DNA of 63,514 nucleotides, filler included, from Octopus bimaculoides (GCF_001194135.2; 6 parts of 6 records of this genome joined end to end with filler, not necessarily neighbours in it), one strand, 5' to 3'; counted from the whole stretch's first letter, positions 1 to 63,514 are shown. Made by a program: numbers and translations. Notes: a model not told the origin generated them from the letters alone.

Positions 1-140
1 CTACAATCTCCTCTACTACAATCTCCTCTACTACAATCATCGCTTCGCAGCCCCAACCCACCACATCTGAATCTAGCACCGACTCTGCCATTATCACCAC
101 CACCACCACCACCACCATCACCAACACTAACACCCCAGCC

Positions 141-500
141 ACCACATGATTCCGGGTTCGGTCCCATGCGTGGCACCTTGGGCAAGTGTCTTCTACTATA
201 GCTTCGGGTCGACTAAAGCCTTGTGAGTGGATTTGGTAGACGGAAACTGAAAGAAGATCGTCGTGTATATATATGTATGTATATGTTTGTGAGTCCATGT
301 TTGTCCCCCAACATCGCTTGACATCCGACGTTGGTGTGTTTACGTCCCCGTAACTTAGCGGTTCGGCAAAAGAGACCGATAGAATAAGTACTAGGCTTAC
401 AAGGAATAAGTCCTGGGATCGATTTGGTCGACTAAAGCGGTGCTCCAGCATGGTCGCAGTCAAATGACTGAAACAAGTAAAAGAGTTAAAAGAGACAGAG
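141..500 (+). mobile_element. tRNA-derived SINE family A (internal microsatellite, AAAAGAGT tail)
   Basis: B-box-like GGTTCGGTCCC, core GGCAAGTGTCTTCTACTATAGC...GAAAGAAG, internal (TA/TG)n, and 3' GGTGCTCCAGCATGG...GACTGAAACAAGTAAAAGAG. Matches many other copies in the window. Confidence 0.85.
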
Positions 501-509
501 TTAGCAGTG

Positions 510-1010
510 GGGTCGATGTAATCGACTTAACCGTTCCCCCCGAAATTTCAGGCCTTGTACCTGTTGTAGAAAGGAATGTGATTATGATTAATTAAGGCGG
601 CGAACACGCCGGGTAAAATGCTTAGCGATATTTCGTCCGTCTTTACGTTCGAATTCCGCCGAGGTCGGCTTTTCCTTTCATCCATTTCGGGGGTCAATAA
701 AACACGTATCAATTGTGCCAAAATTTGAAGCCAATCTATTTATTATTAATTCGTTTTTAACAGTAGAACTCGAAGTAGATATTGCTACAAGTACTCGTTT
801 CTACTTATACGCACAAGGCCTGAAATTTGGCGAGTGGAATCCAGTCGATTACATGGAATGCGTTACGAAACTAGTATTTATTTTATCGACCCTCGAAAGA
901 ATAAAAGGCAAGCTCGTGCTGGGCTGGATTTGAACTCAGGACGTAAAGCCTCCCCCACCCACCAATGATGCTACGAATTTGTCCGATGAAGTAACGATTC
1001 TGTCAGCTCG
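510..1010. mobile_element. Two or more SINE family B copies (Nin/Deu-domain-like), opposite orientations
   Basis: gaaatgcttagc..tatttcgtccgtctttacgttc..gaattccgccgaggtcg.ctttgcctttcatcc..tcggggtcgataaa. The GCCTTTCATCCTTTCGGGGTCGATAAA block resembles the Nin/Deu SINE domain (from recall). Confidence 0.75.
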
Positions 1011-1094
1011 CCGCTTTAGATAGTGTTATAAATAATCCTTTCTGCTAAAGGCACAAGGTCTGAAATTTTGTATTAAGGAAACGCTCGAAGAAGG

Positions 1095-3385
1095 ACGAAA
1101 AATGGAAGAAACGGCAGTTGTTCAAACCCTCAACCAGTTATGTAAAACTATAGAAACAGTGATGCTCCAGAAACCGGAACAAGATTCAAAAATTGAACGA
1201 AAAGATAACATCAACCTGCAACGAGAAACCGCTGCAATCGAAAACACTGTTAAACATATATGGAACCAAAATCTCACAGCCTGTAAATTTGCCTTTTGGA
1301 ACTTCATTAAAAATAATGGCAAAGCGGAAATATATGAAAAATAGCTCAATTCAACACTGATCATCCTCCCAAAGAAACTACAAATAAAATCTATCGCTAA
1401 TGAACCCGAACAACAACAAAAACTTAGAGAAAAGATGGCTCTCGACAAATTCAGAATGGAAATCCAGCTATTACAGCTAAGAGCAAATTCCAACGAAGAA
1501 AAATTAAAACGATTGATGACAAATGAAAACAGAAATTTCAAAAACATCCGAAGGTTGAGAAAACAATATTAAACTCTGGAGAGAAAAATGTGAAAACGAG
1601 GAATTAACATCTCTTCAACGATGGGAGAGAAGTGCTCTTTGGTTCTCCAGTTATGAATCTCATTTCAAAAACTGAAGAAAGTTAAATTCCACAAACCGCA
1701 TTCGCAACGGATTAATCAAACTCCTAAATATTTAAATTATAGTCACCAGTTCCATAAGGACAATTCAAGACTACTTCGACAACAAAATAATCCAACTAAA
1801 AGAATCGAAGTTTTCCCTCCGACTAGACTGAATTTCCCCAGAACCGAAGAGATACACAACGGATAACATATATCAACTTAAATGACAATTACGGAAAGAA
1901 ACAACCACAATCCAAAACAACAAATGTACGAAATCGATATAAAAGAGGACAAGTTAACAGAGAAAATGTTCTAGGATATATAAATAGTAATAAAACGAAA
2001 ACTGTGCAAAATCATTTTTTAGAACCAACCGACACCAGATGATACAAAACGAAGATGAAAAACCAAAGATAAAATGAAATCCCAGGCAGAACTGAAAAGA
2101 GTTTCATCACTGAAGGATTAAAGATTATCCTCGAAAACAACATTTTTGACTTCGATAGCAATATTTACAAACAAATATCTGGGAGTCCCAGATATTTGTT
2201 GGGACTGCGCTGGGGATAAAAGTTGCTCCGACTACGCCAATCTAGTCATGGCATACATGGAGGTCCAAATATATGAACAATCTAGATTAATATATGGCTT
2301 GAACTTCCACAAATATCTACTAGAAAGCTGGAAACGTTACTTAGATGATTGCCTAATCCTATGGACGCGCACATTTGAACAACTTATAGATTTAAAAAAT
2401 CTAACCGACAACATAAACTATAATATTAACTTTACCATGGAATACAGTAAAACTCAACTACCATTCCTGGACATACTAACCATCAAAAGAGATAAAAACA
2501 TTGAAACAGATATTCATTACCAACAAACAGATTCTAAACAATACTTGCTGTTCTCCTCATGCCATCTCAAATGCACGAAGGATAATATCCCCTGTAATCT
2601 TGCAAGAAGAAACTGCACAATTGTCTCAGACCCTCAAACACACAATAAAAGACTCCAGGAATTAAAACAAGTACTACTTAAAAGACAATATCCATTAATG
2701 CTAATAGATAACGGAATAGAACGTGCCAAAGCAATGAATATCGAAGAACTATGAAAAATAATAAAAAAACGCTTTAGACACATCCAATACGCCATCCTTT
2801 ATTACAACACACAACCCAAGAAACACAGGTCTACAATATTATCCACCAGAGCATCTCACTACTAAAACAAGACCCAAGAATGAAACAAGCATTCGAAATA
2901 CACAGAATAATCAAGAGTAAAAGATAAAGTCCCCACAAAAATTCCTCAAAAGGGCTAAATTACTTTCCACAATTCCTACACCAACAGTCAAAATGTGTTG
3001 CTGCCCCAATTGCGGGACCTGCATCAACCTTATTCAAGACACAACATATAAATTCAAATCAGGACAAACTTTTTTACCGTAAGAAATCACATTACATGTT
3101 CTTCAGGGAATTTCGTATACACTTTCAAATGTCAAAGATGTAATGAAGATTACATAAGTCAAGCAAAACTTACTCTAAAAATAGACTGAACATTCACCGA
3201 CAACAAATACGTGACCCAATACTAGACAGATTCTACTGAGTGGACACATAGATATATGTGCAAAAAATAACTCTTCCCCCAAATTCTAGGTCTTCCCATG
3301 TTCAGCGAATACCACGGATGAAGCACGGATAAACAAAGAAAATACTTTCATACAAAAGTACAAACCAAGACTTAACAGACTTTAG
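1095..3385 (+). mobile_element. Penelope-like retroelement relic 1 (RT + GIY-YIG endonuclease), frameshifted and internally deleted
   Basis: RT pieces LKIILENNIFDFD..IYKQISG, (G)IKVAP/YANLVMAY, WKRYLDDCLILW and thumb LPFLDILTIKRDKNIETDIHYQQTDSKQYLLFSSCH (2100-2754). GIY-YIG pieces YTFKCQRCNEDYISQ..., RLNIHRQQIRD and INKEKYFIQKYKPRLNRL* (stop 3383-3385). The upstream Q/N/K-rich frame at 1102-2060 is broken by stops. Confidence 0.88.
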
Positions 3386-3439
3386 CACAGTACATACACA
3401 AATAACTATTCACACACAAAGCTCATTCTGCCACTTATC

Positions 3440-3482
3440 ATGAAGAAGCCACACAGCTCGCAAGCTAAATTTTAAGCACTGG
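3440..3482 (+). ncRNA. Degenerate hammerhead-ribozyme-like remnant in the Penelope 3' region
   Basis: ATGAAGA-A-GC-cacaca-GC-t-CGCAAG-CTAAATTTTAAG-CACTG, ~55 nt after the GIY-YIG stop, where PLE hammerheads typically lie. The core is mutated (no intact CUGA or GAAA). Confidence 0.25.
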
Positions 3483-4189
3483 ACAAAAAACGACTCCTGT
3501 CTATTTTCCCACCAGACAAATTAAATTTGGAGTGCCTTGATTATAACTAAACATGTTCACTCAACTGTGTCGACCTTCTTTTTTAGGCGCAAAATATACT
3601 GCTACGTGACACTAAGGCAGGGACGTAGCGGGAAACATATAGAAGGTTATAAACCTAATCATGCATTCATTCTCTACAAACACTTGACAGAAAACATTCA
3701 GAGCGTTGATTGTTTGGACATGTTCAGTCAACCGTGACAGCCTTACCTTAAGACGCCAAACATTGTCACTTGATACTAACACACGGACGTAGCGGGGAAC
3801 CTGCAAAAATTTCTAAGACCAGTTACGTGACTATCATCTAACAATCAAATCCTATTCAAAACATATACTAATTTGAGCCATGAATTCCCTATAAAAATAG
3901 AGCAAGCTTCAAACAATAGTCAGAAGCAAGACTAGTAATTGTCATTGCTTTATAAATGCCCGTTCTTTTAATACAATTGCATTTCATCTTATTCTTCATG
4001 TTTTCCATTATCAATATTCGAGCTTCATTCAAGTTACATGCCTTGCTAACATTCTTCCCACATGCACCCAATATGTATACTTACGCATATATACTTTAGA
4101 AATATATGTTACAGTGATATCAAACCAACGTAAGGCATGTTACCTTAAAGATAGCGTGTCAAACCACTGCGTGCGTATATATATATATC

Positions 4190-4516
4190 TCTCTTTTACT
4201 CTTTTACTTGTTTCAGTCTTTTGACTGTGGCCATGCTGGAGCACCGCCTTTAGTCGAGCAAATCGACCCCAGGACTTATTCTTTGGAAGCCTAGTACTTA
4301 TTCTATCGGTCTCTTTTGCCGAACCGCTAAGTTACGGGGACATAAACACACCAGCATCGATTGTCAAGCGATGCTGGGGGGACAAACACAGACATACAAA
4401 CACATACACACATACATATATATATATATACATATATACGACAGGCTTCTTTCAGTTTCTGTCTACCAAATCCACTCACAAGGCTTTGGTCAGCCCGAGG
4501 CTATAGTAGAAGACAC
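4190..4516 (-). mobile_element. SINE family A, truncated by a gap
   Basis: Reverse complement of the 141-500 element. Confidence 0.85.
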
Positions 4517-5412
4517 NNNNNNNNNNNNNNNNNNNNNNNNNNNNNNNNNNNNNNNNNNNNNNNNNNNNNNNNNNNNNNNNNNNNNNNNNNNNNNNNNNNN
4601 NNNNNNNNNNNNNNNNNNNNNNNNNNNNNNNNNNNNNNNNNNNNNNNNNNNNNNNNNNNNNNNNNNNNNNNNNNNNNNNNNNNNNNNNNNNNNNNNNNNN
4701 NNNNNNNNNNNNNNNNNNNNNNNNNNNNNNNNNNNNNNNNNNNNNNNNNNNNNNNNNNNNNNNNNNNNNNNNNNNNNNNNNNNNNNNNNNNNNNNNNNNN
4801 NNNNNNNNNNNNNNNNNNNNNNNNNNNNNNNNNNNNNNNNNNNNNNNNNNNNNNNNNNNNNNNNNNNNNNNNNNNNNNNNNNNNNNNNNNNNNNNNNNNN
4901 NNNNNNNNNNNNNNNNNNNNNNNNNNNNNNNNNNNNNNNNNNNNNNNNNNNNNNNNNNNNNNNNNNNNNNNNNNNNNNNNNNNNNNNNNNNNNNNNNNNN
5001 NNNNNNNNNNNNNNNNNNNNNNNNNNNNNNNNNNNNNNNNNNNNNNNNNNNNNNNNNNNNNNNNNNNNNNNNNNNNNNNNNNNNNNNNNNNNNNNNNNNN
5101 NNNNNNNNNNNNNNNNNNNNNNNNNNNNNNNNNNNNNNNNNNNNNNNNNNNNNNNNNNNNNNNNNNNNNNNNNNNNNNNNNNNNNNNNNNNNNNNNNNNN
5201 NNNNNNNNNNNNNNNNNNNNNNNNNNNNNNNNNNNNNNNNNNNNNNNNNNNNNNNNNNNNNNNNNNNNNNNNNNNNNNNNNNNNNNNNNNNNNNNNNNNN
5301 NNNNNNNNNNNNNNNNNNNNNNNNNNNNNNNNNNNNNNNNNNNNNNNNNNNNNNNNNNNNNNNNNNNNNNNNNNNNNNNNNNNNNNNNNNNNNNNNNNNN
5401 NNNNNNNNNNNN

Positions 5413-5462
<50 letters not shown>

Positions 5463-5705
5463 GCGTGCGAAGTGCCTGTATGTTCTCACACAGACATACA
5501 TACGCACACTCAAACTCACACACACACGCACACTCATACACACACTTGTATTCAAACAAACATCTAATAGATACAAGTGCAGTCTATCCTATCGCCGCAG
5601 TGACCGCACCATTTAAACTTTATTAGCACAGGTGTTGTTAAACCTCCGTGTGATCTAAACCAGGTAGGAGAGAATGTGGATGGGGAAGTGTTTTTGTTTA
5701 CATAC

Positions 5706-5809
5706 CCTTGTTGAGCCCATAGCACTGTAGAACAGGGGTGGCGTTTGGGTAGATGATGCTCTGACAGCCGTGATACTCCCGTTTCAGTGTTTTGGAAATG
5801 TCACTGAAT
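5706..5809 (-). CDS. Orphan candidate coding exon, product unknown
   Basis: Acceptor ctcctcacacctcttag|, donor AAGG|GTATGT, 104 nt. Only one frame is open (phase 2 in, phase 1 out): FSDISKTLKREYHGCQSIIYPNATPVLQCYGLNK. It is more GC-rich than its flanks. I do not recognise a homologue. Confidence 0.4.
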
Positions 5810-6448
5810 CTAAGAGGTGTGAGGAGCACGATAGACATTTAAATATCTACCATATCTTGTGTCCGACGTTCAATGTATACAGAGATACGTGAGTTTTTAT
5901 GTATGTATGTATCTATGTATGTATGTGTGTGTATGCATGCGTGCATGTATGTATGTACATATGTACGTACGTATGTATGAGTGTAAATATATAACTATAT
6001 ATATATANNNNNNNNNNNNNNNNNNNNNNNNNNNNNNNNNNNNNNNNNNNNNNNNNNNNNNNNNNNNNNNNNNNNNNNNNNNNNNNNNNNNNNNNNNNNN
6101 NNNNNNNNNNNNNNNNNNNNNNNNNNNNNNNNNNNNNNNNNNNNNNNNNNNNNNNNNNNNNNNNNNNNNNNNNNNNNNNNNNNNNNNNNNNNNNNNNNNN
6201 NNNNNNNNNNNNNNNNNNNNNNNNNNNNNNNNNNNNNNNNNNNNNNNNNNNNNNNNNNNNNNNNNNNNNNNNNNNNNNNNNNNNNNNNNNNNNNNNNNNN
6301 NNNNNNNNNNNNNNNNNNNNNNNNNNNNNNNNNNNNNNNNNNNNNNNNNNNNNNNNNNNNNNNNNNNNNNNNNNNNNNNNNNNNNNNNNNNNNNNNNNNN
6401 NNNNNNNNNNNNNNNNNNNNNNNNNNNNNNNNNNNNNNNNNNNNNNNN

Positions 6449-6494
<46 letters not shown>

Positions 6495-6769
6495 TGTATA
6501 AACCCATGCAGAGAAAGAGGAGCCATGTTGCCTGTGTAATGTTACAAAAATAAGAAGTACTCAATACACATGCCTGAAATTGACGGAGATTAGTTTATGT
6601 TAGATTATGCATCGCCTGTTTATTTGGCACAAATTAACACATCACAGCATGTAGGCGCCCAACCTACACGCATATACAGACATACACACACACTCACACA
6701 CACGCACACAAACACACACAATCACATGCGCACTCATATAATATATATGTAGTATGTATAATATATCAC

Positions 6770-7265
6770 TCTCTTACTTGTCTCAGTCCAGTCATTAGAC
6801 TACGACCATGTTTGAGCACCGCCTTAAAGGCTTTTAGTCGAACAAATCGACTCAGGAGTAAGCCTTGTACTTATTCTACCTTGTTCTTCTTGCCGAACTG
6901 CTGGTTTACGGGGACGTAAACACACTAACATCAGTTGTCAAGCGATGGCGGGAGAACAAACACAGACACAAACACACAGAGAGATACGTATACATATATA
7001 TACGACAGGCTTCCTTCAATTTCCATCTACCAAATCCACTCACGCGGCTTTGGTTGCTTCGAAGTTACATTAGAAGACACTTCCACAATGTGCTACCTGG
7101 AGCTACACGACGGGCTTCTTTCAGTTTACGGCTACCAAATCCACTTACAAGGCTCTGGTCAGCCCAAGGCTATAGCAGAAGACACTTGTCCAATGTGCCA
7201 CGCAATCGGACTGAACCCGGAACCATGTAGTTGGGAAGCAAAGGATTTCTTAATCCGAACTACGG
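6770..7265 (-). mobile_element. SINE family A with duplicated core domain
   Basis: The core (cgacaggcttc...agaagacactt) occurs twice, at ~7003-7097 and ~7108-7200. Confidence 0.8.
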
Positions 7266-7509
7266 TTTCGTTCGATCCCCCCTTTGGATGATCGTAAACG
7301 TCACTAGATTAGAAGTAAAAGGAAAAGATTGATTTTAAGTTGTGTTCTGTAGACCAGCAGCTGTAGTCAGAAGGTTTCGTTTAAAATTCTCTTACCCGGT
7401 CGAGCATTGCGTTCGTATATAAACAATGCATGGAAACATTATAGAATAGTGTTAATGTAAAGAATATATATTCACTTCTTGATGAATAACATTCTATTAT
7501 CACTCAGGT

Positions 7510-7790
7510 TAAAAGGTAAAGACACTCTTCGGTCATGAATAACCATGGGATTACAACTAGAAAGTTACCCTCCGAGGCACAAGTCCTAGCAAGTTTGTTT
7601 ACGGGAAAGGCCGAGACCAGTGACGCCGCAACTCATTTCTACAGATGAGTGAACTGCAGCAACGTGAAATAAAGTGTCTTGCTCAAGAATACAACACACA
7701 GCTCGGTCCCGGTATCGAACTCACTACCTCATGATTGTGATAGCGATACTCTAACTACTCAGCGATGAAGGCCTGGTCAACTTTATTGAG
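7510..7790 (-). mobile_element. tRNA-derived SINE, family C type (related copy at 12330-12660)
   Basis: Minus strand B box GTTCGATACC. Shares gagcaacgtgaaataaagtgtcttgctcaagaa with 12540-12590 and 40680-40710. Confidence 0.8.
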
Positions 7791-9819
7791 TACACAGATA
7801 AGACTATACATGCGACAAAACGTTCTCGCTTTCACGTCCCAAAAATATCAGGCACAAAACAAAGAACTATATGCATTTTAAAGCAACCTCTTTGGCTTAA
7901 ACTAAATATAGATTTAATAACAAAAATCTCAAAGCATTTAACTTCTTAAATTGTGGACCGTAGAGGAAGAGCAATGTCTTTGATATTTGTTGGGGACTCT
8001 GTGACCAGTAAGCGTAATGTCGCTTTGGTTATATCTAAATTGCACATAAAGAAGTGCAAAGAAAATCTAAAGCAGAAGGCCGATGTCGCGGAGAGAAAGA
8101 ACTGAGAAAAATAGTGCTGAGCCGATAATAGAAGCTTGTCGAGATGCTTACATTTTGTGACAGTCTCCGATCAAGAATTTAATAGGTCGGTGGCATTCTA
8201 AGACTTAAAAATCATATGAGTTTCTTTGACTATACTTTAGAGGATACTTGAATCTTAAGATGATCTCTTCTTCTAATATGGAGCTGATCATAATTGCTTC
8301 TCAAACTATTTGATGTGGTGTATCGGTAGTTTTATTTTTTCCAATGTGTCAGGGACCGGAAATATTTCTTAGTAATATTAGTTTATACTGGAAACAATAT
8401 ATATAATGAATATGATAAAAGTTAACAATTTTTTTATCTTATATTTATTTTGTAAACAAGTAATACAATATTACATAAGCATTTTATAAGCATTTCATAA
8501 GCATTTTAAGATGTTTCTTTCTTTTCTGGAAACTCGCCGCGTACCGGCAGCCAATGGCTGGCGAACTAGCACTGGACCGCGGACCAATACTTTGAGTGGA
8601 AGAAAAGGTAATATAAATGAATTAAGAATATATGTTGTAGAGTATTTGTTATGCCTGTATTTGTCTGCTTTTCAAATACATGTCACTGACTACTCTGGCT
8701 TATTTCTCTTACCACACACACACACGCACACACACAAATACAGAAACACACACAGGCACACAAACACACACACACACAAATACATGCTCGTACATACACA
8801 CCCGCACAACAAAATCACAACGCTAGTTATAAAAAATAAAGCAAAACTGTTACTAAATTTATAGATTATGTATCATTCAAATGCTAAGAGCCTTTTCAAT
8901 CACGATATGTGTATGTGTGTGTGCTGTGCCTCAATGTGTTTGTGTGTGGTGGGGTGTATTACTAATGCACTACTCAGCATATTTTGGACGTAGGATAATG
9001 CGTCATTAATAGGTTAACCAGTTTATATTAATCAATTATTTATCAATTAAGTGACAACGTTGTCAGCGCCCGGACTGTTATGCAAATAAGACAAAACCAG
9101 TTCAGCTTTGATCCACTTCGGGTTCCCTAAAGATGACATATAGAACTATATATATATATATATATATATATATNNNNNNNNNNNNNNNNNNNNNNNNNNN
9201 NNNNNNNNNNNNNNNNNNNNNNNNNNNNNNNNNNNNNNNNNNNNNNNNNNNNNNNNNNNNNNNNNNNNNNNNNNNNNNNNNNNNNNNNNNNNNNNNNNNN
9301 NNNNNNNNNNNNNNNNNNNNNNNNNNNNNNNNNNNNNNNNNNNNNNNNNNNNNNNNNNNNNNNNNNNNNNNNNNNNNNNNNNNNNNNNNNNNNNNNNNNN
9401 NNNNNNNNNNNNNNNNNNNNNNNNNNNNNNNNNNNNNNNNNNNNNNNNNNNNNNNNNNNNNNNNNNNNNNNNNNNNNNNNNNNNNNNNNNNNNNNNNNNN
9501 NNNNNNNNNNNNNNNNNNNNNNNNNNNNNNNNNNNNNNNNNNNNNNNNNNNNNNNNNNNNNNNNNNNNNNNNNNNNNNNNNNNNNNNNNNNNNNNNNNNN
9601 NNNNNNNNNNNNNNNNNNNNNNNNNNNNNNNNNNNNNNNNNNNNNNNNNNNNNNNNNNNNNNNNNNNNNNNNNNNNNNNNNNNNNNNNNNNNNNNNNNNN
9701 NNNNNNNNNNNNNNNNNNNNNNNNNNNNNNNNNNNNNNNNNNNNNNNNNNNNNNNNNNNNNAATATTATACATAATATATAGAGAAAGTGAGTAAAATAC
9801 ATATAGAAAGAGAATGGAA

Positions 9820-10060
9820 GGCGGTGAGCTGGCAGAAACGTTAGCACGCCGGGCGAAATGCTTAGCAGTATTTCGTCTGCCGTTACGTTGTGAGTTCAAA
9901 TTCCGCCGAAGTCGACTTTGCCTTTCATCCTTTCGGTGTCGATAAATAAAGTACCAGTTATGCACTGGGGTCGATGTAATCGACTTAATCCGTTTCTCTG
10001 TCCTTGTTTGTCCCCTGTGTGTAGCCCCTTGTGAGCAACAAAGAAATAAGATAGAAAGCG
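9820..10060 (+). mobile_element. SINE family B, near full length
   Basis: B-box-like GAGTTCAAATTCC, the Nin-like block, and tail gtcccctgtgtgtagcccctt...aaagaaataaga. Confidence 0.85.
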
Positions 10061-10780
10061 AATGGGGATATGGAGAGTGAACAGTAATAAATCCACGTGG
10101 AGACGGTTGCTCTTTTAGAACTTTAAAAATATGCTATTAATCAATCAGTTTTAGGATATATTTATTAATACGAGAATAATTATAAAACTCTCAGTGGATA
10201 AAATGTGAGTATTGTTAAGTGCTGGGAATAACAAACACTCAGCAGAAATTAAAATTGCCACTGAAAATATAACGGAAGTACATTTTGCAATATCTTTGAA
10301 ATATATAACTCAATTTAAAATACAATAAAAAAAAGGATTATTGATAAAGAGTTTTGACCCGAAATATTGGTTTCAAACTTTGGCACAAGGCCAGCTATTT
10401 CGAGGTGAGAGAGTAAGTCGATTACAATGACTACATTGTAATCATCCCAGGAACAAGGACTGTGATCCTAAAAATTATGTAATTTGTGGAAACGCGCAAA
10501 GCGATGCATTAAATGTCTATAAATTTCATCCTGGGATTATCGTTATAATGTGCGTGCGTGTGTGCGTGTGTGTCGAAGGTCAATTTGTCAGAAAACGCAA
10601 AAGAAAATCACTACATCAAATCTAAAACAAGCTGAAAAATCTAGCAGAAGATTTGATTTGGGTTATCGCAAACGAGAAAAATTTCGACCAATATCAAAAA
10701 GTTAACAAAAGAAATGACAGATGATTATGAGCAGACCCTTCTTTCGCTGCTCCTCCCCTTCTCGTCTATCTCCCGTCCGC

Positions 10781-10960
10781 TACCGCAGATAGTTTAGATC
10801 TCATATAGAAGAAATTGTTGAAGCTGAAGGTGGCTTTATTGAATAACATTATAGAAAAGGTTTACTTTTATCCTCATAAATTTTGGGATAAATAAAGTGA
10901 TCTGTTATTAAAATATCTGTTTTAGATAAACATAAATCTATCTTCAAATATCTTACGCCC
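10781..10960 (+). mobile_element. Tc1/mariner transposase C-terminal tail relic
   Basis: YRR*FRSHIEEIVEAEGGFIE* (stop 10844-10846) resembles the CRRFRxRxEAVxxAxGGxIE* end of DD37D/Tc1-like transposases. A possible decayed SPDCNPLDY-like block lies at 10443-10500. Confidence 0.5.
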
Positions 10961-11004
10961 NNNNNNNNNNNNNNNNNNNNNNNNNNNNNNNNNNNNNNNN
11001 NNNN

Positions 11005-11016
11005 TTAATTAATTAA
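11005..11016. other. Assembly spacer TTAATTAATTAA inside N gaps (also 26766, 51219, 57801, 62240)
   Basis: An identical 12-mer, palindromic with stops in all six frames, always embedded between N runs. Confidence 0.9.
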
Positions 11017-11060
11017 NNNNNNNNNNNNNNNNNNNNNNNNNNNNNNNNNNNNNNNNNNNN

Positions 11061-12140
11061 CAGTGATCAACTGGTACTATTTTATCGACACCGAAAAGAT
11101 GAATAATAATGTCATTTTAAGCGGAATTTGAACTCGGAACGTAAAAACAGAATAAATACCGCTAAGCATTTTGCCCCACGTGCTATCGATTCTGCCAGCT
11201 CACCGACTTGCTGATGATAATGATTAACTGAACGCAATATGCAAAAACAAAGAGCACCAGCTTGTCGTTCTGCCTTTCAGCCTCCCGGGGGGGGGGGATA
11301 AAATAAACGCTCGACATTGTGATCAAATGATCCCATACCCTCAAAATTGCTGACCTTGTGCCGGAATTTAAAACAAGTTTTTAAGGACCAGTCTTTCTCT
11401 GATTCTCTTATGGTTTGGCACCGGACCATCTTCTGCTTTTTCCTCCATAAATGGGGTCATTGGCATGTACTACCACCTTAGGCTATAGTGGATCTAGTAC
11501 TAATGAATACTATCGGTTAACATCAGGTTCCTCAAAAAATATTGAACTCGCGTGTTGGAGCCTAACCCTCCCTCACCCCAACTGAAGTTTAATGTGTTGC
11601 CCAGGACAGCGATGAATACCGTGTGAGTGAAAGTTGTTAGCTGGAATCCTTGTAGAATCCCATCGAAGGAAACGTTCTCGTTCTCCAGTGGTCGGAAAGT
11701 TTAATCTGCCGTTCTGTTTGACAGTCTCCCCACTATTACAACTTGACCCTTATATTGCTTTATCACATTGCCCATTGTTTAAAGCATTCTCATCAGGCCT
11801 TCTGTCTGGAAATAAATTGTTCTCATCTTCTCCACATTCCCAGTCTTAGAGTTTCTGAAATGATTCATCGATAGTTTTCTTCTTCCTGTGATTTAAACGA
11901 AAATAAAAAAAAATAAATTCAAGTAATAATGCTTTTAAATTTTGCCACAAGGCCAGCAAGTTCAGAGTTGAGGGTTAGTCGATTACATTGACCCCGGTGC
12001 TCAACTGGTACTTATTTTATCGACTCCGAAAAAATGAAAAGTAAAATGGACTCCCGGTGGGTTTGAAATCAGAGCGTTAAACGGAAAAAAATGCCGCTAA
12101 ACACTTTGCCCGGCTGTTAACAATTCTGGCAGTGCACTTC
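11061..12140. mobile_element. Decayed SINE family B copies (11061-11210, 11260-11390, 11930-12140) around an unidentified insert
   Basis: caactggtacttattttatcgac.ccgaaa..atgaa...atttgaactc is the reverse complement of family B. Confidence 0.65.
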
Positions 12141-14084
12141 CTTATAAATGTAAGTGATAATAACAAATGAATATGAGCCTCGTGTGCAGTGCTGGAGAAT
12201 CTATGTCACTCCAAGGTTTTTAGGGAACACTCGATAGACTTAGGGAGAACAATATCTTGCAATGTCATCCTATAAGAGGCCTCTCACGACGATTTCGATG
12301 TATTAACGTACAGAGAAAGTAGAAACGTATAAGGGTGGCTGGATACTGCGTCGGTCACGACGACAACGAGAGCTCCATCCGATCGAATCAACGAAACACA
12401 CCGCTCGTGAATTTAACGTGTAAGTGACTGAGCATTCCACAGACGTGCGTACCCTTAATGTACAGGCAGATTCAGCGTGACACAGAATGTGACAAGGCTG
12501 ACCCTTTGAATTACAGGTACAACTCACATTTTCCTGCTGTGTGGAGCGGAGCAACGTGAAAGAAAGTGTCTAGCTAAAGAACACAACATACTGCTAGTAA
12601 TCGAACATACGACCATACAATCGTGACTGGATTACCCCTAACCACTAAGCCACGCCCCTTCACATAAACGTACGAGATGGCTGAATATTTTACAGACACC
12701 TGTACCCTTAAATGTAATTCTGAAACATAAATAAATGTGACACGATGTGACCTGGCAGAATCTTTGAATCATAGGTACAGTCCATCCGACGGGCTTCTAT
12801 AGTGTTACCGTCTACTCAATTCTCGCAGAAGGACTGTGTCGATCGGAGACAATGATAAGTGCACTTGCGTAACGTGAATTTTTGAAACCGGTATCTCATC
12901 GCTACGAAGTGAATTTCGAAACCATTCAGTTATACCTGCATCCACCATAGTATCTATATAAAGTTTATCTATAATCAGTCGTTTAAATTTAAAATACATG
13001 TGATTCTTTAAACAATTAAAATTTCGAAACGTCGAGCACAAAGTTTTCACCATCGCTGTTTTACAGAATCTCCCTCGCATTGTACCATTACCGTGTAAAA
13101 GAAAGAAAAAAAAAGAAAACAGAACAATAAACGTTGCATTAAGTTATGAGTGAAACAAAAAAGAGAAAAACCGATAAAAAACGATAAAAGGAAAAGGAAA
13201 TAGATAGTCACAGTTGGAAAACCTTTGATTGCAACGCTGCTCGATCAGGGTTACTTGAGGTTAAACCACAACAAAAACAGCTGATTTGTCTTTGTCATTA
13301 TAGTTCTGCACATCTATATGTCCACAGGCAGCCATTTTGTCTTTGTCTCTCAATATTTTCAGGCTTTGTTTCAGTTAAGCCTATCAACTAATCTCTCTCT
13401 CTCTCTTGTTCTCTCACTATCTAACTGTCTATCTATCCCCATCTCTGCCCTACTTTGCCCTCTCTCTTTTTTTCACTCACTCACTCATTCGCTCACTTAC
13501 TTTGTCTCTCTCTCTCTACACTTCACTTTCCAGATCTCTATTTTAAGCATCTGCGTTCTCTTGCTGACACACTCTCGTATGGCTGTCTTTATATTTAAAC
13601 GTTCTTCTTACATTCTAAAATTAGTCCAATGTTTCTTAGCTAGTTTAAAAATTACAATGGGGGCATTTACTTGTGGAGCAAACTAAATACTGAGAGCAGA
13701 CCGAAATTTAAGTTCCATTTCACTGGAACTTCAGGCTCTTCAAACTCTCTCCTCCGTTTCTCTGTCTTTATGTGTATGAGATAATGTGTGTGCATCTGTG
13801 TATATGTGTATATACGCAGGCATTAGATTGCGGTCATGCTGGGGCAACGCATTGAAAAACGTTTTGGTCGAATAAATCGACCCCAGTACTTAATTATGTT
13901 TTCAAAGCCCAGTATGTATTCTAGCTGAGTGCCTGATTAGCACTTCATCAGAGCCACAAATATGAAGTGCAATTTATTTGGAAAAGAATTGAGTCCACTG
14001 CATCTTATAGAAGAAACAACTGTGAGCTAATGAAATCCATACGTTAATCATTTATTCCTTTGTCATCTCTTTTTCTTGCGTGTA

Positions 14085-14340
14085 TATTTTATAACATTTA
14101 CTTGCTTCAGTCATTGGACAGTAGCCATGCTAGTACGGGTATCTCCTTCAAGGTTTTTAGTCGGACAAATTGACCTCAGTGAGTATTGTTTTAAAGCGTG
14201 GTACTTACTCTGTGGACTTTTATGCCCAGCCGAAAGTTACAGGGACGCAGATATATGTGCATGTGTACGTGTGTGTGTGTGTTCGATTATATGTTTGTAT
14301 TTATATGTATATGTGTATATGTACGTGTATGTATATTTGC
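14085..14340 (-). mobile_element. SINE family A, partial and decayed (another partial copy at 13810-13930)
   Basis: ttttacttgcttcagtcattggac..gccatgc...gtcggacaaattgacc matches the family A 3' end. Confidence 0.65.
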
Positions 14341-14820
14341 TTTCGCCCTAACTCTGCGATTTTATCGCCCCATCTCTTGTTACTCTCCCCCATCCCTTTG
14401 TCTGGGGTCCTACAATAGAATAGTTCATAATATTCCCCCACCTCTAATGGCTAATAAAGACATATGTCGGATATTGTATGTCGTAAGAAAGTGTGTAACA
14501 TCGAGCGGATGGATAAGGGTAGGGTTATTGACAGAACGTGAGGAAAAGGATTAAAATGAACAAAAAGGGAAGGGTATTTGATTAAATGCTTAGATGCATA
14601 CATATTATGTATGTACGTATTTGTAGACACACACACACGTGTGTAGTCCGAAGGAGAGCAAGGGTGGAAGAGAGTAGAGAGGCAAAAAGGAAAAGAAAGA
14701 CGATATTGATGATGGTGATCATCATCATCATCATAATCCTCATCATCATCATCACCACCACGGCCACGAATACATCGATGATAAGAAAATGATCTTATTT
14801 CAGGACATTTATAAAAAATG

Positions 14821-14871
<51 letters not shown>

Positions 14872-14881
14872 NNNNNNNNNN

Positions 14882-14941
<60 letters not shown>

Positions 14942-15162
14942 CGAATATGTAGTGTAAACAAAAAAAAATGTTTCAGTGACCGACATTTGCGTTTCCCAGA
15001 CCTCATTCCCCAGTAAAATAGATCAAAATTGTATGAAATAATAATGAATGTTGATGCCAGTAGCGTGTTTCTGAAGTGTTGATGATTGTCATCACTTTCT
15101 TACCCTCTTTCTGCTTTGGCATATATGTATATATACCGTAGATATGTGTGTGTGTGTGTGTG

Positions 15163-15194
<32 letters not shown>

Positions 15195-17667
15195 ATACAA
15201 AGAATATATATACATGTATACACACATATATGTACATACTTACATCTACATGTGTATATATATGCATATCAGGGTACAGGACGTTAGAACAATGAACTAC
15301 AGACAACGGAACNNNNNNNNNNNNNNNNNNNNNNNNNNNNNNNNNNNNNNNNNNNNNNNNNNNNNNNNNNNNNNNNNNNNNNNNNNNNNNNNNNNNNNNN
15401 NNNNNNNNNNNNNNNNNNNNNNNNNNNNNNNNNNNNNNNNNNNNNNNNNNNNNNNNNNNNNNNNNNNNNNNNNNNNNNNNNNNNNNNNNNNNNNNNNNNN
15501 NNNNNNNNNNNNNNNNNNNNNNNNNNNNNNNNNNNNNNNNNNNNNNNNNNNNNNNNNNNNNNNNNNNNNNNNNNNNNNNNNNNNNNNNNNNNNNNNNNNN
15601 NNNNNNNNNNNNNNNNNNNNNNNNNNNNNNNNNNNNNNNNNNNNNNNNNNNNNNNNNNNNNNNNNNNNNNNNNNNNNNNNNNNNNNNNNNNNNNNNNNNN
15701 NNNNNNNNNNNNNNNNNNNNNNNNNNNNNNNNNNNNNNNNNNNNNNNNNNNNNNNNNNNNNNNNNNNNNNNNNNNNNNNNNNNNNNNNNNNNNNNNNNNN
15801 NNNNNNNNNNNNNNNNNNNNNNNNNNNNNNNNNNNNNNNNNNNNNNNNNNNNNNNNNNNNNNNNNNNNNNNNNNNNNNNNNNNNNNNNNNNNNNNNNNNN
15901 NNNNNNNNNNNNNNNNNNNNNNNNNNNNNNNNNNNNNNNNNNNNNNNNNNNNNNNNNNNNNNNNNNNNNNNNNNNNNNNNNNNNNNNNNNNNNNNNNNNN
16001 NNNNNNNNNNGGGGGAATGAAATAAAATTAGGAAGAAATGTTTTAAGATTTAACCGATAGACTGAATCGATTATTTATTTGTGTTTTCGTTTTTAAACAA
16101 GTAGATTGTGTGTTCAACAGGTGTTAAATCGTGTTGAAGCATTTCATAAATGACGTCAAAAGGATGTCAAACAAAAAATAATGTGGTACACATACGCACA
16201 CACACACACACACACACTAATACATATATGTCCATAATGGATCGATTTCTTCGACTAAAGGTGGTGCTCCAGTATGGCCGCAGTCAAATGACTGAAACAA
16301 ATAAAAGAGTAAAAGAGTAAAGATATACAACTTTATGCATGCATGAATACCCACACAGACATATAGGGAAGCATATGTAAATGTATATACATGTGCTTCC
16401 CTGTGAAATGTGTATAGTATTGAAGTATGTATAATAGTGACTAATGTATAATACTGAAGTTTGCATACTATTGAAGTATTGTGATTAAGTTAAATCCCTG
16501 GTACACTAAATGTTATATATAGATATGTATCTGTATATGTATGTATATACGTATGTGCGTTTATGTATGTCTATATGTATATATGTTTGTATGTTTGTAT
16601 GTAATTTTATTATATATGTGTGTATGTGTTTGTGCATGTATGCAAGTTTCATTAAACACACAACTACGTTCAAGTTTTCTGTGTTATATTGTAGATCTTT
16701 CAAATAGTAGACGTTCTAAGTCTGTGTCCGACGTTTCTAGGCCTTCATATTTTGTATTTGTGTTGTTTCTTACGTACAGATCAAATGCCTGTAGACTTCT
16801 CTGCAAAAGGTATTATGCAATAGCAGTCACATGTTGATATGTTTGTCGTGACCAAAGTTTTTTTAATTTTATTTTATATTGTCACTAGTCACGAGCTAAT
16901 TTGTAAATGTGTGCATTCGCGTGTAAATGTTGGTACTGTATTGTAATAGAAATTTAAAATTTGTATAAGAAGCAATACAAACGCCAAAATAGTCTGTTTA
17001 CTTCTTGAAAATGGCATTGTGAATGTCAAGAAAGGTCGAATATGGATTTAAAAAAGCAAGTAAGACATTATTGAAAATCGAAAATTAAGAAAAAGAAAGA
17101 TAAAATTTCAACATAGTCTTGTTTTTAATAAAATGTACATAAAAGATATCTTGTGCCACAAGACATCTTTTATGTAAAGATAAGTTCTCTGTAACTTAAT
17201 ACAACAAAGCGTTCGCTGGTGATCCGTTCTGGTTAAACATTTAAATGAACTGGGTACACTTAACGAATGGCTCCAAACGACCATAATTGGGAAACGTACG
17301 TAGGTACTGATAATATAACTTGTAATTATCTGAATTTCTGATATATATTTATATTTGGCTGGGTGTAGAGTGTCAAAGGTAAGCAACACAGGAGCGACAG
17401 GCTGTAAGAAATCAGTGTTAGCCTAAGCTTTCATGGAGTAAATATTGACCTAATACTTTGAACATTAGTCCTTCATGAAAATTCATGAACATTAGTCCTT
17501 CATGAAAATTCAAAGGACAGAGAAAATGAGTCAGAAACTAACAGATGTGTGTGTGTGCGCGCGCATGTGTGTGTGCATGCGTGCGTATGTGTGTGTGTGT
17601 GTGTGTGTGTGTATGCACGGATACTTACATACACACACATATATGTTTGCATATATACATATTAAAC

Positions 17668-17708
17668 CCGACGATGACTCTGCTGGTCGAAACTTCGAAG
17701 TCACTGTT
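17668..17708 (+). ncRNA. Minimal type-I hammerhead-ribozyme-like motif (PLE-type)
   Basis: CCGACGA (CUGANGA with U4>C) - T - GAC[tctgctg]GTC - GAAAC - TTCGAA - GTC - ACTGTT. Stem III is the 10-nt palindrome ACTTCGAAGT. Stem I pairing is poor. Confidence 0.5.
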
Positions 17709-17799
17709 GATGAATAACAAATATGTACTCTACAAAATTATAGAGTGACCCATCATATTAATGTAAAATTGTTTTGTTTTATAACACAACATAAAACAA

Positions 17800-17844
<45 letters not shown>

Positions 17845-18784
17845 NNNNNNNNNNNNNNNNNNNNNNNNNNNNNNNNNNNNNNNNNNNNNNNNNNNNNNNN
17901 NNNNNNNNNNNNNNNNNNNNNNNNNNNNNNNNNNNNNNNNNNNNNNNNNNNNNNNNNNNNNNNNNNNNNNNNNNNNNNNNNNNNNNNNNNNNNNNNNNNN
18001 NNNNNNNNNNNNNNNNNNNNNNNNNNNNNNNNNNNNNNNNNNNNNNNNNNNNNNNNNNNNNNNNNNNNNNNNNNNNNNNNNNNNNNNNNNNNNNNNNNNN
18101 NNNNNNNNNNNNNNNNNNNNNNNNNNNNNNNNNNNNNNNNNNNNNNNNNNNNNNNNNNNNNNNNNNNNNNNNNNNNNNNNNNNNNNNNNNNNNNNNNNNN
18201 NNNNNNNNNNNNNNNNNNNNNNNNNNNNNNNNNNNNNNNNNNNNNNNNNNNNNNNNNNNNNNNNNNNNNNNNNNNNNNNNNNNNNNNNNNNNNNNNNNNN
18301 NNNNNNNNNNNNNNNNNNNNNNNNNNNNNNNNNNNNNNNNNNNNNNNNNNNNNNNNNNNNNNNNNNNNNNNNNNNNNNNNNNNNNNNNNNNNNNNNNNNN
18401 NNNNNNNNNNNNNNNNNNNNNNNNNNNNNNNNNNNNNNNNNNNNNNNNNNNNNNNNNNNNNNNNNNNNNNNNNNNNNNNNNNNNNNNNNNNNNNNNNNNN
18501 NNNNNNNNNNNNNNNNNNNNNNNNNNNNNNNNNNNNNNNNNNNNNNNNNNNNNNNNNNNNNNNNNNNNNNNNNNNNNNNNNNNNNNNNNNNNNNNNNNNN
18601 NNNNNNNNNNNNNNNNNNNNNNNNNNNNNNNNNNNNNNNNNNNNNNNNNNNNNNNNNNNNNNNNNNNNNNNNNNNNNNNNNNNNNNNNNNNNNNNNNNNN
18701 NNNNNNNNNNNNNNNNNNNNNNNNNNNNNNNNNNNNNNNNNNNNNNNNNNNNNNNNNNNNNNNNNNNNNNNNNNNNNNNNNNNN

Positions 18785-18838
<54 letters not shown>

Positions 18839-20109
18839 TGCGTACATACATACGTACATACATACTCGCATACATATTTGTATATTTACATGTATCAACA
18901 CATACTGACATATGTATTGCACAATATAAACAAAACTTATAAATGGTAATAGTACATTGATAATATTCCATACATAGGATTGTTGAGTAAGTAATAGAGT
19001 TTGCTACGAACAATTGTTAGCGTAGTGTATCTTATCAGACCTTCTTGGATTGTGTCCATCATATTTATAGGGAAAGTTAAATAATAAAAAGAAAAACGCC
19101 GTTATGTATTTTACATAGAACTCTCTGCTAATTAAAGACTTTTTCTAGAGCCAAGACCATTGAGCTGGTTTCCGTGGAAACACGTTTCCTTAGATTCTGC
19201 TTCGTAATCTTAATGTTGCTGGAAGTACTCAATGAGCTGGTTCAATTCAAATATGACGTAACAAGGGATTTACAGAGTGTGGCCATTAGCTAAATTCTTT
19301 TCCTTAATGTTCGAGAAAATTCAGACAACAGTTTGGCGAAATACCTATGGGTATTATCTTGCTTCAAATGAGTTAATTCCTTCAGTCAAAAAGCGTTGTT
19401 TTTGAAGAATCCTATCAGAAGCGAGTGCCATATTACGACCACGTAAGCAGTCTCCTGTGTAAACCGTTGACCGGATTTCATAGAAATATATCATTGACTC
19501 CTCGGTTATTTCTTTCCCACTCCCCAACTTCTTTCTAGTTGTATTCGTTGAAAGAATACATATAAATAAGATGCCAGTTTCCCTAATGAATGCTTATAAT
19601 TCGAAACAGGAAAAAGAAAACACTATAGTATTTTGTAATGTGCGTTATATTTCAACAGTCAACTAGTTCCCCAACTTTTCATTCATCTAACTATTTACAT
19701 ATTACTTTTGACATTTTCATTGAAATTAATTCCTATATGCTTATGTAGACATATAATGTGGAGAATAAACAAATCTCAAACCGTTACTTTTCTTCGTTTG
19801 TGTCAGTTGAAATCTCACACATCAACAAATACCTACCTGTTTGATCAATGTTCACAACAAAAGAGACCTCTATACGCATCGTCATTCAACTTACTTATAA
19901 ATACCAACCAAATCTGCGCGAAATACCAATACTGGCTTTAAAATGGTAAGGACAGATTGCGTAACATATGAAAAGTAACAGTATTGAGATGAATGAATTG
20001 CGTAGTATATGAAAAGTAACAGTATGAAATGTAAATAATTGGTCTGCTCGAACAGGGCCAATTGAGGACGGAAAAAGAATGATAAACATTACAAATATAA
20101 AACAATTAG

Positions 20110-21775
20110 TTTCAAATATTTGAACAAAGCCAGCAATTTCGAGGGTGAAGGTAAGTTGATGACATCAAACCTAGAACGCAACTGGTACTTACTTTATCGA
20201 TACCGAAAGGATGAAGGGCAAAGTCGACATCGGCGAAATTTGAACTCAGAACGTAGAGACGGACGAAATTCTGCTAGGCATTTTGCCTGGAGTGCTAATG
20301 ATTTTGCCAGCTCACTGCCAAATAAGACAACAAAGATATTGGCTTCAAATTTTGGTACTAGGCTAGTTATTTCGGGGGAGAGAGGGTAAGTTGATTACAT
20401 CAACCCCAGGACTCAGCTGGTATTTATTTTATCGACTCCGAAAGGACGAAAAGCAAGGTCGGCAGCGGCCGAATTTGAACTCAAAAAGTGGAGACGGTCG
20501 AAATGCCGCTAAGACCTTTTCCCAGCGTGCTAACGATTCTGCCAGCACATCACCCTATGGGTCTATTAAAATATTACATGCAAATTTAATGCTATGGCGG
20601 TGGTGGGCTGGATCCCCGTCATTCAACGATGTAAACTTAGTGTTTCGACCAAATGTATTACCTACTCCTGAATTAACGTGTAAGTGGCCTCACATTCGCA
20701 GACACGAAGACACTTCCCAGGTAGAATCAGCATGATACAGTGTATGACATGACTATACTTTTTTATAGTTATAGGCTTCTATGCAGTTTCCATCTATCAA
20801 TTTTTCACTCACAATGTATAAATCAACCGGAAGTTATAAGAAATGGCATTTGCCCGAGACGCTACGTAGGGTGTAATCAAACATCGGACCTCGGAGTTGC
20901 GGAGCGAATTTCTTAGGATTCCACCAAGCTTTGCCCACTGGTTTCTTAGCCGTATGATTAAGAAACTGTTGGGCACTATATGGCCGAATCATGAAGAGGT
21001 TTCGTCATCAATGTCACATAGTCTGACCTTGAACATGTGTCATTTTCTATAGACCGGGGTCGACTTAAACCTTGTACTTGAAACTGAGTAGATGGAATGT
21101 GTATAGATACTCGTCGGATGGATTTCGCCCATAATTCAAAGTTCAAACCTTGTCAGATTGTTACGCTGATTTCCAGCAAAGAATTATATTAAGCGTACGC
21201 AGGTCTGTCTTACACTAGGCAGCTTACACGCTAAATTAATTAGCCTGGTTATTTAGTTGTTGGAACAGCTAAACACTTATGATTGTAAATCCTGACAAAA
21301 CTCGTTTAATATTATAATCTGAATTTCAGGCGGCGAGCTGACTGAATCGTTAACATGCCAACCATAATGCTTGACTGCATTTCGTCCGTCTTTACGTTCT
21401 GAGCTCAAATTCTGCCGTGATTGACCTTGCCTTTCACCATTGAGGGTGAGGTATCGATGAAATAAGTACCAGTTCAGCACTGGAGTCGATCTAATCAACT
21501 TAACCCCTCCTCCGAAACTGCTGCACTTGTGGTATAATTTAAAACCTATATTAAAATCCTTTCTATTATAGGCACAAGACCTGAAATTTTTGGGGAGGTG
21601 TATAGTCGATTACATCGAGCCCCAATGCTCTACTGGCACTTGCTTTATCGATCTCGAAAGGGATGGACGGCAAAGTCGACCTCGGCAGCATTTGAATTCA
21701 GAAAGTAAAGACGTACGAAATACTGCTGAGCATTTCGTCTTGCGTGCATACGATTCTGCCAGCTCTCCTAATGCT
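20110..21775. mobile_element. Cluster of at least four SINE family B copies plus other decayed SINE pieces
   Basis: Copies at ~20110-20310 (-), ~20350-20550 (-), ~21310-21545 (+) and ~21570-21775 (-). Confidence 0.8.
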
Positions 21776-22682
21776 GATCGAATCATAAAGCAATAACTAT
21801 TGTTTCTGATTTAGGCAAAGGGACTGGAATCTAGAAGAATTCGGTTAGTCGATACCATTGGCCGCTATATATGAAGCAAATTAATGGAGTCGTAAGAGTG
21901 ACGGTTAATAAGCCTGACCGCATTTCTCCCTGCTCTCTGGAGTTCAAATCCCACAGAAGCCTGTCTTTCTGACCCTACAATGTACCGTCCAATACAGAAG
22001 GCCGGTTCCCCATCATCTGTTGTTTCTCCTTCTTCACTCCTCTCTCTCTTTCTCTCTCCCTCCCTCCCTTCACTGCATAGAAAACCCACGAATGAAATAT
22101 TAAGTTGAGGCCCCACCAAACATCAATATGTGGCCGCGCTAAGAAATAAAGATTCTTTATTGTACATATATAAAAATATATTGGAATCTAATGTAGATGG
22201 AAGTTAAACTGCTATTTTGTTGTTAATCTGATACTATTATTTTCAATTACCAACGAAAATATTCAGTCAAATTAAATTAGATATTTGTAGTGCAAAACTT
22301 ATTGCCTTCAATTACGAAATCCCCAGTGAGAAACTGGCTGATCACGAAAGCTGAAAATAGCTTTCAAAACAAAAACTAACTCCTCTCTTTTCTCTTTCTC
22401 CTTCTTCCTCACTTACACTTTGTCCACATATATTTATCAGTTTCTCTCTTTCTCTCTCTCTCTCTCCTCACACACATAAATACATGTATATNNNNNNNNN
22501 NNNNNNNNNNNNNNNNNNNNNNNNNNNNNNNNNNNNNNNNNNNNNNNNNNNNNNNNNNNNNNNNNNNNNNNNNNNNNNNNNNNNNNNNNNNNNNNNNNNN
22601 NNNNNNNNNNNNNNNNNNNNNNNNNNNNNNNNNNNNNNNNNNNNNNNNNNNNNNNNNNNNNNNNNNNNNNNNNNNNNNNNNN

Positions 22683-22755
<73 letters not shown>

Positions 22756-23094
22756 AAGGGAGAGAGAGAGGGTGCGAGAGAAAAGAAAGAAGAATGGATA
22801 GAAAGAAAAATAGGAATAAAATATACAGTATAACATTCTAAGTAGGTTGATAATCAAATTAACAGAGATTTTTAAAGCACTCTCTATAACAATTAATAAT
22901 GCAATATCTCGCGATATCTGCATAAAAATCAAATTGTTTGTCTTCTGGTGGCTCCAACGAAGACATGGTGGCTCACGTAAACACACATACGTATAAAGTC
23001 AAACACGTATCTGTATGCGTGTGTGTATATGTGTGTATATGTGTGTATTTGTGTGTGTGTGTCTGTGTGTGTGTGTGTGTGTGTGTGCGTCTTT

Positions 23095-23590
23095 TATTTT
23101 TTATCTTTTGCTTGTTTCAGTCATTAGACGGCAGCCATGCTGGAGTACCGCCTTGAAGAATATTTAATCCAATAAATCCAATAAACCGCTAGTTTATCAC
23201 GTTACGGAGACATAAGCACTCCAACACTGATTGTCAAGAGGCGGTGGGTAGCAAACACAAAAAGAACCACAGACACCCATATATACACACAAGCACACAC
23301 AGACACTCACATACACTCATACACACACTCACATCAAACATACACGCACACTCGCACACACTCACACACACAAACTCGCACGTACGCACACACAGACATA
23401 TTCATACATACATACATACACACATATATATATATATATACGACGGGCTTCTTTCAGTTCCCATCTACCAAATCCAATCACAAGGCGCTTCCAGCCTAAG
23501 GCTATAGTAGAAGACACTTTGCAAAGTGCTACTTGGTGGGACTGAACCCGGGACCATGTGGTTGGAAAGCAAGCTTCTTACCAAAGATCC
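23095..23590 (-). mobile_element. SINE family A with expanded CA-rich interior
   Basis: Family A 3' end, ~170-nt CA-rich insert, core and head (gggactgaacccgggaccatgtgg). Confidence 0.85.
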
Positions 23591-24303
23591 ACGTCGGCAT
23601 GCTAGTGCAAATGTTTATATATCACACACATTTCAGGGAGATAAGTTTTAAACTTACTGGTAGTAAACTTAGTGGTAGTAGTGTGCATGCTGCTTTACTT
23701 CAGCGGAAAATAAAGCAAAGAAGACTATTTTCGTATGCTCCACAAACGGCATTTGCGATTTAAAAGAAGTAACACTATCAAAAAGTTGAAACCGGTATTT
23801 CGTTTATTTAACTAGACGTCCATCCCTACTACGCTACTGCTCTTAACATTTATAAACAACATACCGACAAACATATTCTGTTAATTGTTTTAGTCATTTC
23901 ACTGCGGCCGTGCTGGAGCACCGGTTTGAAGTGTTTTAATCGGACAAGTCGACCGCAGGACTTTTTTAAAGCCTAATACTTATTCCATTTAACAAACATC
24001 GTCAGAATGACTTGAGAAATATAAATAGAAGAAAAATGGGAATGAAAGGAAAAGGAAAAGGCAAAAGAAACAGGAAAACGTTCGTTAGGCTTTTAGGCTC
24101 GAATACAAAGGGTAGAGTAATGTGTTTTATACACGGAATTGTTACTGTTACTCAGAGTTTCATGTTCCTAGAATACTTAATTTTAGCTTATATTTCTGCA
24201 AGTAATGTAATTTTGGTTGTTGTAACATCTATACATATATATANNNNNNNNNNNNNNNNNNNNNNNNNNNNNNNNNNNNNNNNNNNNNNNNNNNNNNNNN
24301 NNN

Positions 24304-24590
24304 TTATTCTTTTACTTCTTTCAGTCATTTGACTGTGGCCATACTGGAACACCAATTTTTAGTCGGAGAAATCGACCCCAAGACTGATACTCATTCTATC
24401 AATCACTTTTGCCGAACCGTTAAGTTACGGGGACGTAAACACACCAACATCAGTTGTCAAACGATGGAAAGGGGACAAACACAGACTCAAAGACAAACAC
24501 TCACATAAACACACACACACACACACATATAAATAGATAGTTAGATAGCCAGACAGAGAGTCAGACAGACAGACGGACAGATAGACAGAC

Positions 24591-24650
<60 letters not shown>

Positions 24651-24835
24651 CGATAGATAGATAGATAGATAGATAGATATACGACGGACTTCTTTCAGTT
24701 TTCATCTACCATATCCACTTAAAGGGCTTTGATCGGCCCGAGGCTATAACAGAAGACACTTACTCAAGGTGCCACGCAGTAGAACTGAACTTGAAACCCA
24801 GTGATTGGGAAGCAAGCATCTTACTCCACAGCCAT
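24304..24835 (-). mobile_element. SINE family A with internal (CA)n/(AGAT)n
   Basis: Full family A architecture with a long (AGAT)n at ~24590-24680. Confidence 0.85.
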
Positions 24836-25129
24836 ATATACGTTATGTATCGCACGATTCTTTACTTCCAGCGGCTAATCATTATGTCCCTATACTTCTC
24901 ACTGCATCCTACATTTTCTTAAAGCGTTCAACACACTGTTTTTGTTGTTGTTTTCTCTCTGTCTTGATGTTTTTTCTTTTATTTACTTCTCCTGCCTGCT
25001 ATATTCTCTGCTTCTATTCTTTTATTTTTTTTTGTTTTTGCTCTATTGACCAACCTCCCTAACTACTTTACTACGAGTCACTCGCCCCTTGTATTGCCTT
25101 TCTCTTTCTTTCTTTCTCTCTCTTTCTTT

Positions 25130-25624
25130 CTCTCCCTCACACACACATACACATATTTATACACACTTATACACACATGCATAGAGATGCATTTCCCTCT
25201 CGCTACCAAACACTCTTTTCTCATTTTCTTATTCTTACATCTTTCGTTGTGTTACTATTTAGCTCATAGACAGACATTCACAACCCCACACACATACACA
25301 CATACACCTAAACACATACATACACACACACGCATAAGAATTCATTAAAACATGGCAGACACATTACAAATGCACACGCTCACAGACACAAACTCACACA
25401 CACGCGTACGCACTCACACAAAAATAAATATATACACAAACACTAATGCACAGACTTACAAGTACACACACATATACACACACACAAACACACGCAAACA
25501 CACATATTCACACTCTCACTCAAAGATACATACAGAAACAACACAAACAAAAAAGAAATCAAGACTCACAAACACTACACAAACACAAACGCACCAACTT
25601 ACAACTAGACACACAGACACGTAT

Positions 25625-25677
<53 letters not shown>

Positions 25678-26587
25678 TACACACACAAATACACACATTG
25701 ATATACAAGCACACATACACATACACATACACAAATACACACATTCACAATAGCACACATATAAACTCACACAACTAACATATTGACACAGACACGTGCA
25801 CAATTATATACACACCTGCACGCACACACCTGCACACACACACCTGCACGCACACACCTGCACGCACACACCTGCACGCACACGTCTGCACGCACACACA
25901 CACACGCACATGGCACACAGGCCTATTCACACTTTCACGCATCTATATATATATATATATATATATATNNNNNNNNNNNNNNNNNNNNNNNNNNNNNNNN
26001 NNNNNNNNNNNNNNNNNNNNNNNNNNNNNNNNNNNNNNNNNNNNNNNNNNNNNNNNNNNNNNNNNNNNNNNNNNNNTATATATATACAGACTTAACACAT
26101 GCACCGATTTACACATTTACGCACGTGCGCACGCACACACACAAACTTACATATATTGGCACGCATGCAAATAGACGCTAGCAATTACACATTAATATTC
26201 AGTCATACGTACACACTTACATACGCCGACATTCACACACATACACAATCATATTCATATTGTAAGTGCTTACACGCCGATTCACTCCTGTATGCGTACG
26301 GACTCACGAACATACATATACACACACATCTACACATGCATTCACACAGATACACTCACACACACACGCACGTACACACACGCATATGCACACACACGCA
26401 CGCACACAAACACACATATGCACATAGTAATGCACACAAATACAGCTACACAGTCAATCATCACACACAGACACACGCACACATACTCACAGACACACGC
26501 ACACACACACATATATACACACACACGCATATACACACACGCTCATGCGCATAGTAATGCACACAAATACAGCTACGCAATCAGTCA

Positions 26588-26623
<36 letters not shown>

Positions 26624-26720
26624 GCATACGCATGCACACACACACACTCACACATACACACACACACACACGCAAGCACACACCACAATGTTTTTGCACT
26701 CCTACAAACCATGTATATTA
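25130..26720. repeat. CA-rich cryptic microsatellite field with a 12-mer minisatellite (cacacctgcacg, ~25810-25890) and a ~50-bp duplication (26420/26548)
   Basis: Seen directly; the source of the His/Thr-rich spurious ORFs. Confidence 0.9.
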
Positions 26721-26821
26721 CNNNNNNNNNNNNNNNNNNNNNNNNNNNNNNNNNNNNNNNNNNNNTTAATTAATTAANNNNNNNNNNNNNNNNNNNNNNN
26801 NNNNNNNNNNNNNNNNNNNNN

Positions 26822-26854
<33 letters not shown>

Positions 26855-27439
26855 TATGAGAACCAAAAAATGGAATTCACAAGACTTTATTATTTATTAC
26901 AATCGTTTTGTCTTATTGTGCACTGGTGCTTTGTGAGTATGATGTGGTGCATCATAGGTCTGGATGTATCTTGTCAGGTGACTTGTCAGAAGGTACCACA
27001 TTTTTTAATCTCTGTTTGACTTATTTCAATTAGAATACGTTTTGGTAGTTGTTGTTTGCTACTCGTAAACATTAGAAACTTCAGTTATAATGAAGAACAC
27101 CTCTAGTACAAGTAATAAAGCAACTTACAATGAATAAAAGAATAAAATAAGTACGAAAAAAAAAAGTGAATCAAATAATATACTTTACACTGATAATGAA
27201 ACACAGTAAATAAAACCATTAAACAATCATGGATAGAATGAAAATCAAAACAGAGTCAGACATTCAAACTGATCATAGATGACTTTTGCATTTTCATGAA
27301 GCAAAAGTTCATACATCTGCTCAAGCATAGACACATAAAAACATTCACTTATTTGCATTTTCAGTTATATAGACACATCTATCGACTGGCCAATGTTTGT
27401 GTCTATCTCCCACCCTCCAGGCATTAAAGGTGTATTGTT

Positions 27440-27815
27440 TGCCATTTTTATCTCAGAGTTAATTTAGCAAAAACCAAAGTCATAGTTAGTAGGAAAGCTG
27501 ACAAGTCACAAATCCCTTCTGGTAGATGGCTCTGCTCGATATGTAGAAAAGGCAAAGGCACAGGTAGAGACTCCCTGTGCAAGTTATGGGCACATAAGAG
27601 GGGCAACAATATCAGAGGAAGGTTAACAAGGAAAATAGTCTTTGTGTGTGGCAGATGCACAGATACCGTAAACACTAGAAATATACAGAAAATAGCTTTT
27701 GCTATCTAGGTGACCAAGTCAGCAGTGGAGGGGGATACTCTGAGAGCATAGCTGCTGGAATAAGAATAGGTTGGGCAAAGTTCAAAGAACTTCTACCATT
27801 TTTGGCCTCAAGGAA
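27440..27815 (+). mobile_element. RTE-type LINE fragment with Zn-finger insertion in RT
   Basis: RVNLAKTKVIVSRK...GRWLCSICRKG...LWAHKR...FVCGRC...FCYLGDQVSSGGG...IRIGWAKFKELLP across frameshifts. Confidence 0.8.
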
Positions 27816-28239
27816 TAATCGAACCAATGAGTACAGCGACTAGGAAAAGAAAACGAATAGAACTTTTGCAAGTAGACTGAAAACAAAAAAAATATTTCGG
27901 TTTCTTCCCGGGGATTTGTAAAAAAAAAAAAAGGTGGGGAGAGGTGGTAGTAATAATAATAATAAATAAAAGAAAAATATTGACTTCAAACTCAAAAAGA
28001 GGAAGATGTAGTGAAATCCTAACGCCCCTGTAGGATAGCAAGTCAACTGTCCTAAACCGTATAAAGGTGCATGCAAATTGTAAGCGAGGGCCAGTGTGGT
28101 GTGTGAAGACAGTCATAGAGTCGTTGAGAAAAGATATTGTATGTTATGTGCTGTTTCTGATTTATATTTGTATTGTTGTAACCTTGTTATAAGTCCATGT
28201 TACAAAGTGGCAAATACAGTGAGTTCAGAGAAGGACATA

Positions 28240-29180
28240 AAAGTGTCGATGAGACACAACAGAGACATTAATAGAAAGTGGAGTACCTCAGGGAACTGTA
28301 TTGGGGCCACTGCTGTTCATGGTGGCTCTTTCAGACATGCCATCAGTTACACAGACAACCACACTTACTAGCTATGCCGACGACACAAAAGTAGTAGAAG
28401 CAATCAAGGAACCTTCTGATGCTAATATTCTATAGAGCGACTGAGATGCCATATATAAATGGGCTGAGGACAACATGCAATTTGATGCAGGCAAATTCAA
28501 AGCCCTCTGCTACCAGTTAATTGGTGCTCAGAAGTCACAACAATGATACTTTGGACCAAAAGGAGTGGAAATCTAAGAATCACATATGGTACGTGATCTT
28601 GGGATTGATATGAGCAACGATGCCTCATTTCACATGCATGTCACCAAGATAGTGGCAGTGTGCAGGTGAATGGCCAGATGGATTCTGAGAATCTTCAGAA
28701 TGAGGAACCAGGAAACTATATTGGTCCTATGGAGGACATTTGTCCTCAGCCATCTGGACTACTGCTCTCAACTGTGGTCACCTTACACTGTAGGATTAAC
28801 AGCAGAACTTGAGGCGGTTCAGCGACACAACATGAGGAAGATTGCATCAATGACACAGCTAAGCTACTGGAGTGAATATGGGAGAGGTATGCAATGATAA
28901 ATGTGTGTGGAAGATACTGGAGGGGCTGGCACCAAACTTTGGAATTGAGAGCTATACCAGACCTTGAATTGGACGTCACTGCATTATTCCAAAAGTCCCA
29001 GTTGTCTCAGTTAAGGTGAAGACCATGTACTGCAATAGCTTGGGATTCAAGGGCCCACAGCTATTTAACTCCTTGCCAAAACATCTTAGGGTTCTCTATG
29101 GAGTTGGGGTAGATGTTTGCAAGAAACAACTTGACCTCTTGCTATCCAAGATTTCAGATGAACCAACTTCCTTGGTCCTC
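28240..29180 (+). mobile_element. CR1/L2(jockey)-group LINE RT 3' fragment (in LPMO intron 2)
   Basis: SGVPQGTVLGPLLFMVALSDMP...SYADDTKV, RDLGIDMSND, FVLSHLDYCSQLWSPY...LEAVQR and KGPQLFNSLPK. Confidence 0.88.
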
Positions 29181-29384
29181 TTCCCAGTGCACTCTGCAGG
29201 TTAATAGAACATCACTGAGACAAGCGCAGAAGTTTAAGCATCTTTGTGCTGAATCCACGAGTGATGTAAAGCAAACGGCTGAATCAGAAGCTAGAAATTA
29301 CAGCTGCTGGCACAGTGATGTGCTAGCTCTAGCATTCACTTCTCAGAAGAGGTTAGCAAAAAAGCTAAACATGCTGTCTTGAAT

Positions 29385-29550
29385 TCATTTTACATGCCTA
29401 TCCTCACCTACAATCATGAATGCTGGGTAATGACCAAAAGAGTACAATCACGAATACAAGTGGCCGAAATGGGGATTCCTCCAAAGGATCTCTGCAGTAA
29501 TGTTACTCAACAGGGTGTGTAACTTGGAGATCTTGGAGTTTCTCCAGATT
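29385..29550 (+). mobile_element. Short RTE-type LINE fragment next to the LPMO exon-2 donor
   Basis: PILTYNHECWVMTKRVQSRIQVAEM resembles the RTE post-RT motif PxLTYGxExW...xQAAEM. Confidence 0.6.
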
Positions 29551-29631
29551 AAGCTGCTACCTTCCTGGTGAAATGATAACCGACAATGATCAAACACATA
29601 CATTCAAATATGGGAACATAAACACACATAC

Positions 29632-30010
29632 CTGTTCGATATTTCCATTGGAAAACACATTGTTCACAAACAAGTCCAAAAGGAAGTTTTATTGTAAAAT
29701 TAAAGAAGACATTGTTTTTCCCTTTTGTTACACGAAATCGGGAATTGAGTCCATCAGAGCTGTACAATAGGTGTTGATCCAAACAAGCCTGGGTTACTTC
29801 AGTTTCAGGGTTGTTAGTGGGACAAATTCGAAATTCAAACCAGCCTAAATGGTTTGCTGTCAGATGAACTGCTACTTTAATGTTATCTCCCTCTGTATAA
29901 CTCCGGGAAATTATTCCATTTGCATATTTGCCACCTGTTTCATGATGTCGCACACCGTGCCAAGGATCTCCACAAACACCACATTTTCCTTTATTATGCA
30001 TCCACTGCAC
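29632..30010 (-). CDS. AA15-family LPMO, coding exon 2
   Basis: Acceptor ttgtattttag| (AG at 30012-30011), phase 0, matching exon 1. 379 nt (126 codons + 1 nt): VQWMHNKGKCGVCGDPW...VHLTANHLGWFEFRICP...LPFGLVCEQCVFQWKYRT(G). Second copper His codon is 29851-29849 (His89 of the predicted mature chain, Ala87 two residues before). Donor ACAG|GTATGT at 29631, phase 1. Confidence 0.95.
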
Positions 30011-30094
30011 CTAAAATACAATTTCATAGCTTTAAACAAGATATTTATTGATTTATCAAACTGGGAAAATATTATTATATAATGCTACATACAA

Positions 30095-30208
30095 TCAAGG
30101 ATTTCTACAAATTCTACAGTTGCCTTCACTACACACCCATTGCATCAAAACCACAATTTGTATAGCTTCAAACAAGATATTTATTGAATTACTAATCTGG
30201 AAAATATT
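30095..30208 (-). pseudogene. Decayed tandem duplicate of the LPMO intron-1 3' end and exon-2 start (pseudo-exon)
   Basis: 30096-30208 aligns by eye to 29961-30073 (period ~135 nt). It translates MQWVCSEGNCRICRNP* versus VQWMHNKGKCGVCGDPW; the acceptor is tttg| instead of ttag|, and W has become TGA. Confidence 0.85.
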
Positions 30209-30609
30209 TTGAAATATGGTTGTGGCAGTGACTCCAAGTTTCTTGTCCTCATCCCAAGCAACAGCACAACACGTCTCTCCTTTCCTCACTCACAAAAGGT
30301 AAGATATGAAATCTTAGATTTAGCAGTTCTCATTATCAATTGAACTTATCCAATTCTATCCAACTCTTCTGAGTTTATATAGTTATACATGTGAATAACT
30401 TCTATATTAGCTTTGCTTCTTGTTTACATCATTGTAGTATATTTCTCTTGAGCTGAATCTTTAAGGTTTGTAGGTTTTGTTATCGCTTAACAGAAGAGGA
30501 AAGGGTTGTTACAATAAGAAACAATCCATTACACTATCAGGTTATCCTCAAATCCTCGTTGATCTAATTTTTTCAATGTCTGACAGGTACAGCAATAACA
30601 GCACAGAAC

Positions 30610-31655
30610 ACTGAAAGTATGCTCCGATGGTCGTGTAATGTGAGTGTGCATACTCGACAGAGTGTAAGTACCTTGAGAGAAAAGATGGACCTAAGATGCA
30701 TCAGTTGTGGTGTGCAAAAGAGATGACTGCACTGGTATGGTCATGTGGCGAGAATGGATGAGGATAGCTGTATGAAAAAGTGCCACATCCTAGCGGCTGA
30801 GGGGAACCTGTGGAAGACGTAGACCCAGGAAGACCTGAGATGAGGTGGTGAAGCACGACCTTCGAACGTTAGGCCTCACTGAGGCAATGACTAGTGACCG
30901 AGACCTTGGGAAATATGCTGTGCATGAGAAGACCCGGCAAGACAAGTGAGTCCATAATCCGTGGCCTTTGTTAGGGGTGTAGCCAGCCCACTTATGCATA
31001 CCTTTCCTTCCTTCACTGAACACTAAACTCTGCTTGCAAAGTCCTGTTGAGGCAAGTGAAATCGAAATCGAACCAAATTCGACGGATGGTAGCCATGCTA
31101 ACCTTTCCTTTATTGGACACTAAACTCTGCTTGCAAAAACCTGTTGGGGCAAGTGAAATCGAAATTGTAATTGAACCAAATTCAATGACTAGCACCTGTG
31201 CCAGTGGAGCGCTAACAGCACCATCCGAGCATGATCATTGCCAGAGCAGCTGTCTGGCTTCCATGCCGGTGGCACATAAATAGCACCATTTGAGCGTGAT
31301 CATTACCAGCGTCACCTTACTGGCACTTGTGCTGGTGGCATGTGAAAAAACATTCGAGCGAGGTTGTTGCCAGTGCCGTTGGACAGGCTCCTGTGCAGGT
31401 GGCACGTAAAAAGCACCATCTGAGTGTGACCGTTGCCAGTACTGCCTGACTGGCCTTCGTGCCGGTGGCACATAAAAGCATCCACTACACTCTTGGAGTG
31501 GTTGGTGTTAGGAAGGGCATCCAGCTGTAGAAACTCTGCCAGATCAGATTGGAGCCTGGTACAGCCATCCAGTTCACCAGTCCTCAGTCAAATCATCCAA
31601 CCCATGCCAGCATGGAAAGCAGACGTTAAACGATGATGATGATGATGATGATGAC
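30610..31655 (+). mobile_element. 5'-truncated RTE-type LINE 3' end with long 3' UTR and (GAT)n tail (LPMO intron 1)
   Basis: SMLRWSCNVSVHTRQSVSTLREK...LHWYGHVARMDEDSCMKK...GRRRPRKT*DEVVKHDL. The 3' UTR has a ~97-bp internal duplication (31020-31185) and ends aaacgatgatgatgatgatgatgatga. Confidence 0.85.
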
Positions 31656-32191
31656 ACACACACACAAAATTAATATAAACAGCAGTTTGCAATGTTTCAC
31701 CAGAAAGGCGAATTATAATTGTCACTAGATGTGACTAGGGTGTTAGGAAACACCAACATTGCTAGAAATAAGAGCTAAACCACTCTAATGCTGTAGTTAA
31801 AACACGAATGAAAACATACACTAACAGGGACCATAATTGTCTGAAAAGTGCCAATCAAGAATTCCTAATACTGACATCAATTTCAGCAATTTCTGTTGCC
31901 TCATCAGGATATGTCTAAGGAATTCTAGATATATATATTATCCGAAATGTATAGTATTAAATATCCCTCATGGCTGGTCTTACCAATTAGTTTTGCATGG
32001 CCAGAATGAGTGTGACATAAAATATGATAAATTTGTATTCAGTTTCTCTCTCCCAAATATCACTCACACAGTAGGAGTCAACTCAAAGCTATAGAAAATA
32101 ACATTTGCCCGAGATGTCCCAAACCTGGTACCACCTTGTGATTGGAAATAAATGAACTTCATAAGCATCCAGCCATATTGCACCTACTATA

Positions 32192-32222
<31 letters not shown>

Positions 32223-33724
32223 TCCAGTGTAAAATTATGAAATTAATGAAAGTCTGAATGAATGTACAATGGGCTTTTATATGTGCTTTATTAAGACAAT
32301 TCTATTCACAAGGTGTCAGTCAACTCAAGGCTACAATAGATGACACTTGATGAAAGTATTGTGACTGTGTCTGAATAGATAAAAAAAAATGTCAGGATGT
32401 TCATAGCTTGAATGTCCTTAAATCATGGGTCTTCTTGGTGAAAACTGGTCCACATGCTAAAACCAATAACAGCAGCAGCAGCAACAACAACAACAACCTT
32501 CATTTGAGGTTTTTATAGGTCCTTTTTCTTCGTTAACCTCATAATCTCTAGCCATTTAATTTTCTTAATGAATTTTCAACATAGAAGTTGTCATCAACAA
32601 TATAACAACAGTCCACAGATAGTCACTGGCTGAAAAATTCCACTTAACATCATTAAAGTTTATAGAGTGTGTCAAACCTATTTTTCACACCTGAATGAAG
32701 CAAAGAGCTAATACCTGGTTGAACTTGTTTTACTCTGCATTGTAAATAAATTCTATTTCAAACAGGCGAGTCATTGTGAATATAACTGTAATGTGATTTT
32801 CTTGTCACTACTCTAGCAAGTAGGATCACGTTAAAGTCTAACTAAAGAGATTAAAGTGATATAACGACCAAAACATATATAGAGCTGTCTTCTGTAGTGT
32901 TTAAAATGAGTACAATAATAGACATTTTTCATTTTCACAAAATGAAACTGGAAATATCAACATTATTCTTTAGATTCCAATGTTTTCCATAATGGAGAAT
33001 ATAATTCTGCAAAAGATAAAGAAAAGTTGCGAAGTTTTTAATCCCACCCTGCTTTCTCAAAAAAGATAAATAAAGTTTCGTTTTTAACATTTTCTGAAAA
33101 TATTTTTGGTTTGAGATGGATTGGGAGATTCTACATTTAATAATTCTGAGATTAAACTGTGAAATAAAAAAGATTGTTTTCGAAATTTCCATGTTAAATG
33201 CTTAATTTTTCCACTTTCAATTTGTGATCATAAACCAAAAGAATGCTTTTGGTGATATTGGTCTACTTGATCAAGATTGTCCTGAGACTATGAACTACAA
33301 GAGTTTATAGAGCCTATAAAAGAATCTCTACATGGTCACTTAACTTGCTAGAAACAACTACAAAATCACACTCAACTCACATCTTGCTGTTTTTTTTTCT
33401 TTTCTTTTTGATAACAAAACAGGATGATCATGACAGAAATACGTTGAGTGATTGGTTTGGGTCTTCAGAGTAAACATGGAGTTCAATAGTCTTTACAGCA
33501 ATAGATTTTCTACTGTTTTAGTATCAGGATCAAACTAAACAAAGTGGGCCTCTGTATGACCTGTATGTGCACACTTCACCTGCTAGAAATAGCAGCAAAA
33601 TATCCCTCTACTGACACCCTAGTTAAATAAGAAAAGGACACATGAAAATAGTGACTCTCAAACGTTTTTGACTTTATGTTACTCTAGGGATCAGAATAAT
33701 TAGTGTACATTGCATAAAAAAAAT

Positions 33725-33920
33725 AAAGGTGCAAGTATGGCTGAGTGATTAAGAAGTTTGCTTTGTAACCATGTGGTTTTGGGTTCAGTCCCACTGTGCA
33801 GTACTTTTGGTAAGTGTCCTCAACTATAACTCCTGGCTAACCAGTACTTTGTGAGCAAAATTGTTAGAAGCTCTGCGGAAGCCTGTTTTGTGTGTATATG
33901 TGTGTGTGTGTGTGTATATT
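33725..33920 (+). mobile_element. SINE family A 5' part
   Basis: ggctgagtgattaagaagtttgct...gggttcagtcccactgtgcagtacttttggtaagtgtc, then core and (TG)n. Confidence 0.7.
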
Positions 33921-33944
33921 ATCAAATGTCCAGAAGTTCCCTAC

Positions 33945-34540
33945 AGGTTGTAGTTGGTTTCTGTTACCTAGATCACCTGATTAATAATGGAAGAGGATGT
34001 TCTGAATGTATAGTAGCTAGGATAAGAATAGGATGCTAAAAATTCACAGCTAGGGTTAGGGTTAGTTCACAACAAAAATTTACTGTCTCTCTTACTCTCT
34101 CTGAGAGTGCACTAAGGCAGATTATATGATGCTTGTGTTCAAACAGCTCTGATACATAATAATGAGACATGGATCCTGAATACAGAAAACATGCAAAGAC
34201 TAGAGAGGAATGAAGCAGCTAGTATGTTCCACTGGATGTGTTATGTCAGTGTGCATGTACAACAAAGTACAAATGTGTTAAGAGAAAAAAACTGGAATAA
34301 GAAGAATCAGATGTTGTACGAAATCGAGAAGACTGCAATGGTAACTTGATGCATAAAGATGAGGACAGTTGCATAAAGTGCCAATCACTTAAAGTGAATG
34401 GAACTAGTGGAAGAAGGAGACCAGGATGATGTGGAATGAAGTGGTGAGAGCTGATCCTAACATATTGAGCCGCACAGAAGACAAGCGACTGGGATGCCTG
34501 GCAATATAAGGTTTTCAAGAAGACTCATCCACTTTAGTAA
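33945..34540 (+). mobile_element. RTE-type LINE fragment, same family as 27440 and 30610 (LPMO intron 1)
   Basis: LQVVVGFCYLDHLINNGRGCSECIVARIRIG, LYDACVQTALIHNNETW and MFHWMCYVSVHVQQSTNVLREK. Confidence 0.75.
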
Positions 34541-34719
34541 AACTGAGTTCTGGAAATACTTTGATTATTGTACTCTCCACAAACAAGTTACATTAATTCA
34601 CCCCACCCCCACCCCCTCTCACTGAGCCAAACTACCTCTGGATAATGTAGTCTTATATATACAAAAAGACAGGATGATTAAAGCTGTAATATCTTGAATA
34701 ATTTCATTCTAATTTTGGC

Positions 34720-34970
34720 ATAGGGCCAGTAATTTCGTTTCCATAATTAGCACAAAAAACTACATCAATACACCAAATTTGAAATCAATTGGAACAAAGA
34801 ATTGAAAAGTGTGAGTCAAACAAAAAAAATCCATTGATATCATAACAGTTGACTGGCACTTTATTTTATTGGCCCCGGAACGATGAAAGTTAAAATTAAC
34901 CCCGGCGAGATTTGAGCTAAAAACGTAAGGAATTAGAATACATTCTGTCCGACGTTCTAATGATTCTACC
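34720..34970 (-). mobile_element. SINE family B ~100 nt into LPMO intron 1
   Basis: gttgactggcactttattttattggccccggaacgatgaaag...gatttgagct matches family B. Confidence 0.65.
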
Positions 34971-35064
34971 AAGAAGAGAAAATGATGCAAGAAAGCTGTT
35001 AATAAAGAAAAAACAAGTATTTTTAAAGATTCTTAATTCATATGAATATAAATATTTAACTTAC

Positions 35065-35241
35065 CATTTTCCCACCACAATATAATTCGTTGTCATTATA
35101 ATTAACAGGGTTTGGAAAACCGAACCGCCACATACTGTTTCTTGCTGGTGGGTCCATCAATCTTCCATGGGGCAAAACTTGATGAATAGATGTTGTGACA
35201 ATCAAAACCACGAAAATTGAAGATATACTTTCTGGGTTCAT
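35065..35241 (-). CDS. AA15-family lytic polysaccharide monooxygenase (LPMO_10 / chitin-binding type-4), coding exon 1
   Basis: Translates MNPESISSIFVVLIVTTSIHQVLP-HGRLMDPPARNSMWRFGFPNPVNYNDNELYCGGKM: a hydrophobic leader, then the AA15 N-terminal H-G-x-L-x-x-P-x-x-R-x-S-x-W-R and NELxCGG motifs. His1 codon is 35169-35167. Ends at a canonical donor ATG|GTAAGT (GT at 35064-35063), phase 0. Confidence 0.93.
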
Positions 35242-35291
35242 TTTTTTCTTCTTTCTTTAAATAAATCTTTTCACTTCTCTGTGTTTTTATG

Positions 35292-35321
35292 GACTGACAA
35301 GATGTAATTCTTTTTTAAATA
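35292..35321 (-). promoter_or_regulatory. Candidate core promoter of the LPMO gene (TATA-like + Inr)
   Basis: Minus strand reads TATTTAAA (35321-35314), then TCAGTC (35297-35292), an invertebrate Inr-like motif. The putative +1 A at 35295 is 54 nt upstream of the ATG. Spacing of -26 is slightly short. Confidence 0.4.
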
Positions 35322-37091
35322 TGTTATGCTCGGATAATGTCAGATTATGTTGTTTCTTTCATAAAGAGGAAAAGAATAAACAAACACCAGTATGAAAAGA
35401 TATCCAGGTTTGCTGTCAGTAAAATATCAAATTTGCCACTGATACACTGGCCATAAAAGCCGTAGACATTTGATAAATGATTTCAAATATTCTTTTTCAG
35501 ATTCTGCTTTTTCCTTTATTCCTGTCTCATTTTCAAACTTTGAAAATTCACCGATTAATCAAATGATGTAAGGCTTGCAATTATTCAGTCTGTTTTCTGT
35601 TTCAGTCCTAAATAACACTGATTTGAGTGAGGGGATGGAAAAAATTGAATAGTTAAAATAAAAAGATATATATATATATATATACATNNNNNNNNNNNNN
35701 NNNNNNNNNNNNNNNNNNNNNNNNNNNNNNNNNNNNNNNNNNNNNNNNNNNNNNNNNNNNNNNNNNNNNNNNNNNNNNNNNNNNNNNNNNNNNNNNNNNN
35801 NNNNNNNNNTATATACGTGTGTGTGTGTCTTTTAAATAAAATTACACCAGCAACTTTTTCCTGTGGCTGTTTTTTGTTATTGCAAGGTTAAATTTCACAC
35901 AATACTTCTTCATACTTTCCTTGAAAATTCCTCTTACCAATAATTCGAATGTTTCTTTGGGTAATCATAACAGCACCAAATGTATCTGCAACCAGATTTT
36001 TATACACAGGAAACAACATTCCAATTTTATAATTATTTCTTTATCTTATATACTTGGCGACAGTGATTGTTCCTGTATTAACCTGAGAAAATATTACCTG
36101 GAGCTATGCTATTAGATATTGTTCACCGACAGTTTGAAAAAAAAAATGGTTACTTGAATAACTTTTAACTTGTTTTTATTGTTTTTTTATATTCCCTCTT
36201 TTGTTCTTAATTTCTTTTTTTCAAATTTTCTTTCAGTGTTTCTCTGAAATGTATTTATCAATTCTAGCAATACGCCTTTTTGGTATGAGCTACTGTTAAC
36301 AATTTTTTGTATTTTGTTTCTGTTGTATAGGAAAACAGAAACACAATGACTTCTTTCTAAAACAAACACACAAGTAAGAATGCGCTTGCATTTGCCTGGG
36401 AAACACTTCATATAAAGAAAAGCCGGCTTATTTGTATTTGGTTGGGTTTGGGCTGCTAAGAGCCTACAAAGTAAATATTTCCTTTCCGCCAACTTTGATT
36501 TTCCAACTCTTTCCACAAACCCATTCTCCCTAATGACTCTATCGTCTTTCTTTCACTTTATTATCCTACCCAACTCTCTTGCATTTCTTTAGTTCTCACT
36601 TATCCCAAATTCTCTGTTGTCACTTCCCGCTCGTCGTGTAAATACGACTAGCCGTGACAAACCCTGTCCTTATTTCACTGCTGCCAAGCATGTTGTTGGT
36701 TCAGGAACGAAAGCTATGCACATAGAGACGGCGGACAGGTGAATGAGTGTTTCTAATTCCGAACGGTTGTTTGAGAAGAAGAAGAATACTAAACGATGAA
36801 ATTGGTTGCAAGGTAAGAAAGAAATAAGCGAAATAAGAGGACTATATGCCTAAAGGTTCGTCAGGAAATAAAATTACAGACAGCTAATAAAAAGATATGG
36901 ATGATGAGGAAGTAAGAAATAGTGACTAAAAACAAGGTAGATATATTGAATGACACAAAGAAAGCAAACTTGATAATGTAGAAGCAAGGAGAGAAAGTAC
37001 AAGAAAAAGTGACTAAACGTAATCACAGGAGAGCAAAAGAAAAGGAGAAAAGAGAGGGAAAATGTAGGAAATGAGAGAGAGAGAACGATAT

Positions 37092-37333
37092 GTGTTATGT
37101 ATTCTTTTGTTCTTTGTGGGATAATAAACAACTCACTGAAGGCATTGTTATGTTGCTACGTGTTTACTTTATTTTACATGTTTACAAACAGTGTCTATAG
37201 CGGAGTGATACACGCTGTGCGTATCTGCCTTAAACACAGTTCATACTGCTTAGTAGATGCGCTTAACGAAATAGTGAAGATGTATTCATATATACGTATA
37301 CCTATGCATGCACATAGATATGAACATATAACA
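37092..37333 (+). repeat. Direct repeat copy 1 (242 bp)
   Basis: Near-identical to 46534-46785, from gtgttatgtattcttttgttcttt to catatatacgtatacctatgcatgcacataga.atgaacatataaca. Confidence 0.9.
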
Positions 37334-38929
37334 ATATGTATGCGTGTTTGGCGCATACAGATACAAATAATCTATTTTGTGGAACTCTAATGATAAGACA
37401 AGAGATACAAATAATCTCTTTTGTGGAACTCTAATGATAATTGGAACAACAACGATTTCGTATTTCAAAAATAATTCAGAAAGAATATACTTGTGGAAGT
37501 TTCCATTAGCTTTCTGAGACTCATAGAAGAATCTGGCTTCAAAACAAGTTCCTGACCTATGGTTTGCGATCCAACTCCACTGACACACATTCATCCATTC
37601 CCGACATTCCATCCAGTCGACGATGTTATTTGTATATGATTCTATAGCAACTAATTGAAAGGGTCTTCGAGCTAGGATTTGTAAGGCATCGCAAAATTTC
37701 AATGCAAATGTTAATTTGTCGGGATTTTTTTTCATGAAGTATTTTGTAACGATTTTTAACGTTTTTTTTTTAAAATTTACTTCTCAAAAAGTAGCAGTTT
37801 CTTACGATTTTCTTTATGCTACGGTGTGTAGATAATAAGTATCATAGAACTGTTTTGCTAAATTAAAAAAAAACAAAAACAAACAAACAAAAACAACCCA
37901 AAACTTCGATCTTTAAAGGTTCTTAACTTTATCATTTCTCCTCAAAACGGTTGTAGGTTTCGTAATTGGCTTGAAAAGCAAGAAATATGTTGCAATTCTC
38001 AATATAGTCAGGAAACGAATCATCAGACGGATGATATTAGTCTAAAGTGCTTGGTAGTGGAATTATTAACCACATAGCCATCCTTTAATCTATGCAAAAG
38101 AAGACCAAAGGCACAAAAAATGAAATGTAAAAAAAATATATATACTAATGGAATATTCCCATGAAAATATCATTTCAGTTTCCCTAACACAACAAATGTT
38201 ATTCTTTGAAAGAAGCAGAGACGACAGTTGTGTAGAGCTGTGATGAAAGGAATTATTAAGCAAACATTAATTTTTATGAATGGATCTTGCGGTTGTTTCG
38301 TGAATTGAGGGCGTCAGTTGTTCGATCACTCATCTTATTTTAGTATAAGTGGTCGAATGTTCCATATACACCTGTCCCGTTGATTCAGACAGAATCAGTG
38401 CAACACTGTGCGCGACAAAGCTGAAGCTCATGAATCACAAGTGTAGTCCATGTGATAGGATTCCCCTCAATCTCCGTCTACTCAGTTTTCATTCACAAGG
38501 TTTGGGTTGGCCTGAGTCTATAAGAGAAAACAGCTGATGTGCTATACTTTGAGATTGAACTCATAGAATTGTGACTGAGAAGATAATTTCTTAAACATTC
38601 GTAGATACTTGTAATTGTTGTTTAGCCCCATATCAGCTTCGATGGGGCAACCTCTTTCATCAAAAGCATTCCACCCACTATCATTTAATCACTTTAAGAG
38701 TTTCCAGGACCACTGCTTTATCTAATGAGTGGTTCTCAGTCATTTTCATTTCGTTGTATAACTGGAGATTATTCAAAGAGTTTCTACAGTAATTCACATG
38801 GAAATTAAAAACAACTGGCGCATTTTGTTTGATGCACTTCGCACGAAATCTTGAAAGAAACTCTGCTTAAGAGTTAAAAAGAGAAAAAAGAAAACTATTG
38901 CTTACCTTATCTTATTAATCATAATAGAT

Positions 38930-39130
38930 AATGTGGATTAGAAGCCGCACGCGGCAAGTGTAAAGACACATTGAGCAAGTGTCTTTTATTATAACCCAAG
39001 CTGACTAATGCCCTATGAGTGAATTTGGTAGATGGAAATCGTGTACATGTCCGTCAAGTTTGTGTGTATGTGTGTACGTGCGCCGTCCCCACACATATAC
39101 ATACCCGTCGGGCTTCCGCATAATTCATAT
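38930..39130 (+). mobile_element. SINE family A, decayed
   Basis: gagcaagtgtcttttattataacccaagctgactaatgccctatgagtgaatttggtagatggaaat matches the family A core. Confidence 0.6.
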
Positions 39131-39299
39131 ATATGCGGGAGATCGCTTTCCTCTGTTTAGTCAAGATCCATACATCTATTGCTTATCTGACGAATTTCCG
39201 ATCCTTTGTGTTTTATCTGTTTTCTGGGAGATTAATGAGAAACACCTGACCTACAAAGACCTTTGGTGGTGGTGGAAAGATCAATCCATTGTTATAGGT

Positions 39300-41636
39300 T
39301 TTACCTACTTCCTGGTCGAACCTTATATAACCGATTGAAAGGTTCACTTCTGCCTCTTTCAACCAAGTAACTGGGAGCATATCTCTTTGGTTTTCAGCAT
39401 CGACTGAATGGAAAGAGACAACACAATTCTTACCATTTCTTGTTGTTCATTGGATTCAGGTTCCTTAGCAACATTACTATCGAATGCCTATTCAAGGTCA
39501 GTATATGAGGTTCGTTCCCCAGAAAGCGTCAGTGAATTTAAAAAACTCCACTGGATAATGTATAACAGCTTCGATATTTTCTTCAACAATGGTGTCAATG
39601 CTTCTGCAGATTGTTACCTCACCGGGCAATAATGACATTATGTCAGTGTTTATATGAAAACAATTTTTGTTCTTAGGTGTCAAAATGATTGTCGATGACA
39701 CTCTTTCAACTGCCTCTTCATTGTCTAAGTAATAATTCTTCTCCCCAAACTTCTCTAACAATATTATTTGTAGATACCATGTTTTGGGGAATTTCTATGA
39801 AGTATTCTTCCAACCCTTCATCATTGGAAAAGGTTCCATTTCCAACCTCTAAGAGGTACCCTTTGAGTCATCTTGTCTAGCCATGCGCATATTTTCTGTC
39901 AAACTGAATTTTGTTACAAAATGCTAGAGATGAGATTGCTTAATTGAGGATTCAATTACTGCTGCATTGGATCCTCTTGAGATGACAGGTGCAGTTTGTC
40001 TGAAGTCTCCACCAAGTAGCATCAATTTTCTCCAGAATGGTGTGAGCGAATTCATTATTTGCCTCAGCAGCAGATCAATGGCTCCCAGAGCATTGCATGA
40101 TAACATTGAAGCTTCATCAATAATTAAAAGATGAACCTGATTTAATTTTTCAGATAACTCTGAAGGGATTCTCATGTGAGAGGTGGAACTATCATGCAAT
40201 GGGACGGGTAGCTTGAGTCCACTGTGAATTGTCCTTCCATCAATGAGCAAACCAGCAGCTGTGCCTGTAGTAGCATAGGAAAGGACACACTTGTTCTGCC
40301 TTCTTAGAGAAGCTATCAATGTGTTGTAGAGGTATGTCTTTTCCGTACCTCCAGGGGCATCGAGGAAAAAGAATCTGCTCTGTCTTTCTTCGTCAACACA
40401 AATATGAGGGGCTAAGAATGCTCAGACTGATCGCAGGGACTTCATTGTTTCTTGGGTAAACCTTGAAATCTCAGTTGAATGGTGGCTCACCGTTAGTATT
40501 GCTGAAGACCATAGCTATTTAATAAACTTTAAAAAATAAATAAATAAAATGCGCCCTTTTAAAGCCTAGCCAGGCTCATGGGACCGGTTTCCCGGTTTCA
40601 ATGGCGTATGTGTTCCCCGGCTGGACGGGACGCCAGTCCATCGCAGCGTTACTCATTTTTGCCAGTTGAGTGAACTGGAGCAACGTGAAATGAAGTGTTT
40701 TGCTCAAGAACACAATGCGTCGCCCAGTCCAGGAATCGAAACCACAATCTTACGATCATGATGCTGACACCTTAACCACTAAGCCACGCGCCTCCACATT
40801 TAATAAACTGTTGATAAATTGTATTTCTATCTATCAGCATTGCGATCCCTGTTCAAGACTAAATTTACAACAGACATAGGTCACCGTTCCTGTTGGGCAT
40901 GCTGCTCCTCACGCAGTCCTACTTCTCGTAATGTCCTGTAAGATGCAGCGTAGACATTGTTCTCTCTGATAATATCCAATCTGTGCATCACCTCAGGTAT
41001 ACATATTTCATTTGTTGCATTCTGAGCCCACACTGCGGTGGCTTGAACGCTGTCAACAACATACAATTGCATAAATTGCCTCTGTTAGCCCTCCAGAATG
41101 CGTGTGTGAAGTCCTGTGATAAACTTGGCCGTGCACTCTGAAGCAGAATGGACCTCGTCCTTGCGGGTCATCGATGTGAGCTCCCATAGATGCGAAAGAT
41201 GAGCAGAGTTGCACGATCTTATGTTTTCTTTGAAGTTAACAAAATGTGGATGTTGAGGGTCTGACAACAGAGATCGTGAGTATGGAGGAAATTCTCTTTT
41301 AACTGGGGGCAGGACTTCCCCTTTATGGCAGCTACTGTTAAAGCATCCGTCTGATGGTCACTCTGAAGCAAAATGCTTGGCTCTACAAAACTGACACAAT
41401 GTGTTCACGTCAACACAGTTATGAACTTGCACATTCTCTTCATTATAAGTATGATTATTTACTAAATTTACATAATTTCCAACTCTTCGCACAATTCTCA
41501 TGGCGTTCGCATTCCGTTGCCTTCGATTATTTCTTCGTTCTTCTGTTTTAGTATTAATTAATTCTTCCATTCTCCTCCTCATTTGCTCTCTGTGAACATT
41601 TGCTTCTTCTTCAGTTTCATTTTCTAATCTTAGTCC

Positions 41637-41724
<88 letters not shown>

Positions 41725-41800
41725 GATCCTCTCTGCTGCCTGCTCTTCCGTTTCATCTTGTCGCCTTTGCGATGCTCTCATCCTTAGATTTGCGAGTACG
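39300..41800 (-). mobile_element. Helitron relic: N-terminal domain fused to PIF1-like helicase, Rep/HUH domain deleted
   Basis: N-terminal pieces MRASQRRQDETEEQAAER, CQFCRAKHF..E...CHKGEVLPP, FKENIRSCNS, QFMQLYVVD and VFSNTNGEPPF. Helicase motifs FFFLDAPGGT(E)KTY, ATTGTAAGLLIDGRTIHSGLKLP, LLIIDEASM, GGDFRQTAPV, LTENMR and ILTPKN. Many stops. Confidence 0.92.
40529..40797 (-). mobile_element. Full-length tRNA-derived SINE (family C) inserted in the Helitron, with 12-bp TSD
   Basis: Minus strand has A box TGGCTTAGTGG, B box GTTTCGATTCC, core GCTCCAGTTCACTCAACTGG...CTGCGATGGACTGGCGTCCCGTCCAG and a (TTTA)n tail. ATTTAATAAACT flanks it at 40517-40528 and 40798-40809. Confidence 0.9.
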
Positions 41801-43490
41801 CAAAGTATTCAAAGTTTTAGTTAGACTGATAATTTATGGAACGAAATCGAAGAGGTAACTTACTATAGAAACCGCACTTGTGGTAGTCATGCTATAAAGC
41901 TGTCGGCAGTCCATCATGAATATTAAACATGAAAGTTACGCAATCTCTGAAGATTTTATAATGCAATCGGCTTATACGATTTTCTTTATAAAATTGATAT
42001 CTTTCATTACTAATGAACTGTACGTAAAATAATGTAACTAAATGTCTTATGAACAAACTCTCCTCTTTTGCTTTGTTTTCTATTTGTATCTCAGTTGGAC
42101 AAGTGCTGTATTCGTTCACTGAAACCGTAAGTTCAAGTCCAACCATATGCATTTTCTTCTGGTATGAAATTTACTAAAACATTTCCAGTACTGTAGCGAA
42201 ATACTATTATAAATTGGTCATTCCATTGCTTATTTACTTCTTCGCGTAAATGTAAGAATAAGAGATGGCAGCTTTCAAAGTAAAAGAAGTGTCAAGGATA
42301 TAACGAATAACATAATTTTCAAAGGTTTTCTTCTATGACTACAGTCAGTACAACCCTTACAGATTTTACATCTCAAGCATCAAACACATCAGAAAAAAAA
42401 AATACAATTTCAATATAGATTATGTATTTGTTGGTTCTCTTTAAAGTTTTTATAATCATACAACATAACCGTGAAGTTTCCATGAGTCCTGCTAGTAAAT
42501 ATTAATAAATATTGTATACATTTTCATCTGTTGGTGTTATTGTTTATACCTAGATCAGACCTGATCGAGATGTAAACCCAATCCAGATTGATTTAGAGAA
42601 GTTTTGGTTGTTTTTTTTTTTCTATGTAAAGCGCCGGCTCTATTTCACAAAACCATCATTGATGACATCTTCTCAGCGAGCTAATGAAAAAATCTATGTG
42701 GTTGTATGACTTGCTGGAAGTAGCGACCAAATTTTTTCTTCAAACACACCTTACTTACTTGAGCTCTTCGTTCCCTATGACTTTTCTTCGCTATTCTTGA
42801 CTCTGGGCTGTCTTTTCTGTTTCCTATAATGACCCAACAAGAGAGCTCTACGTGATCGATCCATCTGGTGGAAATAGCAACCCAATTTTCCTCAAATTAC
42901 ATCCTGATGCTATAGAAAAAAAGAGAGGTTACACTAAATTAGTTCTATGTGCATTGAAGCCATCATCTAAAATAGGATGGTTAGGGTTACCCTTGATCAA
43001 GGTTGACTAATGGTTATAAAGCGACAATACTCATATTACCACAGCAGCATGCATGTGATACCAACGCTCTCGCTTTTTTTTTTTTTTACTATTATTATGA
43101 CAACTTAGCCAAATAAAGACTTCATATCAATTCTTTTCCTCAATTAGCATCTCACACTTAAATAAAAAGTTTACTTCGTACAAATAAATCAGTTAAAAAA
43201 AAACAAAAACCAAAAGTTATTTCGTTAAAAATAGGTTTCAAATAAATGGTTTCTGATTATTTTAGTTGCATTGGTTTATTTCANNNNNNNNNNNNNNNNN
43301 NNNNNNNNNNNNNNNNNNNNNNNNNNNNNNNNNNNNNNNNNNNNNNNNNNNNNNNNNNNNNNNNNNNNNNNNNNNNNNNNNNNNNNNNNNNNTTTTAATC
43401 AATATAAGACAACAAAAGGTCTGAAATAAAAACCCAGCAAAATTTCTCATTACTTTCTCAGGAATTTTCATTAACAATCGATGTGTATAA

Positions 43491-43531
<41 letters not shown>

Positions 43532-43594
43532 CGTGCGTGCCTGTTACAATGTCTGGGTCCTGAGTTATTCGCTTGTGTTTGTGTGTGACGGTTT

Positions 43595-43725
43595 GCAGAG
43601 TGTGTATATTTACGATTGAGTATATGTACGAGTGTGTATATGTACGAGTGTGTATATTTACGATTGAGTATATGTACGAGTGTGTATATATACGAGTGTA
43701 TAAGTATGTGTATATGTACGAGTAT
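43595..43725. repeat. Minisatellite built from gagtgtgtatatgtac-like units
   Basis: Repeated tatgtacgagtgtgtata and tttacgattgagta units. Confidence 0.8.
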
Positions 43726-43929
43726 TCCCATGTACTTTAGTGTTTGTTGTTGAATGTTTCGACTTAGTACGTGTACGTAATATGTTTTTCTATCTACAGA
43801 TAGTTGTAAATACGAGCAAAATAAATAAATAATAGGCTGCTGTCCGCTCTCAGAGAATCGACCAGAGAAAAGAAAACCGAGTGATCTGAGAAGTAAAACA
43901 GCAACAACAACAATAATAATAATAATAAT

Positions 43930-44436
43930 AAGATTGGAAGTGTTATCCTGTACATTGTTTTGTCTTGGTATAAAAGATGAGCTACAGCAAATATTCTGCT
44001 TAATACTTCAGATTTGCTTGTCAGTTGTTTGTCCTTACCCACTTGAGCATGTCCCTTGGTGGCTGATGATATGTGCATCTCTGTTCATGAGCAGAAGTAG
44101 TTGAGGAGCATCAGAGCCATGTGTTGAGAGGAATTCTTTGGGGTTTGAATAATTCACCTTTGGAAACACGTGTGTTTTGTTCAACATCCTTAAACAATCC
44201 TTATTCAGGGACCTTTTGAGAGGGTTGGGCTACTCGACTTGAAGAATATTCTAACTGGGCCCCACCTGCAAGGTCATGCGCTGTTTATCTTGATATGAGA
44301 TCACCATGTCACGCACATATGGTTGTGATGCATGTGCCTGGTGTACCCTTACCAGACGGGTAGTCATGATGTGTATACTGGGTTTCGTATATTTTACCCC
44401 AGTGTCACTTTGATGGCATGCACTGCTCTCTCACTC

Positions 44437-44490
<54 letters not shown>
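43930..44490 (+). mobile_element. Non-coding retroposon / LINE 3' UTR-like repeat ending in (AAT)n
   Basis: ~520 nt of complex sequence between an (AAC/AAT)n tract and a long (AAT)n tail after ctctctcactc. Recalled as a common cephalopod repeat; not verified. Confidence 0.5.
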
Positions 44491-44869
44491 TGGAACATTT
44501 ACAATCTCCTGTGAGTATTTTAAAATTTTCTCCAAAATAAGTTTAGAAACTTACATATCTACAACTTTCTCTGGACGAACACACAAACGGCCATCTTTAA
44601 AAACTATAAGAGACTATAATATCTACAACTTCTGTGAATATCTATCTTTTCCTCTCTCCCTGAATATTCGAAAATGTAAACATACTTTTTATTGTAAGAA
44701 CAGTACAGTTTTCTATGTTTTAAAACCTTAATATCTACAATTTTCTGTGAAAACTTTACACTTCTTTTCTTTCCTTTTCCTTCCTTTCTCCCTGAGTATT
44801 CGAAAATGTGAACATAATGTCCTTTTTATTGCAAGAACACTACAATAATCTACATGCATTTGGGTCATC

Positions 44870-45830
44870 AAGTAGTGGTGTTTACCTCCGCACCAGATCA
44901 AGTCGCAAACTGTTAAGTTTTTCGAGGCTGAAAGCAAAATCCAAGGTGCGCCAGGTACTTCTCAGAGAAATGCTGTTCGCAGACGATGCAGCACTGACAG
45001 CGCACTCTGAAGAGCAAATGTAGGACCTCGTGGAAAAACTCTGAAAGGTCTGTCAGGAATTCAGCTCGACAATCAGTCTGAAGAAGACATAGGTAATGGG
45101 CCAAAATGTCAAGCACGCCCCCACCATCACCATCAACAACTACAAACTGGAGGTAGTCCATCAATTCACCTGTCTTGGCTCTACCATCGCTGATGACTTC
45201 TTCCTGGACTCTGAGATCTACAGGTGAATCGGACAAGCATCCTCTACATTTGCCAGGCTCACTAAGAGAGTCTGGAGGAAAAAAATCTGGCTGCAAACAC
45301 CAACATTGCTGTATATAAGGTGTGCGTCCTTAATACACTACTTTATGGCAGTGAGACGTGGAGCCTTTACTCTAGATAGGAGCGGTGTCTCAACGTCTTT
45401 CATCTTCGTAACATGAGACACGTCTTGGACATCAAGTGGAGCGACCACATCCTCCACACCAAAATCCTCAACCGAGCCAAGACACCCATCTTGCTTCAGT
45501 AGTGTCATTTGCGGTGGCTCGGTCATGTACATCGCATGCTAGACGGAAGGATCCTGTAACACCTCCTGTATGATGAACTAGTTACCGGCAGAAGAGCACA
45601 AGGACGATCTCATTTTCATTTCAAAGATGTCTGTAAGAGAAATATGAAGGCACTTGATTTGGACGTCCTAGTTGGGAGGAGGTTGCAAATAATCGCCCAC
45701 ACTGGAGGAAAATACTGTGAAAGGGAATGAAGAGAGCGGAATAAAAACAGGAACTCGCCATCAAAGAAAGTAAGTCCGAAAGATGGTGAGAGACAGCAAA
45801 ACCACGTCCATGCTCAATCGCTGGCCAGCA
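44870..45830 (+). mobile_element. RTE-clade (BovB-like) LINE, 3' part of RT
   Basis: RLKAKSKVRQVLLREMLFADDAALTAHSEE, ISLKKT, LEVVHQFTCLGS, VYKVCVLNTLLYGSETW and LRWLGHVHRMLDGRI, with stops and frameshifts. Confidence 0.92.
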
Positions 45831-46533
45831 AGAAAGAGAATGAATTGAGCGGGAACGCTTGCTTGTTTAATTCCACGCATGCGTGAGACTACGCATGCGC
45901 ACGGCGTTACTACAACACGATTTCTTCGGGCGCAGATCCATGGCTTCTCGAGACCGACGGATACCTACTAATTTAATCTTTCATTCTGATCATAGACCAA
46001 AGAAATATATGTGTGATATCTGGTTTTTATGTTGACATTTAATAGAGCCAGCTCCGTGCAAACAAGTACGTCCTCATCGAGAATGTATCTTTGTGAATAA
46101 CAAATTGAAAAGGAGGAAAAAAGATGAGAAAGGTGCAGCGGTATTTATAGGTCATACTGTTGTTCTTAGATGAACATCACACACTGCACATGAAACATAA
46201 TATAGATTTCTTTCGATATGACACTTGCTTCTTTTTGTTCAGTAACTGAATTGGTCTGGAACATATTTTATCGATTCTAAAAATATGCACTTCAAAATTC
46301 AGTGCTAACGGAGTGTGGTCATAGAACAGAACTACTGAATCTGATAGGACAGAGATTTTAGTCCCGAGTTACGTTATCTTAATCACTTCCATCATATGAG
46401 CAGCTCACTTGCCTTTCACGGTAAATCATAATCTTCATTTCGCTGACAGATCATCCATGCCTTATATTTATGAAAATGACGCCAAGTAAGTTCTAAGTTC
46501 AGAAGAGATTATTAGAAGTTCCATGTATGGTAC

Positions 46534-46785
46534 GTGTTATGTATTCTTTTGTTCTTTATGGGATAATAAACAACTCACTGAAGGCATTGTTATGTTTCTA
46601 CTTGTTTCACTTTATTTGACATGTTTACAAACAGTGTCTATAGCGGAGTGATACACGCTGTGCGTATCTGCCTTAAACACAGTTCATACTACTTAGTGGA
46701 TGCGCTTAACAAAATAGTACTGCTAGTGAAGATGTATTCATATATACGTATACCTATGCATGCACATAGACATGAACATATAACA
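46534..46785 (+). repeat. Direct repeat copy 2 (252 bp)
   Basis: Differs from copy 1 by scattered substitutions, a 1-nt and a 9-nt insertion. Confidence 0.9.
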
Positions 46786-49700
46786 GTACGATATTTACTT
46801 TTTGATAAACTCCTTACCACTTCTATTGCATTTGCATTTGATGTTGCATCGTTGAGTTTTATGAAATGAAGACTGTGTTTTGTCGTAAAATAATTTTGAT
46901 AAAGGTTTGCCTTTCATTTTGTTTTCCACCATTATATGCATATAAAAAGAAAGATCGCGAAAATTATGATTTAGAAAAAAAAAAAAAAAAAAAAAAAAGA
47001 AAATCTTGGTGTTCAATTTAATCAATCAATTCCAAGTGTTCACTCCATTTCATTTTGTCAAAAGAATATTGATAATCAATAAATAATACCTCGATCCCTA
47101 ACGTCGACTATTCTGTTCTAGTATAGTTTTACACTTTGTTTTCAGTATAGTTAGAATAAATCAAATAAAAACTGTAATTCACTTTTACCTTGAAGTATCC
47201 ATAGAATTTAAATTTTATTCTCGAATACAAACACCTTAAAATCATGAACAGAGAATAAAAGGCTTCAACAAAGAAGAATATTAATGCACACATCTAACAG
47301 ATGGTTAAGGAAGAAAGCATAACAGTGTACACATTCTATGCTGTATATATTTGTGTGCATTAGCAACTAAACTAAGTTCATGTGGTACGTAATGGCAGAA
47401 AACAAATAAATGTCTCTAAATTTTCAGGTGGCCAACAGGTTTAACAATTGTGACCTTCTTCCAGATCAAACTTACTGTCAACATGTCTCATACTGATCCT
47501 GTATGAGGCACGTATCACGTAAACTCAACTTAAACCTGTGCATTCCATCAGCATACTTCCGTTGTTCTGATGTAAATGATATTTCATTCAAAGTCGGAGT
47601 TAACAAACTGGTCAAATGGGCTGCCACAAAGCTTCTACACTTAAATCACTGGCGTGTTTAAGCAGTCATTTCAATCACTAGAATCAGCTTAAATCTGAAA
47701 TAAAATTTACATTGAACGTGTCAGCCTGAATGTTTCTGTGAGGCTAGGGAATGTTTTTATTGTTATAGTTTTCTTGATTTCCCTTTTAGATAAGTGTGTT
47801 GGTCGAGGTTAATTTGTAGAATAGAAACTATCCTACTAGCTAAGGACGTTCGATAATACTCTTTGTTTAGAAATAACTATTTGATGTTCAAATTAATCCC
47901 GAAATAGTCGTCTCAGGTTGATTTATATTCCTGTAATGCATTCTAGATGCAAACTGAAATAACTTTGATAGCAACTGAACTCGGACTGTAATGGGCCTAA
48001 CTGAATACCGCAACACATATTGTTCGATGATCTGAACGATTCTGCCATCAAACAATAAACTAATACAAACTTTAAAAGTACATAAAGATAAAAAGTGATG
48101 CTAATAGTCTAGAAAAACACGAACGAAGGTTGAGCTGACTCTGCCACCAAGTTTCTATTGCTGGTTTTGGTTATTTGATATCACATAACTCGTTAATGTC
48201 TTGGACAAAGGCATTAAGATAATAAATCTCATTTTGTTATGAGTATGAAATATTTTTGTTCGGTCGCTTTGGTGTCACTGATTCGACGCTGACTTATTTG
48301 ACATCATCTGTTTTAATTTTTCTCTCGTTCCCCACCATTCTCTGTTTATGGTTGTAAGTATATTTCTCTTTATGTGTATAAAGAGAGGGAAAATGTTCAT
48401 GTTAATAATGTTCAGTTAATAAATTGTAATCTGTCTGTCTGTCTCTGTCTCTCTCTCTCTCTCACACACTTTCTATTTGTATATTTCCGTGTATGCAGGC
48501 ACACGCGCGTGGTATGAGTGTATGTGTATGTGTGTACATTTGACTCTTGTGCCACAAAGCAGTGCCGTCAAAATAGGTTCAATATCTAATTAGCCATATC
48601 AAGTCGCCAGCGTTCAAACAGCTGCATCTCAACTCAGTCCATTATGTTGTAATTCGAAGTCATGAAGAATGAGCACCAACTGACACATACTTTAGGCTAG
48701 AAGAAAACCAAGCAGCGACCACTGCTAAGGCGTTGATTTGGAAGAGTCGTTAGTGTGTCAGTTAAGGACTTCGTGGTATTTATCCTGACTGTCCGCAGTC
48801 TGAGTTCAAATTTCAACAAGGTAAACTATGCCCTTCATCCTATCGGAGTCGACAAAAAAAGTACCAGTCTAGAGATGCAGATTGACGAAATTTTTAGAGC
48901 ATCGGTTGGAGTACTTTGTGGTATCTCTTCGGCTGTGTGCATTCGGAGTTCAAATCTTACCACGTTATCAAAAAAAGACAAAAAAAGACTAGGAAAAAAG
49001 AATGGTAACACTTTATGTCAACCGACTGACAGTAAAGAGAAAAAAATACTATTAAAAGAAAGGAAAAGAAGAGTATCCATTCGTGTGATTGCCGCCACTA
49101 TCACCTCCACCATCACTACAAGCAGCTTAATCTATCATGAAATAAACGGCATAAAGGTTTCTCTTTGCTAAAAACATATGCTCTAATTCTAGGGCATATA
49201 AAAAATCGAAATTTTGAAAGTTCATGACCTGCCTAATGGTATTAGTTTAAACGGAGAAATAAAATTTTATATTTAGACATTTGTTGTCGTTCGATAGAAA
49301 TCTGCTTACAATCTTTGAAATGATTTTAGGTATTGGCGCAGATGTAATCGATTATAGTTGTACCTAGAATGTGACCATGAACCTATATCAGAAATCAATT
49401 TGTTAAAATGTGTTCTTGTTAAACGTCACATCAATCAGCCTTGATCAAGGAAGATCTGTAGACAAAGTCATTCTACCTCTAATCAGCCTGTTTATTTTTT
49501 GGACCTTTTCTGTTTGGTTGATCCAATTTTCAATCTCTTCAATTTCTGTTCGCATTGATTACGTATTCAGAGTAATGATATACTTTTATATACTAATCAA
49601 TGCCTTAAAATTCATTTTCGCCATAAATCAATACAGTTATTAGCTATTAAAGCTTGAAAAGCTTGGATAATCTTAACCAACCGTAAGCCACAGACACATT

Positions 49701-49829
49701 CATGCCTGTTTCCATAGTAACAAGGCAAACATGAGAACGCTTTTGACTGCGAGAAAGCACGTGTTAACAAATATATTCGAGTCATTGAGGTGGTTGTCTT
49801 ATGTGCTAAAAATAGTAGCCAAATAGGCC

Positions 49830-50660
49830 TTAAATAACACACCAGAGGATGATAAGGTTTCATACTTGCAAGAAAAGGGTGTTACACCCAACAGAAAATT
49901 ATGCCAAACGAAGAAGCATTTTATGATTAAAAAAAAAAACGTGTTGGCGATGCTCGCGCCAAGGGTGCATGGAGTCTGTGTTGGCGAGGAAAGACACATA
50001 GTTTCAAGATGGCACCCTTCCTCTTAGAACTGTAATGCTTTTCCTTTACTTATGGGTTAAGGAATTGACTTCTGTTTGTTTTTGTGTTGAAGAACTGGGG
50101 ATGAGCCATTGCACAGCTGTTGATTATAACAGCAATGCTAGGGAAGTTTAGGTCATTCAGTTAAGGTTGGTAGTCCTGGGAAGATTGTTGAGATCGACCA
50201 AACGGTCTTCTCAAGACGTAAGCACAACTGAAGAAGGGTCCTACCTGACCAATGGGTTTTCAGAGGAGTGTGTCGCGAGACCAGACAGGTTTTTCTTTAT
50301 ACGGTATCACGTTAGAATCGTGACACACTGGAGGAATGCATACATCACTCGATTCTTCCAGGAACCACAATTTTCAGCGATTTGTGAAGGGTGTACTCTC
50401 ACATTCCTGAAATTGATGGCTACTATTTTGAGCATAGAACTGTGAACCACAGCGTTGGGTTTGTTAACTCGAAAGATGGTACCCACACTCAACAAGTGGA
50501 GAGTACATGAGCCTCTGTAAAGCGAGGTAATAAATGACGTTGTGGCACTCACCATTCTATAGTAGATTCATATCTCTGTGAATTTATGTAGCACAGGAGA
50601 TATGAAACTTGTGATTTCATCGAAAAATTGTTCGAATATATTTCTAATTTTCGCTTTCAA
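49830..50660 (+). mobile_element. Merlin (IS1595/ISXO2-like DDE) transposase relic
   Basis: VGSPGKIVEIDQTVFSRRKHN*RRVLPDQWVFRGVCRET...ILPGTTIFSDL*RVY...FEHRTVNHSVGFVNSKDGTHTQQVEST*...DSYLCEFM*, preceded by YLQEKG and LWVKELT...ELGMSHCTAVDY. Several in-frame stops. A 19-bp tandem repeat lies downstream at 50841-50890. Confidence 0.9.
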
Positions 50661-51032
50661 TTTGTAATATGCTGTCTTGTTTTTGGATATATCTTCTAAG
50701 TTTGTGCTATAAGTTTCTTATTTTGAGAAATAATTTGTAATGTACGTCTACTTCCCCTCTCCTCTCTTTCCTCTTTCCCCCACACTATCAAACCTGTGTC
50801 CACGCCCACCTACCTCCCCACAAGCAACACTGTTGCAATTACACTAGCATACATCTGTTACACTCGCATACATCTGTCACACTCGCATGCAGAATCTGGA
50901 GGGGTTTTGCCAGGGCATGCTTACACGATATGAGGAGGATTGCTGGGAAACCATCAGAAGCAGCGTTTGAGTTTGTGTCCACTTCATCTATAGCTATAAA
51001 TATATAAGTCAGTAAATGGTGGGGGTGTTAAA

Positions 51033-51086
<54 letters not shown>

Positions 51087-51274
51087 ATGCGAGAGGGTTA
51101 GGGGTTGAGGATTCAACCCACTAAGGGATAGTATCTATCCAATATACTGCTGGGAGGGTACCCAATTATTGTTANNNNNNNNNNNNNNNNNNNNNNNNNN
51201 NNNNNNNNNNNNNNNNNNTTAATTAATTAANNNNNNNNNNNNNNNNNNNNNNNNNNNNNNNNNNNNNNNNNNNN

Positions 51275-51640
51275 TACGTTCTGAGTTCAAATTCCGCCGA
51301 GGTCGACTTTGCCTTTTATCCTTTCGGAGTCGATAAAATAAATACCAGTTATGCACTGGGGTTGCTATAATCGACTTAACCCCTTTGTCTGTCCTTGTTT
51401 GTCCCCTCTGTGTTTAGCCCCTTGTGGGCAGTAAAGAAATAAGAAACGTTAGCACGCCGGGCGAAATGCTTAGCGGTATTTCGTCTGCAGCTACGTTCTG
51501 AGTTCAAATTCCGCCGGGTTCGACTTTGCCTTTCATCATTTCGTGGGGTTCGATGAAATAAGTACCAGTTGAACACTGAGGGTTGATGTAATCCACGTAT
51601 ACCCATCCCACGAAATTGCTGGCCTTGTATCAAAATACGA
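51275..51640 (+). mobile_element. Two head-to-tail SINE family B copies
   Basis: tacgttctgagttcaaattccgccg occurs at 51275 and ~51492; the second copy starts right after the aaagaaataaga tail of the first. Confidence 0.85.
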
Positions 51641-52595
51641 AATCAATATTTTAAGTCACTTACGGTCAAAATACGACCTCCATACACATCCCGACAGTTT
51701 GTATATGAAATGACATATTTACACGCATATAGGGAACAAAATGACGTTTTATTCAACACCATAAATAAAGCTTGAAAACAAAAACCCAAAAATTGTATTT
51801 GCTATTTATGAAAGTTTTCCATTGGCTGTTTTTTTCCTCTAACCTTTTCTCTGACCTTTTTCCATGATTTCGCCTCCTCGAATTCTATTTTTGTTTTCAC
51901 ACATAATTCATCATGGATTACATTTCTAATATGTCACTCCCTTGCAATATGATAAGGGTGTGCTTTAAGAGACATATAACTGCTATTTCTAGCAGGTCGA
52001 ATTACCGCATATATATGTAGTCCCTTTGTTGTTGGTATTTAATCCCGGATCAAACCAGATTGGGCAGAATATATATATATATATATATATATATANNNNN
52101 NNNNNNNNNNNNNNNNNNNNNNNNNNNNNNNNNNNNNNNNNNNNNNNNNNNNNNNNNNNNNNNNNNNNNNNNNNNNNNNNNNNNNNNNNNNNNNNNNNNN
52201 NNNNNNNNNNNNNNNNNNNNNNNNNNNNNNNNNNNNNNNNNNNNNNNNNNNNNNNNNNNNNNNNNNNNNNNNNNNNNNNNNNNNNNNNNNNNNNNNNNNN
52301 NNNNNNNNNNNNNNNNNNNNNNNNNNNNNNNNNNNNNNNNNNNNNNNNNNNNNNNNNNNNNNNNNNNNNNNNNNNNNNNNNNNNNNNNNNNNNNNNNNNN
52401 NNNNNNNNNNNNNNNNNNNNNNNNNNNNNNNNNNNNNNNNNNNNNNNNNNNNNNNNNNNNNNNNNNNNNNNNNNNNNNNNNNNNNNNNNNNNNNNNNNNN
52501 NNNNNNNNNNNNNNNNNNNNNNNNNNNNNNNNNNNNNNNNNNNNNNNNNNNNNNNNNNNNNNNNNNNNNNNNNNNNNNNNNNNNNNNNNNNNNNN

Positions 52596-52790
52596 CGTGA
52601 AGTTAAGTCCATGGACACATGTAGCCTTGCCAACGTGTGTAACTGCATGTTGCCGGCCGGGAAGGTTTCCGACGTCCCGAAGCGTGATAAGTCCGTCTTT
52701 ATACCCAAGAGGGTGGACGATCCTATGGATCTCACCAATTGGCGACCTTTGACGGTATGTTCAGCGATGTATCGCCTGTTTTCGATATGT
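52596..52790 (+). mobile_element. R2-group (RLE-type) non-LTR RT fragment
   Basis: LANVCNCMLPAGKV...KSVFIPKRVDDPMDLTNWRPLTVCSAMYRLF matches the LAxxFNxxLxxG..P..xxIPK..D..xWRPIxxxSxxxRLF block before the RT. Emerges from an N gap. Confidence 0.65.
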
Positions 52791-54089
52791 TCAGCTGTGT
52801 ATCGTCAGTCCCACTGTGTGGCCCAAGGTACCACACAGTGGGACTGAACCCGGAACCATGTGGTTGGTGAGCAAGCTGCTTACCACACAGTCAAGAAAAT
52901 CTGTTAAAATATTCTGTGTATTGTAAGCAGTTTTTTGCTCATGAATTTTAACAGTAAAATCCTAAATGGAAAAGCAAGGGCCTTATGGACACCGATTATC
53001 CTAAATTGTAAAAGATCTGTCACTTCGCCACCGTCAGGGAAATAGCTGAGTTTATTTATTTGTTCGAGGTTGTTGATTCATTCCGCCCCGTTGCTATTCG
53101 CTGTTTCTTTTGTGTGTGATTCTTTGAGAGATAAAAAAAAAGAAGTGAACTTGATATGGGAGACGGATTTAGAAATACTGACGACTTACTGACGACCTGC
53201 GATAATTATCTTTACCGCGGAGGGACAATGCGAATATCCATACATACGTACAAACGAATACGCGCGCGCACACAATCACGCACGCGCGCACGCACACACA
53301 CACACACACACACACACTACAAATGATCGGGATGTCCTAGGACTATTAAAATCTGCAGGACCTTAAGATTTTAAAGGATGATGAACAGAACAAGATGCTT
53401 TCCTTCACAACGTTGCTACCAAACAGATGACCGGTCGAAATTTACTCTAAATTAAAAAGAGAAAGCGAAACATATACTTACATACGTACGTACATCCATA
53501 CATACATACATGCATGCATCCATCCATCCATCCATACATACATACATGCATGCATACATACATAGGCTAAGTCTTTTTTAAGTTCTAAAAAGACGTGCAT
53601 GAACTAAGAATATATCTATCTATCCATCTATCTATGTATCTGTCTATCTATCTATCTCTCTCTCTATCTATCTATCTATCTATCTTGTGTTTCCTTTCTA
53701 TATATTTATTTATTGATATTTTTTTTATTTACATTTATTTTTACTGTCCAAAGAGATAATTTAAGTCGGGTCATCTGCAGGTCAGTACCTACTGACGTAG
53801 ACATGTGACTTGACATCCATTCCTCCATCCACCCTACTAAAACCGTCCACCCTGTCACCTATAAATGCTTACATTGTACATCTCTAAGTCAAATTTTTGT
53901 CTTGTTCTAATTACTTTTTCTGTCTTGCTTCTTTCTCTGTTATTTTCATTAAAACTGCTCTGAACACAAACTTTCCTCAGCCATGGGAATTTTAGCTGTT
54001 GGTGGGGTAAATCTACTCGATATAGCAGTCAAATCGCCTTATAAAAAAGAAGGCATATTGGATAAAGTCGTTTAGTTTATACTTTTTTC

Positions 54090-54440
54090 TCTTTAGTCTT
54101 TTTACTTGTTTAAGTTAGTGTACTGTGGCCATGCTGGGGCACTGCTTTCAAGGGTTTTTTTTAGTGAAACGAATCGCTTCCAGTACTTTTTTCCCCCAAG
54201 TCTAACAATAATTCCATTGGTCTTGTATGTCGAAGTGCTGAGTTACGGGAGCGTAAACAATGCAGCACCGGTTGTCAAACGATGGGGCGGGAAAAAACAC
54301 ATACATACATATACTACGGGCTTCCACACAGTTTCCGTTTTCTACCAAATTCACTCGCAAGACATTGATCAGATTAGAATAGAACACACTTGTCCAAAGT
54401 GCCGTGCAGTGGGATTGAACCAGAAAACACATGATTGCAA
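54090..54440 (-). mobile_element. SINE family A (second copy on + at 54710-54870; head only at 56150-56240)
   Basis: Family A 3' end, core and head are all recognisable. Confidence 0.75.
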
Positions 54441-54894
54441 AAAACGCATATACACACATGCGTGTGCACACACAGACACTCACACACACAAGCAGGGTAT
54501 CAAGATTGCTATGTCCTTCGTTTCCAATCTTCCAAGAAAACATATCCGGCCTTGGGGGAAATATTACTTTATTTGTAAACAGATGGGGGTTGGTGACAGG
54601 AAAAGCACCCAGCCACAGAAAGTTCACTTCAATAAATTCTGTCTGACCCATGCAGCCCTGGAAAAGGAGATGTTAAAACGACGATGATGTGTTTATTGTT
54701 AGGTGTGGCTTATAGGTGCAGGCATGGTTGTGTTTATGAAGCTTGCTTCCCGAACATGTGGTCTGCTGGTTCAATCCCACTGCATGGCGTCTTGGCTGAG
54801 TTTCTTCTTAGCATAGTTGGCTGGGTCAGCCAAAACCTTGTGAGTGGATTTCATAGATGAAAAATACATGAAATATATATATATATATATATAT

Positions 54895-54937
54895 ATGATG
54901 AAGGCTAGCAGGCCGAAACTTTGAAGTCACTATCAGC
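54895..54937 (+). ncRNA. Minimal type-I hammerhead-ribozyme-like motif (PLE-type), 5'-truncated
   Basis: (A)TGATGA - A - GGC[tagcag]GCC - GAAAC - TTTGAA - GTC - ACTATCAGC. Same architecture as 17668-17708; C3 and the stem I 5' strand are replaced by an (AT)n tract. Confidence 0.5.
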
Positions 54938-55639
54938 ACTATTCTTATAAAAAAAATAACGTACATTATATATGTTCATTGTTGTTGTCATTGTCGTCGT
55001 CGTCGTCATCATCATCATTTAATGTCTGTTGTCCATGCTAGCATAGGTTTGTATGTATGTATGTGATAGGTTGATAGATGGACAGAGAGATAGACTGAGA
55101 TAGAGAGATAGAAAAAAGGAGAGAGAGAGAGAGAGAGAGAGAGAAAGGGAGAGAGAGGGAGAGAGAGAGAGAGAGAAAGAGAAGAAACACTGTAATATGT
55201 CTGCTTTGCTCGTGATTAAAGCCTATTGGTGAATGAATCTTTGCCAATCAGCAGAATAGCTGAGGTGACTCATAATCTTATTAAATATTAATGGATGATT
55301 TAGCAGAGATGGTCTCTCGCTATACATTTTACCGTATCTAGTTGGGTTTCTCACCTTCCCAGCTTTCAAACCGATTTGCACATGTGATTCAAACATTTCC
55401 TTGCATCTCTCTCCATTCACTAAATTCCTATGAACTACAGATCCTCATTCATTCATTCGTTCGTTCAATCATTCATTCATTCATGCATAGTAGCATCCCT
55501 TTTCTTTAGAATACATATTTGTTGTCTTCCCCCATTCTCCTTCCCTCTCACTCTCTCTCTCACTTTCTCTCCTCCCCTCCCCTCTCCCCCTCTCTCTCTC
55601 TCTCAGGCCTATTCAGCATCTTAGGGAACCCATAGAAGC

Positions 55640-55830
55640 TCCCTTGTTGGCTTGGTTATCAGCTAATTTAGGCTCCTGGAGGCATTTACATTATGCTGCA
55701 TTACAGTAAATTTAACTGCATCTCATCAACGCTAATTCTCTTTCTAATTAACTTTGCTGTTTGGTCCATCAGTCAGATCTCATGCCTCAAGTTGCTTCTT
55801 TCTAAAGCATACCCTTTGCCCTTGTAGCAG
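55640..55830 (-). mobile_element. Decayed RTE-type RT fragment
   Basis: Minus strand ...KLIRKRISVDEMQ resembles the RTE motif RIxxDEMQFGF. Confidence 0.45.
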
Positions 55831-56566
55831 GCGATGCCGTTTCTGCTAAGTCAGTCATTTGGGATAACCCAGGCACGTGCCGTCAATAATTTCTCAGGGT
55901 AGGCAGTTGGTGAACTTTATATAGTAAAACACACAAAAAGTAAGCAAAACACAAGCACAGAACTGAGTTGAAGGCAGATTTACTTCTGCCTTTATAGTGC
56001 GTAAAGAAAACAGTGTTGTAGGAATGTACACAGCACATGTACTACAGAAGTACTATGTGTAGCTTAAATACTGAGATTAAAAAACAGAGGCAAATTATGC
56101 CTACCTAATCTACAAAGAAATAAAATATTTTGCATTGTATGCATAGTAATCAGAGGCGCAGGAGTGGCTGTGTGGTAGGTAGCTTGCTTATCAACCACAT
56201 GGTTCCGGGTTCAGTCACACTGCGTGGCATCTTGGGCACACTGCTAACACAAATATGTTTGAAATAGAAAAAAAGAGAGATAGGAGTATGTTATGATTGG
56301 AATGGCTTTGATTCTAGGTTTGTTTGATCCCAGTTGACCTGGGGTTAGCTAAGAAGCAACAGCCATGACCTATACAAGTATTATATGTTTTCTTTCCCTT
56401 TGCAGCATGACCGTGAGATACGTCACTTCAACAATTACTTAGCCCATGTTCCTTGCTACTATTTGGAATCGTTTGGACACATACCTTCGTAAGAGAATTT
56501 CTTTTCATTTATTTCGTTAAGTTTTACAGTTACAGGAGTCTCGGTGCAAGAGCCAGTAAAAATGTA

Positions 56567-56838
56567 CTGACTCTGACTCTGTGTGACTCTGACTCTGTCT
56601 GACTCTGACTCTCTCTGACTCTGTCTGACTCTGACTCTGACTCTGTCTGACTCTGACTCTGTCTGACTCTGACTCTGTCTGACTCTGACTCTGTCTGACT
56701 CTGACTCTGTCTGACTCTGACTCTGTCTGACTCTGACTCTGTCTGACTCTGACTCTGTCTGACTCTGACTCTGACTCTATCTGACTCTGACTCTGTCTGA
56801 CTCTGACTGTCTGACTCTGACTCTGTCTGACTCTGACT
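56567..56838. repeat. Compound tandem repeat of GACTCT and GTCT units (10/16-mer higher order)
   Basis: Visible (gactct)1-2(gtct) iterations; this explains the SQSQTESESD ORF. Confidence 0.95.
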
Positions 56839-57619
56839 AAACAAATTGTAATATCATCACCCTGATTGAGTAACTTCCTTGGACCAATGTAACTCTTTCA
56901 TGCCAAACATCCTGATTGACCTTTGAGGTTTGAATGTCTGGCTTGAATTTTAATCACATTAGTCTTCCTCCAGATGGAATATCTCATCTGTGCATGCCAC
57001 AACTACAGATGAAAGCAGTAATTCACTAACTGAACTGGTTGATCCTAGCTGTTGATAGTTTGTTACCTGTTCATCTCTCTAGCTTCTAGTAATATTCATC
57101 ATTGACACAGTAAGGTTCATCTGCTGAAATAGTCTTCATTCACCATGCTGTGTCCCATGATTTTAATGTACCCTGGCTTAGGTGGTTTCATGCTAATTAA
57201 CCCAATATTGGGACCCTGACAGGTGCTATTACCCTAGGTCGGAGCGGACCAGGGAACAACAGTGGTGAAGAGGTGGTAATAGGATTTTAACATACAGCGT
57301 TAAAATTTCCAATTTCACAGATTTTACCATGGTTGATGATGTAAAAGATGTAGAAGCATATTGAGTGTATCTTAATTCCAGCAGTGCATATTCATGAAAA
57401 AAAATTTTTAGTGCATTAAAGCATATAATGAAGACCCAACTTTGCATTTAGGACCCAGGAGGAATTTTTTGAGACATTTCTTTAGAAGAAAAATGTGTCT
57501 TGTACGTCATCAAATATGGTGGATTTGATTGTTTTCTACTCTGAAATTAATCAAATCAGATTTAACCTGTTAACAACACTAGCAATGACAACAATAACTA
57601 AAAAAAACAAAAAACAGAA

Positions 57620-57665
<46 letters not shown>

Positions 57666-58222
57666 CTCTCTCTCTCTCTCTTTCTCTCGCTTTCTCTTTC
57701 TCTCTCTCTCTTTCTTTCTCTTTCTCTCTCTCTCTCTCCCCTCTCTCCTCTCTCTCNNNNNNNNNNNNNNNNNNNNNNNNNNNNNNNNNNNNNNNNNNNN
57801 TTAATTAATTAANNNNNNNNNNNNNNNNNNNNNNNNNNNNNNNNNNNNNNNNNNNNCACACACACACGTATCTCTCTCTCTTTCTATCTATCTATCTCTA
57901 TGTTTCTCTGTCTCTTTATCTCACTAACTATCTCTTTCTCCCGCTCTGTACATCTATATGTGTGTTTAAATATGAGCGTGCGTGTGTCTATGCTTATATA
58001 AGAATCTGGGAGTGAGGTTGTGGGAGTGAAAGGGAGAGAGACAGAGGTGTATATAATTATGTATATAAACGTGTATATATTTGTGCATAAGAACTTGGTT
58101 GAAACGCATTTGTATATATCTATATATACATCTGTACGCATGCATGTGTCGATATACGTAGGCACGCATGCGCCGCGCGGCGTGCTCGTGTGTGTGTGTG
58201 TGTGAGTGCGTTNNNNNNNNNN

Positions 58223-58267
<45 letters not shown>

Positions 58268-58349
58268 TGTGTGTGTATGTATTTGTGCATGCGTGCATGT
58301 TTTCTGTGTTTGTCTTAGAATATATATCTTTCACGACAGCAGGAACATT

Positions 58350-58595
58350 CCCTGCAATAGCATCAACAACAACAACAACAGCAACAACAACAAAGACTGC
58401 AACGATAAAAGCAAAAGCAACCCCGACACCACGGACAACAGCGACGACGACGAAGACGACGACGACGATGACGACGACGATGGCAGCAACAACTTCGGCA
58501 GCAGCAGCAGCAACACCAACTGCAACAGCAACACGAACAACAACTCCAACGACAACACCATTAACAAGTATTGAAAACAACAACAACAACAATAG
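58350..58595. repeat. Cryptic trinucleotide (AAC/AGC/GAC) low-complexity tract
   Basis: Runs of aac, agc, gac and gat; open in several frames because of composition. Confidence 0.85.
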
Positions 58596-58768
58596 ATTCG
58601 GATACATCACACCACACTGAACTGTTAGAAAACGGACGAGAAGACGCCATGATTGAACGGCTAAAAATGACGCCATCTTTACTAATTTCTGTTTTGTTTT
58701 TTTTATATATGTTACGTTTTCACTCGAACTTTTTTGTTATTGTTTCATTTATTTCCCCTCTTATTACG

Positions 58769-58799
<31 letters not shown>

Positions 58800-58865
58800 T
58801 AGAGAGAGAGAGAGATGAGGAAGAGAGATGAGGGAGAGAGACGAAGACAAAACATGCAATATATA

Positions 58866-58920
<55 letters not shown>

Positions 58921-60011
58921 TCTGTGCGTGTATGTACGCGAATTTATTAGATTTTCTATATTTACTTTCTTATCACTATATAGAAATATATATGTTTATA
59001 AGTGTGCACACGTGTGTGTGTATATGAGTGCGTTTGTGTGTGTGTGTGCGCGTGTGTGCGTAAACATATATGTATCTGTACATATATCAATGCATTTGTA
59101 TATGTATGTTAACATTTATATATATNNNNNNNNNNNNNNNNNNNNNNNNNNNNNNNNNNNNNNNNNNNNNNNNNNNNNNNNNNNNNNNNNNNNNNNNNNN
59201 NNNNNNNNNNNNNNNNNNNNNNNNNNNNNNNNNNNNNNNNNNNNNNNNNNNNNNNNNTATATATATATATATGTACACACACACACAGATATATATTTGG
59301 TTTATCATGTGTGTACGTAATTCGATTTCCTCTCTAAATAACATTATATGTTGCTGCCGTGTCTGGTCGGGGTATAACTGAGGTGTTAACTAATCATGTT
59401 TTATTGAAAGATTTCTGCTTAGTAAACTTTTAATTACAGAATTCATTGTGCAGCAAATAGACGCTAATGGTAGAAAATGGTAGGTAACGAGGCTGCTTGA
59501 ATTCTTGGAGTATGGAGGTTGAAGTTTTATCGTGGGGGAGAGATTGGCGTATTGTGGTCTGGGTTTAATGATATGTAGTTGGAGGATTGGTGTTCTGGAA
59601 TTAGATTTCCAGGTTTCTGATTTATTGTTGTGGGTTCTGAAGTTGGAATTTTAGCATTGGATTCTTAGTGTTGAAATATCGAACTTCATGTTTGAAATTT
59701 TAGAATTTGGTGTTCGGAAATTATATTTTGTGGTTTGGTGGTTTGGAGTTCATAGTCTGAAGTTTTGGCATTTATGCAACAATTTGCAGATTTAAGTTTA
59801 ACGCTTTAAAATCCAATGTTTGGAGCATGGATTTTCGTACCAGGAGTTTGGCGTTTATGCAGCTAAAGGAAGTTAGTGGGATTAAACTGTTGAAAACGAG
59901 GCTGTTTGAATTGTTAGATTATGGAGGTGAACGTTTTATCGTTGAGTTGGGATGTTGGTTTTTATCGCTAAGTATTAAAGTATTAATGTGTGGCTGCTTT
60001 CGGGTGATTTG

Positions 60012-60068
<57 letters not shown>

Positions 60069-60741
60069 ACGCGTATAGGCAAGCCTCCTTTTTGTCTGTC
60101 GAAGGCTTATATGCCCCCTTTATTAGACTATTTTCCTTAGTCATTGCACGGTGATCACCCTAAGCTTCCAGCTTATATAAAAAAATAACATCATTATTAT
60201 TTACTGGTTTGTAAAATATGGCGCCGTATAACAAAACCATTCGTATATATATACATACTTACATATATATATGTATATGTACAGGACGGTGCAACTAGCA
60301 TGAAATATGTAAACAAGGAGAAAAGAATGGAAAATAGGACAAGTAACACAGCGAAAGGACCCTTCATCAGTTGTCAGCTGTCTATCTACTCCTCATTTCG
60401 AACATTCAACGACAATATGAGTCTTCGAAGACAGTTGTTCCCATAAATTACAAAATAAAATTTGGGATATATGGAGGGTCAAAGCTGGAAACAAAATCAT
60501 GACCGTGGAGATATACAAGGAAACCGAACGAAAACAAACATGGAGGGTCGTTAGACCAGAACGAGACGCATATATGTATACACAAATACTCATGTACATT
60601 ATGTATAGGTATATATTCATATAAATATGTGTGTATAAATACATATGTATATATATATATGTGCTTGTACATATGCGTATGTCTATATATTTATATGTGC
60701 GTGTGTGCGTGTGTGTGTGTGTATCTTTATGTATGATGTAT

Positions 60742-60772
<31 letters not shown>

Positions 60773-62122
60773 TGAATTTTTATAGAATGTGTATATGCAA
60801 AATATACGAATACAGAAACACACGCATGTACTCACATGTATTTCATACACAGACACACACACACAGGCACAGGCACACACACACACACACGCACACACAA
60901 GCCAACACACGCACACACACAAGCACACGCATGCAAGGATAAACATCCTTGTAGAGACTGGTAGGGATTAATGTAATGGGGTTGGCGACGGTGAGTCTGT
61001 GAAGTGACGCGCTGTGAAGAGGAAGATGTGTAGCCAGAAGAGACTACAGATCATATAAAATGGACATTTTNNNNNNNNNNNNNNNNNNNNNNNNNNNNNN
61101 NNNNNNNNNNNNNNNNNNNNNNNNNNNNNNNNNNNNNNNNNNNNNNNNNNNNNNNNNNNNNNNNNNNNNNNNNNNNNNNNNNNNNNNNNNNNNNNNNNNN
61201 NNNNNNNNNNNNNNNNNNNNNNNNNNNNNNNNNNNNNNNNNNNNNNNNNNNNNNNNNNNNNNNNNNNNNNNNNNNNNNNNNNNNNNNNNNNNNNNNNNNN
61301 NNNNNNNNNNNNNNNNNNNNNNNNNNNNNNNNNNNNNNNNNNNNNNNNNNNNNNNNNNNNNNNNNNNNNNNNNNNNNNNNNNNNNNNNNNNNNNNNNNNN
61401 NNNNNNNNNNNNNNNNNNNNNNNNNNNNNNNNNNNNNNNNNNNNNNNNNNNNNNNNNNNNNNNNNNNNNNNNNNNNNNNNNNNNNNNNNNNNNNNNNNNN
61501 NNNNNNNNNNNNNNNNNNNNNNNNNNNNNNNNNNNNNNNNNNNNNNNNNNNNNNNNNNNNNNNNNNNNNNNNNNNNNNNNNNNNNNNGGGTATAGAAGTA
61601 AATGTAAGGATAAGTAAGTTAGATAGATCGATAAATAAAGTATAGTGAATACATGAAATACAAAAAAAGTTAGCTATGTTTCCATACCAAAAGGTCCGAC
61701 TTACACAGAATTCAAATGATATAGGGATGACGTCATTGAACTTCTTTTGTGCATATTTGCGTCTTTGAACTTCTTTTCCTTTAACACTTCAAATGTAAGA
61801 TTTCTTCCCTGAAGACGGAAGCCGTCTCATCCTACGATGGAATCAATCGTCAAACATTACTTTTGACCACCGAGCCCCCAGAAACAGCTGTTGGATTCGC
61901 AATACTTTTCTTCAACCCCTTTAATTCTCTATATCATTTGTATTCTGTGTAAGTTGGATCTTTTTGTATGTAGACATATATACATTTTTTGTATTTCATG
62001 TATTCAATATACTTTATATACTGTTCTGTATAACGTGCTTATCCCTACATTTACTTATATATATGTATATGTATATACATATATATATGTATGTATTTTG
62101 TGTGTGTGTGTATGTATGTGCG

Positions 62123-62195
<73 letters not shown>

Positions 62196-62325
62196 NNNNN
62201 NNNNNNNNNNNNNNNNNNNNNNNNNNNNNNNNNNNNNNNTTAATTAATTAANNNNNNNNNNNNNNNNNNNNNNNNNNNNNNNNNNNNNNNNNNNNGTGTG
62301 TGTGTGTGTGTGTGTGTGTACACAG

Positions 62326-63514
62326 TTAACTAAACTTATTATATAAATAATGTAATTTCTGTCTACATTTAATTTTACGTTCATCAAGAGAATTAATTAA
62401 AGAATTATTATTATTTAATATCTCCTTAAATTCATTAGTACACAACTTACAAAAATGATTACCTACACGATAGGATTTCGCCTTATAAACTATCTCCCAA
62501 TGTAAAATGTACTTAATATCTTTAGATTTAATTTCCCAAATATATTTACTAAGGCCAGTAGAATTAATCAAATTTCTATTCTTAAAGGAATGTATGTGTT
62601 GAGCCACCCGTAATTTAATTTTATTAGAAGTCGATCCTATATAAAATTCATTTAAATTATAACCATCAAATTTATTCCCGTCCATTAAAGTCACTATACA
62701 TTCATACACGACATCCTTCAAATTACATTTATTATTAAATTTACATTTAGTCTTATCTCTACATGTACAATTAATTATATCCTGGCCCTCATTACTATTA
62801 TTATTATTAGAAAAAGTATTTAATTTATATTTGTAATACTTATTTAAGTTAAATCTATTAAAAGAAGAGATAATGTTACCAACATTATCAGTAGTAGAAT
62901 AACCTACACCCAAATTATTACTAGAAAAGATATTATAATATTTTTTATTATCTCTAAGGAATATATCAATTGCGTTTAAAATTCCTTTAATAATGTTAGT
63001 TTTAACTTAAACTTCGTATGGAATCATTAGCCAAAGTGTGTTCTTATTATAGATATTATTATATTTATTATTTATATTATTAAATTTATTATTATTATTA
63101 AAAGAATTAAATTTAAATATATTATTGTGTCCATTACAATTATGTTTATGTTTATGTAATTTATTATCATAATACCTATTATTCTTACCATAATTACCTA
63201 AATAGACCTTATCATAATTATAAAGGTTATGTTTATTAAATGGATCATTAATATTATAATCATTACTATTAAAATTATAATTACACTTCGATTATTAAAA
63301 AATTGAATATCATTAGTATATCCCGCCTCGCCTCACAATGGGCTTTATTGTAATAAGGCGCATGTTTTTCGAAAATCTCTAAATTGGATGAAAGTAATGA
63401 TATTCTCTTACTTATAGTAAATGTTAGCGATTTCTTAATTGAGTGTGGGTGATTACTTTTCTCTTGAATATATTTAATATTTTCATTAATCTTATGGTAA
63501 GGTTGGGTATTACC
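62326..63514 (-). mobile_element. Penelope-like retroelement relic 2 (RT thumb + GIY-YIG), running off the window end
   Basis: ORF 62913-62326 has CTCRDKTKCKFNNKCNLKDVVYEC...FYIGSTSNKIKLRVAQH...STGLSKYIWEIK...WEIV..AKSY....HFCKLC (GIY-YIG). Upstream, QPYHKINENIKYIQEKSNHPHSIKKSL...KRISLLSSNLEIFE is a PLE RT C-terminus with stops and frameshifts. Confidence 0.88.

What the first reader, a model, noticed from the sequence alone, without database searches (positions are those of the whole stretch)
29632..35241. Secreted AA15 copper LPMO gene in a probable cephalopod
Seen: two phase-compatible exons encode a signal peptide and an intact-looking His-brace set (His1; His89 with Ala87 in T-A-N-H) plus the family Cys pattern (CGG, CGxCGD, FRIC, CxxC-xxQW). 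Established: AA15 LPMOs oxidatively cleave chitin or cellulose and occur in arthropods, molluscs and oomycetes. Inference: in an octopus-like host this would be a chitin-remodelling enzyme (beak, radula, gut or sucker cuticle) or one digesting crustacean prey. Mollusc AA15s are much less characterised than insect ones.
Basis: partly seen in the sequence, partly recalled or inferred. Interest (0 to 1): 0.75.

Follow-up and report, generated by a model that had tools for sequence, protein, structure and literature searches.

The report
Octopod AA15 copper LPMO gene, 5' part
The window holds the first two exons of a real, well-conserved gene for a secreted copper enzyme of the AA15 family, which oxidatively cuts chitin or cellulose, in what is very probably an octopus-type genome; the family is already known in molluscs and the rest of the gene lies beyond the edge of the sequence.

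Summary
On the minus strand, exon 1 (35241..35065) and exon 2 (30010..29632) join in phase through canonical GT/AG sites into 185 codons. These codons match Pfam LPMO_10 (E 3e-17) and the AA15 crystal structure TdAA15A (5MSZ; E 2e-44, 46% identity, model TM 0.94). His1, Ala87/His89 (T-A-N-H), seven conserved Cys and all 45 family-conserved columns are intact.

The gene is incomplete here. Exon 2 ends in phase 1, and the exon encoding the last ~40 residues of the domain is absent from the remaining 2.8 kb. That exon carries the axial Tyr/Phe and three more Cys.

An octopod host is supported. The piece shares non-coding repeats with Octopus sinensis and Argonauta loci, but none with two snail loci.

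The closest relatives are not the two annotated octopus AA15 genes (52-58%). They are long gastropod proteins of 837-1437 aa (up to 72%), built as AA15 plus disordered linkers plus two 6-Cys modules. That architecture resembles insect LPMO15-1. Haliotis has the same three-exon structure with one large last exon.

One oddity: Pro sits at -1 of the predicted signal-peptide cleavage site (0 of 89 homologues).

Verdict: a new member of a known family, of modest interest.

The parts
35065..35241 (-). Exon 1, coding part: ATG, 24-residue signal-peptide-like leader, then mature residues 1-35 (HGRLMDPPARNSMWRFGFPNPVNYNDNELYCGGKM). Phase 0 at its 3' end.
   Evidence: Sequence read; translation. tblastn identity of 82-91% to gastropod orthologues over the mature part. 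The intron position matches O. sinensis, Candidula and Haliotis genes.
35170..35241 (-). Signal-peptide-like leader MNPESISSIFVVLIVTTSIHQVLP. The Pro codon CCC at 35172..35170 sits at -1 of the expected cleavage site.
   Evidence: The -1 residue in 89 homologues is G 70, S 8, A 8, C 2, Q 1 and P 0. No signal-peptide predictor was available, so cleavage is inferred.
35167..35169 (-). Codon CAT for His25, which is His1 of the mature enzyme (first ligand of the copper histidine brace).
   Evidence: Aligns with His1 of TdAA15A. The column is 97% His in 106 homologues.
30011..35064 (-). Intron 1 (5054 nt), GTAAGT...tattttAG. Contains a G+C-richer repeat block at 30708-31654.
   Evidence: The repeat block matches O. 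sinensis and Argonauta loci at 71-92%.
29632..30010 (-). Exon 2: mature residues 36-161 plus the first base of the next codon (phase 1). Encodes CGVCGD, T-A-N-H, FRIC and CEQCVFQWKYRT.
   Evidence: The exon boundaries match those in O. sinensis LOC115215838 and LOC115222289 and in the Haliotis asinina orthologue.
29849..29860 (-). Codons ACA GCA AAC CAT = Thr86-Ala87-Asn88-His89. His89 is the second copper ligand and Ala87 is the AA10/AA15-type alanine.
   Evidence: His89 aligns with His91 of TdAA15A and Ala87 with Ala89. The roles of these residues are described in PMC5823890.
26822..29631 (-). Start of intron 2 (donor GTATGT at 29631..29626), running to the edge of the piece. No third exon is present.
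   Evidence: Three-frame translation, motif search and tblastn with 120 short and 9 long homologues found nothing resembling GNxWG...CxGCGxQExFYxCAD or a 6-Cys module.
35293..35321 (-). Possible core promoter: TATTTAAA (35321..35314) about 26 nt upstream of TCAGT (35297..35293), roughly 55 nt before the ATG.
   Evidence: Read by eye in A+T-rich DNA. Weak and not tested statistically.

Best explanation
These are the first two of probably three exons of a functional gene for a secreted, copper-dependent lytic polysaccharide monooxygenase of CAZy family AA15, in an octopod genome.

How it most likely works:
- The leader targets the protein to the secretory pathway.
- Signal peptidase cuts before His25, so that the free amino group and side chain of His1 bind one copper together with His89 (the histidine brace). 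Ala87 sits beside the metal.
- Reduced Cu(I) activates O2 or H2O2 and oxidises a glycosidic carbon, C1 in the characterised AA15s. This breaks chains on the surface of crystalline chitin and opens it to chitinases.

By phylogeny and gene structure this copy is the cephalopod counterpart of a gastropod orthogroup of long modular proteins: AA15 domain, disordered linker, 6-Cys module, linker, C-terminal 6-Cys module. This is the same domain logic as insect group I LPMO15-1, which is needed for cuticle chitin turnover. The missing last exon is therefore expected to be large. It should encode the end of the catalytic domain (three Cys and the axial Tyr/Phe) followed by such an extension. The most likely role is remodelling of the animal's own chitinous matrices rather than bulk digestion.

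Shown: exon structure, family membership of the part present, conservation, and host affinity.
Inferred: cleavage site, copper binding, chitin as substrate, C-terminal architecture, and physiological role.
For: - Canonical splice sites and a phase-compatible join.
- Pfam LPMO_10, E 3.1e-17, profile positions 1-170 of 183.
- TdAA15A (5MSZ), E 1.7e-44, aligned 1-161 to 1-162 of 201.
- AlphaFold model pLDDT 90.5; Foldseek against 5MSZ gives TM 0.94, rmsd 1.5 A, 46% identity.
- All 45 columns conserved at 85% or more across 120 homologues are kept.
- 86 of 93 columns invariant in six gastropod orthologues are kept, and the seven changes are mild or seen elsewhere in the family.
- The closest relatives in an exhaustive HMMER scan are Haliotis, Patella, Biomphalaria, Lymnaea, Elysia and Plakobranchus proteins of 837-1437 aa, at 58-67% identity (72% over the mature domain for Haliotis).
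- Those proteins carry two 6-Cys modules, matching the insect LPMO15-1 motif described in PMC9156745.
- In NJ trees the window pairs with Candidula in 94 of 100 bootstrap replicates, and is sister to the gastropod long clade at 54% (107-108 of 200). It sits apart from both annotated O. sinensis paralogues.
- Intron positions and phases are identical in O. sinensis, Candidula and Haliotis. In Haliotis the third exon is a single terminal exon of about 1.95 kb.
- Octopod host: repeat sharing as, with negative controls.
Against: - The third exon is not in the piece. The axial residue, three Cys, the stop codon and any C-terminal modules are therefore unseen.
- Pro at -1 of the cleavage site is unique among 89 homologues and could shift or impair cleavage. 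That would abolish the histidine brace.
- No identical or close (>72%) protein or transcript-derived ORF was found in any database searched, so there is no evidence of expression.
- Bootstrap support for the grouping with the gastropod long clade is only 54%.
- Substrate and role are by analogy only.
Confidence: 0.7

Rival explanations
1. It is a short, single-domain digestive AA15. This is the reader's second option: a catalytic domain of about 200 aa only, secreted into the gut or saliva to attack the chitin of crustacean prey, like the Thermobia gut AA15s or the insect group III midgut enzymes.
For: - Many mollusc AA15 proteins are short, at 210-330 aa.
- The part seen here is only the catalytic domain.
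- Octopods eat crustaceans (general knowledge).
Against: - Its nearest relatives by identity and tree position are all long modular proteins.
- The Haliotis orthologue, which has the same exon structure, has a 650-codon last exon.
- In shipworms the endogenous AA15s are barely expressed in digestive tissues (PMC8561940).
- In insects the modular group I enzymes are integument-expressed rather than gut-expressed (PMC9156745).
Confidence: 0.15
2. It is a dead or dying copy: a 5' gene fragment or young pseudogene that no longer makes an active enzyme. It would have either lost its 3' exon or have a leader that can no longer be cut to expose His1.
For: - No exon 3 within 2.8 kb downstream.
- Pro at -1, never seen in 89 homologues.
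- No orthologue among the annotated octopod proteins seen in the searches (O. sinensis, Argonauta hians; O. bimaculoides is in the database) and no matching transcript ORFs.
- TE relics fill the introns.
Against: - Both exons are open and the splice sites are consensus.
- 45 of 45 family-conserved and 86 of 93 clade-invariant residues are retained after more than 500 My of separation from gastropods. This requires long purifying selection, and any decay would have to be very recent.
- Intron 1 is 5 kb here and 7.8 kb in Haliotis, so an intron 2 longer than 2.8 kb is unremarkable.
- To my knowledge Pro at -1 is rare but tolerated by signal peptidases (recalled, not tested here).
Confidence: 0.12
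3. The piece is not cephalopod. It would be gastropod (or other mollusc) DNA, because the best protein hits are all gastropod.
For: The top hits are Haliotis, Patella, Candidula, Lymnaea and Biomphalaria.
Against: - Non-coding DNA of the piece matches O. sinensis loci about 20 times, up to 93% over 252 bp and 72% over 721 bp. It matches an Argonauta locus five times.
- Candidula and Haliotis loci match only in coding exons.
- The Helitron helicase relic has its best named hits in two Octopus species.
- Identity to gastropod orthologues (58-72%) is at the level expected between classes, not within one.
Confidence: 0.03

Closest known systems
TdAA15A of Thermobia domestica (PDB 5MSZ), founding characterised member of CAZy AA15 (Sabbadin et al. 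2018, PMC5823890)
   Same: - 46% identity over the 161 residues present.
- Same fold in the model (TM 0.94, rmsd 1.5 A).
- His1, His89 (His91 in Td) and Ala87 (Ala89 in Td) align.
- The seven Cys present align with seven of the ten conserved Cys.
   Different: - TdAA15A is a bare catalytic domain from an insect gut.
- Here the last ~40 residues, including the Tyr184 equivalent, are unseen.
- Relatives of the window gene carry very long C-terminal extensions.
- The window has Thr86 where Td has Gln88 (Thr is the family consensus).
Gastropod long AA15 proteins: Haliotis asinina XP_067653661 (837 aa), Patella, Biomphalaria glabrata LOC106065474 (1205 aa), Lymnaea, Elysia, Plakobranchus, and the truncated Candidula model
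   Same: - Highest identity: 58-67%, and 72% over the mature domain with Haliotis.
- Sister position in the tree.
- Identical intron positions and phases.
- Shared clade signatures such as PARNSMWR-GF-NPVNYNDNELYCGG-M/V-QW and QWKYRTG.
   Different: - All of these are gastropod. No cephalopod member was seen in the databases searched.
- The window shows only the first 185 codons, so the linkers and two 6-Cys modules are predicted, not observed.
- The window alone has Pro at -1.
Insect group I LPMO15-1 (TcLPMO15-1, LmLPMO15-1; Qu et al. 2022, PMC9156745)
   Same: - AA15 catalytic domain at 55-61% identity to likely group I insect proteins such as Venturia.
- The window's closest orthologues share the defining architecture of an AA15 domain followed by two C-x(13-15)-C-x3-C-x(5-9)-C-x4-C-x-C repeats.
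   Different: - Insect proteins are about 340 aa with a tail of about 120 aa, whereas the mollusc ones have linkers of hundreds of residues.
- Orthology to group I is not resolved by the trees.
- Octopods do not moult an exoskeleton, so any role in chitin turnover would be in other structures.
Annotated Octopus sinensis AA15 genes LOC115215838 (295 aa) and LOC115222289 (313 aa; Argonauta orthologue 314 aa)
   Same: Same family, same three-exon structure and intron phases, signal peptide and His1. LOC115215838 has one C-terminal 6-Cys module.
   Different: Only 52-58% identical. They fall in other branches of the tree, so they are paralogues, not this gene.

Membership tests
CAZy AA15 / Pfam PF03067 (LPMO_10) | Significant match to the family profile above the curated threshold | tested here: met
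   64.3 bits against a gathering score of 23, E 3.1e-17, profile positions 1-170 of 183.
CAZy AA15 / Pfam PF03067 (LPMO_10) | Closer to characterised AA15 than to AA10 or other LPMO families | tested here: met
   The only PDB sequence hit is 5MSZ (TdAA15A), E 1.7e-44. Foldseek gives TM 0.94 for 5MSZ against 0.54 or less, at 15-19% identity, for AA10 structures.
CAZy AA15 / Pfam PF03067 (LPMO_10) | Histidine as the first residue of the mature protein, directly after a cleavable signal peptide | tested here: inconclusive
   His25 aligns with His1 and follows a hydrophobic leader. The -1 residue is Pro, found in 0 of 89 homologues. No signal-peptide predictor or protein data were available.
CAZy AA15 / Pfam PF03067 (LPMO_10) | Second copper-ligand histidine, with the AA10/AA15-type alanine two residues before it | tested here: met
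   T-A-N-H at mature residues 86-89. His89 aligns with His91 and Ala87 with Ala89 of TdAA15A.
CAZy AA15 / Pfam PF03067 (LPMO_10) | Axial aromatic residue (Tyr184 in TdAA15A; F/Y in QExF/YxCAD) | not testable with these tools
   This residue is encoded by the next exon, which is absent from the piece. It is present in all close orthologues as QEEFYNCADV.
CAZy AA15 / Pfam PF03067 (LPMO_10) | Ten conserved cysteines (five disulfides) | tested here: inconclusive
   Seven of the ten are present at the aligned positions. The other three belong to the missing exon.
CAZy AA15 / Pfam PF03067 (LPMO_10) | Copper binding and oxidative cleavage of chitin or cellulose | not testable with these tools
   This needs a biochemical assay.
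Mollusc long modular AA15 orthogroup (Haliotis/Patella/Biomphalaria type) | Catalytic domain groups with this clade rather than with other mollusc AA15 paralogues | tested here: met
   Highest identities, 58-72%. NJ: paired with Candidula in 94 of 100 replicates, and sister to the whole gastropod clade at only 54% bootstrap.
Mollusc long modular AA15 orthogroup (Haliotis/Patella/Biomphalaria type) | Three-exon structure with introns after CGGxM (phase 0) and within the Gly codon of YRTG (phase 1) | tested here: met
   Same positions in Haliotis L006 and Candidula L002; Candidula has two extra introns inside exon 2. These positions are also shared with the octopus paralogues, so they are not specific to this clade.
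Mollusc long modular AA15 orthogroup / insect LPMO15-1-like architecture | C-terminal extension with two 6-Cys repeats | not testable with these tools
   No such module exists anywhere in the piece; it would lie beyond the edge. It is present in the gastropod orthologues and defined for insects in PMC9156745.

The most novel reading that the evidence does not exclude
Octopods keep a third, so far unannotated AA15 lineage. It would be the counterpart of the gastropod giant-linker proteins and, in architecture, of insect LPMO15-1. On this reading it serves periodic turnover of the animal's own chitinous linings (sucker cuticle, oesophagus or crop lining, radula or beak growth zone). That would extend LPMO-assisted 'moulting' chemistry from arthropods to molluscs. 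The unique Pro at -1 might additionally mean non-standard N-terminal processing.
Probability: 0.25. Interest if true: 0.55.

Novelty: new member of a known kind. Interest (0 to 1): 0.3.

Why it matters
AA15 enzymes are the only LPMOs made by animals, and only a few insect members have been characterised. No paper in the searched library characterises a mollusc or cephalopod AA15.

This gene shows that an octopod carries, besides the two annotated paralogues, a strongly conserved copy of a lineage that in gastropods encodes very long modular proteins with an LPMO15-1-like layout. That gives a concrete candidate for how cephalopods remodel chitin in the beak, radula, sucker lining or gut cuticle. 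It also flags gene models to repair: the Candidula model is truncated, and no cephalopod model was seen.

It does not change what is known about the family's chemistry or distribution.

Tried and rejected
- Third exon inside the piece. I looked in 26822..29631 (minus strand) by three-frame translation, by motif regexes (CAD[IV], QE.F/Y, G[NS][ST]W, CG.QE), and by tblastn at E<=10 with 120 homologues and later 9 long orthologues. Nothing was found.
- Tandem paralogue elsewhere in the piece. Weak tblastn hits at 36367-37618 turned out to be low-complexity chance matches.
- Exact look-ups of the exon-1 and exon-2 ORF products in public assemblies. None is on record.
- The word-indexed protein search, run twice, returned only proteins of 377 aa or less and missed the closest relatives. 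The exhaustive representative scan found them. Absence of hits is therefore weak evidence.
Twenty long ORFs were scanned instead, and only the PIF1 helicase relic matched.
- Gastropod origin or contamination was considered and rejected on repeat sharing.
- AA10, viral fusolin or bacterial origin was rejected on structure and sequence distances and on the spliceosomal introns.
- A literature check of the -1 proline rule failed because the search term was not accepted.
Full report
**1. What is in the sequence**

The finding lies on the minus strand.
- Exon 1 starts with the ATG at 35241 and ends at 35065 (177 nt, 59 codons, phase 0). It is followed by a consensus donor, GTAAGT.
- Exon 2 starts at 30010 behind ...tgtattttAG and ends at 29632 in front of GTATGT. 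It is 379 nt long, so it leaves one base (G) of the next codon.
- The joined product is 185 aa: MNPESISSIFVVLIVTTSIHQVLP / HGRLMDPPARNSMWRFGFPNPVNYNDNELYCGGKM / VQWMHNKGKCGVCGD ... LTANH ... FEFRIC ... CEQCVFQWKYRT.
- Counting from His25 as residue 1, Ala87 and His89 sit in T-A-N-H. Cys occupy positions 31, 45, 48, 98, 111, 150 and 153.

**2. Is it more than chance, and what family is it**

- Pfam LPMO_10 (PF03067) matches with 64.3 bits (cut-off 23), E 3.1e-17, covering profile positions 1-170 of 183.
- Against all PDB sequences, the single significant hit is the AA15 enzyme TdAA15A (5MSZ). E is 1.7e-44, and residues 1-161 align with 1-162 of 201.
- An AlphaFold2 model of the 161 mature residues has mean pLDDT 90.5. 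It superposes on 5MSZ with TM 0.94, rmsd 1.5 A and 46% identity. AA10 structures follow far behind, at TM 0.54 or less.
- In an alignment with 120 homologues, all 45 columns that are at least 85% conserved carry the consensus residue in the window protein. These include His1, His89, G-x-F after it, CGxCGD and the C..C..QW block.
- Sabbadin et al. (PMC5823890) describe His1, His91, Ala89 and Tyr184, ten conserved Cys and five disulfides for AA15. The first three residues and seven of the ten Cys are present here.

**3. The gene is cut by the edge of the piece**

- TdAA15A continues for about 40 residues beyond the end of exon 2. In relatives that stretch reads GN(S/T)WG...CxGCGxQExF/YxCAD(I/V). 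It holds the axial aromatic residue and three Cys.
- Nothing like it exists in the 2.8 kb between exon 2 and the edge at 26822, or anywhere else in the piece.
- The piece begins with a (TA)17 microsatellite, which is typical of a contig end.
- Intron 1 is 5.05 kb, so an intron 2 longer than 2.8 kb is unremarkable.

**4. Host**

- Non-coding parts of the piece match two O. sinensis AA15 loci (L003 and L004, 52 kb in all) about 20 times at 69-93% nucleotide identity. Examples are 40550-40800 at 93% over 252 bp and 30708-31417 at 72% over 721 bp.
- The piece matches an Argonauta hians locus five times.
- Loci of the snails Candidula and Haliotis match only in the coding exons.
- A Helitron PIF1-helicase relic at 39924..40319 (Pfam E 7.8e-30) has its best named hits in O. 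bimaculoides (66%) and O. sinensis (60%).
- The host is therefore very probably an octopod. The species cannot be named with these tools.

**5. Which AA15**

- The word-indexed searches gave Candidula (65%), Lingula (60%) and O. sinensis LOC115215838 (58%) as best hits. They returned only proteins of 377 aa or less.
- The exhaustive HMMER scan of 1.84 billion representatives revealed closer, much longer relatives. One search identified them as Haliotis asinina and H. rubra (837 and 845 aa), Patella (962 and 969 aa), Lottia (partial), Biomphalaria (1205 aa), Lymnaea (1323 aa), Elysia (1437 aa) and Plakobranchus (1387 aa).
- These proteins consist of, in order:
  - a signal peptide;
  - the AA15 domain, ending ...QWKYRTGNTWDKD..FC.GCGPQEEFYNCADV.I;
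  - hundreds of residues of K/R/S/T/P/Q-rich linker;
  - a 6-Cys module (C..LGGGMD.WCT.NCNANFCP...C.C);
  - another long linker;
  - a second 6-Cys module at the very C-terminus.
- The Candidula model is simply truncated. The GNTWDKDETGRFCVGCGPQEEFYNCADVTI exon and both 6-Cys modules lie unannotated downstream in L002.
- In NJ trees the window pairs with Candidula in 94 of 100 bootstrap replicates. With the long proteins added, it is sister to the whole gastropod clade, which is the position a cephalopod orthologue should take, but with only 54% support. Both annotated octopus paralogues fall elsewhere.
- Of 93 columns invariant in six gastropod orthologues, the window keeps 86.
- The Haliotis gene has the same two introns. 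Its third exon is one terminal exon of about 1.95 kb encoding residues 189-837.
- The two O. sinensis paralogues also share the intron positions and phases.
- No cephalopod member of this lineage appeared in any search.
- No identical ORF product is on record in public assemblies.

**6. How it most likely works**

Established for the family (PMC5823890, PMC9156745):
- after signal-peptide removal, His1 and the second His hold one copper in a T-shaped brace;
- reduced copper with O2 or H2O2 oxidises the polysaccharide chain and cleaves crystalline chitin (or cellulose), helping hydrolases.

Insect AA15 groups differ in role:
- Group I LPMO15-1, defined by an AA15 domain plus two 6-Cys repeats (C-x15-C-x3-C-x6-9-C-x4-C-x-C), is expressed in cuticle-forming tissue and is needed for cuticle chitin turnover at the moult.
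- Gut forms are bare catalytic domains.

The window's closest orthologues carry exactly two such repeats. I therefore infer two things. The complete octopod protein is probably a long modular AA15. Its more likely role is remodelling of endogenous chitinous matrices rather than prey digestion. Both points are inference, because neither the C-terminal part nor any expression data could be seen.

**7. An oddity**

- The residue before His1 is Pro (codon CCC, 35172..35170).
- In 89 homologues with a leader, the -1 residue is G (70), S (8), A (8), C (2) or Q (1), and never P. The six gastropod orthologues have A or G.
- LPMO chemistry needs His as the exact N-terminus, so a shifted cleavage would inactivate the enzyme. 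One alternative is cleavage after Ser18, which fits the -3/-1 rule.
- From memory, Pro at -1 is rare but tolerated by signal peptidases. GCC (Ala) to CCC is a single base change, so a polymorphism or a base-call error in this draft assembly is also possible. The assembly has N gaps at 35688-35809 and 43284-43392.
- This point, together with the missing exon and the lack of transcripts, is what keeps the pseudogene rival alive at about 12%.

**8. Comparison and novelty**

- AA15 genes in molluscs have been known since 2018 (PMC5823890). Octopus genomes already carry two annotated 'uncharacterized' AA15 genes.
- No paper in the library characterises a mollusc or cephalopod AA15. In shipworms the endogenous AA15s are barely expressed in digestive tissues (PMC8561940).
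- This is a new member of a known family. The added points are that it represents a third, unannotated octopod lineage and that its orthologues are unusually long modular proteins.
- A specialist would not be surprised. Interest is modest, at 0.3.

**9. Verdict**

Noticed in passing
window 39924-41756 (minus strand): Helitron relic. A PIF1-like helicase fragment sits at 39924..40319 (Pfam PF05970, E 7.8e-30), with best named hits in O. bimaculoides (66%) and O. sinensis (60%). An upstream ORF at 41358..41756 has an (RE)n run that is simply a translated (TC)40 microsatellite at 41640-41720.
   Followed up: partly
window 40550-40800: A 252-bp element is 93% identical to a stretch in intron 2 of O. 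sinensis LOC115222289 (L004 16691-16942). It is the closest DNA match found between the piece and any octopus locus. The element type was not determined.
   Followed up: partly
window 30708-31654 (inside intron 1): A repeat block richer in G+C (about 47% against about 35%) matches several places just upstream of O. sinensis LOC115215838 (L003) at 71-82%, and an Argonauta locus (L005) at 73-92%. It looks like an octopod-wide interspersed repeat.
   Followed up: partly
window 28600-29520 (+) and 44808-45023 (+): Broken ORFs that look by eye like LINE reverse-transcriptase tails (e.g. ...LFADDAAL..., ...YNHECWVMTKR...). Pfam gave no significant hit, so this rests on inspection only.
   Followed up: partly
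window 35688-35809 and 43284-43392; 26822-26857: Two assembly gaps (122 and 109 N). The first lies only about 450 bp upstream of the AA15 start codon. The piece begins with (TA)17, a likely contig end. The source is a draft assembly.
   Followed up: no
L002 (Candidula unifasciata CAJHNH020001824.1) 19322-19411, ~21746-21871, ~22739-22873: The deposited 184-aa Candidula gene model is truncated. The exon encoding GNTWDKDETGRFCVGCGPQEEFYNCADVTI and two 6-Cys modules lie unannotated downstream.
   Followed up: yes
window 35170-35172: Pro (CCC) at position -1 of the expected signal-peptide cleavage site before His1. 0 of 89 homologues have Pro there.
   Followed up: partly
L001 (Logan SRR26493809 contig, 2704 bp) 388-768: A contig of unknown organism carries an exon with the same boundaries as window exon 2 (64% aa identity). 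The database protein P0061 was called by reading through two stop codons, so it is an ORF-calling artefact and not a real 232-aa protein.
   Followed up: partly
tool behaviour (versus 56): The word-indexed protein search listed only proteins of 377 aa or less. It missed the 837-1437 aa gastropod proteins that share 14-residue exact words with the query. The exhaustive representative scan found them.
   Followed up: yes
window 35293-35321 (minus strand): TATTTAAA lies about 26 nt upstream of a TCAGT initiator-like motif, roughly 55 nt before the ATG. It is a plausible core promoter in A+T-rich DNA but was not tested.
   Followed up: no
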